Part shown: positions 1 to 64,000 of the stretch, one piece after another
Layout: each line of letters starts with the position of its first letter
Position numbering within the stretch: position 1 is the stretch's first letter
Assembly (NCBI GenBank): GCA_024405515.1
Contig: JAKSOR010000001.1
Coordinates: 24,235-88,234 of the forward strand
DNA: 64,000 nt
Source: Clostridia bacterium
GTDB lineage: Bacteria; Bacillota; Clostridia; Christensenellales; CAG-917
Direction of reading: 5' to 3'
Made by a program: the position numbers and the translations under genes
Notes under the pieces: model-generated
Told to the model about the DNA's origin: nothing
The model's database searches: none
Seen by the model: the letters and a program-made list of their open reading frames with translations, nothing else

Positions 1-1
1 T

Positions 2-958
2 ATCGGATATAACGACAGTTCTCTTGGTTTTGACTATAAAACCTGTGCTGTTATTTCAAGTATTGATGAACAGTCTCCTGATATTGCACAAGGTGTTGAT
101 TCTGCAAGTGACAGTGATGCTGCAGATGAATTCGAAAGTCAGGGCGCAGGAGATCAGGGAATGATGTTCGGTTACGCCTGCGATGAAACAGAAGAACTTA
201 TGCCTCTTCCGATTACTCTTGCACATGCGCTTACACAGAGACTTACTCAGGCAAGAAAAAATAATGAAATCAGCTGGTTAAGACCGGACGGAAAATCACA
301 GGTTACTGTTGAATACGTAGACGGAGAACCTGTAAGAGTTGATACTATTGTTATCTCAACACAGCACGCAGATACAGTTGAACATGATGAAATTGAAAAA
401 GAAATTGTTGAAAAAGTAATCAATGTCGCAATTCCTGCGAAATATATTGATGATGACACAAAATTTTATATTAACCCTACAGGAAGATTCGTTATCGGCG
501 GACCTGCCGGAGACAGTGGTCTTACAGGAAGAAAGATAATTGTTGACACATATGGTGGTTTCTGTCCTCATGGCGGTGGTTCATTCTCAGGAAAAGACCC
601 ATCCAAGGTAGACAGAAGTGCAACTTATATGGCCAGATACATCTGTAAGAATCTTGTGGCTTCAGGTATCTGCAGAAAAGCTCAGCTCCAGGTAGCATAT
701 GCAATAGGTATGGCTCACCCGGTATCAGTATATGTAAATACATTCGGAACAGGTATTATCAGCGATGAAGATATCGCTAAAGTTGTAACCGAAGTATTTG
801 ATATGCGCCCGCGTGCAATTATCAAGAAGCTCCGTCTTGATGGACCTGTTTACAGAAAGACATCGAATTACGGACATTTCGGAAGAAAAGGCTTTGCCTG
901 GGAAGAAACAGATTTAAAAGAAGCTGTAGCAGAAGCAGCAAAAAGGTATCAGTTTTGA
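2..958 (+). CDS. metK: S-adenosylmethionine synthetase, 5' end outside window
   Basis: The frame is open from the window edge. The translation contains [16 protein letters not shown] and the conserved MetK C-terminal half. Confidence 0.95.
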
Positions 959-970
959 ATATGATATGTG

Positions 971-1000
971 AACGGCAAGGATTTTCCTTGCCGTTTTATA
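971..1000 (+). terminator. Intrinsic terminator after metK
   Basis: Perfect 10-bp stem AACGGCAAGG (971-980) / CCTTGCCGTT (986-995), followed by TTTATAATT. Confidence 0.8.
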
Positions 1001-1015
1001 ATTAAAAGAGGAAAG

Positions 1016-3214
1016 ATGCAAATTTCAGGAGAGGTAAAAACAGTAATTTTCAGAAGTGAAGACACCGGATATACTGTTCTGGATATCAGAACAGAGGAAA
1101 TCGGTCTCGTTACTGTTGTCGGAACTTTTCCTCCTGTATCAGAAGGACAGATGGTCAAAGTGGAAGGCAAATTCCAGAACAGGACCATGTACGGAAACCA
1201 GTTTTTTGCCGATAAGGTATGGGTTTCTGCTCCTGCAAGATTAGACGGAATAAAGAAGTTCCTCGGAAGCGGGCTTATCAAAGGTCTTGGTCCCGGCACT
1301 GCTGAGGCAATAGTCAAATACTATGGTGTGGACTCTCTGGAAGCTATGAAACATCCGATGGACCTTGCAAAAGTCAAAGGAATATCTCTGAAAAAAGCTA
1401 CCGAATTCGGGCTTGCATACAGTGAACTTGAGAAAAATCAGGAGTCGCTTATCTTTCTCCAGAATATCGGTATGACCATAAATATGGCACTGAAAGTATA
1501 TGCAGTATATGGCGACAGTGCTGAAATCAGAATAAGGAACAACCCTTATGATCTTATAACAGATGTTGAGGGAATAGGGTTTCAGACTGCAGACAAAATA
1601 GCAGAGGCGGTAGGAATTGCTAAGGACAGTGACTTCAGAATTATGGCCGCTCTGGTGTATGTGCTTAATGAGGCATCGTCTAACAGAGGTTACAACTATT
1701 TGCCCGAAGAAGAACTTAAACAGACTGTAACAGAGCTTTTAAGTGGCTCTTGTGAAGATTTGGAAAAGAAAATCGGTTTTGCCATAGAGGATATGGTTTA
1801 CCTTGGCAAACTTGTTGAATACCCTCTTGAAGATCATGTAGCGGTAACAACGAAGAAGATCTATTCCATTGAGAAATATATTGCGAAAGCGCTTTTCCGT
1901 CTTCAGGAAACTCAGGCGGATATAAGAGTTGATCTTGAAAAGCAGCTTGAAATTTTTGAAAAGCAGGAAGGAATTACTTTCCACGAGAATCAGAAAAAAG
2001 CTGTTACTGCTGCAGTTGAGAATGGTATCCAGATAGTTACCGGTGGCCCTGGTACAGGAAAGACAACAATAATTAAGTGCATACTCAGGATGTTCTCAGA
2101 TCTTAAGATGGAAGTGGAACTCTGTGCTCCTACGGGCAGAGCTGCTAAGAGGATGAGCGAGGCGACAGGAAAACCCGCAAAAACTATACATAGGCTTCTT
2201 GAAGTAAATCAGGCAACAGGCGGATTTAAGTATAATTCGGATAATCCTCTTGGGGCAGATGTCGTTATAGTCGATGAGGTCTCCATGGTAGATGAATTTA
2301 TTTTCTACTCTCTGCTTTCGGCTCTTAAGAGAGGCGCAAGACTTATTCTTGTGGGAGATAAAGATCAGCTTGCTTCTGTGGGTGCAGGTAATGTACTTCA
2401 TGACCTTATAGAATCAGGTCTGTTTTCTGTAAATTATCTTACTCAGATTTACAGACAGTCGGAAAAGAGCCAGATAGTGCCTAATGCGCACAGGATAAAC
2501 AGAGGCGAAATGCCGTTACTCGACAATACAAGTTCTGATTTCTTCTTTGAAGAAGAGGAAGACCCAATGATAATTGCATCAAAAACACTGGGACTTGTAA
2601 CAAAGAGACTGCCGAAATTTACAAATATCAATCCTGCATCAATTCAGGTTCTCTGTCCTATGAAGAGAGGATTTGCAGGAACAATTAACATGAATAAGGA
2701 AATGCAGAAACTTATCAATCCGTATTCGCCGGAAAAAGCAGAACTTAAACACGGCGATACTGTATTCAGAATAGGTGATAAAGTTATGCAGATCTGCAAT
2801 GACTATAATATGGAATGGATTCAGGGCAGGACCATGGGCAGCGGAGTGTTCAATGGAGATATAGGATTTATATCTGACATAGAACCAAGAGCAGGTCTTG
2901 TTTATGTTGAATTTGAAGACGGCAGGCTTGCGAAATACAAACGAGATGACCTTGATAATCTTGTCCTTGCCTATGCGGCAACCATTCATAAGTCTCAGGG
3001 CAGCGAATTTGACTGTGTGGTTATTGCACTGGATGCAAATTATATGCTTCAGTCAAGGAATCTTCTCTACACTGCAGTCACAAGAGCAAAAAAATGGGTT
3101 GTCATAGTCGGAGCACAGAAAACAATAAGACGTATGATAGCTCACAGCGAAACAGTAAAAAGGTACTCACTTCTTTCTGAATTAATGAGAAAAGAAGCTG
3201 AGGGTATATTATAG
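1016..3214 (+). CDS. recD2: RecD2-type SF1B ATP-dependent DNA helicase
   Basis: Start chosen at ATG 1016 behind AGAGGAAAG; the track start at 968 is a GTG inside the metK terminator. Walker A is GGPGTGKTT and the C-terminal motif is TIHKSQGSEF. Confidence 0.85.
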   Translation: MQISGEVKTVIFRSEDTGYTVLDIRTEEIGLVTVVGTFPPVSEGQMVKVEGKFQNRTMYGNQFFADKVWVSAPARLDGIKKFLGSGLIKGLGPGTAEAIVKYYGVDSLEAMKHPMDLAKVKGISLKKATEFGLAYSELEKNQESLIFLQNIGMTINMALKVYAVYGDSAEIRIRNNPYDLITDVEGIGFQTADKIAEAVGIAKDSDFRIMAALVYVLNEASSNRGYNYLPEEELKQTVTELLSGSCEDLEKKIGFAIEDMVYLGKLVEYPLEDHVAVTTKKIYSIEKYIAKALFRLQETQADIRVDLEKQLEIFEKQEGITFHENQKKAVTAAVENGIQIVTGGPGTGKTTIIKCILRMFSDLKMEVELCAPTGRAAKRMSEATGKPAKTIHRLLEVNQATGGFKYNSDNPLGADVVIVDEVSMVDEFIFYSLLSALKRGARLILVGDKDQLASVGAGNVLHDLIESGLFSVNYLTQIYRQSEKSQIVPNAHRINRGEMPLLDNTSSDFFFEEEEDPMIIASKTLGLVTKRLPKFTNINPASIQVLCPMKRGFAGTINMNKEMQKLINPYSPEKAELKHGDTVFRIGDKVMQICNDYNMEWIQGRTMGSGVFNGDIGFISDIEPRAGLVYVEFEDGRLAKYKRDDLDNLVLAYAATIHKSQGSEFDCVVIALDANYMLQSRNLLYTAVTRAKKWVVIVGAQKTIRRMIAHSETVKRYSLLSELMRKEAEGIL

Positions 3215-3222
3215 AGGTAAAA

Positions 3223-5889
3223 ATGTCAATTTTTAATGCTAATGACCGTAAAGTCTCAAAACTGAAAAAGACAGCACTTAAAGTTGATGCACTCGCATCA
3301 AAATATCAGGCTATGAGTGACGCCGAACTTTCCGGAATGACGGCTGTTCTTAAGGACAGACTTGCAAAAGGCGAAACGCTTGAACAAATTCTGCCGGATG
3401 CATTTGCAGTCGTACGTGAGGCCGGCACAAGAGTACTCGGCATGAGACACTTCTTCGTACAGATTATGGGCGGTATCGCAATCCATCAGGGAAGAATCGC
3501 CGAAATGGGAACAGGTGAAGGTAAAACTCTTGTTGCTACTCTCCCGGCATATCTTAATGCTCTTACGGGAAATGGTGTCCACGTAGTAACAGTAAACGAT
3601 TACCTGGCAACCCGTGACGCAGCATGGATGGGAAAACTTTATAAATTTCTCGGACTCAGTGTCGGTGTAGTTGTCCCTAATATGAAACCGGATGAAAAGA
3701 GAGCAGCTTATCTTTGTGATATTACATACTGCACAAACAATGAACTCGGATTTGACTTCTTAAGAGACAACATGGTTGTTAAAAAAGAGGATAAGGTTCA
3801 GCGTTCACTGAATTTTGCAATCATCGATGAGGTAGACTCAATTCTTATTGATGAGGCAAGAACACCTCTTATCATTTCAGGACGAGGAGGCAAGTCAAGC
3901 GAACTTTACAAAACTGCAAACACGTTTGCAAAACAGTGTAAAGAGGGCGATGATTTCACAATAGAAGAAAAAGAAAAGGCCATAATGCTTACTGATGACG
4001 GTATCCTGAAGGCTGAAAAGTTCTTCCATGTTGAAAATCTCACGGATATTGAGAATACAGAAATATATCATCATATCCAGCAGGCATTAAAGGCCCATAA
4101 TATGATGAAAAAGGATAAGGACTATATTGTTAATGATGGTGAGGTTCTTATTGTTGATGAGTTTACAGGCCGTGTAATGATCGGAAGACGTTACAATGAA
4201 GGATTACATCAGGCAATTGAAGCAAAGGAAGGAGTGGTAATAAGAAGTGAAAATAAGACACTTGCCACAATAACATTCCAGAATTTCTTCAGAATGTATA
4301 AAAAAATCAGCGGTATGACTGGTACTGCAAAAACCGAAGAAACCGAATTTGAGGGAATATATGCACTTGATGTCGTTACTATCCCTCCGAATCTCCCATC
4401 TCAGAGAAAAGATGACCAGGATCAGATTTATACTAAGGTTTCAGGTAAAATCACTGCAATTGTAGATGATATTATCAAGCACAATGCAACCGGGCAACCT
4501 GTTCTTGTCGGTACAGTCAGCGTTGAAAAATCCGAAGAATTAAGCAAAATCCTCAAAAAGAAAGGAATACAGCACAGTGTTCTTAATGCTAAATTCCATA
4601 AACAGGAATCTGAAATAATTGCACAGGCAGGAAAATACGGAGCAGTTACTATTGCAACGAATATGGCCGGACGTGGTACCGATATCATGCTTGGCGGAAA
4701 TCCTGATTTCCTTGCAAAACAGAAAATGGAAAAAGATGGTTATAAACTCGAAGTCATCGAAATGGCTACATCTCCTCTTCAGAGTGATGACCCTGAAATC
4801 ATTGCAGCAAAAGAAGCATACAAACACCATTATGATGCATTCAAGATAAACTGTGATGAGGAAAAGCAGAAAGTTCTTTCACTCGGTGGCCTGAGAATTA
4901 TCGGTACAGAGAGACACGAGAGCAGACGAATCGACAACCAGTTAAGAGGACGTGCAGGACGTCAGGGAGACCCGGGAAGCACAATTTTCTATATCTCAAT
5001 GGAAGATGACGTTGCAAGAATATTCGGCGGCGACAAGCTTAAGATGATAGCATCAAGATTTGCTCTTCCGGATGATCAGCCGATTGCAAATACAGTAATT
5101 ACAAAACAGATAGAGAGAGCACAGAAACTTGTTGAAGGAAGAAACTATTCTATACGTAAACAGGTTCTGAGTTATGACGATGTCATGAATGCTCAGAGAG
5201 AAATCATCTATAAAGAAAGAAGCAAAGTCCTCGACGGAATGGATGTCCATGACCAGATTCTTGATATGATTGATGACCTCGCAGAAGAAGTAATCGGTTA
5301 TTATGCTGATTATAAGATTGATTATCAGACATGGGATTATGAAGCATTTAATAACGCTCTTGAGCTCAAGATGCTCCCGAAGGGAACATCCTTAATGACA
5401 CCTGAACTCTGCTCATGCTATGACGTGTACAAACTCAAGGAAGCAGTATTAAAAGTTGCTCTTGAGGATTTCAACAAGAAGATTGAAGTAAGCACTTCTG
5501 CAGGTTTTGATTTTAAGGAACTTGAAAGAGTTGTTCTGCTTAAGACTGTTGACTCAAAATGGATGGATCATATAGATGCCATGGATGAACTCAGAAGAGG
5601 TATCGGTCTCAGGGGATACGGCCAGAGAGATCCTGTTCTTTCCTATCGTCAGGAAGGCTGGGAAATGTTTGAGGATATGGTTTCAAGAATTCATTCTGAG
5701 ACAGCCAATATTCTTCTCAAGGTTAATATTGAGATAAGAGAAGACAACGGGGAGGCAAAACTTCAGCAGGAAATTGCATCAGCAAAGAAAACAATTGTTA
5801 ATCAGAATAAAAAAATAGGCAGAAATGATCCGTGCCCGTGTGGTTCAGGACTCAAGTATAAGAACTGCTGCGGGAAGAATTTGTTATGA
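3223..5889 (+). CDS. secA: Preprotein translocase ATPase SecA
   Basis: 888 aa with MGTGEGKTL, DEVDSILIDEARTPLIISG and the C-terminal zinc motif CPCGSGLKYKNCC. Confidence 0.97.
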   Translation: MSIFNANDRKVSKLKKTALKVDALASKYQAMSDAELSGMTAVLKDRLAKGETLEQILPDAFAVVREAGTRVLGMRHFFVQIMGGIAIHQGRIAEMGTGEGKTLVATLPAYLNALTGNGVHVVTVNDYLATRDAAWMGKLYKFLGLSVGVVVPNMKPDEKRAAYLCDITYCTNNELGFDFLRDNMVVKKEDKVQRSLNFAIIDEVDSILIDEARTPLIISGRGGKSSELYKTANTFAKQCKEGDDFTIEEKEKAIMLTDDGILKAEKFFHVENLTDIENTEIYHHIQQALKAHNMMKKDKDYIVNDGEVLIVDEFTGRVMIGRRYNEGLHQAIEAKEGVVIRSENKTLATITFQNFFRMYKKISGMTGTAKTEETEFEGIYALDVVTIPPNLPSQRKDDQDQIYTKVSGKITAIVDDIIKHNATGQPVLVGTVSVEKSEELSKILKKKGIQHSVLNAKFHKQESEIIAQAGKYGAVTIATNMAGRGTDIMLGGNPDFLAKQKMEKDGYKLEVIEMATSPLQSDDPEIIAAKEAYKHHYDAFKINCDEEKQKVLSLGGLRIIGTERHESRRIDNQLRGRAGRQGDPGSTIFYISMEDDVARIFGGDKLKMIASRFALPDDQPIANTVITKQIERAQKLVEGRNYSIRKQVLSYDDVMNAQREIIYKERSKVLDGMDVHDQILDMIDDLAEEVIGYYADYKIDYQTWDYEAFNNALELKMLPKGTSLMTPELCSCYDVYKLKEAVLKVALEDFNKKIEVSTSAGFDFKELERVVLLKTVDSKWMDHIDAMDELRRGIGLRGYGQRDPVLSYRQEGWEMFEDMVSRIHSETANILLKVNIEIREDNGEAKLQQEIASAKKTIVNQNKKIGRNDPCPCGSGLKYKNCCGKNLL

Positions 5890-6995
5890 TAGACTACAAC
5901 CAGTTAAGATATAAACTCGGCGATATGCGTGCCGAAATGGTGCGTGCTTATGAGAGCATTAATCCTCCTAAAATAAGAGCCCGTCTTGAGGAACTTCAGA
6001 AAATCCAGGGCAGTGATGAATTCTGGAATGACCCTGATTCAGCCAAAGTGGTTTCCAAGGAAATCAGTCAGCTTCAGGCCAAACTTGAGAAGTTTGAAAA
6101 GATGATAGCAAAGATTGATGATGTAAGTGAAACTGTCGATCTTGTTGAGCTTGAGCCTAGCGATGAATATGATTTATCTCTGCAGGAATCAATAAAAGAA
6201 CTTCAGGAAAAAGTGGAAGCACTTTCGCTATCGACACTTTTAAGCGGCAAATACGATGGATTAAATGCCATTTTGACGCTTCATGCAGGTGCTGGTGGTA
6301 CTGAAGCACAGGACTGGGTACAGATGCTTTACAGGATGTATTCTAGGTATGTTGAGAAGGCCGGATGGACTTTAACAGAACTTGATTATCTTGCAGGAGA
6401 TGAGGCTGGAATCAAGAGCGTAACGTTCAGAGTCGAAGGAGATAATGCATACGGATATCTGAAAGCTGAGAAAGGAGTCCACAGGCTTGTTCGTATTTCC
6501 CCGTTTGATGCAAATGCCAGAAGACACACATCTTTTGCATCGCTTGAAGTAATGCCTGAAATCATAGATACAAGTGAAATAGAAATAAGACCGGAAGATC
6601 TTAAAATAGATACATACCGTTCATCTGGAGCGGGTGGTCAGCATGTTAACAAAACAGAAAGTGCAATAAGAATTACCCATATTCCGACAGGCATAATTGT
6701 TGCATGTCAGAATGAAAGAAGCCAGATACAGAACAGGGAAGTCGCAATGCAGATGCTTCGTTCCAAGCTCATTGAAAAGCGTGAGAGGGAAAGAGAAGAG
6801 GAAGCAGCGATGCTCAGTGGTAATCTCAAGAAAATTGAGTGGGGCAGTCAGATAAGGTCTTATGTTTTCTGCCCGTATACAATGGTTAAGGACCACAGAA
6901 CAAATTTTGAGACAGGAAACATCCAGGGAGTAATGGACGGCGATCTTGACGGATTTATCAACGAGTATTTGAAATTAAGCTCGATACAGAAATAG
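5886..6995 (+). CDS. prfB: Peptide chain release factor 2, single uninterrupted frame
   Basis: SPF motif (RISPFD) and GGQ (SGAGGQHVN). ATGA overlap with the secA stop. The N-terminal approx. 30 aa are in frame. Confidence 0.93.
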   Translation: MIDYNQLRYKLGDMRAEMVRAYESINPPKIRARLEELQKIQGSDEFWNDPDSAKVVSKEISQLQAKLEKFEKMIAKIDDVSETVDLVELEPSDEYDLSLQESIKELQEKVEALSLSTLLSGKYDGLNAILTLHAGAGGTEAQDWVQMLYRMYSRYVEKAGWTLTELDYLAGDEAGIKSVTFRVEGDNAYGYLKAEKGVHRLVRISPFDANARRHTSFASLEVMPEIIDTSEIEIRPEDLKIDTYRSSGAGGQHVNKTESAIRITHIPTGIIVACQNERSQIQNREVAMQMLRSKLIEKREREREEEAAMLSGNLKKIEWGSQIRSYVFCPYTMVKDHRTNFETGNIQGVMDGDLDGFINEYLKLSSIQK

Positions 6996-6996
6996 A

Positions 6997-8025
6997 ATGA
7001 ACAGTCTTCAGAATAAAAAGGACATAGTTGTATTATCGATTGAATCAAGTTGTGATGAGACAGCCTGTGCAATAGTCAGAAACGGCCGTGAGGTGGTTTC
7101 CAATGTTGTTGCAACACAGATTGAGATTCACAGAAGATTCGGTGGTGTGGTGCCTGAGATTGCAAGCAGGAACCATACTCTTGCTATAGAAAACGTGGTA
7201 AAAGAGGCCCTGAAACAGGCCTCAATGACAAAGGATGATATAGATGCCATAGCCGTTACTTACGGTGCTGGACTTCTCGGTGCGCTGCTTGTCGGTGTGA
7301 ATTTTGCAAAAGGTCTTGCCTATGCCTGGGATAAGCCTTTGTTTGCTGTTTCTCATGTCAAAGGACATATTGCGGCAAATTATATAGACAGCACTCTTGA
7401 ACCGCCGTATCTGTGTCTACTGGCAAGCGGAGGACACACAGCTATAGTAAAAGTAAAGGATTATGTCAATCTTGAACTTGTTTGCCAGAGCAGAGATGAT
7501 GCAGCCGGAGAGGCTTTTGATAAGACCGCAAGGGTTCTCGGGCTCCCTTATCCTGGAGGCCCAGAAATACAGAAACTGGCGCTCTTGGGAAAGCCTGTTT
7601 ATGACATGCCAAAGCCTAAATTGACACGTTTAGATGACCTGTTTTTCAGTTACAGCGGACTAAAAACGTTTGTAATCAATCTGGTGCATAATATGGAACA
7701 GAAAGGAGATAAAATACCTTCTGCCGATATAGCCGCAAGCTTCCAAAAAGCTGCAACCGATCAGCTTGTTGATACGCTCAGATTTGCTGTTGAAAATACG
7801 GGAATAAAGAAAATTGCTATTGCCGGCGGAGTGAGTGCAAACCAGGAACTCAGGGACAAAGTGGATGGACTTAAAAAGGCCGGTTGTGAAGTACATTACC
7901 CGAAACTTAAATACTGTACCGATAATGCCGCAATGATTGGTGCGGAGGCCTGTTTTATGATTAAATCCGGGGTTGAGGAGAGTGATCTTTCTCTCGATGC
8001 CAAAGCAACAGTACCGCTCAGATAA
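6997..8025 (+). CDS. tsaD: tRNA N6-adenosine threonylcarbamoyltransferase (Kae1/TsaD family)
   Basis: N-terminus LSIESSCDETACAIV, GGHT motif, 342 aa. Confidence 0.9.
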   Translation: MNSLQNKKDIVVLSIESSCDETACAIVRNGREVVSNVVATQIEIHRRFGGVVPEIASRNHTLAIENVVKEALKQASMTKDDIDAIAVTYGAGLLGALLVGVNFAKGLAYAWDKPLFAVSHVKGHIAANYIDSTLEPPYLCLLASGGHTAIVKVKDYVNLELVCQSRDDAAGEAFDKTARVLGLPYPGGPEIQKLALLGKPVYDMPKPKLTRLDDLFFSYSGLKTFVINLVHNMEQKGDKIPSADIAASFQKAATDQLVDTLRFAVENTGIKKIAIAGGVSANQELRDKVDGLKKAGCEVHYPKLKYCTDNAAMIGAEACFMIKSGVEESDLSLDAKATVPLR

Positions 8026-8116
8026 CTTTCAGTAGTGTCGTGGCCCGCTTTCCCGGCCCAACATCTTGTATTATTATATAAATATAATTTTTTTTAGAAA
8101 ATCTGCTCATTTTCGT

Positions 8117-8145
8117 TTGACTTAAATTGTCGATATTGGTAAGAT
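8117..8145 (+). promoter_or_regulatory. Sigma-A-type promoter of the str operon
   Basis: TTGACT (8117-8122), 17-nt spacer, TAAGAT (8140-8145). Confidence 0.55.
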
Positions 8146-8401
8146 TATTTCGCTTACGTAAACGTAGGCAGTTTTTAACTTTGGAAAAATATTTTTTTTG
8201 ACAGGGAAGAAAACACAAAACATGCTAGAAAGCTCGAGGGAACTGTCGGATCCAAACAGAGACCAAAGAGCCGGTCCGATGCAACCATCAGGTGTGTGAT
8301 AGGTACATCAGACATCCGCTGAACCGAAAGGGGAAGCAAATATACTGAAATGCGCCTGTGGGTTGCAGGTACATTCGAAAATCTTTACAGGAGGAACAAA
8401 A
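8146..8401 (+). promoter_or_regulatory. Long (approx. 250 nt) structured 5' leader of rpsL
   Basis: No credible ORF. Hairpin 8246-8252/8273-8279 abuts a 13-bp interrupted helix 8280-8294/8353-8367. SD AGGAGG at 8390-8395. Confidence 0.45.
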
Positions 8402-8776
8402 ATGCCAACCATCAATCAATTAATAAGAAATGGCAGAGAAAAACAGGTTAAGAAGTCTCAGACACCTATTATGCAGCAGTGCCCACAGAAACGTGGTATT
8501 TGCCTGAGCGTAACAACAACCACACCTAAAAAGCCGAACTCAGCATTACGTAAGATCGCAAGAGTACGTCTTGTAAACGGTATGGAAGGAACTGTTTATA
8601 TCCCTGGTGTAGGCCACAATCTCCAAGAGCACAGTGTAGTTCTTATCAGAGGCGGCAGAGTCAAGGATTTGCCAGGTGTTCGTTATCATATTATTCGTGG
8701 TGCTCTTGATACAGCAGGCGTTGCAAAACGTATGCAGGCAAGATCCAAATATGGTGCAAAACGCCCAAAGAAATAA
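8402..8776 (+). CDS. rpsL: 30S ribosomal protein S12
   Basis: [14 protein letters not shown] start behind AGGAGG. The track start at 8363 is an in-frame TTG extension. Confidence 0.98.
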
Positions 8777-8816
8777 TTTTTCGAATGTATTAAACTTTAG
8801 ACTTTAGGAGGTCATT

Positions 8817-9287
8817 ATGCCAAGAAGAAGCGGCGTGCCGAAAAGAGACGTACTCCCAGATCCAGTTTATGGCAGCAAGGTTGTTACAAAATTAATCAAC
8901 CAGGTAATGTTAGACGGAAAGAAGGGAACAGCACAGACAATCGTCTATGAGGCATTTGAAATAGCAGCAAAGAAAACTGGTATGGAAGCAATCGATATGT
9001 TCAATAAAGCATTAGAGAACGTTATGCCAGTATTAGAAACAAAAGCAAGAAGAGTCGGCGGAGCCACATACCAGGTCCCGATGGAAATTCGTCCAGAAAG
9101 AAGACAGACTCTCGCAATTCGTTGGATTGTATTATTTGCAAGAAAACGTGGTGAGAAGACAATGAACGAAAGACTCGCTGGAGAATTAGTAGACGCAGTT
9201 AACTTAACAGGCGGAGCAGTCAAGAAGAAAGACGAAATGCACAGGACTGCTGAAGCAAACAAAGCATTCGCACATTATAGGTGGTAG
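8817..9287 (+). CDS. rpsG: 30S ribosomal protein S7
   Basis: 156 aa, [20 protein letters not shown], behind AGGAGG. Confidence 0.98.
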
Positions 9288-9290
9288 TAG

Positions 9291-11375
9291 ATGGATAGAA
9301 AATATGCTCTTGATAAGGTGAGGAATATCGGCATCATGGCACACATCGATGCAGGAAAGACCACAACAACCGAGCGTATTCTATTCTACACAGGCGTAAA
9401 CAGAAAGTTGGGTGAGACCCATGATGGAAATGCAACCATGGATTACATGGAGCAGGAAAGAGAAAGGGGAATCACAATAACATCTGCAGCAACAACAGCC
9501 ATCTGGAAGGAGCATCAGATAAATATCATCGATACTCCGGGACACGTAGATTTCACGGTTGAGGTCGAGAGAAGTTTGAGAGTTCTCGACGGAGCAGTTG
9601 CGGTCTTCTGTGCAAAAGGTGGAGTTGAGCCTCAGTCAGAAAATGTCTGGAGGCAGGCAAATACCTATAAAGTCCCGAGAATAGCTTTCGTTAACAAAAT
9701 GGACATAAACGGCGCAAATTTTGAAAACGCAGTCCAGATGATGAAAGACAGACTCGAGGCAAATGCGGTGCCTATTGCCTTACCGATTGGAAAGGAAAGT
9801 GAATTTGAAGGAGTAATAGACCTGCTCAGAATGGTGGCAATCTATTATGATTCAGAATCAAAAGGCGTCAAATTCGAAGAAAAGGAAATTCCTGATGGAT
9901 ATAAGGAAAAAGCAGAACTTGCAAGGATGGATATCATCAGTGCAGCAGCCGATTTCGATGATGAAATCATGGAAAAATTCCTCGAAGAAGATTACGATTC
10001 AATCTCATTAGAGCAGCTCAAGGCTGCCATCCGAAAGGGAACTATCGGACTGAAATTGAATCCTGTACTCTGCGGAAGTTCTTACAGGAACGCAGGAGTT
10101 CAGTTACTGCTTGATGCAGTTGTTGATTTTCTGCCGGCACCTACTGATGTCGCAAGCATTGAAGGAACAAACCCGCATACAAAGAACCCTGAAGTTCGTC
10201 ATCCTAACGACAATGAACCTTTCAGTGCACTTGTATTCAAGATACTCACTGATGAGTTTGTTGGTAAACTTTCATTCATACGTGTGTACTCGGGTACAAT
10301 AAAGAAAGGAGATGCGACTTTCAACCCTGCAAAGGGAGCAAATGAAAGAATCGCAAGAATCCTCAGAATGAATGCTGATGAAAGAGAGGATGTCGAAGTA
10401 GCGTTTGCAGGTGATATCGTCGCAGTTATCGGACTGAAAAACAGTGTAACAGGCGATACTCTGTGCGAAAAAGGCAGACAGGTCATTCTTGAAAATATGG
10501 AATTCCCTGATCCGGTTATCAAGGTAGCCATAGAACCTAAGAGCAAAGCGTCTCAGGAAAGAATGGTCGATGCAATCCAGAAACTTCAGGAGGAAGATCC
10601 TACATTTAAGGCCTATACAGACAAGGATACAGGGCAGACAATCATTGCCGGAATGGGAGAACTTCATCTCGACATTATTGTTGACAGAATGCTCAGAGAA
10701 TTCAAAGTCGAGGCCAATATAGGAAAACCTCAGGTAAGTTACAAGGAAACAATCACGAAGTCTGCTAAGGCCGAAGGCAGGTTTATAAGACAGACCGGCG
10801 GTCACGGACAGTACGGACACGTTGTTATCGAGCTTGAGCCAAATCCGGAAGGAGGACTCATATTCGAAAATGAAATAGTCGGAGGAGTTGTTTCCAAAGA
10901 ATTCGCAAACGCAGCGTGGGAAGGAATTAAAGAATCAGCAAAGAGCGGTGTACTTGCAGGATATGAATGTGTTGATTTCAAAGTTCGTCTCGTAGACGGA
11001 AGCATGCATGAAGTTGACAGTTCGGAAATGGCATTCAAAGTAGCAGGTTCCATGGCATTCAAAGAAGCCTGTGAAAAATGCGAACCGGCACTGCTTGAGC
11101 CGATTATGAAGGTCGAAGTAATCACACCGAACGATTATCTCGGGGATGTAATGAACGGCCTGACAGGAAAGAGAGGCGCTCTTAAGGGCACAGAGCTCAG
11201 AAGTGGCGCACAGGTAGTAACTTGTGATGTTCCTCTTGCAGAAATGTTCGGGTATGCAACAGCATTAAGAACCCAGACCCAGGGCAGAGCAACATTCACA
11301 ATGTTATTTGACCATTTTGCGATGGTCCCGAAAAATCTTGTAGATAAGATTATCGGAAGAGTAAGTATTTATTAA
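9291..11375 (+). CDS. fusA: Translation elongation factor G
   Basis: 694 aa; G-domain AHIDAGKTT and DTPGHVDF; str operon position. Confidence 0.97.
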
Positions 11376-11452
11376 ATTGATATAACAATATTGATTTAAG
11401 GAATAAAAACAAACTAAATAAAAAACAATACTAATTTGGAGGAAAAAATAGT

Positions 11453-12658
11453 ATGGCAAAAGCAAAGTTTGAAAGAACAAAACCACATGTTAACATTGGT
11501 ACTATCGGCCACGTTGACCACGGCAAAACAACTCTTACAGCAGCTATCACAATGTACAGTGCTTCAAAGGGCAAAGCTCAGGTTATGAAGTATGACGAAA
11601 TTGATAAAGCTCCAGAAGAGAAAGCAAGAGGTATCACGATCAACACAGCACACGTTGAGTATGAAACAGAAAAACGTCACTATGCACACGTAGACTGCCC
11701 AGGACATGCTGACTATGTTAAAAACATGATCACAGGTGCTGCACAGATGGACGGTGCAATCCTCGTTGTTGCTGCAACAGACGGCCCAATGCCTCAGACA
11801 CGTGAGCACATCCTTCTCGCAAGACAGGTTGGTGTTCCATATATCCTTGTATTCCTTAACAAGTGCGACCAGGTTGATGACGATGAACTCTTAGAGCTCG
11901 TTGAAATGGAAGTTCGTGACTTATTAAATGAATATGGATTCCCTGGTGATGATACACCTATCATCCGTGGATCAGCTTTCGAAGCAATGCAGGCAGGTCT
12001 TGCAGGTGAATGGGACAGCCCTAAGTTTGCTCCAATCCAGGCATTACTCGATGCAGTTGATGCATATATCCCAGATCCAGAAAGAGATACAGATAAACCA
12101 TTCTTAATGCCAGTTGAAGACGTTTTCACAATCACAGGACGTGGAACAGTTGCAACAGGTAGAGTAGAACGTGGTATGCTCAAGATGGGCGACAAAGTTG
12201 AAATCGTTGGACTCTCTGATGAAAAGAAAGAAACAACAGTAACAGGTATCGAAATGTTCCGTAAGCTCCTCGACTATGCAGAGGGCGGCGATAACATCGG
12301 TGTTCTTCTCCGTGGTATCCAGAGAACAGAAATCGAACGTGGTCAGGTTCTTGCTAAACCGGGTTCAATTCATCCACATACACACTTCACAAGCCAGGTA
12401 TACGTATTAAAGGCAGAAGAAGGCGGACGTCATACACCATTCTTCAATGGATATCGTCCACAGTTCTATTTCAGAACAACTGACGTTACAGGTTCTATCA
12501 AATTACCAGACGGCGTTGAAATGGTAATGCCTGGTGACCATATCGAAATGGAAATCTCACTTATCACACCAATCGCTATCGAAGAAGGACTTCGTTTTGC
12601 TATCCGTGAAGGCGGCAGAACAGTTGGCTCTGGTGTTGTTGCAAAAATTATTGAATAA
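11453..12658 (+). CDS. tuf: Translation elongation factor Tu
   Basis: 401 aa; [21 protein letters not shown]. Confidence 0.98.
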
Positions 12659-12686
12659 TTGTTCTTTCATTTAAATATGATGAAAT

Positions 12687-12713
12687 CCCTGCATGGCCTA
12701 TGCCGTGCAGGGG
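12687..12713 (+). terminator. Hairpin after tuf (weak or partial terminator)
   Basis: CCCTGCATGGC / GCCGTGCAGGG stem with one G-U pair and a 4-nt loop, but no T tract follows. Confidence 0.35.
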
Positions 12714-12750
12714 TGACTCTTAAACAAAAGGACAAAAAAGGGAGGCTATA

Positions 12751-12915
12751 ATGGCTCAGAAAGAAGTTAGAGTAAAGGTTGTGTTAGCATGCACAGAATG
12801 TAAACAACGTAACTACAATCTTACTAAAAATAAGCAGAAGCATCCAGATAGAATGGAACTTCAGAAATATTGCAGATTCTGCAAAAAACATACTTTACAT
12901 AGAGAAACTAAGTAA
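12751..12915 (+). CDS. rpmG: 50S ribosomal protein L33 (54 aa, below the ORF-track cutoff)
   Basis: Hand translation gives [62 protein letters not shown] lies upstream. The gene sits before secE. Confidence 0.93.
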
Positions 12916-12931
12916 GGTTTAGGAGGCAGAA

Positions 12932-13330
12932 ATGGCTAAAAAAACGCCTAAGAAAAATACCTCAGTTGAAAAGACAGAAGTTGCAGTAGAAGAGAAGAAG
13001 GTTGCACAACCTGTAGTTCAGAAAGCTGCAGTTAATGTAGATTCAAAAACTGATAAAGCAAAAAAGAAGCCGGATAACAAAAAGCAGGCTCAGAAAAAAG
13101 ACTCTGAAAAGAAGCCTAATATCTTCAAGAGAATGGGTAAAGGACTCAAGGGTATTTTCTCAGAACTTAAAAAGGTTACATGGCTTAAAGGAAAAGACGT
13201 TGCTAAAAATACAGCAGTAGTTTTAACAGTAGTTGTCCTGTTCTTTGTCGTTTTATTCATTATCGACTACGTATTAGCTGGTTTACTTGGCCTTGTTGTC
13301 GATGGCAAGTGGACTACAGTATTTATCTAA
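12932..13330 (+). CDS. secE: Preprotein translocase subunit SecE with a Lys-rich N-terminal extension
   Basis: The C-terminal 60 aa (ELKKVTWLKGKDV... plus a single TM helix) are typical SecE. The first approx. 65 aa are low-complexity K/A/E/V sequence. Confidence 0.88.
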   Translation: MAKKTPKKNTSVEKTEVAVEEKKVAQPVVQKAAVNVDSKTDKAKKKPDNKKQAQKKDSEKKPNIFKRMGKGLKGIFSELKKVTWLKGKDVAKNTAVVLTVVVLFFVVLFIIDYVLAGLLGLVVDGKWTTVFI

Positions 13331-13340
13331 GAGGGCTTTT

Positions 13341-13877
13341 ATGCAAAACGTAAAAACACCATTATGGTATATTCTTCATACATATACTTCCTACGAATCT
13401 AAAGTAGAGAAGAGTCTCCGTAACTTAATTGATAACAACGGACTGCAGGAGCAGATTTTTGATATCGTAGTTCCGGAATATGAAGATATTATCGAAAAAG
13501 AAGATGGTAAGAGAAAAGTTATACAGAGGAAGAAATTCCCTGGTTACGTGTTCATCAAAATGATTTATTCCGACCGTTTATGGTACCTTGTAACACAGAC
13601 AAACGGCGTTACAGGTTTCGTAGGTCCTGCCGGAAGACCAACTCCGCTTACAGAAGCAGAAATCAAGAGACTCGGACTTGAGCATCGTGAGATTGTTGAT
13701 CTTGACTTTATGCCGGGTGAACTTGTAAAAGTTGTAAACGGACCGCTCGAAGGATTTACAGGAACAGTCGAATCAGTCAGTGCAGAACGCAAAAAGATTA
13801 AAGTTATCGTTTCAATGTTTGGCCGTGAAACACCGGTTGAACTTGATTTTGAACAAGTAGAAAGAATGGCTAATTAA
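13341..13877 (+). CDS. nusG: Transcription termination/antitermination factor NusG
   Basis: Start chosen at ATG 13341; the track start at 13287 would overlap secE. WYILHTYTSYESKVEKSL and a KOW motif (GELVKVVNGPLEGFTGTV). Confidence 0.93.
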   Translation: MQNVKTPLWYILHTYTSYESKVEKSLRNLIDNNGLQEQIFDIVVPEYEDIIEKEDGKRKVIQRKKFPGYVFIKMIYSDRLWYLVTQTNGVTGFVGPAGRPTPLTEAEIKRLGLEHREIVDLDFMPGELVKVVNGPLEGFTGTVESVSAERKKIKVIVSMFGRETPVELDFEQVERMAN

Positions 13878-13967
13878 TTGGCTGAGTCGGAGGACTAAAA
13901 ACTCATGTTAAGTGGGAGATGGCAAATCTTATATACCATCGCTAAACCACGCTAGTCAGGAGGAAAT

Positions 13968-14393
13968 ATGGCTAAGAAAATTACAGCGGTTGTTAAATTA
14001 CAATTGCCAGCAGGCAAAGCGACACCGGGACCACCAGTAGGTTCATCACTCGGTCCTCACGGAATTAACATTGCCGGCTTTACAAAAGAATTCAATGAAA
14101 AGACATCAAAAGATGCAGGATTAATTATTCCTGTAATCATCACTATTTACCAGGATCGTTCATTCTCATTTGTTCTTAAGACACCACCAGCGCCAGTTTT
14201 AATTAAGAAGGCTTGCGGAATTGATAAAGCATCAGGTGCTCCTAATAAGGACAAAGTAGCAAAGATTACGAAAGACCAAGTTAGACAGATTGCACAGCAG
14301 AAAATGGTTGACCTCAATGCAGCAGATATTGATGCAGCTATGAGTATGATCGCCGGCACAGCCCGCAGTATGGGTATTGTCGTTGTTGACTAA
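13968..14393 (+). CDS. rplK: 50S ribosomal protein L11
   Basis: 141 aa, [20 protein letters not shown]. Confidence 0.98.
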
Positions 14394-14406
14394 GGAGGTA
14401 TAGAGT

Positions 14407-15099
14407 ATGAAACGCGGTAAAAATTATGTAGATTCGAAAAAACTCATCGAAGGATCAAAAGCATATGAAACTGAAGAAGCAATGAACTTAGCAGTTCAGA
14501 CAGCAAAATCCAAATTCGATGAAACTATAGAGTTACATGTTAAACTCGGTATTGACCCACGTCACGCAGATCAGCAGGTTAGAGGAGTTGTCGTACTTCC
14601 AAACGGAACAGGTAAAACTGTAAGAGTTTTAGCAATCTGTAAAGGTGCTAAAGCTGATGAGGCACAGGAAGCAGGCGCAGACTTCGTCGGCGGAGATGAA
14701 ATGGTTCAGAAGATCCAGCAGGAAAACTGGTTTGATTACGATGTAATCGTAACAACACCGGACATGATGGGTGTTCTCGGACGTTTAGGTAAAGTTTTAG
14801 GACCAAAGGGCTTAATGCCAAACCCGAAGAGCGGAACAGTATCAATGGATATTGCAAAAGCTATCAAGGACATTAAAGCTGGTAAAGTTGAATACAGAGT
14901 TGACAAACAGGCTATCGTTCACTGCCCATTCGGTAAGAAGTCATTCGGAGCAGAAAAACTCCTTGAGAACTTCAACACATTAATGGATGCTCTTGTAAAA
15001 GCAAAACCGGCAGCAGCAAAGGGTGTATATTTAAAATCTGTTTATATTACATCCACAATGGGCCCAAGTATCAAAGTTAACTACAAGATCAACATGTAA
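14407..15099 (+). CDS. rplA: 50S ribosomal protein L1
   Basis: 230 aa; L1 family sequence following rplK. Confidence 0.97.
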
Positions 15100-15114
15100 T
15101 TGCATTTAAATCGT

Positions 15115-15143
15115 TTGACTTAAATTAGCAGTTATAATATTAT
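15115..15143 (+). promoter_or_regulatory. Promoter of rplJ-rplL
   Basis: TTGACT (15115-15120), 17-nt spacer, TATTAT (15138-15143). The -35 module is identical to the str promoter. Confidence 0.5.
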
Positions 15144-15297
15144 TAATACATTCCAAAGACAGCAAGTGGAGAAATCCGTAAGCACAGCGCTTGCCGAGGA
15201 TGAGCTAAATACCTAAAGTAATTATGCGTCATTCTCGTTTGGAATGGCGCATTAAATTTTTATAGGGTAAACCTATTGACTATTATAGGAGGTAATA
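15144..15297 (+). promoter_or_regulatory. Ribosomal protein L10 leader with terminator-type attenuator
   Basis: Located between rplA and rplJ. Hairpin ATGCGTCATTC (15224-15234) / GAATGGCGCAT (15242-15252), followed by TAAATTTTTAT. Confidence 0.6.
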
Positions 15298-15795
15298 ATG
15301 AATCAGGAAGTATTAGCAGCTAAAAAGGCTCAGGTCGAAGAAATCAAAGCTAAAATTCAGGCTGCAAAATCCATCGTCATCATTGACTATAAGGGACTTA
15401 CTGTTGCTGAAGATACAGCTTTCCGTAAAGAACTCAGAGAAAATGGCGTAGATTATGCAGTATTAAAGAATCGTTTAGTTAAGATTGCATTCAACGAACT
15501 CGGTTATACTCAGTTTGATGAAGCATTAAACGGACCTACAGCAGTAGCTTTTTCAGACAAGGATGCAGTTGCTCCGGCTAAATTCATTTGCAAGAACATT
15601 TCTTCATTAAAGAAGATGGCAGCAAAATGCGGTATGGTCGAAGGCGAATTCATGGATGAAGAAGGCTTAAAGAAAATCGCAGCAATCCCATCAAGAGAAA
15701 TTTTACTTTCAAAGATGCTCGGATCAATGCAGTCACCAATCACAAAACTCGCAATCTGCATCAACAAGATTGCAGAAGCAAAGGCACAGGCATAA
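15298..15795 (+). CDS. rplJ: 50S ribosomal protein L10
   Basis: 165 aa; L10 family; precedes rplL. Confidence 0.96.
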   Translation: MNQEVLAAKKAQVEEIKAKIQAAKSIVIIDYKGLTVAEDTAFRKELRENGVDYAVLKNRLVKIAFNELGYTQFDEALNGPTAVAFSDKDAVAPAKFICKNISSLKKMAAKCGMVEGEFMDEEGLKKIAAIPSREILLSKMLGSMQSPITKLAICINKIAEAKAQA

Positions 15796-15858
15796 TTGCC
15801 GCCTAGACACTCTGACATGGTCAGAACAAAAAGAAAAAATAATTAGGAGAATACAAAA

Positions 15859-16233
15859 ATGGCAGATATCAATAAACTTATGGAAGAAATCAAGGGCATG
15901 ACAGTTCTTGAATTAAACGATTTCGTTAAAGCATTAGAAGCAGAATTCGGCGTAAGCGCAGCAGCTCCAGTAGCAGCAGCAGGTGCAGGCGCAGCAGCAG
16001 ATGCAGCTCCAGCAGAAGAAAAGACAGAATTCGACGTAATTCTTAAATCTTTCGGCGCAAACAAGATTGCAGTTATCAAGGTTGTTAGAGAAGCAACAGG
16101 TCTCGGCCTTGTAGAAGCAAAAGCAGCAGTTGAAGCAGCACCAAAGGCCCTCAAGGAAGGCGTTGCAAAAGATGTAGCAGAAGCATTAGTAGCAAAATTA
16201 AAAGAAGCTGGTGCAGAAGCAGAAATCAAATAA
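15859..16233 (+). CDS. rplL: 50S ribosomal protein L7/L12
   Basis: 124 aa; Ala-rich hinge; C-terminal [15 protein letters not shown]. Confidence 0.98.
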
Positions 16234-16254
16234 TTATTATTACCTATGATAGGA

Positions 16255-16287
16255 AACGGTCTGATTATTCAGGCCGTTTTTCTTTTG
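16255..16287 (+). terminator. Intrinsic terminator after rplL
   Basis: AACGGTCTGA (16255-16264) / TCAGGCCGTT (16269-16278) with one G-U pair, then TTTTCTTTT. Confidence 0.8.
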
Positions 16288-16334
16288 TTGACAATATTTA
16301 ATTAAATACTATAATGATAATAGTAATCATTATC
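16288..16334 (+). promoter_or_regulatory. Promoter plus Fur-box-like operator
   Basis: TTGACA (16288-16293), 16-nt spacer, TATAAT (16310-16315). This is immediately followed by GATAATAGTAATCATTATC (16316-16334), which matches the classical 19-bp Fur box GATAATGATAATCATTATC at 17/19 positions. Confidence 0.65.
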
Positions 16335-16347
16335 AATAAGGAAATTA

Positions 16348-16722
16348 ATGAAAGCAGTAAGGAACACTCAGCAGAAAGAACTGATTAAAAATATCGTAGA
16401 GGAGGCCTGCGATCATCCGACCGCCGATATGATATATGAAAGAGCTCAGGCAGAGCTTCCTAAAATCAGTTTAGGTACGGTTTACAGGATTTTAAGGGAA
16501 TTAGTCAACGAAGGGCTTATTCTTGAAATACCGGTAAATGGTAAGCCGTCGAGGTTTGATAAAACCATAATGAATCACGGACATTTTATCTGTGACAAGT
16601 GTGGTAAAGTTTACGACATATTCTTTGATTTCGATAAGTTTATGGGTGACATCGATTTTAAAGAGAATAAAACCGACAAAACATATATTCTGTTTAGTGG
16701 TACCTGCAGTGAATGTAAATAA
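16348..16722 (+). CDS. Fur-family metalloregulator (PerR-like by context)
   Basis: 124 aa; winged-helix N-terminal half; HGHFICDKCG and CSEC metal-site motifs; upstream of rubrerythrin. Confidence 0.75.
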   Translation: MKAVRNTQQKELIKNIVEEACDHPTADMIYERAQAELPKISLGTVYRILRELVNEGLILEIPVNGKPSRFDKTIMNHGHFICDKCGKVYDIFFDFDKFMGDIDFKENKTDKTYILFSGTCSECK

Positions 16723-16773
16723 CCCGAAAGGGAATTTGAAATAAAAAAAATATATATAAAGGAGAAATGAACT

Positions 16774-17322
16774 ATGGCAAAATATGTATGTCCAATATGT
16801 GGTTATGTTCACGAAGGAGATTCCGCTCCGGAAAAATGTCCGCAGTGCGGATGCAAAGGCACAAATTTCAAAGTTCAGGACGGAGGTCTTTCATGGGCAG
16901 CTGAACACGTAATCGGTGTCGGAGCAAAAGGCACAATCCCAGATGATATCTATGAAGGTTTAGTAGCAAACTTCCAGGGAGAATGCACAGAAGTAGGTAT
17001 GTACCTCGCAATGGCAAGAGCAGCTCACAGAGAGGGATATCCTGAAATCGGTTTATATTGGGAAAAGGCAGCATTTGAAGAAGCAGAACATGCAGCAAAA
17101 TTCTGTGAACTCTTAGGAGAACTCGTTTCACCATCAACAAAGATCAATCTTGAGAAGAGAGTTGAAGCAGAAAATGGTGCAACGGCAGGCAAGTTTGAAA
17201 TTGCAAAACGTGCAAAAGAAGAAAATCTTGATGCAATTCATGATACAGTACATGAAATGGCAAGAGATGAAGCTAGACACGGCAAAGCATTAAAGGGATT
17301 ACTTGACAGATATTTCAAATAA
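16774..17322 (+). CDS. rbr: Reverse rubrerythrin (N-terminal rubredoxin-like domain plus ferritin-like diiron domain)
   Basis: CPICG...CPQCG at the N-terminus, then ExxH diiron motifs ([18 protein letters not shown]). Confidence 0.85.
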
Positions 17323-17323
17323 T
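17255..17323 (+). repeat. Direct repeat copy 1 (3' end of rbr)
   Basis: 69 nt, matching 17972-18040 with one mismatch (C17273 vs T17990). Confidence 0.95.
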
Positions 17324-17343
17324 CGGTTTTTTAAGCGAATTTT

Positions 17344-17374
17344 GAGAGGGCCTATTTCCAGGCCCTCTCTTTTT
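17344..17374. terminator. Intrinsic terminator between convergent rbr and the orphan ORF
   Basis: GAGAGGGCCT (17344-17353) / AGGCCCTCTC (17360-17369), then TTTTT. Confidence 0.85.
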
Positions 17375-17383
17375 AATGTTTAA

Positions 17384-17911
17384 TTATTTTTTTAATTTTT
17401 GACAATTTTCTATAAACTGATTATTTAATTCATCGACATTTTTGATTAAGTCCACTTCGGATTCCGATATTTTTTTAATTGAATTGAAACTAATTGATGC
17501 AATGTCGTTGTTTAATAAAACACCAGTCGAATAGTCTAGGAATTTATTAATTGTGTTTATTGTATCAATTGTAAATCTAAAAAGATTATCGCCTTCATTG
17601 TATGCTTTATCTACTATGTTAAAATACAAATCTTTAACATATAGATCTACACAAACATTGTTCTTATTGTTATCAACTTCTTTAAGAATTCTATCAATTT
17701 CTTCATAAGAATTCTGCTCATAATTTCCAAGAAGGAAAATTGTATTGAACGCATCTATGATATCGGCAGCAAATGCTGTTTTAGAGATAAGTGAACAAGA
17801 AGAATTGTTAATATAGTTAATCGCTTCTTGGAACTTGTCGTTTGTGATGTAATTATCCCTATTATATAACCCGTTAATTGTTTTATTGATAATGTCTAAA
17901 AATTCTGTCAT
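17384..17911 (-). CDS. Orphan hypothetical protein (175 aa, N/I/D/K-rich, no TM segment or recognisable motif)
   Basis: ATG at 17911 lies 6 nt behind AGGTG; the track GTG at 17920 is less likely. Very low GC and its own promoter. Confidence 0.6.
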   Translation of the reverse strand: MTEFLDIINKTINGLYNRDNYITNDKFQEAINYINNSSCSLISKTAFAADIIDAFNTIFLLGNYEQNSYEEIDRILKEVDNNKNNVCVDLYVKDLYFNIVDKAYNEGDNLFRFTIDTINTINKFLDYSTGVLLNNDIASISFNSIKKISESEVDLIKNVDELNNQFIENCQKLKK

Positions 17912-17935
17912 ATGTGTCACCTACTTAGTGGTTAT

Positions 17936-17964
17936 ATGATAACATCACATTATAGGCGAGTCAA
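17936..17964 (-). promoter_or_regulatory. Promoter of the orphan ORF
   Basis: On the minus strand: TTGACT (17964-17959), 17-nt spacer, TATCAT (17941-17936). Confidence 0.45.
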
Positions 17965-17971
17965 TTAGTGC

Positions 17972-18039
17972 AAATGGCAAGAGATGAAGTTAGACACGGC
18001 AAAGCATTAAAGGGATTACTTGACAGATATTTCAAATAA
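17972..18039 (+). pseudogene. Detached 3' fragment of a rubrerythrin gene (last 22 codons plus stop)
   Basis: Encodes ..[21 protein letters not shown]. No upstream rbr-like sequence and no SD. Confidence 0.8.
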
Positions 18040-18040
18040 T
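17972..18040 (+). repeat. Direct repeat copy 2
   Basis: Matches 17255-17323 with one mismatch. Homology ends abruptly on both sides. Confidence 0.95.
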
Positions 18041-18060
18041 ATCATTAATAAATAATAACC

Positions 18061-18096
18061 GGAGAGAGTTCGTAAACAAACTCTCTTTGCTTTGGT
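18061..18096. terminator. Hairpin terminator between the rbr fragment and the convergent membrane-protein gene
   Basis: AGAGAGTT (18063-18070) / AACTCTCT (18079-18086), then TTTGCTTTGG. Confidence 0.6.
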
Positions 18097-18106
18097 CAGA
18101 TGTGTT

Positions 18107-18994
18107 TTAGAAAACAGCCCAGGTATTAAAGACAATTTTGCTTATAACTAAAATAATTGCTCCGAAAAAGAACAAATGTGTAAGGTAAATAAACAAAGAG
18201 TGCCTGCCTATAAAAGTGATTGGTCTGTGCCAGGCTTTGTCAAAATCAGGTAGAAGAGAGCGGTTTTCAGGATATAAAACTGGTTTTATTGCAACCCCTA
18301 TAAGGAAAAACGCACTCCACGGGATCAGATTCATAAGATCTCCAGGTGATAAGTCATTAATATAATAAAAAATCGAATTGGTCCCATCATAGTGCCTGTA
18401 CGGGAAAATAAAATATGCCCATTCAGGAGTGGAAGCTGGTGCTTTATATGTAAAATAAGTGATGATTATTCCCACCATCAAAAGTGTGGCTGTCAGCGAT
18501 TTCAATATAGGAGTCTTCTTTGTCAGAAAGTCTAAAATACAGTAAAAGAAGATGCAGAACGATAGAAAGTGAATAGTTCCGAATTCAATATATGAATTTT
18601 GCACATGGAATGTGTTGTCCAGTGTATATGATCCGATAGAAATGATAGCGGCGAGCAGACCTAATTCAGCGGCCCGTTTAAAATTTGACCTGCGGAAATG
18701 GGAACAGATTCCACATATAGAAAAGAATATAAACAATACGACTATTCTTAATGATTCGCGAACAGCGCTTGTCTGTGCATCACGAAGGAATCTGCATATC
18801 TGTGCCCCAATAGAATCTCCGATTAGTTGAGGTCCGTACCAGACTTTCCCGAAGTAGTAATAAGTAATTCTTGCTATATGGTCTAAAACAACCAGTAAAA
18901 TGCAGATGCCTCTAAGTGCATCAAGTTCCCAGATGCGTTTAGAGTCTTTGATTATTAAGAAATCATTAAGTGGAATAGCATGGTTGTTTTGCAT
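18107..18994 (-). CDS. Polytopic membrane protein, DUF1624 / heparan-alpha-glucosaminide N-acetyltransferase-like
   Basis: 295 aa with multiple TM helices. The N-terminal motif ELDALRGICILLVVLDH is typical of that acyltransferase-like family. Low GC. Confidence 0.5.
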   Translation of the reverse strand: MQNNHAIPLNDFLIIKDSKRIWELDALRGICILLVVLDHIARITYYYFGKVWYGPQLIGDSIGAQICRFLRDAQTSAVRESLRIVVLFIFFSICGICSHFRRSNFKRAAELGLLAAIISIGSYTLDNTFHVQNSYIEFGTIHFLSFCIFFYCILDFLTKKTPILKSLTATLLMVGIIITYFTYKAPASTPEWAYFIFPYRHYDGTNSIFYYINDLSPGDLMNLIPWSAFFLIGVAIKPVLYPENRSLLPDFDKAWHRPITFIGRHSLFIYLTHLFFFGAIILVISKIVFNTWAVF

Positions 18995-19045
18995 GAAAGA
19001 ATAATAAAGAAAATAAATAAACTAGTCAACCCATAAATAATAAAA

Positions 19046-19071
19046 TCCGCTAAAGAATGTTCTTTAGCGGA
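19046..19071 (-). terminator. Intrinsic terminator of the D-aminoacylase gene
   Basis: Perfect inverted repeat TCCGCTAAAGAA/TTCTTTAGCGGA. The minus strand continues with TTTTATTATTT. Confidence 0.75.
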
Positions 19072-19095
19072 CTTGTTATTAGTATAACTTAAACC

Positions 19096-20670
19096 TTATT
19101 TTTTCAGTACAACTTTTCCAGGAGTTGCTGTCTTATATTCTTCATTATCAACAACTTCTGTACCATTAACAACAACATATTTGATGCCTTTAGGGGTGAA
19201 ATCCGGGACTTTTGTATCAATTACAATATTATTATAATCGAAAATCGTAAGGTCGGCATAGTATCCTTCTTTGATATATCCTCGTTCTTTAATGATGAAT
19301 CTGTCTGCTGTTTCACCTGTCATTTTTCTTATAACTTTTTCAATTGGAATGTTGTTCTGTTTTGCTCTGACGAGGAAGTATGGGAAGCACTGGAATGCTG
19401 ATCCGTTTTGAGTTCCGCTTTCCTCAATCCATGCATCAGTCATAAAGATAGAAAGGTCATCAGTCATCAAGCGGTTAATGATCTCATCGTTATAGTATTT
19501 ACCAAGGTACAGTCTTCCTTGACCGTTTGAAAGATCAACAAGTTTAAGATATGTATCAAATTCCGTTGCACCTTCTTCTTTGGCGATATCAGAAACGGTT
19601 CTTCCTTCATATTTTTCATATCCTGGTCCGATGTATGCGACGGTGAAATCAGGGAAGTCAATACCAAGAAGCACTTTCGTTAAATTTAACATGATTTTGA
19701 GTTTGAAGATGGTTGATTTTTTCTTTTTCTGCTCAGGAGTCATTGCCATATACCATACAGGCATTGCAATTGTGATAACAGATGCTCCATATGTAAATGA
19801 ATAGTTATCATATGCAATCTTATAGCCCTTATCTTTATAATCATGGAATTTTTTCAGCATCGGTTCAACACTCGGCCAGGATGATGTTCCTGTGAAGATA
19901 AGGTGAGAGTACTCCATTCTGCACTTGGACTTTTCCATAATATCAATTACTTCATCAAGAGCAATCTCAATATGAGGCTTTGAAATCAAAGGATATCCGA
20001 GTGCTACTTTAGAACATGCACGAGGGTGGACGGTTACAATTCCGTCATATTTGGCTATTTCACTTGCAAACGCATATAGCTCTTCTTTCTTTGAATACAT
20101 GCCAGGTTCATACATGAAACCGAATGAACCTCCGAAAGCACCGTTCTCCATTGCTTCATCGACAAGTTTCATTTCCTCGGCAATCTGCTCTTTTGAAAGT
20201 GGAGCAGGATCATAACCTGAAAGACTGATACGTGTTGTACCATGCCCAATAAGAGGAACAACGTTTACATAAAGTTTGTTTTCAATTCGTTTTGTCCATT
20301 CTTTGAATCCAGTTGGATTCTTTGTGTGGAAGAGACCACCACCGACTTTATCTTTATATTTACTTTCAGAAGCAACACCGAATGGTGAGAACCCGCAGTT
20401 TCCGGTGATCTGAGTTGTTATGCCCTGCTGAATGAATGATTTAAAATATACCTCAGCATTGTCATAATCACAGAAGAAGTCATTATGTGAGTGTGCATCG
20501 ATAAAACCAGGAGCAACAGTAAGCCCCGTGCAGTCTACAATTCGGTCAGCTTCATCTGTTAAATTTGATCCTACTTTGATAATTTTTTCGTTTTCTACAA
20601 GAACATCCCCAACGTAAGGCTTGTTTCCGCTTCCATCTACGATTGTTCCGCTTTTGTATAATGTTTTCAT
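19096..20670 (-). CDS. N-acyl-D-amino-acid deacylase (D-aminoacylase) family amidohydrolase
   Basis: 524 aa; GTIVDGSGNKPYVGDVLVENEKII...APGFIDAHSHNDF N-terminal signature. Confidence 0.75.
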   Translation of the reverse strand: MKTLYKSGTIVDGSGNKPYVGDVLVENEKIIKVGSNLTDEADRIVDCTGLTVAPGFIDAHSHNDFFCDYDNAEVYFKSFIQQGITTQITGNCGFSPFGVASESKYKDKVGGGLFHTKNPTGFKEWTKRIENKLYVNVVPLIGHGTTRISLSGYDPAPLSKEQIAEEMKLVDEAMENGAFGGSFGFMYEPGMYSKKEELYAFASEIAKYDGIVTVHPRACSKVALGYPLISKPHIEIALDEVIDIMEKSKCRMEYSHLIFTGTSSWPSVEPMLKKFHDYKDKGYKIAYDNYSFTYGASVITIAMPVWYMAMTPEQKKKKSTIFKLKIMLNLTKVLLGIDFPDFTVAYIGPGYEKYEGRTVSDIAKEEGATEFDTYLKLVDLSNGQGRLYLGKYYNDEIINRLMTDDLSIFMTDAWIEESGTQNGSAFQCFPYFLVRAKQNNIPIEKVIRKMTGETADRFIIKERGYIKEGYYADLTIFDYNNIVIDTKVPDFTPKGIKYVVVNGTEVVDNEEYKTATPGKVVLKK

Positions 20671-20818
20671 ATTCCCTCCTACATGTAGTTTGTTAAGTAG
20701 TTATATTTTACATTCCAGTGAAACATAGTGCAAGACGATATCTTTTGAGTGGGCGATATTCTTCATTTGGCAATTGACCGGATTGCTGTCAGTAAATATA
20801 ATTACAGCAGAGGTATAT

Positions 20819-21703
20819 ATGAGAAGAACAGCAGTATTAGTCGTTACTATATTAGTTCTTGTCATGACAACTTTGTCGTTTACTTCCTGTGACAAGAAAT
20901 CGGAAGAAGAACCAAAAGGTCCGGAACTTATATTCTGTGATGAGTTTGACACATTGGACACGTCTGTCTGGAATATTTATAACGGGATAAGAAAGGGTGG
21001 ATACTGGGATAAAAATCAGGTTTTCGCAAAAGACGGGAACCTAGTTATACGTACATCTTTAATTGGCGGAAAGTATTATACCGGCGCAATAGATACAAAT
21101 AATAACTGGGAAGAACATTATGGTTATTATGAGGCAAAGGTCCTTGTGCCTAAAGCGAGTGGCATGTGGGCGGCATTCTGGATTTTCTGTGATGAAATGG
21201 GCGGCCCGTCAAAGGATGCTGATATAGTAGGAACCGAACTTGATATATTCGAGTCGCCATATTATAAAAATGACGGAGAACAGGCAGTAACATATCAGAG
21301 TGCATATCATATAGGAGATTACGGTGCCAATTATCTAAGTGGTACATCATATATTGATCAGCTCCTTAGTCAGGAAGACCCTGTGAATATTTTTGATGCA
21401 TGGCACGTATTCGGTCTGGACTGGACTGAAAACGGTTATGACTTTTATCTTGATGGAAAATTAATGTGGTCTCCGAATATGGAAGGCAATGTTTCAAAGA
21501 AAGACAGTTTTCTTTTCCTGTCATGTGAAATAGACGGAGCAAACGGAAATGCCAGCAAATCAATATTCCAGATAGGAACAGAACCAATTACTGCAAATCC
21601 AGAAGGGGCGTTCCCGACATCATATACAGAGGAAGGCTCATACATAAGTGATTTCCTTGTCGATTATGTGAAAGTATGGGAGTCCAACCCTTATAAAAAA
21701 TAG
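20819..21703 (+). CDS. Glycoside hydrolase family 16 (beta-glucanase/laminarinase-like), probable lipoprotein
   Basis: Start at ATG 20819 gives the signal peptide MRRTAVLVVTILVLVMTTLSFTSC. GH16 catalytic motif ELDIFE. Confidence 0.75.
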   Translation: MRRTAVLVVTILVLVMTTLSFTSCDKKSEEEPKGPELIFCDEFDTLDTSVWNIYNGIRKGGYWDKNQVFAKDGNLVIRTSLIGGKYYTGAIDTNNNWEEHYGYYEAKVLVPKASGMWAAFWIFCDEMGGPSKDADIVGTELDIFESPYYKNDGEQAVTYQSAYHIGDYGANYLSGTSYIDQLLSQEDPVNIFDAWHVFGLDWTENGYDFYLDGKLMWSPNMEGNVSKKDSFLFLSCEIDGANGNASKSIFQIGTEPITANPEGAFPTSYTEEGSYISDFLVDYVKVWESNPYKK

Positions 21704-21723
21704 CAAAGAAGATAATAAAGAAG

Positions 21724-21752
21724 TGAGGAACCGTGTGGTCCCTCATTTTGCT
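21724..21752. terminator. Hairpin between convergent GH16 and rsmI genes
   Basis: TGAGGAACC / GGTCCCTCA (one mismatch), followed by TTTTGCTTT. Confidence 0.55.
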
Positions 21753-22556
21753 TTAAAGCTTCATGGATTCCTGATAGACATCATTTTTAGGAATGCCACG
21801 TTCCTGGGTAACCTTTTTTATGGCATCCTTTTTATCCATTCCATCATTAATATATGAAAGAAGATGTTCCTTAATAGAAAGTTTAAGATATGGATTTTCC
21901 TCTTTCTTTCCGTCTATTATCATTACAATTTCACCGCGTTCCTCGCATTCAAATGAGGAGAGGGTGGTTACGGTTACTGATTCATGTATTTTTGTAAGCT
22001 CACGGCATACTCTTACTGTTCTGTCTCCGAGAATATCCAAAAGATCAGTTGCGGTTTTCTTTAAATCGTGTGGTGCTACATAGATGATTATCGGGAGTTC
22101 TGTTTTGTCAACTTTTGTCAGAATCGATACTTTATCTGCCTTTTTATCAGGTAAAAACCCTATAAATGTGAAACCTGCATCTTTTATGCCACTGAGTGCT
22201 ACTGCGCTTGCAAAAGCTGTCGGGCCAGGGACAAGCTCAACTTCAACTCCGCCTTCATGGCATCTTGAGACTACTTCCGCACCAGGGTCTGATATGGACG
22301 GCATACCTGCATCTGTTATTATTGCAACGTTATTTCCGTCACGTATAAGTTCTATTAATTTGTTGCTGCATTCTGCTTCATTGAATTTGTGGTATGCAAT
22401 TAATTTGGCATGAATGTCATATGCTGAAAGAAGTGGAAGGGAATGCCTTGTGTCCTCACATGCTATGTACTCGCACATTTTCAGTGTTTCCACTGCACGG
22501 TAGGTGATGTCTTTAAGATTTCCAATCGGAGTCCCGACTATATAAAGTTTTGCCAT
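21753..22556 (-). CDS. rsmI: 16S rRNA (cytidine1402-2'-O)-methyltransferase
   Basis: 267 aa; KLYIVGTPIGNLKDITYRAVETLK; tetrapyrrole-methylase fold family. Confidence 0.9.
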   Translation of the reverse strand: MAKLYIVGTPIGNLKDITYRAVETLKMCEYIACEDTRHSLPLLSAYDIHAKLIAYHKFNEAECSNKLIELIRDGNNVAIITDAGMPSISDPGAEVVSRCHEGGVEVELVPGPTAFASAVALSGIKDAGFTFIGFLPDKKADKVSILTKVDKTELPIIIYVAPHDLKKTATDLLDILGDRTVRVCRELTKIHESVTVTTLSSFECEERGEIVMIIDGKKEENPYLKLSIKEHLLSYINDGMDKKDAIKKVTQERGIPKNDVYQESMKL

Positions 22557-23251
22557 TATTTATACAGCTCCTGAAATTCTTCTGTGTAGGCACCGTTTTC
22601 ATCCTGGATGATGAGTGTTTTGGAGATAAGTCCTTCTTTGGCGCCTTTTTTTGCTTTTATTATAACAACATCCACCCCGGCTGAAAGTTTAGGGTATACG
22701 AATGTTATTTCCTTAGGTTCAAGGTTATTATTCTTCAGACCGCTTACGAGTGAGGCGAGTCTGTCAATTTTCAGCACAATATATAAATCTCCTCCGAATT
22801 TAAGTGAATAAGCTGCTGCTTTGATAAAATCCTCAAGAGTTGCTGTAGTTTCTATATTTGAAAGATTCTTTTCTGTTTCAGCATTTCCCTGAAAATAAGG
22901 AGGGTTTGTTATTACTTTGTCGAATGATTCTGCTCTTACAAGATTACGGATGTCTTTTATATCTCCGTTGATGATTCGGAAATTTTCAATTCCGTTCATC
23001 CTGTTTGATCTTTCCGCCATATCACAGACTTTTTCCTGAATTTCAATACCGACGGCTTCTTTTACATGCTGCTTTATGATTGCAAGAACAGATAAAATGC
23101 CGCACCCTGTTCCAAGGTCAAGAATCCGGTCTGTTTTTGCAAATTTTGCGGTGTTTGCAAGAATTACCGAGTCCTGGGAAAAACAGTATGATGCGGTATC
23201 CTGAATTATTCTGTAATTTTTTATCTGAAGATCCGTGATAAATTCGCTCAT
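22556..23251 (-). CDS. SAM-dependent N6-adenine methyltransferase, YabB/TrmN6-like
   Basis: LDLGTGCGIL SAM motif and ITNPPYF. Located upstream of rsmI, as yabB is in Firmicutes. Confidence 0.65.
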   Translation of the reverse strand: MSEFITDLQIKNYRIIQDTASYCFSQDSVILANTAKFAKTDRILDLGTGCGILSVLAIIKQHVKEAVGIEIQEKVCDMAERSNRMNGIENFRIINGDIKDIRNLVRAESFDKVITNPPYFQGNAETEKNLSNIETTATLEDFIKAAAYSLKFGGDLYIVLKIDRLASLVSGLKNNNLEPKEITFVYPKLSAGVDVVIIKAKKGAKEGLISKTLIIQDENGAYTEEFQELYK

Positions 23252-23697
23252 TATCCTCTTACAACATTGATTTTGATTGTTTTGGATACTTCAGGATAAA
23301 GTCTTAATGTTACCTCAAATTCACCGAAGTCACGGATTGTGCCCTTGATTTCGATTTTCTTCTTGTCGATGTCATAACCGAGTTCTTTTAATGCATTTGA
23401 TACAAGTTCGCTTGTTACTGAACCGAACATCTTTCCGTTGTTGTCTCCGCCTTTTGCTTTGACTTCGATGATTTTCCCGTCAAAAGTTTTAGCAACAGCC
23501 TGAGCTTCTGCTTTCTCTTTTGCTATTTTTGCAGCCAATGCTTTTTTCTTTTCGTTTTCTACATAAACAGCCTGGACCGTGCCTTCTTTTGCCATTCCTT
23601 TCTTTATAAGGAAATTACGTGCGTATCCGTCATTGACTTCAACGATATCGCCTTTTTTGCCTGTGCCTTTGACATCTGCGAGTAAAATAACTTTCAT
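23251..23697 (-). CDS. rplI: 50S ribosomal protein L9
   Basis: Start chosen at the ATG giving [30 protein letters not shown]. The stop overlaps the next start by 1 nt. Confidence 0.93.
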
Positions 23698-23725
23698 TTT
23701 ACAGCTCCTATAATTTATTGATTTC

Positions 23726-23754
23726 ATTCTATCACATGTTGTGTCTGTAGGCAA
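23726..23754 (-). promoter_or_regulatory. Promoter of the rplI operon
   Basis: On the minus strand: TTGCCT (23754-23749), 17-nt spacer, TAGAAT (23731-23726), preceded by a TG (extended -10). Confidence 0.45.
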
Positions 23755-23856
23755 TTAAGCACACAAATTAAGCGTATACAGAAAAAGAATCACTTTTTAT
23801 TTATTGACTTTATAGTCAATCGAGCATATTCTTTTAATGATAATGGAAGGTGTTAA

Positions 23857-24645
23857 GTGAAAAATTTAAAAGACATTGAACTGTTTGTATTTGACCTTGA
23901 CGGAACTGTTTATATCGGTAACAACGAGATAGACGGTTCTTATAAAGCTGTCGAAAAACTGAGAAAAATGGGCAAAAAAGTCTGCTTTTTTACAAACAAC
24001 AGTTCTAGATGCCACGATGATTATGTTGAGCGTCTTAATGGTCTCGGATTAAAAGCTACACCTGAAGAGATATACACAAGTGGTCAGGTAACATGTGAAT
24101 ATCTTTTAAAAAATTACAAGGGGGCACGCGTGTTTTTACTTGGTAACGACCGCCTAAAAGGAGAGTTTGAAAGCTACGGCATCACACTCACGGATGAGAA
24201 CCCGGATGTGTGTGTTATTGGTTTTGACACTTCTCTTAGTTATGACAGGTTGTACAAGTTCTGCCAGTATCTTAACAAAGGTCTGCCATATATCGCAACG
24301 CACCCTGATATGCGCTGCCCGGCGCCGGAATGCCCGATGCCTGATATAGGCGGAATGATTGAGTTTATCAGACTTACAATAAACAGAACCCCGGATATTA
24401 TAATGGGAAAACCGCATAAGACAGCAGGAGAAAGACTTGCAGCAAGATACAGAGTCGCACCTGAGAAAATAGCTATGGTAGGAGACAGACTCTATACGGA
24501 TATAGCATTCGGAACAAAATGCGGATTCACATCAGTCCTTGTTCTGTCGGGAGAAACATCGGAGGACATGATTCCTCTTTCAGATGTAAAACCGGACTAT
24601 GTTTTTGATAAGGTAAAAGACATGGTCGCGGCAGTGGAGAATTAA
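23857..24645 (+). CDS. HAD-superfamily subfamily IIA phosphatase (NagD-like)
   Basis: GTG start behind GGAAGG. Motif I FDLDGTVY. 262 aa. Confidence 0.75.
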   Translation: MKNLKDIELFVFDLDGTVYIGNNEIDGSYKAVEKLRKMGKKVCFFTNNSSRCHDDYVERLNGLGLKATPEEIYTSGQVTCEYLLKNYKGARVFLLGNDRLKGEFESYGITLTDENPDVCVIGFDTSLSYDRLYKFCQYLNKGLPYIATHPDMRCPAPECPMPDIGGMIEFIRLTINRTPDIIMGKPHKTAGERLAARYRVAPEKIAMVGDRLYTDIAFGTKCGFTSVLVLSGETSEDMIPLSDVKPDYVFDKVKDMVAAVEN

Positions 24646-24652
24646 TAAGATT

Positions 24653-26230
24653 ATGTTTACAGGTATATTATCAGAAAGTAGCACATGGCCACAGTGGCTC
24701 ATTTTCGGCTGCTACATGGCAGTTATTCTAGTTGTGGCATTTTTAACAAGCAGAAAGAGCAAATCCGTTGAAGGATTTATGTTCGCAAATAAAGGCGTCG
24801 GCGGATGGTTTACGGCTTTCGCATACGGCGCTACATACTTCTCAGCAGTTGTTTTTGTAGGATATGCAGGAAAATTCGGCTGGAACTTCGGCCTTTCCGC
24901 AATCTGGGTAGGTATCGGCAACATGCTTATCGGTACACTCCTCGCATGGCTCGTTCTTGCAAAGAGAACCAAAGCAATGACAAATACCCTTCAGGCAAGA
25001 ACGATGCCGGAATTCTTTGAAAAGAGATATGAAAGTTCACACATTAAACTTGTTGCATCTTTGGTTATTTTCATATTCCTTCTTCCGTACTCAGCATCTG
25101 TATACCAGGGAATGGGATATATCTTTGAGGCTGTTCTTCATATCGATGCAATCTGGTGTATCCTGATACTTGCAGGCCTTACAGCAATTTACCTCTTCCT
25201 CGGCGGATATTTTGCAACAACAATCACTGATTTTATTCAGGGAATTATCATGCTGGTAGGTGTAACAACAGCAGTCTTTATGCTTCTTGCAAACGATAAG
25301 ATGAACTGGGGTGAAGGCCTTACAGCACTCTTTAATGACCCAAGACTCACTCTTATTCCTCAGACTGAAACACCGGCAGGAAAAACATTCCTTGACAATC
25401 AGATGTTCAATATCATAATTCTTGTATGCCTTACATCATTTGGTATCTGGGGACTTCCTCAGTCAGTCCATAAATTCTATGCAGTCAAAGATAATAATGC
25501 AATAAAGAAAGGTGTTATCATTTCCACACTGTTTTCAGCAGTCGTCGGAGTAGGTGCATACTTTATGGGAAGTATGGTAACAAGATTCGTTGACACAATG
25601 CCTGAAGGCGGTGCAGACAGACTTATTCCTGAAATGATCTGTAATAACCTTCCGTCAGCAATGCTCGGACTTATCATAGTTCTTCTTTTCTCAGCATCCA
25701 TGTCAACTCTTGCATCTCTTTCATTATCATCGGCTTCAACTGTTACGGTTGATTTCGTCAAAGGATATGTCAAAAAGAGTATGCCTGATTCAAATATGCA
25801 GATTCTCTTAAGAGTTCTCTGCCTTGTTTTCGTAGCAATTTCAGCAGTTCTTGCAATCCTTGAAATAGATGCAATCGTATCAATGATGTCATTAAGCTGG
25901 GGTGCAATTGCGGGATGTTTCTTAGGACCATACATTTACGGTCTCTACAGCAAAAAGGCAAACAAAGCCGGTGCATATGCATCCATTATTGCAAGTATCC
26001 TCCTTACATTCGCACTTATCATCGGTCTTGGTTACTATGCTCCGTCTGTTCCGGATCCGACATTCGGTCAGGCATTTAAGGCAGGCATTTCAAGAAGCCC
26101 GTTTATCGGTGTTCTTTCTATGGTATGCAGCATGATAGTAACACCTCTCTTCAGCCTCATCTTCTCAAAGAAATGTGGCGTTTCAAAAGAGAATATAGAC
26201 CAGCTTTTCCCGGCTAAAAAAGAAGCATAA
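24653..26230 (+). CDS. Sodium:solute symporter family transporter
   Basis: 525 aa, about 13 hydrophobic segments, SSF-like N-terminal region. Substrate unknown. Confidence 0.7.
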   Translation: MFTGILSESSTWPQWLIFGCYMAVILVVAFLTSRKSKSVEGFMFANKGVGGWFTAFAYGATYFSAVVFVGYAGKFGWNFGLSAIWVGIGNMLIGTLLAWLVLAKRTKAMTNTLQARTMPEFFEKRYESSHIKLVASLVIFIFLLPYSASVYQGMGYIFEAVLHIDAIWCILILAGLTAIYLFLGGYFATTITDFIQGIIMLVGVTTAVFMLLANDKMNWGEGLTALFNDPRLTLIPQTETPAGKTFLDNQMFNIIILVCLTSFGIWGLPQSVHKFYAVKDNNAIKKGVIISTLFSAVVGVGAYFMGSMVTRFVDTMPEGGADRLIPEMICNNLPSAMLGLIIVLLFSASMSTLASLSLSSASTVTVDFVKGYVKKSMPDSNMQILLRVLCLVFVAISAVLAILEIDAIVSMMSLSWGAIAGCFLGPYIYGLYSKKANKAGAYASIIASILLTFALIIGLGYYAPSVPDPTFGQAFKAGISRSPFIGVLSMVCSMIVTPLFSLIFSKKCGVSKENIDQLFPAKKEA

Positions 26231-26250
26231 AATCAACACAGTCAATAGTT

Positions 26251-26280
26251 AAAGGCACCACATTGGTGCCTTTACTTATA
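26251..26280 (+). terminator. Intrinsic terminator after the symporter gene
   Basis: Perfect 10-bp stem AAAGGCACCA / TGGTGCCTTT, followed by T-rich sequence. Confidence 0.8.
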
Positions 26281-26346
26281 TATTTTTTCTTGTTTTCGGG
26301 CGTGCGTATGATATAATTCATATATAATGCACGTACGGAGGAGTAT

Positions 26347-27021
26347 ATGGCATCTGAGGTTATTAAAGCAGAAGGTATAAAAAAATCCTTTAATACCGGT
26401 GACAGTGTAAGTGAAATTCTTAAGGGAATTGATTTCACTCTTACCGAAGGAGAATTCGTTGCTATAGTCGGTGAATCCGGCTCAGGTAAATCAACATTCC
26501 TTTATATTCTTGCAGGAACGGATAAACCTGATGAAGGAAAAGTATCCATTCTTTCAAAAGACATAAACTCAATAGATGATAATGAACTTTCAAGAATGAG
26601 AAGGGAAGATTTTTCTTTTGTATACCAGTCAGATAACCTTGTTGAAAACCTTACTGTTTATGAGAATATAACTCTTCCGCTTGTTCTTTCAAAAAAGAAA
26701 GAATCCGATTTTAAAGACAAAGTTCTTAAAATTTCAGACTACCTCGGAATAGACAACAGACTTAACAGTTATCCTAAACAGCTTTCAGGCGGTGAGCAGC
26801 AGAGAGCCGCAATTGCACGTGCTCTTGTTACTGACCCGAAGGTTATATTCCTTGATGAACCTACAGGATCTCTTGACAGCGTAAGGGGTGGTCAGGTAAT
26901 GGAACTTTTAAAGAAAATTAATAAAGAATTTAAGGTTGCTCTTGTTATGGTAACGCACTCATCACAGCATGCAGCCTATGCTTCAAGAATAGTAACAATG
27001 GAAGACGGCCTTCTTAAATAA
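26347..27021 (+). CDS. ABC transporter ATP-binding protein, MacB/LolD/FtsE type
   Basis: Walker A GESGSGKST, signature LSGGEQQR, Walker B VIFLDEPT. Confidence 0.9.
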   Translation: MASEVIKAEGIKKSFNTGDSVSEILKGIDFTLTEGEFVAIVGESGSGKSTFLYILAGTDKPDEGKVSILSKDINSIDDNELSRMRREDFSFVYQSDNLVENLTVYENITLPLVLSKKKESDFKDKVLKISDYLGIDNRLNSYPKQLSGGEQQRAAIARALVTDPKVIFLDEPTGSLDSVRGGQVMELLKKINKEFKVALVMVTHSSQHAAYASRIVTMEDGLLK

Positions 27022-29438
27022 TGATAAAATTCGCTCTTAAAAACATAAAATCAAAACCGCTGAGAGTAGCGGGAACAGTATTAAGCATTGCAGTGGTTGT
27101 TGCAATGATTTTCTGTATGCTCTCATTCAAAAATGCGGTATATGAGTTTATTTATGCGAGCGAAACAGCATCAGCAGGTTCCAGTGATATAGTTATTCTG
27201 ACAAAGTCTGATTCGGACAGGATAACCAATGTATCTGCACCGCTGATAAATATAGACGGCATAGAGGAAATCGTCCCGTCCATGAGTGTATACGCAGTCC
27301 TCAACGGAGAATACATTCAGATCAGGGGATATGAGGACGGAAAGACAGAATCCCTTCAGAAAATCAATTATATTGAAAAAGATACCGGGAATATGAACTC
27401 GGACAGTGTCATTATCTCTTCCTCCTGTGCAGAGCATTTCTCTCTTAGTATAGGAGACAGAATAGCGCTTACCCTTGGCAGTAACAGTGCAAGTTTCTAT
27501 GTGTACGGAATTGCTGAAAACAGTGGGTATTTCCTTTCAGATTCACCATTCCAGTTTGTCGGAAGAAATAATCAGGTTGCAAAACTTGCATCAGGAACAG
27601 CAGCGGAAGGCATATGTAACGCCATTTACATAAAGGTCAGCCCTGACGCTGACACTGAATCCGTTATGGAGTCTATTAAGGCAATAGAGGCATACAGGGA
27701 TTTAAGTGTGGAAATAGCAAAAGATGAGAAGTATATAGAAGAACAGACAAATTCCCTTACTGCTCCGGTTGTGCTTTCCGGTGCCGCAGTAATGGCCCTT
27801 GGTATTGTGTTTATAGCAATTCTGTTCATGATGACATCAAAAGAAAAGGTAAGACTTGTTGCAAAATACAAAGCAGCAGGCGCAACCAACAGACAGGTTC
27901 TTACAATGTTTGTTGCTGAAAACATAATAATTGCAGCGCTCGGTGCGGTTATCGGTTCTTTATTGTCTGTCGGACTTTTTGTTGCGATATTAAAGCTGAC
28001 TCTTTCCTCGCTTACGGTCTTCTCGGTTAATGCTCTCAAACTTTTCGGGGCGGCGGCTATAGGATTTATTGTATCAATGGCAGCTTCCTTAGTTCCGGCA
28101 TTAAAGGCATTTAAGGGAACTGTGAGGGAAAATCAGATAAGCACTGAAAGGACATCAGGGGCGGGCATACTTATTCCGGTTATCGCGGTTATTCTTACCG
28201 TGATTTCAGTAATAATTGAGTTCCTTATAGAAAGTGTGACCGCAGTCTTTGCAGTAGTTACGATGGCACTTGCTCTTTTAAGCCTCGGAATATGCGTCGG
28301 CTATATATTAAGACTTACGGGTAAACTCTTAATCAAATCATCTTCTCCTTCTTTGAAATATGCTTCGGCAGGAATTTCTAGAGAAAAGAGATTTACAAAA
28401 TCCGTTACTCTTTTAAGCGTCGGAATGACAGTTTCCATGATGCTCTTTATGGCCTGGAGTCTTACGACTCAGATCTTTGACGGGTATATAGATAATTTCA
28501 AAAACATGATATTCATCAGCAATATCCAGGCTAGCCAGGACATTGATGAAATAAGGGAACAGGACCTTGTCAAAGGTGCCACCAAGATGGTCTGGGACAA
28601 GGGAACACTGAAGACAGATGATGTTCAGAAAAATATTAATATCCTCGGTTCAAAAGATGTTCTTGATATGCTTGATTTCAAGTATATTTCATCAGAAAAC
28701 GATGTTAAAGCTGCAGTTTCATCAGCACAACCATATGTTATTGTTGATATAGCAATGCAGAAGCTTTACGGCGTTAAGGTCGGGGACAGCATAAAACTTA
28801 CAGTACAGGGTATAGAAAAAGATGTAATAATCGGAGGGATTCTGCAGCATGAACTCTTCTCCGGAAACTATGTGATCATATCATCGGAAATACTGGAATC
28901 CGTGTTCGGAATAAAGGCTGACACCATTCTTGTCGTATCATCAGGAGATACCTCTCAGTGCGCTAACAACTTAAGAACAGCCTTCTCAAAAGACAACTAT
29001 TTTGTTGTGGAAGTGCTTGAGGCATTCAAGTGGGAAAGAAGCAGCATGGATGCAGTCTTCTCCATGATAGGAACAATTGCAATAGTCGTTGCACTGTTTA
29101 TATTTGTAGTTACGGTCACCTCATCTCTTATCGGCAGGTCTTCGGCTTCGAAAGAAAGATCCGCAATGCTTGCTGCAGGCATGTCCAAAGGTACACTTCT
29201 GAAGACAGAATTAATTCAGTATGCTGTGACGGCACTGATATCATTCATTATTTCGTTTGCGGTTTCTGTGCTTCTCACATCCTCTCTTATTCATGCATTG
29301 AGGCTGTTCGGGCTTTACTTTGAATTCATGTATGAGGCATGGGTGGTTGCTGTGTCCGGCATAGTTATGGCAGTTCTCTATTCTCTGGTGCCGGTTGCTA
29401 TGAACTTTAAAAAAGAATATAATATTAGAAAATTATGA
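27021..29438 (+). CDS. ABC transporter permease with duplicated FtsX/MacB-type modules (805 aa)
   Basis: Two repeats of TM helix, extracytoplasmic domain and three TM helices. ATGA-type overlap with the ATPase gene. Confidence 0.8.
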   Translation: MIKFALKNIKSKPLRVAGTVLSIAVVVAMIFCMLSFKNAVYEFIYASETASAGSSDIVILTKSDSDRITNVSAPLINIDGIEEIVPSMSVYAVLNGEYIQIRGYEDGKTESLQKINYIEKDTGNMNSDSVIISSSCAEHFSLSIGDRIALTLGSNSASFYVYGIAENSGYFLSDSPFQFVGRNNQVAKLASGTAAEGICNAIYIKVSPDADTESVMESIKAIEAYRDLSVEIAKDEKYIEEQTNSLTAPVVLSGAAVMALGIVFIAILFMMTSKEKVRLVAKYKAAGATNRQVLTMFVAENIIIAALGAVIGSLLSVGLFVAILKLTLSSLTVFSVNALKLFGAAAIGFIVSMAASLVPALKAFKGTVRENQISTERTSGAGILIPVIAVILTVISVIIEFLIESVTAVFAVVTMALALLSLGICVGYILRLTGKLLIKSSSPSLKYASAGISREKRFTKSVTLLSVGMTVSMMLFMAWSLTTQIFDGYIDNFKNMIFISNIQASQDIDEIREQDLVKGATKMVWDKGTLKTDDVQKNINILGSKDVLDMLDFKYISSENDVKAAVSSAQPYVIVDIAMQKLYGVKVGDSIKLTVQGIEKDVIIGGILQHELFSGNYVIISSEILESVFGIKADTILVVSSGDTSQCANNLRTAFSKDNYFVVEVLEAFKWERSSMDAVFSMIGTIAIVVALFIFVVTVTSSLIGRSSASKERSAMLAAGMSKGTLLKTELIQYAVTALISFIISFAVSVLLTSSLIHALRLFGLYFEFMYEAWVVAVSGIVMAVLYSLVPVAMNFKKEYNIRKL

Positions 29439-31213
29439 GAAGATTAACTAAAGTTACATCATTAGTCCTTGTTGTCCTTCTGCTGGTAACAGCAGCATTT
29501 TCGCTTGTTGCGTGTAACAAAAACAAGAAGAAGGGTGAACCGGATCACAGGGCGGAATACTGTGACAGCCTTGAGAGCGCCATTCTTTCCGGTCTTAATT
29601 CAGACTGGGGAAAGGATATGAATGATAACCAGGTAGCTGTACTGAGTTCTTCCGGAAACTATATTGTGACATCCGCATGGGTAAAACTTATCTGTGATAC
29701 AGTTGAGGAATCTTCTCTTCAGAGTGCAAAAATAAAAGTATTTGCCGATTTTCTCGGAAGCGATGAAGGAAAGGCAATGCTCAGTAACTTCAGCGATAAC
29801 TCATCATCACTTCTGGACCTTCTCTATCAGGTGGATTTCACGGCAGAGGATATTTCATCTCTCATCTACGGATTCGTTTATAAGACTGTGGATAAGAGCG
29901 AGGAAATGATGGACGGAATAATTAACCGTATCTCAGATGTGAAAACAAATAATTTTGCCACACCTGAATCAATAAGCAATCTAACCATCTACCTTACAAA
30001 TGTAAATAAATCAAGAACACAGTTTGTTCCTAATGCTGCTGAGAAGTCCTTAATGCTTGATGCACTTAAAAAAGCAGAAAGCGGAATTTCCGATATCGTG
30101 AAGTTCGCATACGGAATCTCTCTTGATTCAATAACAGATAATATACTGAGTGTAATAACTTCGGAAGATGGTGCGCTTTCCGATGTGACTGATGCCGAAA
30201 TCAAAACAATTTTAAGTGCTGTTGCTTCAAATGCAGCTTCACTGAAATCTTCTCTTACAAAAGAAGAAACCGGGAATATAAACGAAGCACTTAATCTGAT
30301 TATTAATAAATTTGACACCACATCAAGTTCTTCGCTTGTTTTTGCTCAGATAGTCACCTATTCAAAATATGCATATATGATTGTTGATGCAGTTCCTGAA
30401 ATATGTGATGTTCTCGGCGCATTTGCAAGAAATATTGATGACAGTATTATCGGAGCCTTCAGGACTATTCTGACAGAAGTGAACAACTATGATGAGAAGA
30501 CCTCAAATCTTGATCTTATGATAGTTAACGGTTCTGTGGGTCTTTCAAAGCTTATTTCAAAAATGAGTAATGAACTCGGTAAAGACGGAATAAATAACAT
30601 AGTTCAGTCTCTTTATGAAAAATCAGATTCACATGACTATCAGAAGACAACCCCTATTTATATTGCTGATATGATTGCCAATTTTGACAGCGTGCTTAAG
30701 AACCTTCTTGCAGGCAGCGAAGATTTCGTGACTAAGCATCCGGAAATAATTTCAAAAGACATGTTTATCAGAATAATTAATATAACTGTCTCATTAAGGT
30801 CATCCCTGAATAAGTTCAAAGCAGCATACTATGAAGATGTTATTAACGGCGAAAAGACATTCTCAAAGTCCTCAATGCTTGCAACAAGATCTTTCAGTGA
30901 TATTGTCAATAATCCGTATAATGTTGCCTATCAGCCTGAGCTCTGGTATTCAACATATGTCAACGGAGTTACCTCATATCTTACAGAGTACTCAGAAAAA
31001 TATCTTGATGATGTAAAGCTTGATCTCGAAAAGTTTGTGGAAGAATATTTTGAGTCAGGTTCACAGATAAAGAACTCAACGGAGAAACTTGCAAAAATGG
31101 ATATTCTCCCGGATAATGCACCTCTTGCCACAATAGAAGAGTATAAGCAGTATGCTGAAAAGTCAGGACTTTATTCATATTCAACTATGCTTCTTGTTCT
31201 GCTTGCTATGTGA
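29435..31213 (+). CDS. Lipoprotein of unknown function (592 aa)
   Basis: Signal peptide with lipobox AFSLVAC. Start overlaps the permease stop. No motif I recognise. Short hydrophobic C-terminus (STMLLVLLAM). Confidence 0.65.
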   Translation: MRRLTKVTSLVLVVLLLVTAAFSLVACNKNKKKGEPDHRAEYCDSLESAILSGLNSDWGKDMNDNQVAVLSSSGNYIVTSAWVKLICDTVEESSLQSAKIKVFADFLGSDEGKAMLSNFSDNSSSLLDLLYQVDFTAEDISSLIYGFVYKTVDKSEEMMDGIINRISDVKTNNFATPESISNLTIYLTNVNKSRTQFVPNAAEKSLMLDALKKAESGISDIVKFAYGISLDSITDNILSVITSEDGALSDVTDAEIKTILSAVASNAASLKSSLTKEETGNINEALNLIINKFDTTSSSSLVFAQIVTYSKYAYMIVDAVPEICDVLGAFARNIDDSIIGAFRTILTEVNNYDEKTSNLDLMIVNGSVGLSKLISKMSNELGKDGINNIVQSLYEKSDSHDYQKTTPIYIADMIANFDSVLKNLLAGSEDFVTKHPEIISKDMFIRIINITVSLRSSLNKFKAAYYEDVINGEKTFSKSSMLATRSFSDIVNNPYNVAYQPELWYSTYVNGVTSYLTEYSEKYLDDVKLDLEKFVEEYFESGSQIKNSTEKLAKMDILPDNAPLATIEEYKQYAEKSGLYSYSTMLLVLLAM

Positions 31214-31216
31214 TAA

Positions 31217-31245
31217 TTGACATAGTAAAGATAAATAAATAAAAT
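31217..31245 (+). promoter_or_regulatory. Promoter of the TM1266-like/ABC operon
   Basis: TTGACA (31217-31222), 17-nt spacer, TAAAAT (31240-31245). Confidence 0.55.
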
Positions 31246-31405
31246 ATAAGTATCTAAAACAATGATATGCCGGGTCCCGGCGGAGTGGAGGTTTTACCGA
31301 AACGATGACAGGGTGAGGCGGAAAGAATCGGCGTGTAAGAGGTAAGGTAAAGTGTTTTTTATATCCTATCGTCTTTCACGGTAGGATTTTTTTATAGGAG
31401 GAATT
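31246..31405 (+). promoter_or_regulatory. Unclassified cis-regulatory leader (riboswitch- or attenuator-like)
   Basis: The leader is approx. 150 nt and ends in the terminator ATCCTATCG (31363-31371) / CGGTAGGAT (31379-31387) plus a T7 run, 8 nt before the SD. Segment 31302-31312 is complementary to the terminator 5' arm. Confidence 0.5.
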
Positions 31406-31654
31406 ATGAAAAAAATCGGTGTAGTAGGAATAGTCATTCAGGGAGACAGGGAAATTTCCGTGGAGATTCAGAAAACCCTTACTCAGTTCGGTGATATTAT
31501 TGTCGGCCGTATGGGTGTACCTAGAAACGGGGTTAACGCCATAGCACTGATTGTTGAGGGAAGCGTGGAGAGGATATCTGCGCTTACCGGTAAACTCGGC
31601 AAATACCAGAATGTTTCAGTGAAATCTGCACTGACAGCAGCAGAGGTGGAATAG
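31406..31654 (+). CDS. Small ACT/NikR-C-like protein, TM1266 family ('putative iron-only hydrogenase system regulator' family)
   Basis: 82 aa; GRMGVP and ALTGKLG motifs as I recall them for the TM1266 family. Confidence 0.55.
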   Translation: MKKIGVVGIVIQGDREISVEIQKTLTQFGDIIVGRMGVPRNGVNAIALIVEGSVERISALTGKLGKYQNVSVKSALTAAEVE

Positions 31655-31655
31655 A

Positions 31656-32645
31656 ATGAAAAAAACAGGTCTGTTATGTGTTATTCTGATCCTTTTTATC
31701 CTGACGGTATTTTTTACAGGATGCAGTAATCAGGGTACAGCCGGGAATATAAGATTCGCAGCTCCTGAAGGAACGCCTGCTCTTGCGATGCTGAATTTTG
31801 CAGTATCGGGTGAAAAAATCGGTGGGATGGATGTGGATTATTCTGTTGTTTCGCCTTCAAATATTGCGGCAGAGATGTCTTCCGGGAAAGCGGATGTGGT
31901 TATTATGCCTGTTAATGCCGGAGCAAATCTTATAAGACAGGGTGCGGATTATAAACTTGTAAGCATTGCCGTTGACGGGTCACTGTACCTTACAGGATTC
32001 GGCGGGAAAGAAAGCGGTCTCGGTATTGATGACATAAAGGGCAGTAAAATAGTATGTATAGGACAGACAGGTGTTCCTGGTCTTGTGTTCAGATATGTTA
32101 TGTCCAAAAATGGGATTGAATTAATAACCTCCGGAAAACCGGAAGGGAATCAGGTTCTTGTTGAATATGTGGCTGACGGGGCTGCAGCAAAAGTGAGACT
32201 TGCCGGGAAACAGGCAGATTTTGCGGTCGTCGGCGAACCTGCGGCAACAGTATTCCGTAACGCGCTTGCATGTGACAGTGAGATGGATATGCAGAAAATG
32301 TATTCCGAAGCTGATCCTCATAACGGAGATTCATATCCTCAGGCCGGGCTGTTTGTGAAAAGTGGACTCTGCACGGACAAAGCTTTTATGGATGATTTAT
32401 TCGGCAAACTCGAAAAGAATAAAGAATTTATTGCTTCAAATCCTTCTGATGTGGACAGCATGGCCAAATCTCTCTATGAATCAGCGTCGTTCCCTGCACC
32501 TTCTGTAAGCAGGTGCGCAGTTAACGGAAACAGACTGACAGATAAATCAAAAGAGGAAATAATTATGTTCTTAAAGAACGTAATGAAAAAAGATGCATCC
32601 GGAAACGAAATAAACTGGGATGCAGCAACAACAATATTATTCTGA
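31656..32645 (+). CDS. ABC transporter substrate-binding lipoprotein, NMT1/THI5 (SsuA/ThiY)-like
   Basis: Lipobox FFTGC; 329 aa; operon position ahead of a TauC/SsuC-type permease. Confidence 0.65.
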   Translation: MKKTGLLCVILILFILTVFFTGCSNQGTAGNIRFAAPEGTPALAMLNFAVSGEKIGGMDVDYSVVSPSNIAAEMSSGKADVVIMPVNAGANLIRQGADYKLVSIAVDGSLYLTGFGGKESGLGIDDIKGSKIVCIGQTGVPGLVFRYVMSKNGIELITSGKPEGNQVLVEYVADGAAAKVRLAGKQADFAVVGEPAATVFRNALACDSEMDMQKMYSEADPHNGDSYPQAGLFVKSGLCTDKAFMDDLFGKLEKNKEFIASNPSDVDSMAKSLYESASFPAPSVSRCAVNGNRLTDKSKEEIIMFLKNVMKKDASGNEINWDAATTILF

Positions 32646-32646
32646 T

Positions 32647-33420
32647 ATGGAAAACTTAAAGAAAACAAAATTTAAATCAGCAGCTCTTAATGTGCTGTAT
32701 CCGCTCATAGCTGCAGGCATAATTGTTGCAGTGTGGGCAATTGCAGCGGCAGCCGAGGGAAATCAGTTGGTTCTTCCGTCTCCGGGAGGCGTGATTAAAA
32801 AGTTTTTTACTCTTGGAGGGGAGGCAGGTTTCTGGCTCAGCGTTCTGGCGTCACTTTTAAGGACACTTATATGTTTCATCACTTCATTTGTCCTGGCACT
32901 TCTGTTTGCCTCACTTGGAGGTATATGTAATCCTGTGCACAGAGTGCTTTCACCAATCGTGACATTTTTCCGGGCTGCACCTACTGTTGCGGTGATTCTT
33001 ATTATGTATGCGTTTCTTAACAGCAGTATAATGGCAGTCGTTGTGGGATTCTTAATAGCGTTCCCTGTTATGTATGCAGCATTTTACAGCGCAGTGACCG
33101 GGGTTGATAAAGACCTTATCGAAATGGCGGATGTATATAAGGTAAGTCCTCTGAACAAAGTGAAAAGTATATATCTGCCATCAATTGCATCCTGCCTTTT
33201 TGACACATCCAAGGCAACACTGTCTCTGACTTTCAAAGTAATTATAGCCTCTGAGATACTGACTAATGTAACCACAAGCATAGGCGGAAAAATTCAGGTT
33301 GCATATGCATCATTTGAAATAAGTTATCTTCTTGCCTGGACACTGATTGCTATCGTTTTCAGTTTTGTTCTTGAAGGCATTGTTATGCTTCTTAAAAAAG
33401 TATGGGAGGTAAGAAAATGA
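32647..33420 (+). CDS. ABC transporter permease (SsuC/TauC-type)
   Basis: Start chosen at ATG 32647, just after the upstream stop. About six TM segments. Confidence 0.75.
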   Translation: MENLKKTKFKSAALNVLYPLIAAGIIVAVWAIAAAAEGNQLVLPSPGGVIKKFFTLGGEAGFWLSVLASLLRTLICFITSFVLALLFASLGGICNPVHRVLSPIVTFFRAAPTVAVILIMYAFLNSSIMAVVVGFLIAFPVMYAAFYSAVTGVDKDLIEMADVYKVSPLNKVKSIYLPSIASCLFDTSKATLSLTFKVIIASEILTNVTTSIGGKIQVAYASFEISYLLAWTLIAIVFSFVLEGIVMLLKKVWEVRK

Positions 33421-34130
33421 GTGATATTAAGATTTCAGGATTTAATCTTTCATATGGAGAAAAGATAATTTTCAAAGACTTTGATATTGCCTTTGAGGAG
33501 AATAAAATCAATGTTATTCTTGGCGGAAGCGGAGTAGGCAAGAGCTCCCTTCTGAATGCAGTTGCCGGGATCAAAGAATACTCCGGGACTGTTTCCGGAA
33601 CAGATGGCGGTGTAAGTTATATTTTTCAGAAAGACAGGTTAATACCTACAATATCGGTATATAAAAATCTTGATTTGATACTTAAAGGCATATACAGTGA
33701 CAGTAATGAGAGGAGAAAAAACATAGAGGAAATGCTGCAGCTTCTTGAAATAAGCGATATAAAGGATTCACTTCCTTCGGCAATTTCAGGTGGTCAGGCG
33801 CAGCGCGTGGCTATTGCAAGGGCATTCCTTTTCCCATCCTCCGTTCTGCTTCTGGACGAACCTTTTAAGGCACTTGATACCCAGCTTAAAGCAAAACTTC
33901 TGAAAGCATTCCTGAATATAAACGAACAGATGCCAAGGACTGTGATTTATGTAACCCATGCTGTAGATGAGTGTCTTCTCTCGGCGGATAAATATTTCGT
34001 TCTTGGAGGAAGACCCGTACAGATTTTTGCAGAGGGTGAGATAAACGTTCCTAAAAAAGACAGGAATCTTTACTCGGATGAACTCAGTGACACGAGAAAT
34101 GTGCTTTTAAGGGAACTTTTCCGTGATTAA
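33417..34130 (+). CDS. ABC transporter ATP-binding protein (SsuB/TauB-type)
   Basis: ATG 33417 behind GGGAGG overlaps the permease stop (ATGA). Walker A GGSGVGKSS, signature ISGGQAQR, Walker B LLLDEPF. Confidence 0.88.
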   Translation: MSDIKISGFNLSYGEKIIFKDFDIAFEENKINVILGGSGVGKSSLLNAVAGIKEYSGTVSGTDGGVSYIFQKDRLIPTISVYKNLDLILKGIYSDSNERRKNIEEMLQLLEISDIKDSLPSAISGGQAQRVAIARAFLFPSSVLLLDEPFKALDTQLKAKLLKAFLNINEQMPRTVIYVTHAVDECLLSADKYFVLGGRPVQIFAEGEINVPKKDRNLYSDELSDTRNVLLRELFRD

Positions 34131-34136
34131 AATCAG

Positions 34137-34165
34137 TTGACTATTATCACGAGTATTTATATAAT
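34137..34165 (+). promoter_or_regulatory. Promoter of rpmE
   Basis: TTGACT (34137-34142), 17-nt spacer, TATAAT (34160-34165). Confidence 0.65.
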
Positions 34166-34236
34166 AAAGAAACTTTATATCATATATGCGCAGGCGGTGC
34201 ATGTGGGTATAAAAATACGAAAACGGAGTTCTTAAA

Positions 34237-34443
34237 ATGAAAGAAGGAATCCATCCACAGTATCACGATGTTACAGTAGTATGTGCATGTGGTCACACGT
34301 TCCAGACAGGAACAACAAAAAATGTTAACGAGCTCAGAGTTGAAATTTGCTCAAAATGCCATCCTTACTTCACAGGAAAGCAGAAACTTGTTGACACAGG
34401 TGGTCGTGTAGATAAATTCAATAAGAAGTACAAACGCGGCTAA
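34237..34443 (+). CDS. rpmE: 50S ribosomal protein L31 (Cys-containing type A)
   Basis: 68 aa; [10 protein letters not shown]...CACGH...[13 protein letters not shown]. Confidence 0.97.
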
Positions 34444-34452
34444 ACAAGAAGT

Positions 34453-34479
34453 GCAGATTCCTACTGAGTCTGCCTTTTT
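34453..34479 (+). terminator. Intrinsic terminator after rpmE
   Basis: GCAGATTC (34453-34460) / GAGTCTGC (34466-34473) with one G-U pair, then CTTTTT. Confidence 0.65.
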
Positions 34480-34480
34480 A

Positions 34481-34509
34481 CTAATTTGCCCAGTTTCCGG
34501 GCAAATTAG
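34481..34509 (+). promoter_or_regulatory. Perfect 11-bp stem-loop just upstream of the DUF1385::prmC SD
   Basis: CTAATTTGCCC (34481-34491) / GGGCAAATTAG (34499-34509). No T tract. SD AGGTG at 34515-34519. Confidence 0.4.
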
Positions 34510-34526
34510 CACCCTAGGTGAAATTA

Positions 34527-36374
34527 ATGAGCGAAAAGAAGAAAGCGGAAAACAAAGCAGTAAAGCGCACCAATATCGGTGGTCAGGCTGTTCTTGAAGG
34601 TGTCATGATGAAGGGCACCCGTTGTTATGCTACTGCCGTTCGCTCTGCAACAGGTGATATCACAATCGAAAGTCACTATACAAAAAGTGCAAAAGAGAGA
34701 AATATCATCCTCCGTCTGCCATTCATAAGAGGGGTTGTTAACCTTCTGACTCAGCTTTTTCAGGGCACCGGCATAATAATGAGATCCGCAGAAGTCTACG
34801 GGGATTATGCAGAACCTTCAAAATTCGAGAAATGGATGTCAGACAAATTCAAAATAAATCCGATGAATCTTCTTATGGCATTCTCTGTTGTTCTGGGCGT
34901 TGCTCTAGCAGTCGGAATGTTTATTTTCCTGCCGAATTTTCTCACTGGTCTTATCTGTGATAATATAGCAGCTATCAGGGATTCATCACTTTACAGTTTA
35001 TGGTACAGTCTCATTGAGGGCGGCATAATGCTCACGATATTCATATCGTACATAGCCCTGGTATCTCTCATGAAGGACATAAAGAGAGTATTCATGTACC
35101 ATGGCGCTGAGCATAAGGTAATAAGCTGTTATGAGCACGGTCTTGAACTTACGGTTGAAAATGCAAAAAAAATGAAGAGAGAGCATTCAAGATGCGGAAC
35201 GACCTTCCTTTTCTTTGTAATTTCCGTGAGTATCATTGTGTTCGTGCTTATCAATTTCATGCTCGAAAGATGCGGCCTGCTTGTATCGGACAGCGTCACT
35301 GCATATAAAGTACTCAACATACTCATAAGGCTAGGATTCAAACTTTTATTCCTGCCTGTTGTAGCCGGAGTATCCTATGAACTTTTAAAGCTTCTTGCCA
35401 AAAGCGATGCACTTCCTGTAAGAATAATCCGTGCACCGGGTATGCTGCTTCAGAAACTGACAACAAAAGAACCGACGGATGACATGCTTGAGGTCTCAAT
35501 AACAGCATTCAAGACAGTTCTTGAAATGGATGAGAAAGACATTCCGGAAAAAACATTTGACATCAATGTCCCGTATGCTATTGAGAGAAAGAAAATCGAG
35601 GATATGCTGAAGGGTACTGACGAAGCAGATATAGACTGGCTTTTTGTGGATGTAACAAAAACAAAACGCAGTGAACTTGCTCAGCTCAAAGTTGTCACAA
35701 AAGCACAGGCGGACACTCTTGAAGCTGCTGCCAAAAAGATGGCAGAAGGAATGCCTTATCAGTATGCACTCGGAAGAACCGAGTTCTATGGAAGAACAAT
35801 AAATCTCAATCAGAACGTTCTGATTCCTCGCCAGGATACTGAAGAAGTTGTCTATAAAGCAATCGAACTTATTAAGGCAAATGACTACAAGTCCTGTCTT
35901 GATCTCTGTACAGGGAGCGGTGCAATTGCTGTAACAATCAAAAAAGAAACGAAGATTGATGTAACTGCAACAGATATCTTTGAAGGAGCAACAGAAATAG
36001 CAAAAGCTAATATGCTTGTGAATCTTGCCCCTTGTGTTGTAAAACAGGGCGATATGTTTGAAGCTCTTGAGGAAAACGAAAAATTTGATATTATCGTTTC
36101 AAATCCGCCATATATACCTTCAGCGGATATCGAGACACTGGAAAAGAAAGTTAAGGATTTCGAACCTAGACTTGCCCTTGACGGGGACAAAGATGGTCTG
36201 AAATTCTACAGAATAATTCATAACGGATATAAGAATCACCTCAATGAAAACGGGGCTCTTGTTATGGAATTCGGTATCGGTCAGGCTGAAGCCATAAAGG
36301 AAATTTTCAGCGATGCAGATGTCGAAATAATAAAAGACATGAACAATATTGAAAGGATAGCAGTAGTAAAATGA
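34527..36374 (+). CDS. prmC: Fusion protein: DUF1385 membrane domain plus release-factor glutamine N5-methyltransferase PrmC/HemK
   Basis: Start at ATG 34527. The N-terminal approx. 335 aa carry DUF1385 hallmarks ([30 protein letters not shown]). The C-terminal approx. 280 aa are a complete PrmC ([35 protein letters not shown]). Confidence 0.85.
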
Positions 36375-37459
36375 AAGTCAGTGAAGGAATGTTAAATAAA
36401 CTCAATAAGATAGAGGAACGCTGCAACGAAGTAGGCGAGCTTTTGTCAAAACCTGAAATAATTGCCGATCAGCAGCAGTTCAAGGCACTCGGAAAAGAAC
36501 ATTCCGACCTTACTCCTATTGTTGAAATTTATCAGCGCTATAAGAAGCACCGTCAGGATTTTGATGACTGTGAGGAGATGCTGACTGTTGAGGAAGATCA
36601 GGAATTAAGGAATATGATTAAGCAGGAAATGGATGATTTAAGGGATGCCCTTGACCAGGATGCTTCCGATCTTAAAATAGCCATGCTTCCTAAAGACCCT
36701 AACGATGACAATAACGTAATCATAGAAATAAGAGGCGGAGCCGGTGGCGATGAAGCAGCACTTTTCGGTACTGAGCTTATGAAAATGTACCGTCACTATG
36801 CAGATCTTAACAGATGGAAAGTCGAAGAAATCAATATGAACTACACTGAACTCGGCGGCGCAAAGGAATTAACTTTCATGATTTCCGGTAAAGGCGCATA
36901 CGGAAAACTCAAATTCGAAAGCGGAGTTCACAGAGTACAGAGAGTGCCGGAGACGGAATCACAGGGAAGAGTACATACCTCAACGGCAACCGTAGCAGTT
37001 CTTCCTGAGGCGGAAAACGTTCAGATTGAAATCAATGAAAACGACCTTAAGATAGATACATATCGTTCATCAGGAGCAGGCGGACAGCATGTTAATAAGA
37101 CAGAAAGTGCTATCCGTATGACACATATTCCAACAGGAATCGTGGTAGAATGCCAGGATGAAAGATCCCAGATTAAGAACAGGGAAAAAGCAATGATAGT
37201 AATGAAGTCCAGACTCTATGATTATTATCAGAGTCAGGCAGATAAGGAATATGCCGAAAACAGAAGGGCCCAGATAGGCACCGGAGACAGAAGCGAAAGA
37301 ATAAGAACATATAACTTCCCACAGGGAAGAGTAACAGACCACAGAATCGGGTTCACAATTTACTCAATTGAGAAATTTATGCTCGGTGATATGGATGAAA
37401 TGATTTCAGCACTGCAGATAGCAGTTCAGAATAAAATGCTTGAAAACGTAGAAGATTAG
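36371..37459 (+). CDS. prfA: Peptide chain release factor 1
   Basis: 362 aa; [17 protein letters not shown] (PxT motif); GGQ (SGAGGQHVN); ATGA overlap with the prmC stop. Confidence 0.95.
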
Positions 37460-37470
37460 GAGGCGGATTT

Positions 37471-38874
37471 ATGATAGTTAAATATAACAGCAAACTTCAT
37501 ATAATTACGGAGCACAATTACAAGCCTTCTCTGCAAGAGGTTGCAAACCCGAACTTACACAGAGACCTGTTCTCATATGGTCAGATACCAAAAGTCGCAT
37601 TCAATATGCGTCATGTTCCTGTAGAGGTCCCGAAGGAAATATTTATTTCTGATACGACCTTCAGAGACGGACAGCAGGCAATAGAACCGTTCTCTGTCGA
37701 AAACATTGTAGATCTTTATAAACTCATTCACAGGCTCGGTGGCCCGAACGGAATCATCAGACAGAGTGAGTTCTTCCTCTATAGCGACAAAGACAAAAAG
37801 GCTGTGGAAAAGTGTCTCGATCTTGGTTATGAATTTCCTAAAGTAACAAGCTGGATCCGTGCAAACGAAAAAGATTTTCAGTTGGTTAAGGATTTCGGAA
37901 TCAAGGAGACCGGTATTCTTGTAAGCTGCTCTGATTATCACATCTTCAAAAAGATGAATCTTACCCGTCAGCAGGCTATGGATAAATATCTTGCCATAGT
38001 TAAAATGGCTCTTGACAGAGGCATTGTTCCTCGTTGCCATTTTGAGGATATAACAAGAGCTGATTATTTCGGATTTGTTGTTCCGTTTGCTATTGAACTT
38101 ATGAAGCTCTCACGTGAAAGCGGAATTCCTATTAAAATCCGTGCATGTGACACAATGGGATACGGCGTATCTTATCCTGGTACATCTCTTCCTAGAAGCG
38201 TACAGGGTATCATTTACGGTTTCAGATATTATGCAGAAGTCCCGTCCGAACAGCTTGAGTGGCACGGCCATAATGATTTCTATAAGGCAGTAACAAACTC
38301 AGCAACAGCATGGCTTTACGGATGTTCAACCATTAACACAACTCTTCTCGGAATTGGAGAAAGAACCGGTAATACTCCTCTTGAGGCAATGTGTATCGAA
38401 TATGCATCATTAAGAGGCACAACAAACGGAATGGACCTTACTGCTATTACTGATATTGCCGATTACTTCACAAATGAAATCGGATATAATATTCCTCCTC
38501 AGACTCCGTTTGTGGGAAACAACTTTAATGTGACAAAAGCAGGTATTCATGCAGATGGTCTTTTAAAGGATCAGGAAATCTATAATATCTTCGATACAGG
38601 AAAGATTTTAAACCGTCCTCCGAGGGTAATTGTTGATGCATTCTCAGGAAACGCAGGAATTACATTCTGGATCAACAGTTATTATAAGCTTCCTACTGAG
38701 GAGAAAATCGATAAGAGTGCAGCCATCATTTCAAAGATTAAAGAACTTGTTGATAAAGAATATGCAGAAGGCAGAACAACTTCCATCTCAGATAAAGAAC
38801 TTGATTCAATGCTTGCAACTCTTGATCCTGCACTCTATGCAAAGTGCTGCAGTTATCTCACAAAGAAGCACTAA
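37471..38874 (+). CDS. HMGL-like (DRE-TIM) acyl-CoA:2-oxoacid condensing enzyme; homocitrate / Re-citrate synthase-like
   Basis: 467 aa; DTTFRDGQQA after a 60-aa N-terminal extension; WHGHNDF motif; no LeuA regulatory domain. Confidence 0.6.
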   Translation: MIVKYNSKLHIITEHNYKPSLQEVANPNLHRDLFSYGQIPKVAFNMRHVPVEVPKEIFISDTTFRDGQQAIEPFSVENIVDLYKLIHRLGGPNGIIRQSEFFLYSDKDKKAVEKCLDLGYEFPKVTSWIRANEKDFQLVKDFGIKETGILVSCSDYHIFKKMNLTRQQAMDKYLAIVKMALDRGIVPRCHFEDITRADYFGFVVPFAIELMKLSRESGIPIKIRACDTMGYGVSYPGTSLPRSVQGIIYGFRYYAEVPSEQLEWHGHNDFYKAVTNSATAWLYGCSTINTTLLGIGERTGNTPLEAMCIEYASLRGTTNGMDLTAITDIADYFTNEIGYNIPPQTPFVGNNFNVTKAGIHADGLLKDQEIYNIFDTGKILNRPPRVIVDAFSGNAGITFWINSYYKLPTEEKIDKSAAIISKIKELVDKEYAEGRTTSISDKELDSMLATLDPALYAKCCSYLTKKH

Positions 38875-38932
38875 GGGATTTGGGTATTGAAAACTCCCGA
38901 TATATTTTATAAAATATATACGGAGGCGCTAT

Positions 38933-39358
38933 ATGATTAAATTAATTACCGGAGCAAAAGGAACAGGCAAAACAAAAATAATCATTGACATGGCAAACGA
39001 CAATGTTGAAACAGCCAAAGGCGATATAGTTTTCATTACCGACACAGACAAATACAAGTTCTCTCTGCGTTATCAGATAAGACTTATCAATGTTGAGCTG
39101 CTTAAAAAAGACGGCGTCACAAGCGAAGATGCTCTCATAGGTTTCATTAAGGGAGTTCTCGCAGGAAACCATGATATTGAGACACTCTATATTGACGGCG
39201 CACACAGAATACTTAACAAACCTGTAAAGGAAATGGAAGACTTCTTCAATGATATTTACGATACGGCGATGACAACGGATACAAAGTTTGTTCTTACCGT
39301 AAGTGAAAATGAAGAAAACTTCCCTGAATTTTTAAAAAAATATAAGGCAAACGTATGA
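38933..39358 (+). CDS. Small P-loop NTPase-like protein of unknown function (141 aa)
   Basis: Walker A GAKGTGKT at residues 7-14. Possible Walker B LYIDGA. The stop overlaps the thrC start (ATGA). Confidence 0.6.
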   Translation: MIKLITGAKGTGKTKIIIDMANDNVETAKGDIVFITDTDKYKFSLRYQIRLINVELLKKDGVTSEDALIGFIKGVLAGNHDIETLYIDGAHRILNKPVKEMEDFFNDIYDTAMTTDTKFVLTVSENEENFPEFLKKYKANV

Positions 39359-40827
39359 AATTTGTAAGCACCAGAAATGCCAAGCTGGAACTTAGCGGCA
39401 GCGAGGCAATTGTAAAAGGTATTTCAGATGACGGCGGACTTTTTGTTCCGTCGTCTTTCCCTAAAATAGACAGTGCTCTTATGCAGCAGCTTCTTGAGAT
39501 GAGTTATGAGGAAAGAGCTGCAAAGATACTGTCAATGTATCTTGATGATTTCTCATATGAGGAACTTCTGGAATATACAACGAGAGCATACTCCCGTTTC
39601 GACGGAGATCCGGCACCGGTTGTTAAAATCGAGGACGGACTTTTCATGCTTGAACTCTGGCATGGTCCGACATGTGCTTTTAAGGACATGGCTCTTACAT
39701 TGCTCCCGTATCTTCTTGTCGCCAGCAAATTAAAACTCGGGAAAAAGGAAAAAACCTTAATTCTTGTGGCAACCAGCGGAGATACAGGAAAGGCAGCACT
39801 TGAAGGATTCAAGGACGTGGACGGTACTGAAATCATAGTATTCTACCCGGGAACCGGAGTCAGCGCAATGCAGAGAAAGCAGATGGTTACCCAGGAAGGC
39901 AATAATGTCCATGTAGCAGGTATTGTCGGGAATTTTGACGATGCACAGACATCAGTTAAGAAGATTTTCAATGACAGTGAAGTGAAGGAATATCTTGCTT
40001 CAAAGGGCGTTGCTATGTCTTCTGCAAACTCTATTAATTTCGGAAGACTTGCACCTCAGATTGCATATTACATTTCATCTTACCTTGATCTTGTCAACAG
40101 CGGCGAGATAAAAATGGGAGACAAAGTGAATTTTGTAGTGCCTACAGGAAACTTCGGAAATATTCTTGCAGGTTATTATGCGGAAAGAATGGGTCTCCCT
40201 GTAAATAAATTAATCATTGCATCAAATGCAAATAACATATTAACAGATTTCTTTAATACAGGAATCTACGATGTAAACAGAGACTTTTATAAGACGGCAT
40301 CACCTTCCATGGATATTCTTGTTTCATCAAATCTTGAGAGATTCATATTCGAAATTCTCGGAAGGGATTCTGAAAAGGTTAAGTCACTTTATGACAGTCT
40401 TAAGGCTACTGGGAAATTTGAGATAGATCAGAAACTTCTCGATGATTCAATATTCGTGGCAGGCTGGGCAGATGAAGAAGAAACAAAGGATGCAATCAAC
40501 ACTTTCTTTGATATAGATGACTATATCATGGATACTCATACCGCTGTAGGTGCTAGTGTATATAATGATTATTCATGTGAACTTGAAGATGAAACACCTA
40601 CCATCATTGTATCAACAGCATCACCTTATAAGTTCGCTCCGGATGTTCTTGCTGCAATCGGCGGTAAGGAAAAGGACCCGTTCAAAGCACTCTCAAAACT
40701 TCAGAATGCTACGGCGCTTGAGTGCCCTGAAAACTTACTCTTCCTTAAGGACAAAGAAGAAAAGCACACACTGGTTATAGACAGAACAGAAACAAAACAG
40801 GCTGTTTATGACTTCATTAATAAATAA
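39355..40827 (+). CDS. thrC: Threonine synthase (long form)
   Basis: 490 aa; PLP-lysine motif PTCAFKDMAL; ATSGDTGKAA. Confidence 0.9.
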   Translation: MKFVSTRNAKLELSGSEAIVKGISDDGGLFVPSSFPKIDSALMQQLLEMSYEERAAKILSMYLDDFSYEELLEYTTRAYSRFDGDPAPVVKIEDGLFMLELWHGPTCAFKDMALTLLPYLLVASKLKLGKKEKTLILVATSGDTGKAALEGFKDVDGTEIIVFYPGTGVSAMQRKQMVTQEGNNVHVAGIVGNFDDAQTSVKKIFNDSEVKEYLASKGVAMSSANSINFGRLAPQIAYYISSYLDLVNSGEIKMGDKVNFVVPTGNFGNILAGYYAERMGLPVNKLIIASNANNILTDFFNTGIYDVNRDFYKTASPSMDILVSSNLERFIFEILGRDSEKVKSLYDSLKATGKFEIDQKLLDDSIFVAGWADEEETKDAINTFFDIDDYIMDTHTAVGASVYNDYSCELEDETPTIIVSTASPYKFAPDVLAAIGGKEKDPFKALSKLQNATALECPENLLFLKDKEEKHTLVIDRTETKQAVYDFINK

Positions 40828-40855
40828 CAGATAATTACGCAACACGAGGTTTAAT

Positions 40856-41878
40856 ATGGCAGAATTAACAAATGAAACAGAGAAATCAGCAAAAAAAGTA
40901 TGTTTGAGTGGCATTCAGCCAACCGGAACAGTAACGCTCGGGAATTACCTTGGCGCAGTTCAGAACTGGCAGAATATGCAGAACGATTTTAATTCAATTT
41001 TCTTTATTGCCGATCTTCACGCATTAACAGTAAGACGTGATCCGTCTGAGCTCAAACAGACATCTCTTTCATTTTTTGCTCAGTTACTTGCATGCGGAAT
41101 CAATCCTGAAAAATCAATGTTATATTTCCAGTCACAGGTTCATGAGCACGCAGAACTCGCATGGATTCTGAACTGTAATACATATGTCGGTGAGACATCA
41201 AGAATGACTCAGTTTAAGGACAAGTCAGCAAAACATGCTGACAATATCAATATGGGACTTATGGATTATCCTGTACTCATGGCAGCTGATATACTTCTCT
41301 TCCAGTCTGACCTCGTACCGGTAGGAATTGACCAGAAGCAGCACCTTGAACTTACAAGGGACATTGCAATCAGATTCAATAATCTTTACGGCGAAACATT
41401 TAAGGTACCGGAAGGATACATCCCGCCGATGGGTGCAAAAATCTGCTCACTCCAGGACCCGACTGTCAAAATGTCAAAATCTGACCCGAATCCGAAAGCA
41501 ACAATATCAGTAATAGAGGATGAGGCTTCAATCATTAAGAAATTCAAGAGTGCAGTTACGGACAGCGGAAGTGAAATCGTAATGAGAGAAGACAAACCTG
41601 GTGTTTCAAACCTTATTACAATTTATGCTGCTATCGAAGGAAAAACACCTGCACAGGTAGAGGCAGAATTTGCAGGACAGGGATACGGAACGTTCAAACT
41701 CGCAGTAGGCGAGGCAGTTGCTGCTAAATTCAAACCTATTAAAGAAGATTATGAAAGACTTCTGAAGGATAAGACTTTCATTGAGAACACTGCAAAAGGC
41801 GGTGCCGAATATGCAAGTTATATTGCCCAGAAGACACTTAAGAAAGTTAAGAAGAAAGTCGGTCTTATTTCATTTTAA
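40856..41878 (+). CDS. trpS: Tryptophan--tRNA ligase
   Basis: 340 aa; class I motifs GIQPTGTVTLGNYLG and KMSKS. Confidence 0.93.
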   Translation: MAELTNETEKSAKKVCLSGIQPTGTVTLGNYLGAVQNWQNMQNDFNSIFFIADLHALTVRRDPSELKQTSLSFFAQLLACGINPEKSMLYFQSQVHEHAELAWILNCNTYVGETSRMTQFKDKSAKHADNINMGLMDYPVLMAADILLFQSDLVPVGIDQKQHLELTRDIAIRFNNLYGETFKVPEGYIPPMGAKICSLQDPTVKMSKSDPNPKATISVIEDEASIIKKFKSAVTDSGSEIVMREDKPGVSNLITIYAAIEGKTPAQVEAEFAGQGYGTFKLAVGEAVAAKFKPIKEDYERLLKDKTFIENTAKGGAEYASYIAQKTLKKVKKKVGLISF

Positions 41879-41912
41879 TCTGTCTTTAAGGAAAATCAGT
41901 TAGAATCAGTCT

Positions 41913-42773
41913 ATGTTCGGATACGTTATACCTGATAAGAACAATATGTACATAAAAGACTATAATGTCTTTACGGCATTTTACTGTGGTTTATGTAAGA
42001 CACTTGGGAAGACGGGAAGTGAACTTTCAAGACTGTGTGCTAACTATGATATGACTTTTTACAGCGTGCTTCTTCATTCAATAAAAGGTGAGGAAGTTAA
42101 ATTTGAAAAGAAAAGATGCTTTTACAGCAATAAGAAAAAAGTTGTTGTGACTGCAGATGAACTTTCAAGAAAAATAGCAGATCTTGCTGTAATGTATGTT
42201 TATTACAATGCAGAGGATGATGTCCAGGACGGGAAGAAATCCAGATGGTTTATCAAAAACGGTCTGAGCTCCAGAAAAAGAAGAGCAGCAAGAAGACTTC
42301 CTGAAATAGACAGTATGATGAAAAAGCAGTTTTCCGAACTTTATAAACTGGAAAAGGAAAACTGTGACAGCATCGACAGAGTTGCAGACTGTTTTGCATC
42401 TCTGATGAGGGACATAACAAAGCAGCTTGTTGAAACCGATTACAATATAGATACGTTCACTTATAATCTCGGGCGAATTGTTTATCTTATGGATGCGGTT
42501 GATGATGTCGAAAAAGACTCAAAGGAAGGAAGATTTAATCCGCTTATCCTTAATTACGGTAAGTGTGATAATAAAAAAGAGTACTTAGAGAAAAACAGCG
42601 AAGAACTCAGATTTCTGTTGTATTCAACATACAATAAAATGGTGGGAGCCTATGATGAGATGAATATAGTTCTTGCCGAGGGAGTTCTTTCTAATACCAT
42701 CTATCTCGGAATCAAGATGCAGATGGACAGATTACTTAATGGAGAGGAAAAATGTCAGTTAACCCGTTTGTGA
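41913..42773 (+). CDS. Conserved hypothetical protein with N-terminal MFGYV...YCGLC motif (DUF5685-like, from memory)
   Basis: 286 aa, soluble; conserved-looking N-terminus MFGYVIPDKNNMYIKDYNVFTAFYCGLCKTLGK. Confidence 0.55.
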   Translation: MFGYVIPDKNNMYIKDYNVFTAFYCGLCKTLGKTGSELSRLCANYDMTFYSVLLHSIKGEEVKFEKKRCFYSNKKKVVVTADELSRKIADLAVMYVYYNAEDDVQDGKKSRWFIKNGLSSRKRRAARRLPEIDSMMKKQFSELYKLEKENCDSIDRVADCFASLMRDITKQLVETDYNIDTFTYNLGRIVYLMDAVDDVEKDSKEGRFNPLILNYGKCDNKKEYLEKNSEELRFLLYSTYNKMVGAYDEMNIVLAEGVLSNTIYLGIKMQMDRLLNGEEKCQLTRL

Positions 42774-43411
42774 TTTTAGGAATACCACAAAGTGCAACGC
42801 AGGATGAAATCCGCAGTGCCTATGAGACTAAAAAAGCATATTATCAGGAGCATATTTTCGATGACGGAGAGGCAGGTGCCGAAGCAGCACATAATCTTCA
42901 GCTTGTCGAAACTGCCTATCAGCAGGCTATGGAATTTGTCCAGGCACAGGCAAGTGTTTCCGGTCAGGGCAATTCCGCTTTTGAACAGGTAAAGGAATAT
43001 CTCAAAAACAAGGAACCTGATGCAGCACAGAAAGCACTTGATGAAATAACATACAGAGGTGCTGAGTGGCATTATTTCCAGAGTATTATTTTCTACGAGA
43101 AAAACTGGCTCTCAGACAGCAAAAAACAGCTCGAGATGTGCGTTGAACTGGACCCTGGAAATGAAAAGTATACTAGGGCATTGGAAAATGTTAAGAAAAA
43201 AATAGATGGTTCACGTCCGTTCCAGGGAAGTGAACAGTCCGGAACGGACGGGGGCACTGCACAGAAGAGAAAGGCTACAAACAGGACCTATTCCCAGGAC
43301 CAGTCAGTAGGGCAGGATGCAGGTGATGCCTGCTGTAATGCATGCAGTACACTTATTTGTGCTGACTGCTGCTGTGAATGCTGTGGTTTTGATCTGATAC
43401 CTTGTTGCTGA
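42752..43411 (+). CDS. J-like domain (no HPD) / TPR-like protein with poly-cysteine C-terminus
   Basis: ATG behind GGAGAGG lies 22 nt inside the preceding gene. N-terminus NPFVILGIPQSATQDEIRSAYETKKAYYQEH resembles J-domain helices I-II but lacks HPD. The last 28 aa contain 11 Cys. Confidence 0.65.
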   Translation: MSVNPFVILGIPQSATQDEIRSAYETKKAYYQEHIFDDGEAGAEAAHNLQLVETAYQQAMEFVQAQASVSGQGNSAFEQVKEYLKNKEPDAAQKALDEITYRGAEWHYFQSIIFYEKNWLSDSKKQLEMCVELDPGNEKYTRALENVKKKIDGSRPFQGSEQSGTDGGTAQKRKATNRTYSQDQSVGQDAGDACCNACSTLICADCCCECCGFDLIPCC

Positions 43412-43415
43412 TATA

Positions 43416-44030
43416 ATGAAAAAACCAAGCCGTCAGGATGCAACATATTCAGTAGCACTTGCGGGAATATCTGCAGGTCTTGCACTTTTGTTTGTCTGGC
43501 TCGGAGTAATAGTCAGATACAGTACAATTGCATTCTTTGTGGCAGCTTCTCTTGCCATTATGATCCCGATGACAAAAAGATATTATATTGCATCTTTAAT
43601 CGCCTACGGAATATCCGCAGGTCTTTCTTTTGTTATAACCGGGGACATAATAACTGTTATAGGATATATTCTTTATTTTGGCCCAATCGGACTTTTATCT
43701 GCCTTTTTTATCAATATAAAACTCAGATGGTGGATTCAGCTGATAATAAAGCTTGTGTTTATCAATGGTATTCTTGCCATACTTTATTATCTTTTCGGAG
43801 CGCTTGATATTGAACTCGGATCACTTAATGTGGAGTTCTGGATGGTTGTTCTTGTCGGTTCTCCTGTACTCATTGCAATAGATTATGTAATACAACTTGC
43901 ATACAGGAAAATAGCCCAGATTATGCTTAAAGTACTGAGAGAAAAATCCACCAAGATTGTTATTTCTGAAGATAATAAGGATGAAGAAGATGAAGTTCAG
44001 GATCCGTTTGACGGAACATTCGGAGAGTAA
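43416..44030 (+). CDS. Integral membrane protein of unknown function with an acidic C-terminal tail
   Basis: 204 aa, about 5-6 TM segments. Tail is EDNKDEEDEVQDPFDGTFGE. Starts 4 nt after the preceding stop. Confidence 0.6.
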   Translation: MKKPSRQDATYSVALAGISAGLALLFVWLGVIVRYSTIAFFVAASLAIMIPMTKRYYIASLIAYGISAGLSFVITGDIITVIGYILYFGPIGLLSAFFINIKLRWWIQLIIKLVFINGILAILYYLFGALDIELGSLNVEFWMVVLVGSPVLIAIDYVIQLAYRKIAQIMLKVLREKSTKIVISEDNKDEEDEVQDPFDGTFGE

Positions 44031-44032
44031 AC

Positions 44033-45829
44033 ATGCCGGTAGATTTTAAAGAGAAATTAAAAGATGTGCCTTCAAGTCCCGGTGTCTATCTTATGCTCGA
44101 TAAGGACGGGACCGTTATTTATGTAGGTAAGGCAAAAGTCCTTAAAAACCGTCTTAAAAATTATTTTCAGAATTCAGAAAAGAGAATCAATGCTCTTGCA
44201 ATGCTTAATCACGTGGAGGATTTCAGATACATTATCTGCCAGAGCGAGACAGATGCTCTTCTGACCGAAAACAATCTGATTAAAAAGTATTCACCTAAAT
44301 ACAACATCCTTCTTAAGGATGATAAATCATACCCGTTTTTAAGAATAGATCTTAAAGAAAAGTATCCTGATATACGCCTTGTAAGGAAATTAAAAGATGA
44401 TGGCGCAAGGTATTTCGGCCCATATATGCAGAGCGTGAACATAAGGGATATATTTGACCTTATTCATACAGCATTCAAAGTAAGGGACTGTAAGAGAGAT
44501 CTCAGTTCACCGTCAAGGCCGTGTCTTAATATGCATCTTGATAAGTGTCTTGCCCCGTGCAGCGGAAATGTCAGCGAGGAAGAATACAGAAAAGAGATAG
44601 ACAAAGTAATTGAGTTCCTGAAAGGCAAGGACAGCGATGTGGAAACCATTCTCCGTGAAAGGATGACTCATTTTGCTGCTGAGGAGAACTATGAGGTCGC
44701 ATTAACCTACAGGAACAAACTGGAACTTTTAGACAAACTTGTAAGGAAGCAGGTAAGTTCACTTCCTCAGGATTATAATCTTGATATTTTTGCCCTTGAG
44801 ACGAACGGAATTATTTCGGCAGTAAATATGCTTAATGTCCGCGGAGGCAAACTGGTGGGTAGTGAAAACTTCACAATGAACTGTTTCGGCGAAGATATAA
44901 GCAGTTATATTTATCAGTTTTATGAGAATAATCCACCTCTCTGTGATGAAATAGTAACTGACGGAGTGGGTGACACTTCTTCACTTGAAGAAGCTATTAA
45001 TTCTCTTTCAGAGAAAAAAATCAGAGTCACAGTGCCTAAGCAGGGCACAAGAAAAACTCTTCTTGATACTGCTCATAAAAATGCTTATGATGCTGTAGTT
45101 AAGTACGGGACTCAGGAAGACAGAAAGGAACTCAGGACAAAGGGTGCGGTTTCCGAACTTCAGAAAATCCTTAATCTTAAATCACTTCCGTCAAGAATAG
45201 AATGCTACGATATATCCCATATTTCCGGAACTGACAAAGTGGCAAGTATGGTGGTGTTTGAGAACGGGGTTCCTAAAAAGTCACATTACAGAAAGTTTAA
45301 AATCAAGACAGTTGAAGGTAATAACGACTTTGCCTGTATGAAAGAGGTTCTTATAAGAAGACTCAGTAAATTTGATGATGAGGATGAGAGTTTTTCTTCT
45401 GTACCTGACCTTCTTTTAATAGATGGCGGTAAGGGACAGTTAACCTATGCGCTTGAGGCTCAGAAAGAAACCGGCTGTGAAAATATTGAGATATGTTCAC
45501 TTGCCGAAAGCGATGAAATAGTGTTCTTAGGAACTGATCCTAAAACCCCGGTATATATATCAAAAGACAATGTGGCGCTTCAGCTTATTCAGAGGGTCAG
45601 GGATGAAGCCCACAGATTTGCAATTACCTTCCACAGAAATCTCCGCTCAAAACACTTAAGCGAGACGAAACTCACCGAGATTCCGGGAGTAGGAAAGAAA
45701 ACTGCAATGAAACTTATAAAAGCATTCGGTTCTATTGAGGAAATTAAACATAAATCTGCCGAGGAAATAGCCGCGGTAGATGGAATTTCGCTGAATTTTG
45801 CTAAAAAATTGTTATCAGAATTAAAGTAG
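44033..45829 (+). CDS. uvrC: Excinuclease ABC subunit C
   Basis: 598 aa; GIY-YIG N-terminus (PGVYLMLDKDGTVIYVGKAKVLKNRL); C-terminal HhH. Confidence 0.95.
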   Translation: MPVDFKEKLKDVPSSPGVYLMLDKDGTVIYVGKAKVLKNRLKNYFQNSEKRINALAMLNHVEDFRYIICQSETDALLTENNLIKKYSPKYNILLKDDKSYPFLRIDLKEKYPDIRLVRKLKDDGARYFGPYMQSVNIRDIFDLIHTAFKVRDCKRDLSSPSRPCLNMHLDKCLAPCSGNVSEEEYRKEIDKVIEFLKGKDSDVETILRERMTHFAAEENYEVALTYRNKLELLDKLVRKQVSSLPQDYNLDIFALETNGIISAVNMLNVRGGKLVGSENFTMNCFGEDISSYIYQFYENNPPLCDEIVTDGVGDTSSLEEAINSLSEKKIRVTVPKQGTRKTLLDTAHKNAYDAVVKYGTQEDRKELRTKGAVSELQKILNLKSLPSRIECYDISHISGTDKVASMVVFENGVPKKSHYRKFKIKTVEGNNDFACMKEVLIRRLSKFDDEDESFSSVPDLLLIDGGKGQLTYALEAQKETGCENIEICSLAESDEIVFLGTDPKTPVYISKDNVALQLIQRVRDEAHRFAITFHRNLRSKHLSETKLTEIPGVGKKTAMKLIKAFGSIEEIKHKSAEEIAAVDGISLNFAKKLLSELK

Positions 45830-45853
45830 TATACAACATTTTGTATTAAGTAC

Positions 45854-45885
45854 AGCAGGATTAAAAATCCTGCTTACTTTTCCCG
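45854..45885 (+). terminator. Intrinsic terminator after uvrC
   Basis: AGCAGGATT (45854-45862) / AATCCTGCT (45866-45874), then TACTTTTCCCGTTTT. Confidence 0.7.
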
Positions 45886-45950
45886 TTTTAATTGAAAAAG
45901 AATATTATATATTGTATATTATTAATATGGGGTTTTTCCCGGAGGCAGTA

Positions 45951-46679
45951 ATGGTAATTGGTGACTATCACACACATACATATTTCAGTGACGGCAGATC
46001 TTCTGTAAAGAAGAATATTGCCCGTGCCAAAGAAATAGGACTTAAGGAAATCTGTATTTCAGACCACGGATATGCGAGTCTTCTTCTTGGCATGACTGAT
46101 GCCAAATGGAAAAACCAGAAAAAGAAAATCAAAGAAGAGTCAGGAATAAATATCCTGCACGGAATAGAATCAAATATTTTCCCGGACGGCACAATAGATG
46201 TCGAAGGCAAAAACCTTTCGGATATAGATGTGTTAATAGTCGGTTTCCACAGATTCATAAGATTAAGGGAAAGAAAGGGGAGAAGAAAATTCCTCAATGA
46301 GAACGGATTTGCTTCACTTGAAAAGAGAGAAAAACTGCGTGCCGAAAACACAGAAATATTTATTAAGGCAATCGAAAATTATCCGGTGGACATAATTGCC
46401 CATATGAATAACAGAACTCTTGTCGATGTGAAAAAACTCTGTGAGGTCTGCAGAGATCACGGTGTATATGTGGAGCTTAACGAAAAGCATTTATCATCTA
46501 TTAAAGACTGCATCAGGGATATGATAGATTCAGCCTGCAGTTTTATTCTTTCAACCGATGCACACAAAGCTGGTGAGGTCGGCGGATTCGCAAAAGTTCT
46601 GCAGTTTATTAAGGATAACGGAATACCGGAGGACAGAGTATACGGGATAGATAAAACTCCTGTATTTAAGAAAAAATGA
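45951..46679 (+). CDS. PHP-domain phosphoesterase (histidinol-phosphatase-like)
   Basis: ATG 45951 behind GGAGG. GDYHTHTYFSDG PHP motif. The stop overlaps the whiA start. Confidence 0.65.
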   Translation: MVIGDYHTHTYFSDGRSSVKKNIARAKEIGLKEICISDHGYASLLLGMTDAKWKNQKKKIKEESGINILHGIESNIFPDGTIDVEGKNLSDIDVLIVGFHRFIRLRERKGRRKFLNENGFASLEKREKLRAENTEIFIKAIENYPVDIIAHMNNRTLVDVKKLCEVCRDHGVYVELNEKHLSSIKDCIRDMIDSACSFILSTDAHKAGEVGGFAKVLQFIKDNGIPEDRVYGIDKTPVFKKK

Positions 46680-47644
46680 TAGATAATCTTACATTCAAAG
46701 ACAAAACAAGGCAGGAACTTTTAACAGTTGTTCCTTCAGATAAGGAAGAAATTCCGGCATTTCTGTCTGCAGTTTCAAGAATAGGCGGAAGTCTTGAGAT
46801 ATCCAAAAAGAAATTAAGTTTTGTAATTCAGGTGGATACATATGAGGACGGCCTTAAAATTGTTGAACTGTTCCAGGAGATTTATCCTTCAGAATTTGAA
46901 CTCAATATTGAAACAGCCAAATCGGGACCTCGTCAGGGAAAACAGATATGTTCAATAGTTGTGCCTTACGGCTTTACAAAACAGATACTTTTTGATCTCT
47001 GCCTGATGAAAGAGGACGGCGGCGAGATAGGTGAGTTTGTTCAGGGAATTCCTGCAGAACTCATTGTAACACCGGAGCAGAAAGTAGCATTCCTTAAGGG
47101 GCTTTATCTGGCATGCGGAAGCGTGTATGTCCCATCCGTGTCGGCTGATGAAAAAAAAGAAGGATACCATTTTGAGTTCCAGATAGATGATGAGGTATAT
47201 GTTGATGAAACAGCAGGTATTCTTGAGGATCTTGGAATCCAGATGAAAAAAAGCGAGAGAGGGGAATCGTTCCTTCTATACCTGAAAGACAAAGACAGTG
47301 TTCAGAAAATGCTGATTCTTCTCGGACTTTCGGACAGTGCAATAGAACTACAGTCAATAATAGATGAAAGAGAAACAGCTAATAACCTTAACAGAGCAAT
47401 TATCTGTGAGACAGCCAACCTTGACAAAACATATGCTGCGTGTGCAAAACAACTCCAGGCAATCGGCGAAATCAGCGAGAAGATGGGACTTGATGAACTG
47501 CCTCCGCAGCTTCAGGAAGTTGTTGATGCAAGACTTGAAAATCAGCAGGCATCACTTCAGGAACTTGCTGATATTCTGGGTATCACTAAGAGCTGTCTTA
47601 ATCACAGATTCAGAAAGATTATGGAAATAGCAGAGAGTTTATAA
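46676..47644 (+). CDS. whiA: DNA-binding protein WhiA
   Basis: 322 aa; degenerate LAGLIDADG-like core (FLKGLYLACGSV); C-terminal HTH. Confidence 0.85.
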   Translation: MIDNLTFKDKTRQELLTVVPSDKEEIPAFLSAVSRIGGSLEISKKKLSFVIQVDTYEDGLKIVELFQEIYPSEFELNIETAKSGPRQGKQICSIVVPYGFTKQILFDLCLMKEDGGEIGEFVQGIPAELIVTPEQKVAFLKGLYLACGSVYVPSVSADEKKEGYHFEFQIDDEVYVDETAGILEDLGIQMKKSERGESFLLYLKDKDSVQKMLILLGLSDSAIELQSIIDERETANNLNRAIICETANLDKTYAACAKQLQAIGEISEKMGLDELPPQLQEVVDARLENQQASLQELADILGITKSCLNHRFRKIMEIAESL

Positions 47645-47654
47645 GGAGTTATAG

Positions 47655-50600
47655 ATGGCGGATTTTGTACACTTACACTTACACACTGAATACAGCCTTC
47701 TTGACGGATGCGCAAGAATAACGAAAGAAGTTCCGCACCCAAAGGATGATAATAAGGATAATCTTGACACGATTTATCCGCTTGTTGATGCACTCAAGGC
47801 AAGGGGAATGTCAGCCTGTGCAATTACCGATCACGGTAATATGTACGGAGCTTATATTTTTGCCCAGAGTATGCGCAAAAATGGTCTGAAACCTATAATA
47901 GGACAGGAATTTTATGTGTCTGATGATATGTATGCAAAAACAGCGGATGTGTTAAAACAGAGATATCACCTCGTCCTTCTTGCAAAGAATCTGAAAGGTT
48001 ATGAGAACCTTATGTATCTTTCTTCTCTTGCCCATACGGATGGATTCTATATGAAACCGAGAATTGACCTCGCTCATATTGAAGGCCATTCGGAAGGTGT
48101 AATCTGTCTCTCGGCTTGTCTTGCCGGACAGATTCCTAGGCTGATACTTGACGGCCACTATGAAAAGGCAAAAGATCTGGCAATTAGAATGAGGGATATG
48201 TTTGCCCCTGGTGACTTTTATATTGAACTTCAGGACCATCATCTTGATGAGGATAAGAGAGTATTAAATCCTCTCTATCAGATTTCAAGGGAAATCGGCG
48301 TAAAAGTAGTTGCCACTAACGATGTCCACTACATAAACAAAGAGGATGCGGATGTGCAGGATACAATGATGTGTATCACTCTTAACTGTAAAAAGAATGA
48401 ACCGAACCCTGCAAGATTTACAAATGATGAGTTCTATCTGAAAACAGAAGATGAAATGAAGGAACTCTTCTCTTGGTGCCCTGAAGCAATTGAGACAACA
48501 AAGGAAATTGCGGATAAGGTAGAGGATTACTTTGTTCTTAAGCGCCCGCCTATCATTCCTCGCTATACAAATGAGGAAATGGGGGACAGAGATGAGGCTC
48601 AGTATTTAAGGGACCTTGCTTACAAGGGCCTTTATGAAAAATATTCTGAAGTCACGGACAAACACCTGGAGAGACTTGAATATGAGCTCGATGTCATTCA
48701 TAAGTGCGGATATGACGGCTATTTCCTTATAGTATGGGACTATGTAAATGCATCGAGAGAAATGGGTATACCTGTAGGACCTGGAAGAGGCTCAGGTGTA
48801 GGCTCAATTGTTGCATATACTGTAGGAATTACTGACGTTGATCCTCTGAGATACTCACTTCTTTTCGAAAGATTCCTTAATGTGGAAAGGGTATCAATGC
48901 CGGACTTTGATATAGACTTCTGCTTTGTAAGAAGACAGGAAGTCATTGATTACTGCGTCAAGAAATACGGCAGTGACTGCGTATCACAGATTATTGCATA
49001 TTCAACGATGAGTGCGCGTCAGGTAGTTAAAGATGTCGCAAGGGTTCTTGATGCATCTTATACGGATTCAGCTGCTTGGGTTAAAACAATGCCTAAGGTA
49101 AAATGCCTTATTCAGCAGTGCTTTGATGAAAACACTTCAGCATATTCACCGGATTTCATTCAGCTCTATGAAAACAACCCGGAGGCTAAGAGGGTAATTG
49201 ATATGGCAACTGCATTAGAGGGTATGCCTCGTCAGACCTCCATGCATGCAGCAGGTGTGGTTATCTGCTCACAGCCGGTATCAACTGTATGTGCCCTTTC
49301 AAGAAACGGTGAGGCTATAACCACTCAGTTTGATAAGCACTATGTTGAGGACATAGGTCTTCTTAAGATGGACTTCTTGGGTCTTAAAACCCTTACGGAT
49401 ATTTCGGAAGCTATCAAACTCATAAAAAAAGACGGAGGCCCGGATATCGATTTCCACAAAATCGGTTATGAGGACCCGAAAGTCTATAAACTTATTTCTT
49501 CCGGAGACTGTGAGGCAGTATTCCAGCTTGAAAGCGGCGGTATGAAGAAGTTCATGGCGCAGCTGCAGCCTGATAACCTTGAGGATGTAATGGCAGGAAT
49601 TTCACTTTACAGACCGGGACCGATGCAGTTCACGGGTGAATTCCTTGCCGGAAAACGTAATCCAGAAGGTGTTGTTTATGCACATCCTAAACTTAAGGAA
49701 GTTCTTGAGAATACGTACGGATGTATCGTTTACCAGGAACAGGTTATGCAGATTGCACAGAAACTTGCAGGTTATTCATTCGGTGCGGCAGATATCATGA
49801 GAAGAGCCGTTGCAAAAAAACAGCTTGATAAACTTATTGCACAGAGGAATATCTTCCTTAACGGAGGTGTTCTTGATGGAGATAAGACAGGCAAACAGAT
49901 TCCGGGTGCTCTTGCAAACGGTGTAAGCGAGGAAGTAGCAAACAAACTCTTTGACCAGATTCTTAAATTCGCAAGTTACGCTTTCAATAAATCACATGCC
50001 TGTGCCTACACATTCCTTACGTATCAGACTGCATGGCTTAAATGTTACTATCCGGTTCACTATATGGTGGCCGTTGTCAATAACAGAATTTCAAATGCCG
50101 ATGAGCAGAAGCATTATATGAACTATCTGCAGCGCACCGGTGTCAAGATCCTTTCTCCTGATATCAATAAGTCCATGGAAAGGTTTACTGTTGACGGAAA
50201 GAACGTAAGATACGGTCTTATGGGCATCAAGAACGTCGGCGAAAAGGCTATGGAGTATGTTCTTAATGAAAGAAAGAGAGGACCGTTTAAGGATATCAGG
50301 GACTTTATTGAAAGATGTCTTGAACAGGTAAACAAGAAAATGATAGAGAGCCTCATCAAGGGCGGTGCATTTGATTCATTCGGAAAGACAAGATCCACAC
50401 TTATGGCATCATACGAGCAGATAATGGATGGCGTTGCAAGTGACAAAAAGAATAAGGCATTCGGTCAGATATCGCTGTTTGATGGATTTATCGAGGATGA
50501 TGAAATCAAGTACATGGAAATAAAAGAGTACAGCAAGGATGTCCTTCTTGCCTATGAGAAAGAAGTTCTCGGTATGTATATATCAGGACATCCTCTTGAT

Positions 50601-51218
50601 GAATACAGCACAGACGGGCTTGATTTCAATTTTGAAACAACACAGGTATTCATTGAGGCTGAAAACGAAGACGGTGAAACGGAACAGATTCCGGACCCTT
50701 CTCTTGCAAATATGCCGGTAAGGTTTGGCTGTATAGTTTCTGAATGTGAAATAAAGACCACTTCAAAGGCCCAGAAATTCGCAGTTGGACGTGTTGAAGA
50801 CAGATCAGGTTCCATTTCCTACTCGATGTTTGCTTCTGCATATGAAAAATACGGTGATCTGATTAAGAGTGACAAACCGATAATAGTCAGTGCAAGGGTT
50901 GACCTTAAAGACGAAAGTGAACCGAAAATCACAATAGACAAAATTGAACCGTGGATAAAGGCAGGTTCTGAGGAAAAGAACCAGGAAGAAATAAACAGAA
51001 ACGGCAAATTGTTTGTCAAGATTGAAAGTCAGGAACAGAAGAATCTAATTGACGGAGTATGTGCAATGCATCCTGGTGACACGGTGTGCATAATTCAGTA
51101 TAAAGGCAAACTTTATGAACTGAAGAACCGCAGGGTATATGTCTGTGATTCACTTATCGATAAATTAAAAAACGTTGTTGGCGAGAATTGCGTCAAATAC
51201 GTTATAAAGAAGGATTAA
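47655..51218 (+). CDS. dnaE: DNA polymerase III alpha subunit (DnaE type)
   Basis: 1187 aa; PHP N-terminus FVHLHLHTEYSLLDG; polymerase core PDFDIDF; OB fold near the C-terminus. Confidence 0.95.
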   Translation: MADFVHLHLHTEYSLLDGCARITKEVPHPKDDNKDNLDTIYPLVDALKARGMSACAITDHGNMYGAYIFAQSMRKNGLKPIIGQEFYVSDDMYAKTADVLKQRYHLVLLAKNLKGYENLMYLSSLAHTDGFYMKPRIDLAHIEGHSEGVICLSACLAGQIPRLILDGHYEKAKDLAIRMRDMFAPGDFYIELQDHHLDEDKRVLNPLYQISREIGVKVVATNDVHYINKEDADVQDTMMCITLNCKKNEPNPARFTNDEFYLKTEDEMKELFSWCPEAIETTKEIADKVEDYFVLKRPPIIPRYTNEEMGDRDEAQYLRDLAYKGLYEKYSEVTDKHLERLEYELDVIHKCGYDGYFLIVWDYVNASREMGIPVGPGRGSGVGSIVAYTVGITDVDPLRYSLLFERFLNVERVSMPDFDIDFCFVRRQEVIDYCVKKYGSDCVSQIIAYSTMSARQVVKDVARVLDASYTDSAAWVKTMPKVKCLIQQCFDENTSAYSPDFIQLYENNPEAKRVIDMATALEGMPRQTSMHAAGVVICSQPVSTVCALSRNGEAITTQFDKHYVEDIGLLKMDFLGLKTLTDISEAIKLIKKDGGPDIDFHKIGYEDPKVYKLISSGDCEAVFQLESGGMKKFMAQLQPDNLEDVMAGISLYRPGPMQFTGEFLAGKRNPEGVVYAHPKLKEVLENTYGCIVYQEQVMQIAQKLAGYSFGAADIMRRAVAKKQLDKLIAQRNIFLNGGVLDGDKTGKQIPGALANGVSEEVANKLFDQILKFASYAFNKSHACAYTFLTYQTAWLKCYYPVHYMVAVVNNRISNADEQKHYMNYLQRTGVKILSPDINKSMERFTVDGKNVRYGLMGIKNVGEKAMEYVLNERKRGPFKDIRDFIERCLEQVNKKMIESLIKGGAFDSFGKTRSTLMASYEQIMDGVASDKKNKAFGQISLFDGFIEDDEIKYMEIKEYSKDVLLAYEKEVLGMYISGHPLDEYSTDGLDFNFETTQVFIEAENEDGETEQIPDPSLANMPVRFGCIVSECEIKTTSKAQKFAVGRVEDRSGSISYSMFASAYEKYGDLIKSDKPIIVSARVDLKDESEPKITIDKIEPWIKAGSEEKNQEEINRNGKLFVKIESQEQKNLIDGVCAMHPGDTVCIIQYKGKLYELKNRRVYVCDSLIDKLKNVVGENCVKYVIKKD

Positions 51219-51221
51219 ATT

Positions 51222-52214
51222 ATGGCAAAAAATGTTCAGGAAGAAGTCAAAAGATTGGCAGTTCTGACAAGTGGCGGAGATGCATCCGGAATGAATGCGG
51301 CAATACGTGCTGTTGTCAGATGGGGTATCACTCTCGGTTACGAGGTTTACGGCGTACGAAGAGGCTATAAGGGGCTTGTTGAGGATGATATTGTCAGGAT
51401 GGAATATAAGAGCGTGTCTAACACGGTCCATACCGGCGGTACATTATTAAGAACCAGCAGATATCCGGAATTCAGTGAAGTGGAAAACGCAAAAAAAGGT
51501 GCGGAGAATCTCCTGAAAAGAGGTATTAACAATCTTATCGTAATCGGTGGGGACGGTTCATTCAGAGGAGCGAAACTTCTTCATGATGAGACACAGCTTA
51601 ATGTGGTTACGATACCGGGAACAATAGACAATGATATGGCATATACCGAGTATACAATCGGTTATGACACGGCCTGCAATACCGTTCTTGATGCAATACT
51701 TAAATTAAGAGACACTATCACATCTCACGACAGGATCATGATTCTCGAAGTCATGGGAAGAGAAAGCGGCAACATTGCCCTTAACTCGGCAGTAGCCGGG
51801 GGTGCAGAGTATGTGCTCGTTCCGGAAATGCCTGTTGATGTGGATAAAATTGCTGCAAGTGTAAAGAAAGGTTTTGATGAAAAAGGAAAAACATCCACTA
51901 TCATAATTCTTGCAGAAGGCAAAGCCCACCTTAAGGATGAACTCATTGAGAAAATATCAAAAGCAACAAACAGGACAGTAAATCATATGTCTCTCTCATA
52001 TATGCAGAGGGGCGGAAACCCGACAATGGCAGACAGAGTACTCGGAGCAAAACTCGGAGCACATGCTGTTGAACTCATTGATGAGGGGCAGAGCGGAAGA
52101 GCAGTGGGAATCAAAGGACAGAATGTATTTGATGTCACGATTGCAGCAGCTCTTGACGGCAAGAAAGGTTTTGATGAGAAACTTTACAGAATTGCCGAAA
52201 CAATCAGTAAATAA
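51222..52214 (+). CDS. pfkA: ATP-dependent 6-phosphofructokinase
   Basis: 330 aa; GGDGS and PGTIDND (the Gly/Gly pair diagnostic for ATP use). Confidence 0.9.
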   Translation: MAKNVQEEVKRLAVLTSGGDASGMNAAIRAVVRWGITLGYEVYGVRRGYKGLVEDDIVRMEYKSVSNTVHTGGTLLRTSRYPEFSEVENAKKGAENLLKRGINNLIVIGGDGSFRGAKLLHDETQLNVVTIPGTIDNDMAYTEYTIGYDTACNTVLDAILKLRDTITSHDRIMILEVMGRESGNIALNSAVAGGAEYVLVPEMPVDVDKIAASVKKGFDEKGKTSTIIILAEGKAHLKDELIEKISKATNRTVNHMSLSYMQRGGNPTMADRVLGAKLGAHAVELIDEGQSGRAVGIKGQNVFDVTIAAALDGKKGFDEKLYRIAETISK

Positions 52215-52254
52215 GAAAATAAACATAAATGTTTTTAAAACAAAGGAGTAATTT

Positions 52255-53496
52255 ATGAAAGATTTAAAAGGCGCATTAGTATTTGCACAGTCTGGTGGTC
52301 CTACATCAGTTATCAATGCCTCAGCAGCAGGTGTATTTGCAGCAGGTCTTGCTTCAGACAAAATCACTGAAGTTTACGGTGCGGCACACGGAATCAAGGG
52401 TGTTCTTGATGAAAATTTCTATGACATCTCAAAAGAGGATGCAAAAGAACTTGAACTTCTCAAATACACACCATCATCCGCTATGGGTTCTGTAAGATAC
52501 AAACTCAAAGATGCATCAGTTGATGACACAGATTACAAACGTATTCTTGAAGTTTTCAAAAAATACAATGTACGTTATTTCTTCTATAACGGCGGAAACG
52601 ATTCAATGGATACATGTAACAAGATAAGCAAATATCTGCAGACAAGCGGTTATGACTGTAATGTAATCGGTGTTCCTAAGACAATTGATAATGACCTTTT
52701 CGGAACAGATCACTGCCCGGGCTTTGCAAGCGCAGCTAAATATATAGCAACAACAATTTCAGAAATCAGTCTTGATGCAAAAGTATATGATACACCGATG
52801 GTATGTGTTATTGAGTGTATGGGAAGAAATGCAGGCTGGCTTACAGCAGCAGCAAAACTTGCATGCATCAACGGAGAAGGCCCGGATCTTATCTACCTTC
52901 CGGAAATTGATTTTGACCTTGATAAGTTTGTTGAAGATGTCAAGAAAGTATGTGCGAAGAACAATAATAAGTGTATCGTCGCAGTATCAGAAGGCATCCA
53001 TAACAAAGAAGGCAAGTTAATCTGTGAACTCGTTTCAGAAGGTGCAAAAGACAGTTTCGGTCATACCCAGCTCGGCGGCGTAGCAACAACACTCGCTCAG
53101 ATGCTCAAAGAAAAGACAGGATTCAAGACAAGAGGTATTGAACTTTCATTAATGCAGAGATGCGGACAGCACCTTGCTTCAAAGGTTGATGTCGAGGAAA
53201 CATTCACAGCTGGTAAGAAAGCAGTTGAGGCAGCAGTAGCCGGTGAGACAGACAGAATGGTATGCTACGAAAGAAAAGCAGGTGATAAGTACGAAATCGA
53301 GTACAAGTTATTACCACTTGAACTTGCAGCAAACACAGAAAAACAGGTACCGCTTGAATGGATTATCAATGACGGAACAGATATTAGTGATGAATTCATT
53401 AAGTATGCACTTCCACTTATCCAGGGCGATGCAAAGGCACCACTTGAAAACGGACTTCCAAGATTTGCAAAACTTAAAAAAGAACTTGTAAAATAA
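52255..53496 (+). CDS. pfp: Pyrophosphate-dependent phosphofructokinase
   Basis: 413 aa; GGNDS and PKTIDND (the Asp/Lys pair diagnostic for PPi use). Confidence 0.8.
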   Translation: MKDLKGALVFAQSGGPTSVINASAAGVFAAGLASDKITEVYGAAHGIKGVLDENFYDISKEDAKELELLKYTPSSAMGSVRYKLKDASVDDTDYKRILEVFKKYNVRYFFYNGGNDSMDTCNKISKYLQTSGYDCNVIGVPKTIDNDLFGTDHCPGFASAAKYIATTISEISLDAKVYDTPMVCVIECMGRNAGWLTAAAKLACINGEGPDLIYLPEIDFDLDKFVEDVKKVCAKNNNKCIVAVSEGIHNKEGKLICELVSEGAKDSFGHTQLGGVATTLAQMLKEKTGFKTRGIELSLMQRCGQHLASKVDVEETFTAGKKAVEAAVAGETDRMVCYERKAGDKYEIEYKLLPLELAANTEKQVPLEWIINDGTDISDEFIKYALPLIQGDAKAPLENGLPRFAKLKKELVK

Positions 53497-53505
53497 GGAA
53501 ATATT

Positions 53506-54579
53506 ATGGGGAAAACAACAAAATATCATGTAGCTTATGCCAATGACTTCTCTGCCTCAAAAGCAGAGAAGAAGGCATTTAAGAAAGAATTCCATATGCC
53601 AAGATATGCATTCATGGCACATGTTTTTGAACTTTTCGAAGAGCCTGTTGCAGAGGGTAACAGCAGAACTCCGTGGGATGCGGATGTAAAAATTGACAAG
53701 GATGTCGTTTACAAGACAGTAAACGGGGAGGACCTTGTTATGGATATTTATTATCCTCCGTTCCCGATTGACGGAAAGGCTCCGCTTGTTATGGTTATTC
53801 CTGGCGGCGGCTGGGTAATTCACAACAGATTCAGAAGAGACGGATATGCAAGAAACTTTGCAGCTCTCGGCGCAGTTGTGGCCGTTATTGACCACAGACT
53901 CGGACCTACAGTATTCTTCCCGGAAAATCTTCATGACTGTATTGATGCTTATAACTTTTTAGTTGATAATGCAGATAAATACAATTTTGATATTAATAAT
54001 ATCACAGTTACAGGAGATTCATCAGGAGGACATATGACTGCATGTCTCGGATGTGCTGCTTCTTCTGAAGATTATGTAAAAAAACTTGAAATCCCTGCGC
54101 CTAAGGTAAAACCACAGAACTGTATTATGGTTTCAGGTGCATTCTCTATGGAAGTTATGTATAAGATACCATGCACCCATAAACTTATGGTAAGATATAC
54201 AACCGGCGTAAAATCAAGAAAAGCATTCAGAGCATGGAAGTATTATAAGGAAATTGATCCGTATAATTATCTCAATCCTGATTTCCCTGAAAGTTATAAT
54301 AATGGCGGGAATATTGACCTGCTCTGTCTCGGAGAAGCAAAACGTATGGGAGAGAAGATGACTGCTGCAGGTATCAAGAATGAATACTGGGTAGGAAAGG
54401 GATTCCATGATTATGTAATGAATTTCCCGCAGAAGGCATCAAGAAAAGATATGTATAAACTCTATTCCTGGTATGTTGAAAAGAACAAGGAACGCGGAGT
54501 GGACTTATCTGAAGGATGGAAGAGAGTATCATACTTCCTTGAGAACTATGATAAGGCTTTAGAGGAAGCAAAAAGATAA
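53506..54579 (+). CDS. Alpha/beta hydrolase, HSL/family-IV-type esterase
   Basis: Oxyanion-region motif IPGGGW and nucleophile elbow GDSSGG. Confidence 0.7.
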   Translation: MGKTTKYHVAYANDFSASKAEKKAFKKEFHMPRYAFMAHVFELFEEPVAEGNSRTPWDADVKIDKDVVYKTVNGEDLVMDIYYPPFPIDGKAPLVMVIPGGGWVIHNRFRRDGYARNFAALGAVVAVIDHRLGPTVFFPENLHDCIDAYNFLVDNADKYNFDINNITVTGDSSGGHMTACLGCAASSEDYVKKLEIPAPKVKPQNCIMVSGAFSMEVMYKIPCTHKLMVRYTTGVKSRKAFRAWKYYKEIDPYNYLNPDFPESYNNGGNIDLLCLGEAKRMGEKMTAAGIKNEYWVGKGFHDYVMNFPQKASRKDMYKLYSWYVEKNKERGVDLSEGWKRVSYFLENYDKALEEAKR

Positions 54580-55943
54580 TGTGTAAAACCGGAGACATAA
54601 TCGAAGGTAAAGTTACAGACTTTGGAAATACAGGAGAAGGCATCATAAAAATTGGTGCCTTTCCGGTTTTTGTCCCTTACGCAATAAAGGGAGAAATTGT
54701 AAGAGCAAAACTTAACTTTGTTAAAAAAGATTATGCCTTTGGTGACCTAATCGAGGTTTTAAATGCTTCAGATAGTAGGGTAAAACCCCGTTGTCCGTAT
54801 TATGAGAAATGCGGAGGCTGTGACCTTCAGCATGTGGATACGGCAACACAGCTCGAAATCAAGCGAAAAAATATAGAAAATGTTTTAAAGAAAAATGCAG
54901 GAATAGAATATGATGTTCCGCTTCCTGTCCGTGGAAAAGACTGGGAATACAGGAACAAACTGGCACTGCCTTTCGGGTATAACAAAAACTCAGGAAGAGT
55001 GTATCTCGGATTCTTTGCAAAAAAAACACATAAGGCAGTTTCTATGAAGTGGTGCCCTCTTCACGGAGAATGGGCAGCAGATTTAATAGGCATTGTTTCT
55101 GACTGGGCAAACGAGAATAAGGTATCTGTATATAACGAAACAACAGGCAAAGGCCTTTTAAGACACCTTGTAGCCAGATATGTTTCAACCATGTCCTTGA
55201 CTTTGGTAATTAACGGAACCGAAATTCCTGAATCTTTTAGCCTGTATAGCAGAATTGAGGAAAAATTCCCTGGGGTTGCTGTTTATATTTCAGAGAACAG
55301 AAAGAATACAAATGTTATATTCGGAGAATCCTGCAGACTTGTATACGGAAAGGAAGAAAAACAGGATTTAGGAGCATACTCTGCAGTTGTGTCTCCTCTT
55401 AGTTTCCTGCAGGTAAATAATGAAGTCAGGGACTTAATATATGATGAGGTTTCAGAAAACCTGAAAGATTTTGACGGGGATATTATAGAACTTTATTCGG
55501 GTGTGGGACTTTTGACAGCACAGCTTGCTTTACGACTTAAGGATTCACATATAACATCCGTTGAAATTGTGCCTAGTGCTGTTGAAAACGCCAGGGCCCT
55601 TATGAATGACCTTGGTATTGATAAAAGAGTTGAGTGCATCTGTGATGATGCATGTAATTTTGTAAGTAAAAACACAGGTAAGAAAAAAGCACTTGTCCTT
55701 GATCCGCCAAGAACCGGCTGCTCGGCAGAAGTTCTTGAATCGGCAATTAAAGGCGGGTTTGAGAAAATAATATATGTATCCTGTAATCCGGCGACTCTTG
55801 CCAGGGATTTAAATAAACTTAAAGAAGGATACGAACTTAAGATGGTAAAACCATTTGATATGTTCCCGCAGACTTGTCATGTGGAGACAGTAACGTTGCT
55901 TAGCCTAAGGGAGCCTAAAAATGGAACAAAAGAAACAACGTAA
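54579..55943 (+). CDS. rlmD: 23S rRNA (uracil-5-)-methyltransferase RlmD/RumA family
   Basis: TRAM N-terminus; Fe-S cysteines CPYYEKCGGCDLQH; C-terminal SAM MTase with DPPRTG. Confidence 0.85.
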   Translation: MCKTGDIIEGKVTDFGNTGEGIIKIGAFPVFVPYAIKGEIVRAKLNFVKKDYAFGDLIEVLNASDSRVKPRCPYYEKCGGCDLQHVDTATQLEIKRKNIENVLKKNAGIEYDVPLPVRGKDWEYRNKLALPFGYNKNSGRVYLGFFAKKTHKAVSMKWCPLHGEWAADLIGIVSDWANENKVSVYNETTGKGLLRHLVARYVSTMSLTLVINGTEIPESFSLYSRIEEKFPGVAVYISENRKNTNVIFGESCRLVYGKEEKQDLGAYSAVVSPLSFLQVNNEVRDLIYDEVSENLKDFDGDIIELYSGVGLLTAQLALRLKDSHITSVEIVPSAVENARALMNDLGIDKRVECICDDACNFVSKNTGKKKALVLDPPRTGCSAEVLESAIKGGFEKIIYVSCNPATLARDLNKLKEGYELKMVKPFDMFPQTCHVETVTLLSLREPKNGTKETT

Positions 55944-56925
55944 TTTTGTTGTAGATTTATATAAAATCGTTTTAGCGATTTTTGTCATTTTTATTCATTT
56001 CCCTAATGGCAGTTTATCACCTGATGGTAATGCATTTTTCAGATTGGCAATTGCAGGATTTGCATCTATTACAGGATTCTATATTTATAAGAAAAATTCC
56101 AGTTATGAAGAAAAGCTTAAAAGCGCAAAGAAATTTCTGATTAATTCACTAAAATACTTTGGAATAGCAGCGGTTTTTGCATTTGTTGCCCAACTGATAT
56201 ACACCTGGATTTTAGGTGCCCCAATATCAGAAGGATTACGTTCTTTTGCTTTTGAAATTGCACCATTTTTACATAAAACAAGACCTTTTTTGGTGGTCCC
56301 AACCGTGTTTTATCAGCTTTGGTATTTACAGGGTCTGGTCTTTGTCGCCGGTGTCTATCTTCTGTCAGTGCGGCTCAAAATCGATAATGTAATGTTCGTG
56401 TTGCCCCTTCTGGCAATCCCGCTTTACTGGGCACAAACGAAATGGCCTCTAACTCAGAATTTTGATTATCAGGTTCTTTACAGAAACTCCTGGTTTATGA
56501 TATTGCCATCATTTGCAGGTGGTTGGATTGCCGGCCATTTTAAGGAAACCAGATTCAAATGGTATGTTTACCCGATACTAATTCTTATATTAGGCGGTTT
56601 CATGTTTTTACAGGTTATCGTTAATCGTCATTATCCAATAGAAATGACTTTTATTGCCGTAATTGTATGCTCATTAATAATTTTATTGCTAGACAAAATA
56701 CCAAAATTTTCCTTTAAACCATTTTATTGGATTTTTGGTGAGAAATTTTATGTAATTATCTATTTCATACATGTGTTTGTAGGCAGTTTGTTAAGAGATA
56801 AAATGTCAGTGAATCCATGTGATGAATCAGGTTTATTCATTCTCTATACACTTGTGGCATCTGTAGCTATAAATCAATTATTTAACCTCATCAAATTATT
56901 TATTAAGATCGCAAAACAAAATTAA
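55921..56925 (+). CDS. Polytopic membrane protein, acyltransferase-3-like
   Basis: 334 aa, about 10 TM segments, low GC. Start overlaps the rlmD 3' end by 23 nt. Confidence 0.45.
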   Translation: MEQKKQRNFVVDLYKIVLAIFVIFIHFPNGSLSPDGNAFFRLAIAGFASITGFYIYKKNSSYEEKLKSAKKFLINSLKYFGIAAVFAFVAQLIYTWILGAPISEGLRSFAFEIAPFLHKTRPFLVVPTVFYQLWYLQGLVFVAGVYLLSVRLKIDNVMFVLPLLAIPLYWAQTKWPLTQNFDYQVLYRNSWFMILPSFAGGWIAGHFKETRFKWYVYPILILILGGFMFLQVIVNRHYPIEMTFIAVIVCSLIILLLDKIPKFSFKPFYWIFGEKFYVIIYFIHVFVGSLLRDKMSVNPCDESGLFILYTLVASVAINQLFNLIKLFIKIAKQN

Positions 56926-56989
56926 AGATGCTCTTTCTAAAATTACTCACGATAAATCTGTTGATTACCCTTCGTATATAGCAATATGT

Positions 56990-57181
56990 ATGGAAAATCC
57001 TGTATCAGCAATCTGTAAAATGATGGATCTTCAGGATAATACGAACCTTCTTGCGCTTGTAAAGTTGGACAAAGATAATTACAAAAGAACGGTAGACTAT
57101 ATAGGGTATATGTTTGTCATAAACCGCTCGTATCAGTTTATTGAAAATGCAGATGCTTACAGGCAGTCTTTTTCTAAATAA
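56990..57181 (+). CDS. Small hypothetical ORF (63 aa), possibly a gene remnant
   Basis: No convincing SD. The frame stays open upstream to about 56927. AT-rich spacer region. Confidence 0.25.
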   Translation: MENPVSAICKMMDLQDNTNLLALVKLDKDNYKRTVDYIGYMFVINRSYQFIENADAYRQSFSK

Positions 57182-57279
57182 GAGATTATAGTTTTGAAAA
57201 CTGTGCTTTGAAAGGTTATAATAATGTTGTAATCATAAAGTGGTACACTTTATAAAAGAATATTCAGGAGAAGTGCAGT

Positions 57280-57663
57280 ATGTCTTTAGTTAAAGGTTTG
57301 GATCATATAGCCCTTAAATGCAATAGCAAAGAACAATATGAAAAAGCAATTCATTTTTATAAGGATGTTCTTGGATTTGAGGCAGAAAGAAGCTGGGAAG
57401 TTGCAACAGTGTTTAACACAGGTTCCGGTCTAATTGAAATTTTTAACAATGCGGAAGATAAACTTCCACAGGGGGCAATCCGCCATTTTGCACTGGCTAC
57501 TGACGATGTGGACAAATGTGCAGAAATATGTTCTGAAGCAGGATATGAAATCAGCGTACAGCCTAAAGATATTATTCTTAATTCAGTCCCTAAGTTTTCG
57601 GCAAGAATAGCATTCTGCATAGGCCCTGTCGGGGAAGAGATAGAGTTTATTCAGGCAAAATAA
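57280..57663 (+). CDS. VOC/glyoxalase I family protein
   Basis: 127 aa; GLDHIALKC N-terminus; paired beta-alpha-beta-beta-beta pattern. Confidence 0.7.
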   Translation: MSLVKGLDHIALKCNSKEQYEKAIHFYKDVLGFEAERSWEVATVFNTGSGLIEIFNNAEDKLPQGAIRHFALATDDVDKCAEICSEAGYEISVQPKDIILNSVPKFSARIAFCIGPVGEEIEFIQAK

Positions 57664-57680
57664 TAAAAGGAGAGATTGCT

Positions 57681-58859
57681 ATGCCTAAGCTCAGTGACAG
57701 AGTAGGAACATTTACGGATTCCGTAATAAGAAGAATGACGCGTATCAGTAATGAATACGGCGCCATTAATTTGTCTCAGGGTTTTCCGGACTTTGATCCT
57801 CCTAAGGAAATGCTGGATGCACTTGCTAAAGCAGCATATGACGGACCTCATCAGTATTCTGTGACATTTGGTGCTAAAAACTTCAGGGATGCACTTGCAA
57901 AAAAAGTATCAAAGACTATAAAAAGAACGATTAATCCGGATACTGAGCTTTGTATTACATGCGGCGGAACGGAAGCCATGATGGCAGCTATGATGACAAT
58001 CTGTAATCCTGGCGACAAAGTGATGGTGTTTTCTCCATTTTATGAAAATTACGGAGCAGATACAATTCTGTCAGGGGCAGACCCGATATATATTCCTTTA
58101 GTCCCTCCGGAATATGATTTTGATATTACTCTTATTGAAGGTGGATTCAGAAAAGGTGCAAAAGCAATTATTATTTGCAATCCTTCCAATCCGTGCGGTA
58201 AGGTCTTTACAAGGGAAGAACTCAGCGAAATAGGGGAACTTGCTTTAAAGTATGATGCTTTTGTCGTAACGGATGAAGTATATGAGCATCTAGTATATGC
58301 CCCGAATGTGCATACTGCTGTTGCCTCTCTTCCTGGCATGTTTGAGCATACAATTACATGCAGTTCTCTTTCCAAAACATATTCAATTACAGGGTGGAGA
58401 CTTGGATATCTGTGCGGCCCGGACTGGGTAATTGAGGGAGCAAGAAAAGTTCACGATTTTCTGACAGTAGGAGCAGCAGCACCTCTTCAGGAAGCAGCAG
58501 TTGTAGGTCTTAATTTCGGTGATGAATATTACACTAAGCTTCTTGAAACATATACGCAGAAAAGAAATTATTTCCTTGAAGGTCTTGACAGAATAGGTCT
58601 TAAACATAATGTCCCGCAGGGAACATATTTTGTAATGCTTGATATATCTGATTTTCTCAGACTTGATCAGTTCAGGGAAATGTCGGACCTTGAGTTCTGT
58701 GAATGGATGATTAAAAATATCGGTGTTGCGGCGGTGCCTGGGTCAAGTTTTTTCCGTGAACCTGTAAATAATCTTATTAGACTGCATTTTGCAAGACAGC
58801 AGAGCACTCTTGAAGAGGCCCTGAAGCGCCTTGAAAAGATGGCGGATTTACTTAAATAA
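57681..58859 (+). CDS. Class I/II PLP-dependent aminotransferase
   Basis: 392 aa; PLP-lysine motif SLSKTYSITGWRLGY. Confidence 0.85.
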   Translation: MPKLSDRVGTFTDSVIRRMTRISNEYGAINLSQGFPDFDPPKEMLDALAKAAYDGPHQYSVTFGAKNFRDALAKKVSKTIKRTINPDTELCITCGGTEAMMAAMMTICNPGDKVMVFSPFYENYGADTILSGADPIYIPLVPPEYDFDITLIEGGFRKGAKAIIICNPSNPCGKVFTREELSEIGELALKYDAFVVTDEVYEHLVYAPNVHTAVASLPGMFEHTITCSSLSKTYSITGWRLGYLCGPDWVIEGARKVHDFLTVGAAAPLQEAAVVGLNFGDEYYTKLLETYTQKRNYFLEGLDRIGLKHNVPQGTYFVMLDISDFLRLDQFREMSDLEFCEWMIKNIGVAAVPGSSFFREPVNNLIRLHFARQQSTLEEALKRLEKMADLLK

Positions 58860-58860
58860 A

Positions 58861-59346
58861 ATGATATCAGTTAGAACGGCGACGATTAATGATCTTGATG
58901 CAATAGCAGCTGTTGAGGCTGAGTGCTTTCCTTCTTCCGAAGCTGCTACAAAAGAATGCTTTTTAGAGCGTCTTAAATATTATCCTGACTGTTTCTGGCT
59001 TATGTTTGATGAGGACAGACTTATATCATTTGTGGACGGATTTGCAACTGATGACAAAGACCTTGCAGATGAAATGTATGATAATGCAGGTATGCACAAA
59101 GCAGACGGAGAATGGCAGATGATATTTGGAGTGAATACAATTCCTTCCTGCAGGCACAGAGGGTGCGCAGGGCTGTTAATAAAAATGGTTATTGAAGATG
59201 CAAAAGACAACAAAAGAAAAGGAGTTGTTCTGACCTGTAAGGAAAAACTTATTCCGTACTATTCAAAGTTTGGCTTTGAAAACGAAGGGATATCTTCTTC
59301 TGTGCACGGGAATGCTGTCTGGTATCAGATGAGACTGACTTTTTAA
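58861..59346 (+). CDS. GNAT family N-acetyltransferase
   Basis: Start chosen at ATG 58861, right after the aminotransferase stop. CoA-binding-like RHRGCAGLL motif. Confidence 0.7.
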   Translation: MISVRTATINDLDAIAAVEAECFPSSEAATKECFLERLKYYPDCFWLMFDEDRLISFVDGFATDDKDLADEMYDNAGMHKADGEWQMIFGVNTIPSCRHRGCAGLLIKMVIEDAKDNKRKGVVLTCKEKLIPYYSKFGFENEGISSSVHGNAVWYQMRLTF

Positions 59347-59366
59347 GTAATAACGAGAGGAAACAA

Positions 59367-59837
59367 ATGGAATTAATGAACCCGATGATTGTAGTTAAAG
59401 ATATTAATAAATCAGTAGATTTTTATCAAAAAGTTTTGGAACTTAATGTTATTCTGGATTTCGGTGCAAATAAGACATTAACAGGTGGGCTGGTTCTTCA
59501 GACATCTGACACCTATATGGACTTTATCGGTAAAGACATTTCTTTTGGCGGTAATGATGCCGAGATCTATTTTGAGGAAGATGACTTTGACAGTTTTATA
59601 GAAAAAATCAAAGAAATTGATATTGATTATGTTCATCCTGTAAAAGAACATTCCTGGGGGCAGAGAGTGGTCCGCTTTTATGACCCAGATAAGCACATTA
59701 TTGAAGTCGGTGAAAACATGAAAACAGTGTGCAGAAGATTTATAGACAGCGGCATGACTTATGAAGAGACAGCAAAGCGTATGGATGTTCCTCTTGGTTT
59801 TGTCAAAGATGCTGTAATGAATTTAAAGGGCAATTAA
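59367..59837 (+). CDS. VOC/glyoxalase-bleomycin resistance family protein
   Basis: 156 aa; VVKDINKSVDFYQKVL N-terminus; RVVRFYDPDKHIIEV. Confidence 0.65.
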   Translation: MELMNPMIVVKDINKSVDFYQKVLELNVILDFGANKTLTGGLVLQTSDTYMDFIGKDISFGGNDAEIYFEEDDFDSFIEKIKEIDIDYVHPVKEHSWGQRVVRFYDPDKHIIEVGENMKTVCRRFIDSGMTYEETAKRMDVPLGFVKDAVMNLKGN

Positions 59838-59903
59838 GTATATCAATAATTTCTGAATGTGATATAATAAGTTAGTTATTATATCAGAGCGGAGGGATTA
59901 TAA

Positions 59904-60452
59904 ATGTCAGATTTATATGAAGTCAGTTACAAAGCTGCTAAAGAGCTCATTGAAACAGCAAAACTTGAAAAGGGAGCTGTTCTTGTGGTCGGATGCTCAA
60001 CAAGTGAAGTTTCCGGAGAAAAGATAGGTACTGCATCAAAACCTGAACTTGCAGAAGATGTCTTTATGGGAATATGGACAGCAGCAAAAGAAAAAGGTGT
60101 TTATCTTGCAGCTCAGTGCTGTGAGCATTTAAACCGTGCAATCATTATAGAAAAAGAACTTGCCAAAGAGTTAAGAATAGATATTGTTAACGTAGCCCCA
60201 CAGCCAAAAGCAGGCGGTTCATTTGCGACAAAAGCATATGAGCACTTTGAAAAACCTGTAGCTGTAGAACATATTAAGGCCGATGCAGGTATGGATATCG
60301 GAGATACCCTTATTGGTATGCATTTAAAGGATGTTGCAGTTCCTTGCAGAATTTCATATAAGAGCATCGGAGAAGCTCATCTTGTATGCGCAAGAACAAG
60401 ATGTAAATTTATCGGTGGCATCAGAGCTCACTATGATGAAACATTAGGCTGA
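59904..60452 (+). CDS. TIGR01440/UPF0340 (YwlG-like) family protein
   Basis: 182 aa; VVGCSTSEV...AAQCCEHLNRA motifs typical of the family. Confidence 0.7.
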   Translation: MSDLYEVSYKAAKELIETAKLEKGAVLVVGCSTSEVSGEKIGTASKPELAEDVFMGIWTAAKEKGVYLAAQCCEHLNRAIIIEKELAKELRIDIVNVAPQPKAGGSFATKAYEHFEKPVAVEHIKADAGMDIGDTLIGMHLKDVAVPCRISYKSIGEAHLVCARTRCKFIGGIRAHYDETLG

Positions 60453-60919
60453 TGAGAAGAGATGACAGGTTAGTAGATAATATAGATAGCATTTTCGATA
60501 TCCTTCAGCGCTGCGATACCATAAGTATCGGTTTGAACGGCGGAGGATATCCTTATATTATCCCTATGACTTTCGGGTGCGAACTCAATAACGGAAAAAT
60601 AACAGTGTATTTCCACAGTGCAGGCGCCGGAAGAAAATGGGATATATTAAATGAAGACCCGAGAGTATGCTGTGAAGGGCATCTTTATTATAAGACTGTA
60701 AAACTTGATGACGGCAGCATAACTGCTCAGTATGAGAGCGTGATAGGAACAGGGAAAGCAGTTCTTATTACAGACAAGGATGAAAAGATAAAGTCATTAA
60801 AGGTAATACTTGACCACTATAAGCAGAGCGGGTTCCCCGTGACAAGCTGCAAAGGGCTGTCTTTTGTGGAAGTGTTCAAGGTAGAACTCGATGAAGTAGC
60901 AGGAAAACGCAATTTTTAG
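60452..60919 (+). CDS. Pyridoxamine 5'-phosphate oxidase-like FMN-binding protein (Nim-type)
   Basis: 155 aa; MRRDDR start; YPYIIPMTF and YFHSAGAGRK motifs. Confidence 0.7.
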   Translation: MRRDDRLVDNIDSIFDILQRCDTISIGLNGGGYPYIIPMTFGCELNNGKITVYFHSAGAGRKWDILNEDPRVCCEGHLYYKTVKLDDGSITAQYESVIGTGKAVLITDKDEKIKSLKVILDHYKQSGFPVTSCKGLSFVEVFKVELDEVAGKRNF

Positions 60920-60926
60920 GAGATAT

Positions 60927-61478
60927 ATGGAATATAAACTTGTGGATGGGCGTCCTGAAAATTCGGACGGAAGAGAAGAAAAAGAAATGAAGGTTTATGA
61001 TCTTCTTGATTCACTTAACATCAGTTACCAGAGAATCGATCATGAAGAACTTATGACAATGGAACTCTGTGCAGAGGTAGATAAGGTTATAGATGCGCAT
61101 ATCTGTAAGAACCTTCTTTTAAGAAACACTCAGAAAACAAAGTTTTATCTTTTAATGATGCCGGGAGACAAAAAGTTTAAGACAAAAGAACTTTCAGCTC
61201 AGATTAATAGTGCAAGATTATCCTTTGCAGAACCTGAGTATATGGAGCAGTTTCTGAATATCAGACCTGGCTCACTTTCGGTTATGGGACTTATGAATGA
61301 TAAGAACAATGATGTCCAGCTTTTAATTGATGAGGATACTCTTGCAGCAGAATATGTAGGAGTTCATCCGACTGTCAACACAAGCAGCGTAAAACTTAAG
61401 GTCAAAGATCTTATTGAAAAGTTTTTGCCTGAAGTAAAGCATAATTATATTCCAGTCAAACTGATAGGGGAGGACTAA
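60927..61478 (+). CDS. YbaK/ProX-type aminoacyl-tRNA trans-editing domain protein
   Basis: 183 aa; CKNLLLRN...KFYLLMMPGDKKF pattern of prolyl-tRNA-synthetase-associated domain proteins. Confidence 0.65.
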   Translation: MEYKLVDGRPENSDGREEKEMKVYDLLDSLNISYQRIDHEELMTMELCAEVDKVIDAHICKNLLLRNTQKTKFYLLMMPGDKKFKTKELSAQINSARLSFAEPEYMEQFLNIRPGSLSVMGLMNDKNNDVQLLIDEDTLAAEYVGVHPTVNTSSVKLKVKDLIEKFLPEVKHNYIPVKLIGED

Positions 61479-61479
61479 A

Positions 61480-62784
61480 ATGAATTACACGCTTAAGAAC
61501 TGTGTCCTTTTGGACGGAACAAAAGATATGTTCCCTGTTAAAAATGCAACAGTATGGATTAAAGATGAAAAAATAGCAAAAATTGCTATCGGCGGTGCAG
61601 ATATGCCGGACAGCAAAGTCATAGACCTTAACGGAATGTATCTGATGCCTGGTCTTATCAACCTGCATGTACATATGGCTTCGTCAGGTATGGTTCCTGC
61701 AAAAAGCAAAAAACCTACTAACTATAAACTCATCACATCTTTTCTTAATATAAAACCAATCCGTGCAGTATATTTAAAGATTATGTCAGGTTTTGCAAAG
61801 CAAGAACTTTACAGCGGTGTAACAACACTCAGATCCGTCGGCGGTTTTCAGAATATGGACGGGGTTATAAGAGACAGAGTCAATAAGGGTAAAATAGAAG
61901 GACCGAGAATGCTTGTGGCAAATGCTGCGATATCAGTACCGGGCGGACATTTTGCAGGGTCTCTTGCAACAGAATCGGCATCAGTCGAGGAAGCCTGTAA
62001 TGATGTAAGAAAAATCATCGAGACAAAACCGGACCTTATCAAACTTATGATAACGGGCGGAGTAATGGATGCCAATGAGAAGGGTGAACCTGGGGCAATA
62101 AAAATGAGCAATGAAATGATAAAGGCAGTATGCGATATTGCTCACGAGAACGGACTTAAGGTGGCGGCCCACGTTGAGTGCTCCGAAGGCGTTAAGGCAG
62201 CTGTTGAGAACGGAGTTGACACAATTGAGCACGGTTCAAAAATTGATGATGCCATGATAGAAAAGTTTAAGGAAAGAAATGCTGCTATGGTATGTACAAT
62301 CTCTCCGGCTCTTCCTTATATCATTTTTGATTATGAAACAAATCACAGCAACGAAACAGCCAAACATAACAGTATCATAGTTTTAAACAACATAATTGAG
62401 GGGACAAAGTCCTGTTTGGTGAATGATATTAATGTCGGACTCGGAACAGATACAGGCTGTCCGTTTATAAGACACTATGACACATGGAGAGAACTTTTCT
62501 ACTTTAAAAAGTATATCGGAGTATCTTCTGAGTATACTTTATATACAGCAACTCTTAAGAATGCAGAGATTGCAGGAGTAGCGGATATAACTGGTTCAGT
62601 TGAAGTCGGAAAGTATGCAGATCTTATTGTTTCAAAGAATAATCCGCTTGAAAACTTTGAGAATTTAAGAAATCTTGAATACGTGTTTACCAAGGGCAGA
62701 ATGATAAAGAATCCTAAAATTAAAAAGAACAAAGTATCAGAGACAGAGCTTGATAAACATATGTACAAGGATGACAGATGGTAA
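61480..62784 (+). CDS. Metal-dependent amidohydrolase family protein
   Basis: 434 aa; HxH motif LINLHVHM; later AAHVE and EHG motifs. Confidence 0.75.
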   Translation: MNYTLKNCVLLDGTKDMFPVKNATVWIKDEKIAKIAIGGADMPDSKVIDLNGMYLMPGLINLHVHMASSGMVPAKSKKPTNYKLITSFLNIKPIRAVYLKIMSGFAKQELYSGVTTLRSVGGFQNMDGVIRDRVNKGKIEGPRMLVANAAISVPGGHFAGSLATESASVEEACNDVRKIIETKPDLIKLMITGGVMDANEKGEPGAIKMSNEMIKAVCDIAHENGLKVAAHVECSEGVKAAVENGVDTIEHGSKIDDAMIEKFKERNAAMVCTISPALPYIIFDYETNHSNETAKHNSIIVLNNIIEGTKSCLVNDINVGLGTDTGCPFIRHYDTWRELFYFKKYIGVSSEYTLYTATLKNAEIAGVADITGSVEVGKYADLIVSKNNPLENFENLRNLEYVFTKGRMIKNPKIKKNKVSETELDKHMYKDDRW

Positions 62785-63143
62785 TAGAAAAAATTGATGG
62801 TGTGTTCTCTATATGCAAGGTTGAAAACTTTTCCAAAATAAATATGGATGAGGATTTTCTGTTTACAGCAAAAACCGATGAGGAATACTCGGTTGTTATA
62901 AAGGGAACAAGAACACCAATAAACACAATTAAGTGTGACAGAAATTACAAAATGATGAGAATTCAGGGTGAACTGGATTTCTCACTTGTCGGGATTCTCT
63001 CAAAAATTACCGGGATTCTTGCAGATGTCGGTATACCTGTATTCGCTGTTTCGACATTTAATACGGATTATATCCTGGTTAAGGGAGAAAATTTTGAAAA
63101 AGCACTGGCATTTTTAAAAGATGCCGGTTATGAGATAAGGTGA
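62778..63143 (+). CDS. ACT-domain protein
   Basis: 121 aa; C-terminal ACT-like GILSKITGILADVGIPVFAVSTFNTDYILV. Confidence 0.55.
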   Translation: MVIEKIDGVFSICKVENFSKINMDEDFLFTAKTDEEYSVVIKGTRTPINTIKCDRNYKMMRIQGELDFSLVGILSKITGILADVGIPVFAVSTFNTDYILVKGENFEKALAFLKDAGYEIR

Positions 63144-63146
63144 ATT

Positions 63147-64000
63147 ATGAAAACACTTAGAGAACTTTATAAGATAGGAAAAGGCCCTTCAAGTTCCCAC
63201 ACAATGGGCCCTGAAAGAGCATGCAGACAGTTTAAAAAAGATACCCCGGAAGCAGATTTTTACAAAGTAATCCTTTACGGGTCTCTTTCAAAAACAGGAG
63301 AAGGACACGGCACGGACAGAGTAATTAAAGATACTTTGGCCCCTGTGAATACGGAAGTGGTATTTTCAGATGAAGAACTGAAAGATTTACATCCGAATAC
63401 AATGTATGCAATTGCTTATAAAGAAGGAACTGAAATAAAAAGAATAAGAGTCGAAAGTGTAGGCGGCGGTAACGTTGTTATAGATGGTGTTCCTGCTCTT
63501 ACGACCCCGAGTACTTATCCTGAAAATTCATTTGCAGAGATAAATCAGTTCTGTAAATGGAGACATATATCACTTGTTGATTATGTCGAAATGAATGAAG
63601 GCGAGGAAATATGGGACTTCCTTGAGGAAGTATGGTCTGTTATGAAGAATTCTGTGAATGAAGGCATAACAGCAACAGGAGTACTCCCGGGTGGCCTTCA
63701 TCTGGACAGAAAAGCCAGAATTCTGATGGAGTCTATTAAAGATGATGACACTGCTGAAATAAGAGAACTCAAGGAAGTATGTGCATATGCTTATGCAGTT
63801 GCTGAACAGAATGCAGACAATGGTACAATTGTAACAGCTCCGACCTGTGGCGCATGCGGTGTGGTTCCTGCCGTTCTCATGTATATGCAGAAAGAACACG
63901 GATATACAGATGATGATATTATAAAAGCTCTTGCTGCCGGAGGAATTTTCGGAAATCTTATTAGAAGAAATGCATCAATTTCAGGTGCAGAGTGCGGGTG
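63147..64000 (+). CDS. sdaA: L-serine ammonia-lyase (Fe-S dependent, fused beta-alpha form), 3' end outside window
   Basis: Not in the ORF track because there is no stop in the window. Hand translation gives MKTLRELYKIGKGPSSSHTMGP...TAPTCGACGVVPAV, open to the window end. Confidence 0.88.
   Translation, partial: MKTLRELYKIGKGPSSSHTMGPERACRQFKKDTPEADFYKVILYGSLSKTGEGHGTDRVIKDTLAPVNTEVVFSDEELKDLHPNTMYAIAYKEGTEIKRIRVESVGGGNVVIDGVPALTTPSTYPENSFAEINQFCKWRHISLVDYVEMNEGEEIWDFLEEVWSVMKNSVNEGITATGVLPGGLHLDRKARILMESIKDDDTAEIRELKEVCAYAYAVAEQNADNGTIVTAPTCGACGVVPAVLMYMQKEHGYTDDDIIKALAAGGIFGNLIRRNASISGAECG

Follow-up and report, generated by a model that had tools for sequence, protein, structure and literature searches.

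A short segment of DNA behind a rubrerythrin gene (rbr) raises the question of how a single gene came to be enclosed between two copies of its neighbour's 3' end. The window, which is the whole 64-kb stretch of DNA that was analysed, contains the last part of rbr twice, as a 69-nt direct repeat with 98.6% DNA identity (17255-17323 and 17972-18040). The target gene rbr encodes a protein with an N-terminal rubredoxin-like domain followed by a ferritin-like domain and reads intact through copy 1 to its own stop codon. The copies differ at one position, C17273 in copy 1 and T17990 in copy 2, which changes GCT (Ala) to GTT (Val). This substitution affects the Ala of the conserved DEARHG motif, and the changed allele sits in the displaced copy 2. 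Alignment bore out both the extent of the repeat and the mismatch given in the original prediction, and the different bases that it had reported at the flanks (G17254 and C17971 before the copies, CGG and ATC after them) were confirmed in the sequence. The features of the locus are listed in Table 1.

Table 1. Features at the 3' end of rbr, with positions counted along the window
Feature	Position	Strand	Description
rbr, rubrerythrin, 182 aa	16774..17322	+	PF21349 + PF02915 (Pfam)
Repeat copy 1, attL-like	17255..17323	+	Last 22 codons and stop of rbr, with one extra base at either end
Insert between the repeats, 648 bp, 28.4% GC	17324..17971		
T1, strong intrinsic terminator	17344..17374	+	Ten-pair stem with 7 G-C pairs, then TTTTT
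Cassette gene, 175 aa, MCQ2408943.1 / MJ068_00200	17384..17911	-	
AGGTGA ribosome-binding site, 5 nt before the start codon (ATG, 17911)	17917..17922	-	Read from the sequence
Promoter-like site: TTGACT, 17 nt, TATCAT, with TG before the second hexamer (extended -10)	17936..17964	-	Consensus match only
Repeat copy 2, attR-like, displaced rbr 3' end	17972..18040	+	Single mismatch, T17990
T2, weaker terminator-like hairpin, then TTTGCTTT, downstream of copy 2	18060..18092	+	

The 64-kb window has no other direct repeat of at least 30 nt with high identity. The local-alignment score of the repeat was 133, compared with 22.5 ± 2.5 (maximum 35) for a shuffled 116-nt query spanning the repeat and aligned against positions 18046-22000. 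A third, decayed copy was sought further downstream, around the acyltransferase, amidohydrolase, and GH16 genes, and no score rose above the shuffled controls. A target-site duplication left by a transposon or IS was rejected, as the repeat has 69 nt instead of 2-14 bp and there are neither terminal inverted repeats nor a transposase. The unusually long target duplication that had been listed among the alternatives is thus far too long, and it has no inverted repeats.

The GC content of the insert (28.4%, compared with 39.9% for the window) is the second lowest among 1268 windows of 648 nt. The earlier hand counts, 46 G+C in 180 nt (17401-17580) and 60 in 120 nt (16801-16920), proved to be exact. 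GC3 values are alike for the cassette ORF (0.256), rbr (0.262), and L7/L12 (0.24). Since the GC3 of the cassette ORF equals that of rbr, the low GC is due mostly to the first two codon positions, which reflects a protein rich in N, I, K, and D. A low GC that stems from protein composition is a weaker sign of foreign origin than it first appears. Inverted repeats are absent from the ends of the insert, and blastn detected no second copy of it within the 64-kb window.

Two hairpins of different strength accompany the repeats. The T1 hairpin (17344-17369, followed by the T run) folds with -23.7 kcal/mol and a z-score of -4.9, so that the separate terminator predicted between the copies is real. 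It is part of the insert and now terminates rbr. The T2 hairpin (approximately 18060-18088) folds with -12.8 kcal/mol and a z-score of -2.2, was missed by a simple terminator scan, and is probably the original rbr terminator. A search for known RNA families in 16200-18300 returned nothing beyond sub-threshold matches to the terminators.

The cassette gene encodes a protein with a pI of 4.5 that is predicted to be all-helical. An open frame of 178 stop-free codons would be expected by chance at the composition of the cassette with a probability of about 2e-7. The minus-strand ORF had been predicted to have its own promoter, and the AGGTGA site and the match to the extended -10 consensus agree with this; the promoter-like site lies 7 nt from repeat copy 2. 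Searches of Pfam, PADLOC, PHROGs, and NCBIfam and a profile search of PDB sequences gave no match to the protein, and AlphaFold2 models were poor, with a pLDDT of 39 from a single sequence and 41 from two sequences. Its sole homologue among 1.84 billion representatives is P0002 in the contig L111 (45% identity, E = 7e-31). A profile search found no further members of the family, and a protein search of phages, plasmids, and IMG/VR found none. The cassette gene, an orphan, has evidently been kept in the lineage and is presumably functional. It may merit testing, for example as a phage-related accessory function.

L111 is a 121-kb JGI contig, independently assembled from a different organism. 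It is syntenic with the window from TsaD to FtsX, and core proteins are approximately 80-94% identical between the two. Its locus has the same order, with rbr, copy 1, a terminator, the gene for the 175-aa homologue, copy 2, and a second terminator, and can be aligned with the window from end to end; the segment past copy 2 is partly alignable. The cassette is old, because it is common to the window and L111, and with an orthologous cassette in L111 it is not a recent arrival peculiar to the source genome. In both genomes, copy 2 resembles copy 1 of its own genome and not the copy in the other genome. The left edge of copy 2 in L111 has three mismatches and an indel, and this erosion suggests that at least that copy is immobile.

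This relative also decides the question of an assembly artefact, in which the second copy would stem from a k-mer repeat closed into a false loop or from two strains joined into a chimera. The source is a metagenome-assembled genome (MAG), and in run SRR17543913 a Logan contig built with k = 31 breaks off after exactly the first 30 nt of copy 2, at a branch point of the graph. However, a real repeat would yield such a branch as well, and the two copies differ by one base, where no more than 18 nt separate each allele from the left flank that belongs to it. The same layout with a different sequence in the independent L111 assembly excludes an artefact, and two other contigs, L012 and L103, show the architecture with other cargo. 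An artefact of this kind, which the original prediction had considered, is hardly credible.

The second copy could also be what is left of a second tandem rbr paralogue that was mostly deleted or overwritten, except for its last 22 codons. Two nearby rbr genes do occur in some distant Clostridia (L007 and L063). The amino-acid identities of these pairs to the query rbr are 76% versus 63% (L007) and 74% versus 73% (L063), and their 3' ends share 85-90% DNA identity with each other, as opposed to 98.6% for the copies here. The 648-bp interior has no similarity to rbr at the protein or DNA level; the best tblastn match had an E-value of 7.6, and blastn gave chance matches of at most 14 nt. The original prediction had named an interior alignable to a degraded rbr copy as the mark of such a history, and no such alignment was obtained (tblastn E ≥ 7.6). 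Furthermore, the homology starts abruptly at a position common to L012, and copy 2 tracks the resident rbr in both the window and L111. We regard this explanation as very improbable.

The surroundings of rbr in other genomes show how its 3' end is used elsewhere. The block L1-L10-L7/L12-Fur-rbr is syntenic in L111 and in two more distant relatives (L002 and L003), which have rbr and one terminator, without copy 2 and without the cassette. An exact-protein look-up of rbr gave no match. The closest rbr in genome contigs had 84% identity, and in metagenomes the neighbouring Fur protein had nothing above 54%. No species-level relative was found in those genome or metagenome collections, and neither an empty site at the species level nor an excised circle was found.

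Integrases occur beside the same gene end in phages. Five viral contigs (L120-L124) hold just the last ~93 nt of rbr, with a divergently oriented tyrosine integrase (PF00589 + PF14659) approximately 160 nt from the fragment. The fragment (aa 151-181) has 100% amino-acid identity to the rbr of the window in L120 and L121 and 97% in L122, where an endolysin gene precedes the integrase. In L124 it spans only aa 151-168, after which the contig ends. L123 has aa 153-181 with 90% identity and is a phage type separate from L120-L122 and L124. A degenerate DNA scan of viral contigs for the MARDEARHG coding motif recovered the L120 and L123 types only, none of which begins at -67. In addition, 360 nt past rbr, L119 has a gene in which a SAM-like integrase domain (PF13102) is combined with a ...SFRHSW... 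motif; the catalytic-domain family PF00589 was unmatched in this gene.

Other contigs have additional rbr ends around different cargo. In L103, rbr-end copies enclose an unrelated DUF4258 toxin and an MqsA-like antitoxin, and the duplication is longer, with approximately 156 nt including indels and the terminator. L012 has three rbr-end copies as a tandem array, together with a Resolvase/HTH_7 gene and a Zn-ribbon protein. The recombinase of this array belongs to the small serine recombinases instead of the tyrosine integrases, its gene has no in-frame start codon, and L012 is the sole array of the same boundary class that was seen with a recombinase. Integrases near rbr in L019, L043, and L071 were not counted, because the flank examined had no second rbr-end copy. 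The integrase-bearing phages and the differing cargo at the rbr end indicate that the rbr 3' end is a recurrent attachment site, and no published description of it as such was found in the literature.

The positions at which the copies begin and end fall into two classes. The left boundary lies between G and AAATGG (H-E-M codons) and agrees within 2 nt in the window, L111, and copy 3 of L012, where the agreement of L111 allows a 2-3-nt indel. In this -67 class the block ends just past the stop codon every time (+1 to +4), and the independent insertions behind the shared boundary number only two. The second class begins at about -95 to -100 and is common to L103 and the integrase-bearing phages. 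Copies in related loci differ at 17 synonymous versus 8 non-synonymous nucleotides, whereas random change predicts approximately 20-25% synonymous differences. The synonymous excess is significant even against a 40% model (P = 0.004) and becomes weaker under a strong bias towards transitions (P ~0.05 with a 50% model); the share of the window in these differences is a single non-synonymous one. Such an excess would be expected if the copies had evolved as working gene ends in separate lineages.

These boundaries bear on Campbell-type recombination, in which RecA would have integrated a circular DNA bearing rbr 3' sequence and thereby duplicated 69 bp, with gene conversion acting later. The geometry of the product would be the same as after site-specific integration. 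A length of 69 bp is close to that at which RecA-dependent exchange becomes workable, and the ~156-nt duplication of L103 indicates that block lengths vary among loci. However, events driven by homology need no fixed starting positions, whereas the left boundary coincides within 2 nt between the window and L111 on one side and the independent L012 array on the other, and the second boundary recurs in L103 and the integrase phages. The end of the -67 blocks just past the stop codon suits a replacement gene end carried by an element. Homologous recombination is therefore a doubtful source of the duplication.

The reading that we prefer, with a probability of approximately 0.6, is that the cassette is an integrase-less, att-flanked relic of an integrative element, similar to a cis-mobilizable element (CIME) as named in work on streptococci, which arose by site-specific integration at the rbr end. 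The attL/attR architecture suggested in the original prediction is favoured by the integrase elements at the rbr end, by the shared left boundary, and by the failure of the paralogue and artefact alternatives. The ancestral element may have been of the prophage type or of the mobilizable-island type. It would have entered by site-specific recombination at an attachment site within the last ~67 nt of rbr and would have brought its own copy of the rbr end, like elements that target the 3' ends of tRNA or protein genes. After integration, copy 1 would complete rbr, T1 of the insert would close the rbr transcript, and copy 2 with T2 would be displaced to the far junction. The recombinase and nearly everything else would have been lost since, or were perhaps never part of a mini-element, leaving a single cargo gene and its promoter, together with a terminator, between attL and attR. 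This integration would be older than the split of the source organism and the L111 organism, and the near-identity of the copies in each genome may be due to gene conversion between the repeats or to repeated re-integration within the species.

Several parts of this history are indirect. Integration by a site-specific recombinase, the later loss of this recombinase, and the means by which the copies were kept alike are what we infer from the arrangement, and either copy may derive from the host or from the element. The absence of an integrase or mobility gene, as predicted, holds for the insert, whose sole gene has no recombinase signature. No recombinase was found among ORFs of at least 120 aa in the 64-kb window or in 20.5 kb of L111, and phmmer with three integrases and a resolvase returned nothing in the window. 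The cassette has no sequence shared with any integrase-bearing element, so we infer its derivation from a larger element. The spaces of ~60 nt between repeat and gene are taken up by the terminator and the promoter and thus have no room for the arm-type sites of lambda-like integrases. Moreover, the protein family has two members only, both at this locus in related genomes, which suits a resident gene of this lineage more than an element on the move.

A related possibility is that the unit of repeat, terminator, and gene is still a live mini-element that moves within the species by excision and renewed integration, with a recombinase supplied in trans by a phage or island using the same rbr site or encoded elsewhere in the genome. 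Each integration would then displace a fresh host gene end, so that the copies stay near-identical, and the copies do differ at only 1 of 69 positions, yet the cargo protein is just 45% identical to that of L111. The mostly synonymous differences elsewhere are as expected for element and host copies from one gene pool, the window has both att-like cores intact, repeated use of the site is evident from the tandem array in L012, and integrase-bearing phages target a near-identical rbr end. On the other hand, there is no helper recombinase in the window, the family has two members only, both chromosomal and in the same syntenic place, and no copy was found in viral, plasmid, or phage collections. 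The eroded left edge of copy 2 in L111 and the lack of space for arm sites also speak against mobility. We consider a live mini-element possible but unlikely, and an integrase-less relic remains our preferred reading.

A broader idea is that the rbr end serves as a shared landing pad for recombinase-less cassettes of one or a few genes, which are moved in trans by the integrases of phages or islands. We regard this as speculative and rather improbable. If it were true, it would amount to an integron-like cassette economy in gut Clostridia, with the end of a housekeeping gene in place of attC/attI, and the near-identity of the repeats would be a signature of recent turnover. The candidate cargo comprises the orphan acidic protein (window and L111), the toxin-antitoxin pair (L103), and the Zn-ribbon protein (L012).

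The locus is useful in several respects. In Clostridia of the gut and rumen, phages and small cassettes repeatedly use the rbr 3' end as an attachment site. The cassette provides a clean and minimal example of an att-flanked, recombinase-less insert with one gene, which has been kept across a genus-level split while its repeats are still alike. For the annotation of MAGs, this is of practical use, as duplications of this type may pass for assembly errors or go unrecognised as island boundaries.

Compared with known systems, the cassette resembles integron cassettes as a compact single-gene unit at a recombination site without its own recombinase. In contrast to these, its repeat lies within a housekeeping gene and has no attC-like secondary structure (folding z = +0.5), it has its own promoter and terminator, and no intI-like gene was found in the 64-kb window. 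In staphylococci, SCC and pseudo-SCC elements form arrays at the 3' end of rlmH (orfX), with repeats of approximately 15-18 bp and large serine recombinases (Ccr). The likeness is that cassettes pile up past a housekeeping gene, each bounded by a gene-end repeat, and that some have no recombinase. The repeats of SCC are short and recombined by Ccr, whereas no such enzyme was found at the rbr cassette.

Temperate phages and islands with a tyrosine integrase can enter tRNA or protein genes at the 3' end; their attP then supplies a replacement for the displaced gene end, with identity blocks of approximately 17-110 bp. Likewise, the block at rbr starts at a fixed position inside the gene and stops shortly after the stop codon, the displaced end lies at the far junction, and prophage ends with an integrase beside an rbr fragment are present in L120-L124. 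The cassette differs in that it has neither an integrase nor phage genes, and its boundary is at -67 instead of about -95 to -100 in the phages.

The closest comparison is with a CIME, which retains attL and attR, descends from an ICE or IME, and may be mobilized in cis by an element that has come to lie beside it at a shared site (PMC5704250). The rbr cassette likewise has direct repeats of the target gene end, an intact target gene, no integrase or transfer genes, and small cargo; its attL-like and attR-like copies are intact in the window at the sequence level, and tandem accretion at the rbr end is seen in L012. A CIME is known, for example, from the fda locus of Streptococcus thermophilus. 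Unlike a CIME, the cassette has no homology to any full-length ICE or IME in the collections searched, with 648 bp and one gene it falls far below the size of the CIMEs known to us, and its repeats are longer. Moreover, the rbr-end elements with a tyrosine-integrase catalytic domain (L120-L124) are phage-like, and L119 has an integrase-like gene only. Since the cassette has no similarity to recombinase-bearing elements, it is described here as working like a CIME and is not filed as one. Genomic scars of this kind are familiar; what is new is the target gene, rbr, and not the mechanism.

The final 22 codons and the stop codon of the rubrerythrin gene rbr, which lies downstream of the genes for L1, L10, L7/L12, and a Fur-family regulator, are present twice in direct orientation. 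Positions 17255-17323 recur at 17972-18040 with a single mismatch (C17273 versus T17990), and the edges of this 69-nt repeat are sharp (preceding base, G versus C; following bases, CGG versus ATC). The mismatch is non-synonymous and is located in the displaced copy, where it replaces Ala with Val in the conserved DEARHG motif. The repeat alignment scores 133, compared with 22.5 ± 2.5 for a shuffled control used for scale (a 116-nt query spanning the repeat against window positions 18046-22000). No other long, high-identity direct repeat occurs within the 64-kb window. The insert between the copies, here called the cassette, is 648 bp long, and its features are collected in the table. The original prediction had the coordinates and abrupt edges of the duplication exactly right, as well as its hand counts of G+C. 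The separate terminator and the minus-strand ORF that it placed between the copies are also present, together with the promoter, which is a sequence match only.

Features of the rbr locus in the window and of related loci (L111, a syntenic relative; L012 and L103, other rbr loci); repeat spans are counted in nt from the end of the stop codon
Feature	Position	Strand	Description
rbr	16774-17322	+	rubrerythrin with N-terminal rubredoxin-like domain
T1	17344-17374	+	strong intrinsic terminator after copy 1; -23.7 kcal/mol, z = -4.9
Cassette gene	17384-17911	-	sole gene in insert; AGGTGA ribosome-binding site
Promoter-like site	17964-17936	-	extended -10, for cassette gene
T2	3' of copy 2		hairpin, weaker than T1 by folding energy
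L103 cargo	7284-7604		DUF4258 toxin
L103 cargo	7604-7831		MqsA-like zinc-finger antitoxin
Repeat span, window	-67 to +1
Repeat span, L012 copy 3	-68 to +4		homologous to window boundary, L012 having one extra codon
Repeat span, L111	-57 to +21		or -67 if an indel is allowed
Repeat span, L012 copy 2	-53 to +3
Repeat span, L103	-95 to +60
Phage rbr fragments	start at about -95 to -100

The insert has a GC content of 28.4%, compared with 39.9% in the window as a whole, and ranks second from the bottom among 1268 equal-sized windows. Since the GC3 of the cassette gene (0.256) is the same as that of rbr and L7/L12, this low value mostly reflects a protein rich in N, I, K, and D rather than foreign codon usage. 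The cassette ORF is real, as the probability of 178 stop-free codons at this composition is about 2e-7. It encodes a protein of 175 aa with a pI of 4.5 that is all-helical by prediction, without a match in Pfam, PADLOC, PHROGs, NCBIfam, or PDB sequences; its AlphaFold2 models were unusable (pLDDT 39 and 41). The sole match in an index of 5.8 billion proteins was its own record, MCQ2408943.1, which comes from a Clostridia MAG. When 1.84 billion representatives were searched exhaustively with phmmer, a single homologue was obtained, P0002 (175 aa, 45% identity, E = 7e-31). A two-sequence profile of both proteins added no family members, and phage, plasmid, and IMG/VR collections contained no relatives. 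The intact frame and identical length despite only 45% identity argue that the gene is probably under selection. A separate 528-nt record (GCA_024500515.1, JALNLU010937370.1) equals the cassette ORF exactly from start to stop codon and may be a database oddity rather than a true contig.

P0002 is encoded on L111, a 121-kb JGI contig whose synteny with the window extends from TsaD to FtsX. Protein identity between the two is 94% for EF-Tu, 91% for L1, 84% for rsmI, 81% for rbr, 67.5% for Fur, 61% for FtsX, and 45% for the cassette protein. The order is the same as in the window, namely rbr, copy 1, a terminator, a convergent 175-aa gene, a second rbr-end copy, and a further terminator. The L111 copies are 92.6% identical over 54 nt, and the left junction is that of the window (C|AAAT), allowing a 2-3-nt indel. 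This matching layout shows that the duplication is no assembly artefact, one of the refuting outcomes named in the original prediction, and that the cassette is no recent arrival restricted to the window genome. In the more distant syntenic relatives L002 and L003, rbr is followed by one terminator with no second copy and no cassette; L111 is filled, and the genome and metagenome collections yielded no species-level empty site. By parsimony, the insertion would have occurred on the branch to the window genome and L111. In each of these genomes, copy 2 follows the resident rbr and not the copy 2 of the other, which indicates that the copies are kept alike or renewed inside each lineage. The stem after copy 1 in L111 (10530-10565, GAGAGTT...AACTCTC) resembles the window stem after copy 2 (18062-18086) and is unlike that after copy 1 (17344-17369); this may reflect chance or an exchange of flanks between the two junctions. 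Between copy 2 and rsmI, the window also carries acyltransferase-3 (HGSNAT_cat), amidohydrolase, and GH16 genes (18107-21703) that are absent from the syntenic relatives. The matching interval holds an unrelated 372-aa gene in L111 and about 600 nt of non-coding DNA in L002 and L003, so the stretch after rbr is variable beyond the cassette. No third, decayed repeat copy was found bounding these genes.

In sequencing run SRR17543913, a k = 31 Logan contig ends precisely after the first 30 nt (k - 1) of copy 2, which shows that both right-hand junctions are present in the reads, from either a filled site or a filled/empty mixture. Another Logan contig of this run, over L7/L12, Fur, and rbr, breaks mid-rbr at 17088 and not at the repeat, which suggests that the sample contains heterogeneous strains or another rbr with a 31-mer in common. 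The suggested relic of a second tandem rbr was rejected, as the interior of the insert has no rbr similarity in protein or DNA. In true tandem pairs (L007 and L063), the two genes share 63-76% amino-acid identity with the query rbr, and the 3' ends within a pair reach only 85-90% identity. An unusually long target-site duplication also failed, since 69 nt is far too long and terminal inverted repeats are absent. Known RNA families gave no match around the locus.

The 3' end of rbr is a recurrent attachment site. All fetched rbr loci were scanned for a second copy of the final 72 nt of the gene, and two further loci were obtained. In L103 (rbr 6640-7188; locus 7093-8179), a second, decayed copy some 156 nt long, 870 nt downstream, takes in the rbr end and the terminator with approximately 82% identity and indels; the toxin and antitoxin genes listed in the table occupy the interval between the two copies. 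L012 (4478-7600) has three tandem rbr-end copies (4478-4550, 4785-4841, and 7528-7600) that bound two cassettes, the first with a 73-aa Zn-ribbon ORF and the second with genes for a membrane protein of 521 aa and for a serine recombinase (Resolvase/HTH_7). The recombinase frame has an RVST motif and no in-frame ATG, GTG, or TTG start, which may result from a frameshift or from a sequencing error in the MAG. Five IMG/VR contigs (L120-L122 and L124, from one sample and about 28-29 kb long, and L123) carry just the terminal ~93 nt of rbr, with a divergent tyrosine integrase (PF00589 with PF14659) about 160 nt away; this arrangement, with the integrase adjacent to att, is typical of a prophage end. 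The fragment in L120 and L121 (aa 151-181) has 100% amino-acid identity to the window rbr. In L122 (6630-8100), an endolysin gene lies just past the integrase, and an in-frame TAA replaces the TTA of L120, consistent with a displaced, non-functional copy. L119 has an integrase SAM-like domain gene 360 nt past rbr (PF13102; the PF00589 catalytic family was not detected). In L118, rbr is followed by an ISL3 transposase gene and the gene for an AAA_25 protein.

The repeat boundaries fall into two classes. One, at -67 (G|AAATGG, within the H-E-M codons), is common within 2 nt to the cassette of the window and L111 and to the array of L012, an unrelated locus, a coincidence with a chance of roughly 1% inside a 550-nt gene. 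The other, at about -95 to -100, comprises L103 and the phage fragments. A purely homologous (Campbell-type) origin of the duplication is quite improbable. In every case the block extends to just beyond the stop codon, as expected of an element carrying a replacement gene end. Nucleotide differences between copies, pooled over the related loci with the window contributing only one, comprise 17 synonymous and 8 non-synonymous changes, compared with a synonymous share of 20-25% expected under random change. The excess is significant even against a 40% model in which only one copy is constrained (P = 0.004), a test that strong transition bias would weaken. As the differences are mostly synonymous, they suggest that each copy evolved as a functional gene end in a lineage of its own, one in the element and the other in the host.

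With rbr ends reused elsewhere and the boundary shared with L012, the predicted attL/attR architecture of a decayed or miniature integrative cassette is the favoured reading, and we regard the cassette as an integrase-less relic of an integrative element with a probability of about 0.6. An integrative element would have recombined at an attachment site in the final ~67 nt of rbr, bringing its own gene-end copy and the terminator at which the rbr transcript now ends. The other gene-end copy and T2 would have been displaced to the far junction, and either copy could be the original of the host. The recombinase may have been deleted before the lineages of the window and L111 diverged, or never carried by a mini-element, leaving an att-flanked one-gene cassette. 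As predicted, no integrase is present: no recombinase was detected among window ORFs of at least 120 aa, and the full 64 kb yielded no mobility genes. Two release-factor genes (5886-6995 and 36371-37459, PCRF with RF-1 domains) and two adjoining phosphofructokinase genes (51222-53496) are ordinary housekeeping content. The copies may be kept near-identical by gene conversion between the repeats, or by repeated re-integration within the species with a recombinase acting in trans. The left edge of copy 2 in L111 is eroded, which fits conversion failing near block ends and suggests that this copy is a fossil; a mini-element that is still live is rather unlikely. An integron-like pool of recombinase-less cassettes, moved in trans and using the rbr end as a shared landing pad, is doubtful. 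A true integron cassette was rejected, as the repeat lacks an attC-like fold (z = +0.5). All remaining explanations, even taken together, are very improbable.

This kind of element is well known. The cassette works like a cis-mobilizable element (CIME; PMC5704250) or a prophage remnant at a gene 3' end. However, it is not counted among strict CIMEs, since a test for descent from an ICE or IME gave no support, and it differs from a complete integrative element in lacking an integrase. A literature search found no paper describing rubrerythrin as an attachment site. What is new is the use of rbr as the target, the extremely compact form (one gene in 648 bp), and the persistence over a genus-level split with the repeats still alike. 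The cassette resembles the pseudo-SCC cassettes at rlmH, where recombinase-less units likewise pile up after a housekeeping gene.

Follow-up and report, generated by a model that had tools for sequence, protein, structure and literature searches.

The leader of an ABC importer operon in the window, by which we mean the whole 64-kb stretch of Christensenellales DNA that was analysed, is a real, conserved, structured RNA, and we read it as a new orphan riboswitch class controlling transcription termination, with a probability of roughly 0.5. The motif, its conservation, its base-pairing and its competing helices are matters of observation, and the direction of the switch and the nature of the effector, a metabolite rather than a protein, are inferred. 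Direct sensing is likewise an inference and the ligand is unidentified. Most likely the importer operon is switched off by termination when the leader binds this unidentified ligand, or possibly when it binds the product of the first gene, a small protein.

In the window, the leader lies behind a sigma-70-type promoter on the forward strand (31217-31245), with the -35 element TTGACA at 31217-31222, a 17-nt spacer and the -10 element TAAAAT at 31240-31245; in a consensus scan, the promoter matches at 11 of 12 positions. Transcription is inferred to start at about 31251-31253, so that the motif begins only a few nucleotides from the 5' end of the RNA, and the same order of promoter then motif is present at orthologous loci. 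The leader is about 154 nt long and ends in an intrinsic terminator (31363-31393), consisting of a 10-pair stem (31363-31372/31378-31387, loop CUUUC, computed at -12.1 kcal/mol) and a run of seven Ts (31387-31393). Sequence reading and the ORF call place a Shine-Dalgarno AGGAGG at 31396-31401 and the ATG start codon at 31406-31408. A GC-containing stem with a U tract between promoter and start codon meets the definition of an intrinsic-terminator attenuator. The strand GAAACGAUGACAGGGUG (31299-31315), which overlaps the conserved core of unit B described below, can act as the 5' strand of an antiterminator by pairing with AUAUCCUAUCGUCUUUC (31362-31377) in a duplex of -14.7 kcal/mol, as against -12.1 kcal/mol for the terminator hairpin. 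An alternative pairing that overlaps the sensor, as is expected of a riboswitch expression platform, is therefore present, on computed thermodynamics only. An earlier note on this DNA had proposed such a promoter, a leader of approximately 150 nt, a terminator ahead of the AGGAGG of the first gene and a mutually exclusive antiterminator; each is borne out by these measurements, and the terminator/antiterminator logic that it described has its equivalent family-wide. A purine-rich stretch that it pointed out, GGAGUGGAGG, is also present (31282-31291). Taken alone (160 nt), the leader folds barely better than its shuffles (z = -1.3); as this stability is unremarkable, the functional case must rest on cross-genome comparison.

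A profile search with the SBP of the operon returned 78 genome loci, mostly Christensenellales MAGs, 68 of which have a TM1266-like gene immediately upstream of the SBP gene. The motif precedes the orthologous operon (TM1266-like gene, NMT1-like SBP, permease and ATPase) in 60 of these 68 Christensenellales/Clostridia loci, 29 times as a single unit and 31 times in tandem. Two covariance models were used: R1 for the single-unit form, and R2 for the tandem form, built from the leaders of 26 other species with the window left out. R1 scores the 29 single-unit loci at 34-68 bits, R2 scores the 31 tandem loci at 52-83 bits, and the only significant match of R2 in the 64 kb of the window is the leader itself (31250-31347, 65.7 bits, E = 7e-14). 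Among the eight loci without a model match, five end too near the gene, one (L064) is broken by Ns with its first unit still visible, and two (L012 and L032) are truly motif-less, retaining the TM1266-like gene and the SBP operon with no motif found in more than 2.5 kb upstream. Since these two keep the gene without the motif, the protein has a role independent of the motif RNA. A metagenome scan with the pattern AAACGATG-N(2-32)-CGGAGTGTAAGA returned 51 contigs, about 35 of which hold family members, all 5' of the same operon. The other 16 are without the operon and give chance-like R1 scores (13-22 bits), with one unresolved exception at 33 bits. This exception (L095, sediment metagenome contig Ga0315291_10220338, 1856-1902, + strand) lies on a contig that ends 17 nt later and its P2 would be only G-GGA-C; it could be a chance match or a distant instance. 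Neither in the 68 genome loci nor in the metagenome pattern scan was the motif found before any other gene type. The association with one type of importer operon suggests feedback linked to the cargo, but a one-operon regulon cannot separate such feedback from autoregulation by the first gene. The earlier note would have counted a leader without conservation or covariation in orthologous operons as refuted; both were found, in the single-unit and tandem alignments and with RNAalifold.

The single unit is a rod-like hairpin that, in an alignment of 31 sequences, comprises P1, a 4x4 internal loop (YNAA/GUAA), two Watson-Crick pairs, the series G.A, A.G and U.G, and P2. The consensus module has the 5' strand UC-YNAA-WC-GAU-G and the 3' strand C-GGA-GW-GUAA-GA. 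P1 ends in a C-G and a U-A pair with a variable extension, the G.A, A.G and U.G are formed by CGAUG opposite CGGAG and are followed by invariant G-C and A-U pairs, and P2 is short and variable (e.g., GAC-UUCG-GUC or GACC-GAA-GGUC). Paired cells make up 89.5% of this alignment, compared to 77.9% in shuffles. Columns 16 and 38 pair as AU in 17 and UA in 14 of the 31 single-unit sequences and are never unpaired, and one of the two Watson-Crick pairs covaries, as A-U, U-A or G-C, across the family; the first variable pair of P2 occurs as CG (12), GU (5), GC (3) and AU (2). RNAalifold, run blind, predicted the same core. A conserved sensor with covariation-supported helices, as a riboswitch should have, is therefore in place (the key pair, P2 and the x:x' helix described below). 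The A-U/U-A swap mostly splits two sequence types, AAACGAUG...GGAGUG (type 1) and AAUCGAUG...GGAGAG (type 2), and because the covariation of the key pair mostly separates a few clades or the two types, it represents few independent events. The invariant U.G and G-U pairs, together with the strand specificity, indicate an RNA rather than a DNA element; a DNA operator is unlikely for a strand-specific sequence with G-U/U.G pairs downstream of the promoter. Judged from sequence only and with no 3D evidence, the setting of G.A, A.G and U.G by CGAUG/CGGAG between two Watson-Crick pairs resembles tandem sheared G.A modules, and in the type-2 variant AGUA faces GAA, an arrangement shared with bulged-G (sarcin-ricin/loop E) modules, whereas type 1 has UGUA opposite NAA.

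In the tandem form, two such modules are nested on one hairpin. The sensor domain of the window (31250-31347, + strand) reads, from the outside in, as an outer P1, an outer module that joins the 5' strand of unit A to the 3' strand of unit B (31253-31264 and 31329-31340), a central helix x:x', an inner module that joins the 5' strand of unit B to the 3' strand of unit A (31297-31307 and 31281-31291) and is rotated by 180 degrees, and a small capped inner P1. By alignment, the outer internal loop takes its 5' half from the 5' strand of unit A (UC-UAAA-AC-AAU-G) and its 3' half from the 3' strand of unit B (C-GGC-GU-GUAA-GA, with GGC in place of the consensus GGA), which also provides the 3' side of P1. 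The 5' strand of unit B (C-CGAA-AC-GAU-G), which is also contained in the antiterminator strand, and the 3' strand of unit A (C-GGA-GU-GGAG-G) form the two halves of the inner loop. The inner P1 (GG/CC) is closed by the cap loop UUUUA (31292-31296), for which relatives have equivalents such as GGG-UGCG-CCC. In duplex computations, strand x, AUAUGCCGGGUCCCGG (31265-31280), and strand x', ACAGGGUGAGGCGGAAAGAAU (31308-31328), pair at -11.0 kcal/mol. Strand x can alternatively fold into a local hairpin, GCCGG-GUC-CCGGC, at -7.0 kcal/mol, and both pairings are possible. This GC hairpin (31269-31281) had been noted as an independent element; its sequence is present and it can form, but comparison with relatives suggests that the segment is one side, x, of a long-range helix whose other side is 31308-31328. 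The two modules of the window are related by a pseudo-two-fold axis on a single long hairpin, a repeated and nested anatomy that is absent from the earlier description.

The nested pairing is supported by the cross-unit pair between the 5' strand of unit B and the 3' strand of unit A (alignment columns 44-62), which under the nested model is UA in 19, CG in 8 and unpaired in none of 27 tandem leaders. Eight of the 27 aligned leaders, from seven lineages, have C in the 3' strand of unit A and G in the 5' strand of unit B, and six of these eight keep A in the 5' strand of unit A and U in the 3' strand of unit B. A side-by-side arrangement, with each unit folding on itself, was rejected, as it leaves an A.C mismatch between the two strands of unit A in 7 of the 27 leaders versus none under the nested model. 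The x:x' helix is present in 31 of 31 distinct tandem leaders analysed, with sequences that differ among them (for instance GUCGGC/GCCGAC, GUCCC/GGGAC, GCCUC/GAGGC, GCGGGC/GCCUGC, GUUUGC/GCAGAC and GUCGAAGCC/GGCUU-U-UGAC). With nested pairing and x:x' in every tandem, the overall shape is one long hairpin. Two homologous modules with one expression platform are thus found in the 31 tandem loci and the window, which meets the definition of a tandem, although cooperativity has not been shown. In glycine and other tandem-aptamer riboswitches, single and tandem versions coexist and two modules lie before one platform, suggesting a cooperative or sharpened response. The motif is alike in that single and double sensors coexist and two similar modules lie 5' of one platform, but here the modules are nested on one hairpin and strand-swapped (A 5' with B 3') instead of side by side. 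To our knowledge, a nested, strand-swapped double module is unusual among tandem riboswitches.

Intrinsic terminators occur in nearly all orthologous leaders (-8 to -23 kcal/mol), and at almost all loci conserved nucleotides of the core or of P1 can pair with the terminator's 5' arm (-10 to -27 kcal/mol). The core segment used by the platform differs between lineages: type-1 single units use the tail UGUAAGACGGC as partner of the terminator arm, type-2 single units use the core UUCGGAGA, and tandems use CAAAACGAUG or ACGGAGUGUAAGA. An antiterminator formed from the 3' tail GUAAGAGGUAAGG, which is common in single-unit relatives, was rejected for the window, where it reaches only -7.7 kcal/mol against -14.7. 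A terminator arm that is systematically complementary to the core speaks for conditional switching and against a static element, and since this match is seen at nearly all loci, an OFF switch is predicted. In every case, a stabilised sensor would withhold the antiterminator strand, so the inferred logic is that the presence of the effector leads to termination and to an importer that is off. In the window, an effector held in the modules would keep the core nucleotides locked in the hairpin, allowing the terminator at 31363-31393 to form and turning the operon off. Without the effector, the unit B core (31299-31315) would pair with the 5' arm of the terminator, RNA polymerase would read through and the importer would be made. 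As effector, a small molecule is the most likely candidate; it would be the cargo of the NitT/TauT-type importer or a product of that cargo. A small molecule is favored because single and tandem forms coexist in related species, because platforms vary and L012 and L032 retain the gene after loss of the motif, and because the TM1266-like protein is a bare ACT/NikR-C-like domain whose structural neighbours are ligand-binding or oligomerisation domains. A conserved sensor attached to freely re-invented platforms is the typical picture of a riboswitch.

At ten loci (L005, L007, L008, L009, L012, L013, L019, L059, L062 and L063) a second leader segment of 250-300 nt lies between the terminator of the motif and the start of the TM1266-like gene. 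It consists of an AT-rich AATTAATAATTAA...TTGCGGAA, possibly a second promoter, and three small hairpins in tandem, with AAUAUCACU or AAUAUAAC after each, the last repeat being replaced by the Shine-Dalgarno sequence (AAUAUGAGG). L012 has retained only this second segment.

Comparison with known RNA families was done with Rfam 15 (4227 models, including NMT1, TPP, HMP-PP/thiS, ykkC/guanidine, ZTP, glycine and T-box). At gathering score, the leader has no match in a search of the 64-kb window, where the sole match is an L10_leader elsewhere (RF00557, 15135-15265, + strand, 65 bits), an ordinary ribosomal-protein leader. At E < 10, the single match over the leader itself is to L10_leader; it is driven by the terminator and, at 22.8 bits, falls short of the 44-bit threshold. 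Nothing was found on the motif at gathering score in 20 orthologous loci, and in short regions of two of the orthologues (L058 and L003), searched at E < 10, the only matches were noise from sRNAs of terminator type, located 3' of the motif. Two relatives have a known riboswitch no more than a few kb from the operon, FMN in one (L066, 5994-6118, - strand) and TPP in the other (L017, 360-448, + strand); neither is related to the motif. An Rfam hit to a known family would have refuted the suggestion of an unclassified leader; none fell on the motif in the window or the 20 orthologous loci, and known riboswitch classes are ruled out to this extent. In searches of the literature on TM1266, on Christensenellales or hydG riboswitches and on riboswitch candidates, the motif was not described. 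The motif is undescribed in the sources available here and is a new orphan cis-regulatory RNA of high quality. What was originally called a candidate riboswitch leader is then conserved, structured and without an Rfam family; that it senses a metabolite directly is still a candidate claim only, and a protein effector is not excluded.

The functionally closest described system is the NMT1 motif, a xanthine/urate riboswitch (Yu & Breaker 2020, PMC7373994); membership of the leader in this class was tested and not met. Both are small two-stem rods with conserved nucleotides in a junction or internal loop, and both are genetic OFF switches (inferred, in our case) associated with NMT1/THI5-like and tauA-like ABC SBP genes (PMC7373994). 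However, the motif of the window has no covariance-model match to NMT1 and its conserved sequence differs, it occurs in Christensenellales (Bacillota) and not Proteobacteria, it uses an intrinsic-terminator platform and has a nested tandem form, and its regulon is a single importer operon without purine-oxidation genes. It is conceivable that the leader is a highly divergent member of a described riboswitch class, such as NMT1/xanthine or a thiamin-precursor class, that was missed by the Rfam models. In favor of this are the small two-stem, rod-like OFF-switch design of the NMT1 motif with its NMT1/THI5-like and tauA-like ABC genes (PMC7373994) and the NMT1/THI5-like SBP found here. We consider it very improbable, given that nothing in Rfam matched the motif at E < 10 (window and the two short orthologous regions) or at gathering score (20 loci), and that the NMT1 motif was reported only in Proteobacteria and mainly in translational control (PMC7373994).

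The operon itself encodes the TM1266-like protein (31406-31654, 82 aa; PF21699 73 bits, TIGR03959 77 bits), an NMT1/THI5-like lipoprotein SBP (31656-32645), a NitT/TauT-type permease (32620-33420) and an ABC ATPase (33402-34130), all on the forward strand. No Pfam domain is above threshold in the SBP of the window, and its relatives carry NMT1_2/NMT1 domains. PDB sequence and fold searches with the SBP (model pLDDT 90.9) matched only the broad NMT1/THI5-like class, comprising 3hn0 (ligand unknown), a thiamin SBP, ThiY, MqnD-like enzymes, TauA, SsuA and PqqT, and the likeness to binders of thiamin, FAMP, taurine, sulfonate and PQQ amounts to only 12-16% identity. Among the invariant residues of the SBP family, Tyr, Trp, Phe, Glu, Asp, Asn and Gln are abundant, and Arg and Lys are scarce. 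By inference, this composition weakly favors a heterocycle, neutral or cationic, over an oxyanion as the ligand. The neighbours (a MacB/FtsX-like permease and a 592-aa unknown upstream, rpmE-prmC-prfA downstream) give no clue to a pathway and are syntenic housekeeping genes. The TM1266-like protein is a stand-alone domain of ACT/NikR-C-terminal-like fold, mildly basic and without His or Cys. Its AF2 model (pLDDT 92.7) matches in Foldseek best to 2nzc (TM 0.88), then to NikR C-terminal domains and ACT domains; a PDB sequence search returned 2nzc only. No nucleic-acid-binding protein is among the top structural neighbours in Foldseek, and an RNA-binding fold, demonstrated or by homology, could not be assigned, which does not exclude a new RNA-binding use. 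A role as a cytosolic ligand-binding or trans-inhibition module of the importer is plausible, by inference. In one relative (L027, 2584-2933), a tandem repeat takes in the Shine-Dalgarno sequence and the 5' portion of the TM1266-like gene; it is an assembly artefact or a recent duplication.

Several observations count against the riboswitch reading and lend weight to others. No ligand is known or can be inferred, with the SBP offering no more than 12-16% identity; in our samples the motif serves only one operon type, always starting with a gene annotated as a putative regulator; and the motif is small, without a multi-helix junction or pseudoknot. Internal-loop modules with tandem G.A pairs are classic protein-binding sites. 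It is accordingly possible, though less probable than direct ligand sensing, that the TM1266-like ACT-domain protein binds the motif, a ligand-loaded oligomer docking on the one or two internal-loop modules, stabilising the hairpin and causing termination and autoregulation. All true instances of the motif immediately precede a TM1266-like gene, NCBIfam and Pfam label the family a putative regulator, and the protein is better conserved among orthologues (66-87% identity) than the SBP (about 50-60%). The tandem, with its pseudo-two-fold symmetry, would fit a symmetric oligomer, and the NikR C-terminal-like fold is a tetramerisation domain; the tandem G.A with the GUAA/NAA internal loop resembles protein-binding RNA modules. 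The strongest argument is a recurring pairing of leader and TM1266: TM1266-hydG operons of Thermotogota and Cloacimonadota-like bacteria also have a conserved but different structured leader just 5' of TM1266, which suggests a protein-RNA partnership and makes 'leader + TM1266' look like a portable module. Against this stand a fold with no known RNA-binding relative among the matches, the only mildly basic character of the protein and its lack of His and Cys, the two loci that have the gene without the motif, the coexistence of single and tandem forms where an oligomer of constant size should call for a constant number of sites, and the absence of any alignable core shared by the hydG-type leader and the motif (no match with R1 or R2). 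Known attenuators offer a partial precedent. In those of PyrR, TRAP and HutP, repeated RNA elements match an oligomeric protein activated by a small ligand, and pyrR can be the first gene. The leader shares with them a mutually exclusive terminator and antiterminator and, as with pyrR, a putative regulator gene in first place, but it has no sequence similarity to their sites and its candidate ACT/NikR-C-like protein is without RNA-binding precedent. The wider proposal that TM1266-family ACT-like proteins, annotated as 'putative iron-only hydrogenase system regulators', are new ligand-activated RNA-binding attenuators, each clade with its own leader and with RNA docking on a symmetric oligomer, is possible but less likely than not; under it, the nested hairpin may go with the ABC-importer operons of Christensenellales and a ACCUGNGAUGAG...CAUCAAGGG hairpin with the TM1266-hydG-hydE operons of Thermotogota and Cloacimonadota-like bacteria.

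Two further readings leave both metabolite and TM1266 aside. The leader could be a structured 5' UTR with another role or effector, for example a site for a different trans-acting protein or an sRNA, an element of RNA stability or processing, or a sensor of a metal ion or physical signal. Structure and conservation with an unidentified effector are compatible with this, and pseudo-symmetric, cooperative designs occur in ion sensors too. It nevertheless seems improbable in view of the complementarity of the terminator 5' arm to the core and the association with a single importer operon. Ribosome-mediated attenuation through a leader peptide was also entertained on account of the conserved AUG inside CRAUGA: this AUG is invariant in the core, the window holds a 27-codon ORF (31262-31345), and some single-unit frames end at the conserved UAA. 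But the AUG has no preceding Shine-Dalgarno sequence, P2 loop lengths of 2-14 nt, not multiples of three, mean that neither frame nor peptide is conserved, and conservation tracks base-pairing, not codons. We rejected this reading as barely credible, and with no Shine-Dalgarno sequence and no conserved frame the ORF in the window is probably incidental.

The hydG-linked leaders deserve description in their own right. The canonical TM1266-hydG(-hydE) leader hairpin is ACCU-GM-GAUG-AG-RGA..UCY-GG-CAUC-AA-GGGU, with sites at L130 3990-4072, L136 ~2400-2500, L132 3895-3940 and L134/L135 2795-2840, and also in L138, L139 and L141, 40-110 nt 5' of the TM1266 start. At several loci the next element, just 5' of the Shine-Dalgarno sequence, is CCCCCUCAUC(GC), which is complementary to GCGAUGAGGG; in Thermotoga and Pseudothermotoga an intrinsic terminator comes next instead. 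This hairpin had no Rfam match at E < 0.1, and R1 and R2 did not find the nested or single motif upstream of hydG-linked TM1266 genes. Possibly it represents another regulatory RNA not yet described, linked either with the TM1266 family or with the maturation of hydrogenase.

If the leader of the window is a riboswitch, as we prefer, it is a well-supported orphan class with an unusual, strand-swapped and pseudo-symmetric double sensor, and the identity of its ligand would name the cargo of a conserved and wholly uncharacterised Christensenellales ABC importer. What is known of Christensenellales comes chiefly from metagenomes of the gut and rumen. Should the effector be the TM1266-like protein, a 'putative hydrogenase regulator' family would gain a mechanism, attenuation at the RNA level, and the result would bear on the control of the [FeFe]-hydrogenase maturase genes hydG and hydE. 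On either reading, the single unit, at 52 nt, is of a size that suits direct biochemistry and structural work.

Downstream of the importer genes, the window contains rpmE, a fusion of DUF1385 with prmC, and prfA. The fusion is a 618-aa ORF (34518-36374, + strand) in which DUF1385 (residues 67-336) is joined to a full PrmC release-factor methyltransferase (residues 371-615); it lies directly upstream of prfA, and this arrangement is kept in about 40 related loci.

Follow-up and report, generated by a model that had tools for sequence, protein, structure and literature searches.

Enzymes of the isoprenoid-synthase fold that are able to prenylate peptides are represented by ComQ, PalQ, and ChrPC (PMC13290415, PMC5331326), and the characterized trans-IDS-like peptide prenyltransferases all target tryptophan, not cysteine (PMC13290415). 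The locus described here, three consecutive genes (p1, p2, and p3) in a 64,000-nt stretch of DNA from a Clostridia bacterium (the window), resembles ComQ/ComX, PalQ, and the P domain of ChrPC in that a fold with two Asp-rich motifs, in our case a predicted one, is encoded directly upstream of and overlapping with a polypeptide to be modified near its C-terminus (PMC5331326, PMC13290415, PMC10853753). Unlike ComQ, the DUF5685 family to which p1 belongs has an N-terminal three-cysteine module, and its sequence shows no detectable resemblance to ComQ or polyprenyl synthases. Also, the partner is a cytoplasmic J-domain protein of roughly 200 aa instead of a short exported pheromone such as ComX, and ComQ-type systems prenylate tryptophan, whereas the p2 tail of the window has no Trp acceptor.

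Eukaryotic J proteins offer a second comparison. Cysteine-string protein (CSP, DNAJC5) is palmitoylated and Ydj1/DNAJA is farnesylated, the lipidated segment anchoring the co-chaperone to membranes; the modifying enzymes, DHHC and alpha/beta FTase, have folds unrelated to the class-I isoprenoid synthases. Likewise, p2 joins a J domain with a cysteine-rich C-terminal segment (11 Cys in the last 26 residues), for which lipidation is hypothetical, and the CSP J domain was among the weak matches of the p2 family profile. However, p2 has no homology to CSP or Ydj1 beyond the J domain, its cluster sits at the very C-terminus, where the spacing is fixed and acidic and Gly residues are conserved, and the HPD tripeptide is degenerate in the window's lineage. 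A third comparison is plant ORANGE (OR), a DnaJ-related, cysteine-rich, membrane-associated protein and physical partner of the class-I-fold phytoene synthase, which has a DnaJ zinc-finger (CxxCxGxG) without a J domain and its own TM helices. The likeness is the pairing of a DnaJ-related cysteine-rich protein with a class-I-fold isoprenoid enzyme; in contrast to OR, p2 has a J domain and another Cys motif, the membrane part is a separate gene, and no homology is evident.

The preliminary description of the window had reported three tightly packed genes between trpS and uvrC, the second starting 22 nt inside the first behind GGAGAGG and the third 4 nt after the second, and this layout was confirmed by the ORFs, the sequence, and the TIGRFAM matches of both neighbors (Table 1). 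Gene 1 ends with TGA (42771-42773), inside gene 2, the ATG of which lies at 42752. The TGA of gene 2 (43409-43411) is followed by TATA and the ATG of gene 3 (43416). Upstream, trpS (TIGR00233; 343 bits vs. a cutoff of 177) ends at 41878, leaving a 34-nt gap to gene 1, and downstream, uvrC (TIGR00194; 567 bits) starts with ATG at 44033, 2 nt past the stop of gene 3. No terminator-like sites were found on the + strand from trpS to the end of uvrC; the first hairpin after the triad lies past uvrC, which suggests that the triad is co-transcribed with its neighbors in this genome. A functional tie to trpS, e.g. via tRNA-dependent peptide extension, was rejected because trpS scores as an ordinary equivalog and modules of the sister branch (branch B) are not located beside trpS.

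Table 1. Features of the three-gene locus, with positions counted from the first nucleotide of the window
Feature	Position	Strand	Basis
Gene 1 (p1), DUF5685 protein	41913..42773	+	ORF call, 286 aa
CGLC of p1 (C25, C28), with C69 a putative metal site	41985..41996	+	
First Asp-rich motif of p1, DDVQD (D102-D103-x-x-D106)	42216..42230	+	C-terminal end of predicted helix 83-105
Second acidic motif of p1, DAVDDVEKD (D194, D198, D202 at i, i+4, i+8)	42492..42518	+	End of helix 177-197
Shine-Dalgarno GGAGAGG of gene 2, within the last codons of gene 1	42741..42747	+	4 nt upstream of ATG 42752
Gene 1/gene 2 overlap, 22 nt, translational coupling	42752..42773	+	Read from sequence
Gene 2 (p2), J-domain derivative, TPR-like segment, low-complexity linker, and C-terminal cysteine cluster	42752..43411	+	ORF, 219 aa
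EHIFDD, degenerate HPD-loop position of p2 (residues 33-38)	42848..42865	+	Sequence and J-domain profile
TPR-like helical segment of p2 (residues 76-150), including AEWHYFQSIIFYEKNW...DPGNEKY	42977..43201	+	Weak TPR_2 match
C-terminal cysteine cluster of p2, DACCNACSTLICADCCCECCGFDLIPCC	43325..43408	+	Translation and homologue alignment
Gene 3 (p3), six-helix membrane protein with acidic C-terminal tail	43416..44030	+	ORF, 204 aa
Acidic C-terminal tail of p3, ...EDNKDEEDEVQDPFDGTFGE	43944-44027	+	Translation
First terminator-like hairpin 3' of the triad, after uvrC	45854..45874	+	Terminator scan

The earlier suggestion that gene 1 encodes a DUF5685 protein proved correct, as p1 matched PF18937 over model positions 1-271 of 272 (E = 2.6e-69; 234.1 bits; cutoff 26.7). 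The family comprises at least 4,231 clusters at 50% identity, and the literature on DUF5685/PF18937 yielded no published function, the family appearing only as a listed name. That the genes have no assignable function, as stated before, still applies to function but not at the fold level. The AlphaFold (AF2) model of p1 (pLDDT 90.3; pTM 0.90) is all-alpha, and the top 50 Foldseek matches in the PDB were all isoprenoid-synthase-superfamily or UbiA-type prenyltransferases, including polyprenyl/GGPP/FPP synthases, MoeN5, and SQS/CrtM. The Foldseek probability was 0.99-1.00 for most of the top 30, and the fold-match statistics were moderate (best TM 0.55-0.58; E from 2e-3; 9-15% identity). Judged by this all-alpha model, the predicted fold of p1 is that of class-I isoprenoid synthases. 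DUF5685 profiles built from 52 and 142 members gave no isoprenoid-synthase match among all PDB sequences, and a Pfam scan of 142 members gave no match to PF00348, PF00494, PF03936, or PF19086 at E<=1. A link at the sequence level was therefore rejected, and the connection of DUF5685 to isoprenoid synthases is one of predicted fold and motifs only.

Residue conservation in p1 was analyzed in an alignment of 142 representatives with 27-51% identity. p1 carries all family invariants, i.e. C25, C28, C69, D102, D106, E147, D155, Y191, D194, D198, D202, and N209 (columns 133-142/142). Exactly three cysteines are family-invariant, C25 and C69 (both 142/142) and C28 (141/142), of which the first two belong to YCGLC (residues 24-28) and the third is encoded at 42117-42119. 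The first Asp-rich motif is a DDxxD as in class-I enzymes (D102 and D106, each 141/142). The second (D194 and D198, each 142/142; D202, 141/142) is followed by a conserved Y/F-N-P (residues 208-210; N209, 142/142) and, read in the predicted helices, D194-A-V-D197-D198-V-E-K-D202 is a variant of both canonical forms, DDxxD and (N/D)Dxx(S/T)xxxE. In the model, the two motifs end two helices with three helices between them, and acidic motifs at helix ends three helices apart are the D/H arrangement of class-I enzymes. Five acidic residues invariant in 141-142 of the 142 sequences, together with this D/H-like placement, argue for a candidate catalytically active diphosphate/Mg2+ site. With trans-prenyl diphosphate synthases, SQS/phytoene synthases (CrtM, SQS), and MoeN5, p1 shares a predicted all-alpha fold, a DDxxD ending a helix, and basic and aromatic residues near the motifs (K99, K/R188, K204, Y191, Y208), and its variant second acidic motif would likewise be placed three helices further on. 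It differs from class-I isoprenoid synthases in that the likeness is at the fold level only (TM about 0.55), the second motif is D-x3-D-x3-D instead of the canonical DDxxD or NSE/DTE, the motifs are about 92 residues apart and not about 125 as in CrtM and OPPS, and an extra N-terminal Cys-bearing segment with a beta-hairpin is present. Thiol-alkylating enzymes, e.g. MetH and BHMT, are characterized by zinc sites of three Cys in which the fourth position is open, and three cysteines are also the ligand count of open-site [4Fe-4S] clusters, e.g. in IspG and IspH. A thioredoxin/PDI-like redox CxxC was rejected for p1, as PDI active sites matched the YCGLCK stretch only at E>=0.5 and CGLC lies inside a long helix of the all-alpha model.

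For p2, the match to DnaJ (PF00226) reached 18.6 bits, below the cutoff of 27.8, with only residues 5-31 (helices I-II) aligned. The p2 family profile matched solved J domains (1bqz, E. coli DnaJ, E = 8e-4; 4j7z and 2dn9, E about 1e-3), by which similarity p2 is taken as homologous to bona fide J domains. The HPD tripeptide between J helices II and III is needed for stimulation of the Hsp70 ATPase. At this position p2 has EHIFDD, as already described, in which H34 is nearly invariant in the window's clade and P and D are lost. The characterization of gene 2 as a J-like protein without HPD is right for the window but not as a general trait, since branch-B orthologues keep KYHPDKY, and 64 of 65 branch-B loci have HPD. 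No HPD was found in 80 genome loci of the window's clade, nor in L081, L082, L086, L089, and L090; the positional p2 orthologues in L083, L084, L087, and L088 have PF00226 matches on record and contain KYHPD. The loss of HPD is thus lineage-specific, with the window's lineage degenerate and the sister branch intact. The TPR-like stretch previously noted is present and scores weakly, below the cutoff (TPR_2, PF07719; E = 0.22; 12.2 bits vs. 27; residues 104-137). A faint TPR_2 match is on record for the p2 orthologue in L083, the designed TPR CTPR390 matched the p2 profile at E = 0.63, and the motif is conserved in both branches.

The cysteine cluster of the p2 tail, absent from the preliminary description, shows the strongest conservation within p2 in both branches, including the penultimate Cys. 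The tail follows the consensus C-x2-C-x2-L-[WIY]-C-x-D-x2-C-E-C-x-G-G-D-[LF]-I-x-C-[CILF]-COOH, in which at least six invariant cysteines keep a fixed spacing and are interspersed with conserved D, E, and GGD. It matched no family in Pfam and NCBIfam, including the known Fe-S, zinc-finger, and metallothionein families therein. The window's tail contains no Trp, and the aromatic position varies between W, I, L, Y, and F across the family, for which reasons a ComQ-like Trp prenylation of this p2 was rejected. A cysteine- or metal-dependent assembly had been proposed for the three proteins, and this cluster would be the best fit to such a putative complex and its presumed metal dependence.

As previously described, p3 is a polytopic membrane protein whose tail is acidic; six helices are predicted. 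Its AF2 model (pLDDT 81.6) is a six-helix bundle of roughly 175 residues that weakly resembles ECF S-components (RibU, FolT-type). The best PDB fold match was the S-component RibU (5kbw; TM 0.56/0.65; probability 1.00), weak with E = 0.1, followed by further weak matches (5edl, 5kc0, 4huq_S, and 4hzu_S; all E 0.1-1, TM 0.4-0.65 overall). Among the top seven matches, six were ECF S-components and the seventh was the vitamin B3 transporter PnuC. In contrast to S-components, no Pfam family matched p3, none of the S-component Pfam families matched any of 31 p3 homologues (only weak DUF2232 matches in 4/31), no EcfT/EcfA genes were seen among the genes adjoining the module in any locus examined, and an acidic cytoplasmic tail is present, with a P-F-D/E motif conserved within the window's clade.

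The proposed test of gene-order conservation in other genomes was passed, even with completely different neighbors. Wherever the contig allows, p1 is directly followed by the gene for the Cys-tailed J protein, in about 160 loci of unrelated context. This arrangement was found in 80 species-level genome loci (78 with complete Cys tail, one cut after 45 codons, and one without room for p2), in all nine informative distant contigs, and in each of the 65 informative metagenome loci, the metagenome scan being seeded with a narrow branch-B alignment and the counts taking informative loci only. The wider thrC-trpS-...-uvrC neighborhood is also conserved within the window's own order, and therefore synteny inside that clade alone is weak evidence. 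The pair, however, occurs beside trpS/uvrC as well as rpmG-secE-nusG, from 35% to 55% GC and across 27-60% identity, and pair and overlap are kept even at loci whose flanking genes are all different (L083, L084, L088, and many of L092-L171). In 86 related loci, the overlap is 22 nt in 80, 14 nt in three, and 25 nt in one (14-25 nt in 84/86), with an SD-like GGAG at the same place inside p1 in 85. Insertions have gathered both before and after the pair, but its two genes are not separated by any, the one exception being a 285-nt gap in L087.

The unity of the triad stood for p1 and p2 but not for p3, which is located up to about 975 nt from p2 in close relatives. p3 comes next after p2 in about 85-100% of loci, namely at every branch-A locus with room and at 45 of 53 in branch B, the other eight of which lack it, and it is the least conserved part of the module. 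The long p2-p3 spacers of relatives gave no RNA match in Rfam. The invariant unit is the p1-p2 pair, not the triad, and very probably we are dealing with a conserved module whose invariant core consists of two translationally coupled genes, p1 (a DUF5685 enzyme) and p2 (a cytoplasmic J-domain-derived adaptor with a fixed cysteine cluster), with p3 usually present. The module hosts are anaerobic Clostridia, including human-gut lineages. Many of them are small-genome gut organisms, e.g. a Christensenella-like MAG of 1.65 Mb.

Tentatively, we propose that DUF5685 prenylates cysteines of the p2 tail and thereby anchors p2 at the membrane; substrate, metal, modification, complex, and membrane localization are what we infer. 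In this mechanism, p1 would be a Mg2+-dependent enzyme of the class-I isoprenoid-synthase fold that holds an allylic prenyl diphosphate by D102-D103-x-x-D106 and D194/D198/D202. A metal, probably Zn, on C25, C28, and C69 would activate a thiolate of the C-terminal cluster of p2, the tail would be S-prenylated by p1, and the lipidated p2 would be anchored at the cytoplasmic membrane face beside p3. In the window's clade, the acidic cytoplasmic tail of p3 could dock on the TPR-like segment of p2. In HPD-keeping lineages, DnaK would be brought to the membrane by the anchored J domain; in the window's lineage, with its degenerate HPD, the J-like/TPR part would have to act independently of DnaK, as an adaptor.

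Prenylation of the p2 tail is favored by the p1 fold matches together with the invariant acidic motifs, the three invariant cysteines, the conserved Cys tail of p2, and the constant p1-p2 linkage. By analogy, the order of an enzyme gene and an overlapping substrate gene would correspond to the comQ-comX layout, and ComQ, PalQ, and ChrPC as well as the eukaryotic lipidated J proteins may serve as precedent. Against it stand the missing sequence-profile similarity of p1 to isoprenoid synthases, the moderate fold-match statistics, and the Trp specificity of all characterized trans-IDS-like peptide prenyltransferases. Also, the spacing of the p2 tail and its D, E, and GGD residues resemble a folded metal-binding knot no less than a lipidation string, and the model gives p3 no necessary role and leaves the loss of HPD in a whole branch, with all else kept, unexplained. 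In a doubtful, more far-reaching reading, DUF5685 would be the first protein-cysteine prenyltransferase on a class-I isoprenoid-synthase fold and the module a dedicated prokaryotic protein S-prenylation system, widespread in Clostridia, that makes a lipid-anchored J-domain/J-like adaptor, a bacterial counterpart of farnesylated Ydj1 and cysteine-string protein.

The fold and invariant Asp motifs of p1 would also suit a membrane-associated metallo-enzyme complex making or modifying a free isoprenoid lipid from a prenyl diphosphate, in which the p2 cluster binds a metal or Fe-S cluster and the three p1 cysteines hold a cluster or Zn; we regard this main rival as unlikely. p2 would then be a cluster donor, an electron-transfer subunit, or a stabilizing/regulatory subunit, p3 would serve as the membrane binding site of the hydrophobic substrate or product, and analogues would be plant ORANGE with phytoene synthase or HscB with IscU. 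Details of the p1 motifs resemble squalene/phytoene synthases, as Y-x-K-x-x-DDxxD and D-x3-D followed by G-R-F-N-P in the window's p1 are presumably SQS/PSY-like, and SQS and CrtM are among the fold matches. The invariant, regularly spaced cysteines of the p2 tail with D, E, and GGD are as expected of a folded metal knot, the p1 cysteines fit the ligand count of an open-site [4Fe-4S] cluster, the hosts are anaerobes, and the best fold matches of p3 are ligand-binding S-components. However, no known Fe-S, zinc-finger, or metallothionein family is matched by the p2 tail, an electron-transfer subunit built on a J domain with TPR would be unusual, DnaK-dependent cluster transfer is hard to square with the loss of HPD in a whole branch, and 8 of 53 branch-B loci do without p3.

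The S-component-like matches of p3, its position after p2 in most loci, and the many small-genome gut hosts would also agree with a salvage or uptake module, in which p3 is a solitary S-component-like binder of a micronutrient or prenylated cofactor (e.g. a quinone precursor), p1 processes the compound in the cytoplasm, and p2 couples both. This is improbable, as the p3 fold match is weak and without an S-component Pfam match, p3 is the least conserved and at times absent component, no EcfA/EcfT genes adjoin the module in the loci examined, and the cysteine tail of p2 is left without explanation. Even less probable is a non-catalytic role of p1 as scaffold or chaperone partner of p2 in the assembly of some membrane protein complex. 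NDUFAF6, a phytoene-synthase-like class-I-fold protein, has such a non-enzymatic role in complex I assembly, p2 is chaperone-derived, and the genes around the module are housekeeping genes (trpS and uvrC or secE and nusG); the near-absolute conservation of the five acidic residues, three cysteines, E147, D155, Y191, and N209 across 27-51% identity, however, is that of an active site and not of a scaffold. That the three genes are mere neighbors by shared ancestry, for which the conserved thrC-trpS-...-uvrC neighborhood in the window's order could speak, is effectively refuted by the persistence of pair and overlap where all flanks differ, over the ranges of identity and GC given above, and by insertions that flank the pair but, apart from the gap in L087, never split it.

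With this study, DUF5685 can be assigned a predicted fold, a putative active site, and a partner that is obligate and has a C-terminal cysteine cluster as its only invariant feature, and thus moves from a domain of unknown function to a directly testable hypothesis. No description of the module was retrieved from the literature on DUF5685, PF18937, bacterial cysteine-string J proteins, and bacterial S-prenylation; the module may represent a bacterial system for protein lipidation, or a metallo-enzyme system, that has yet to be described. If p1 prenylates p2, protein lipidation would gain a new enzyme class, and bacteria their first endogenous system for protein S-prenylation; if the tail instead binds metal or an Fe-S cluster, anaerobes would possess a new isoprenoid metallo-enzyme associated with the membrane. 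In either reading, the HPD-bearing and HPD-less branches would offer a natural experiment on a J domain that no longer talks to Hsp70.

The genes p1, p2 and p3, encoding a DUF5685 protein, a J-like protein with a cysteine tail and a membrane protein, respectively, form a tightly packed triad between trpS and uvrC, both of which scored above their NCBIfam equivalog cutoffs. The end of trpS is 34 nt from p1, the ATG of p2 lies 22 nt within p1 behind a GGAGAGG motif, p2 and p3 are separated by 4 nt (TATA), and the stop codon of p3 is 2 nt from the uvrC ATG. No recognisable Shine-Dalgarno (SD) sequence was found for the p3 start in the window, and on the + strand no terminator-like hairpin was found before the one 3' of uvrC. 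The preliminary description of the triad was accurate, including overlap, GGAGAGG motif, spacer and flanking genes. In an independent assembly (SRR17543914), p2 was 100% identical to the window p2, with equal gene lengths and spacing.

Features of the triad, its surroundings and related loci (positions in the window unless preceded by an L handle, which denotes a related locus used for comparison)
Feature	Position	Strand	Remarks
p1 ORF	41913-42773	+	286 aa
p2 ORF	42752-43411	+	219 aa
p3 ORF	43416-44030	+	204 aa
GGAGAGG ahead of p2	42741-42747		ends 4 nt before p2 ATG
p3 acidic tail	43944-44027		DPFDGTFGE in window; PFDEF or PPFDELDD in relatives (alignment A4)
p3-uvrC junction	44021-44035		GGAGAG in final p3 codons; uvrC ATG at 44033
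First terminator-like hairpin beyond triad	45854-45874	+	3' of uvrC
nusG-rplK-rplA, L10 leader, rplJ-rplL	12932-16233		L10 leader at 15135-15265
HMGL-like protein	37471-38874		467 aa; LeuA/homocitrate/citramalate synthase-type
ORF with Walker-A-like GAKGTGKT	38933-39358		141 aa; between LeuA-like gene and thrC
Triad directly upstream of rpmG-secE-nusG-rplK	L083:7008-10497; L084:7010-10428		distant HPD-bearing lineages
Divergent DUF5685 gene	L091:1498-2409		N-N-L-Q-E replacing DDxxD
Long p2-p3 spacer	L017:7482-8456
Long p2-p3 spacer	L033:4452-5020		~125-nt unit copies at 4584-4706 and 4842-4963
Further long p2-p3 spacers	L002, L004, L019, L026, L032		with ~125-nt unit
~125-nt unit outside p2-p3 spacer	L032:427-544

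Since the uvrC ATG follows the p3 stop so closely and GGAGAG is present in the last p3 codons, uvrC also looks translationally coupled to the triad in the window genome. In most relatives the p3-uvrC distance is 0.4-4 kb (~4.3 kb in L050), and a junction as tight as in the window was seen only in the group L073-L075.

For analysis of gene order, 80 species-level genomes of the window clade (Christensenellales-like uncultured Clostridia, 47-74% identity) were compared. In every genome where the sequence allows, p1 is followed by p2 and then p3. Of 86 loci, 80 have the 22-nt overlap, and in 85 there is an SD-like GGAG ahead of p2. This synteny alone is weak evidence, because the wider thrC-trpS...uvrC neighbourhood is likewise conserved. 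Decisive for the triad as a unit are distant DUF5685 contigs (27-39% identity, 35-55% GC). Five of them (L081, L082, L086, L089, L090) keep trpS-p1-p2-p3 in otherwise different surroundings. In L083 and L084 none of the flanks is shared (rpmG-secE-nusG-rplK lies downstream and, upstream, a phosphatase or F420-ligase-like gene), yet p1 overlaps a J gene with a Cys tail, and a ~155-aa membrane protein is encoded next. A metagenome scan that took the largest distant cluster as its seed yielded 80 loci: all 65 with at least 650 nt downstream carry a Cys-tailed ORF directly 3' of p1, with HPD in 64, and in 45 of 53 the next ORF after p2 encodes a small protein of three or more TM segments. In the other eight (L126, L133, L134, L148, L151, L153, L161, L169) no small TM protein was detected after p2; where checked, its position is taken by an unrelated gene, encoding a MutS2/Smr-like protein (L151, L153), a soluble 297-aa protein (L148) or an 832-aa protein (L169). 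Thus, in the Clostridia-like loci compared, p1 and p2 form a translationally coupled and obligate pair to which p3 is a common addition, and the module falls into two branches, one HPD-less and trpS-linked (including the window) and one keeping HPD.

The assignment of p1 to DUF5685, suggested in the preliminary description, was confirmed (PF18937, E=2.6e-69). Neither Pfam nor NCBIfam gives a function for this family, and in our literature search it appeared in one paper only, as a bare name in a list. It is a large family: when 1.84 billion representatives were searched with a profile, 4,231 clusters matched at E<=1e-3. Alignment of 142 members (27-51% identity) revealed as invariant or nearly so C25, C28, C69, R40, Y45, D46, an acidic motif D102-(D103)-x-x-D106, E147, D155, Y191, D194-A195-x-x-D198-x-x-x-D202, Y208-N209-P210, N261 and G266. 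The AlphaFold2 model (52 homologues as input; pLDDT 90.3, pTM 0.90) is nearly all helix, and the 50 best Foldseek matches in the PDB all belong to the isoprenoid-synthase superfamily or UbiA-type prenyltransferases, including polyprenyl, GGPP and FPP synthases, MoeN5, squalene synthase and CrtM (top matches: TM 0.55-0.58, probability 1.00, E from 2e-3). In the model, helix 83-105 has DDVQD at its C-terminal end, and helix 177-197, which comes three helices later, has D194/D198/D202 at its end. We take this placement to be the D/H arrangement typical of class-I enzymes; the Asp spacing (i, i+4, i+8) presumably echoes the NSE/DTE metal triad. As sequence-profile methods gave no link between DUF5685 and isoprenoid-synthase families, the assignment is one of predicted fold plus motifs, not of family membership. 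Unlike canonical class-I members, p1 has an N-terminal segment of ~80 residues whose three invariant Cys are placed by the model in a helix (two) and a beta-hairpin (one). Only one aligned member, the divergent L091 protein, departs from DDxxD, with N-N-L-Q-E instead; its gene has a Fer4-type ferredoxin-like gene upstream, and the contig ends short of the partner gene.

A profile of p2 homologues matched solved J domains (E. coli DnaJ 1bqz, E=8e-4); the Pfam DnaJ score was under threshold, and EHIFDD occupies the HPD position. Residues 76-150 are TPR-like with a weak score, and residues 151-191 form a low-complexity linker. The most conserved region is a cysteine cluster in the final 28 residues (DACCNACSTLICADCCCECCGFDLIPCC), which had escaped the preliminary description. 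Its consensus in both branches is C-x2-C-x2-L-[WIY]-C-x-D-x2-C-E-C-x-G-G-D-[LF]-I-x-C-[CILF]-COOH, and no Pfam or NCBIfam family matched it. Loss of HPD correlates with trpS linkage (L001-L082, L086, L089, L090 versus L083, L084, L087, L088, L092-L171). HPD-less proteins have a replacement of their own, conserved as H-[IV]-F-D-E-G-E-x-G or R-F-x-E-G-E-x-G, which points to a new interaction surface and not to decay.

The AlphaFold2 model of p3 (pLDDT 81.6) shows six transmembrane helices and, after them, an acidic tail that is disordered; the positive-inside rule would place both termini in the cytoplasm. Its best PDB fold matches, with weak statistics, are ECF-transporter S-components (RibU 5kbw, TM 0.56/0.65; 5edl; 4huq_S; 4hzu_S). 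Distant p3 proteins align only marginally with the window family (hhalign E=4e-4, probability 34%) and are without the tail, which in the window clade bears a conserved P-F-D/E motif. This tail resembles acidic C-terminal peptides bound by TPR clamps.

One subclade of relatives has p2-p3 spacers of 300-975 nt, in which no convincing ORF and no Rfam match was found. They consist of one to several copies, some inverted, of a ~125-nt unit absent from the window. The unit has the look of a small intergenic repeat, dispersed or tandem, which invaded the junction. The module is repeatedly located among core housekeeping genes, as in the window the triad lies ~26 kb downstream of the nusG-rplK region, and in distant HPD-bearing lineages the two adjoin. 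The 141-aa ORF matched no NCBIfam family; similar family-less ORFs of ~135-141 aa precede thrC or trpS in L082, L086, L089 and L090, the one in L086 with a faint ATPase_2 match, and together they may represent a conserved small P-loop protein. The HMGL-like protein scored far under every NCBIfam equivalog cutoff (best: nifV homocitrate synthase, 151 bits versus 463).

Everything said here on the function of the module we infer. The p1-p2 layout is like that of comQ-comX, an enzyme gene with an overlapping downstream gene, and in ComQ-type systems an enzyme of isoprenoid-synthase fold prenylates a peptide encoded next to its own gene (PMC5331326, PMC13290415). In p1, five acidic residues are conserved almost without exception, which makes an active Mg2+/diphosphate enzyme more probable than a scaffold, and the C-terminal cysteine cluster is the only universally conserved feature of its constant partner p2. 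Three-Cys ligand sets are known as zinc sites activating thiols for alkylation, e.g. in MetH and BHMT, and lipidated J proteins such as Ydj1/DNAJA and cysteine-string protein are well known from eukaryotes. Based on the acidic sites, the cysteine tail, the comQ-comX layout and these precedents, we tentatively propose as the single most likely mechanism that p1 would S-prenylate the C-terminal tail of p2, which would then serve as a membrane-anchored adaptor beside p3. According to the main rival, which we consider only slightly less likely, the tail would be a folded metal or Fe-S knot, as would fit its fixed Cys spacing and conserved D/E/GGD residues; p1-p2 would then be a metallo-enzyme that acts on a free isoprenoid, with the hydrophobic ligand handled by p3. 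Neither S-prenylation nor the metallo-enzyme explains the loss of HPD in one branch. Because that branch keeps the J-like fold, the TPR-like segment and the tail, its sequences show that Hsp70 stimulation is probably not the indispensable activity of the module.

Each part of the module can be placed in a superfamily already known (the J domain, the class-I isoprenoid-synthase fold and, possibly, S-component-like proteins), and no description of the p1-p2-p3 combination was found in the literature searched. The module differs from ComQ-type systems in having neither the Trp acceptor nor sequence membership, the window p2 from canonical J proteins in lacking HPD, and p3 from ECF S-components in that no S-component sequence family matched. 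That the module is something categorically new appears doubtful. Trp is the target of all characterised trans-IDS-like peptide prenyltransferases according to a 2026 review (PMC13290415), so that a Cys-directed enzyme of this type would be new.
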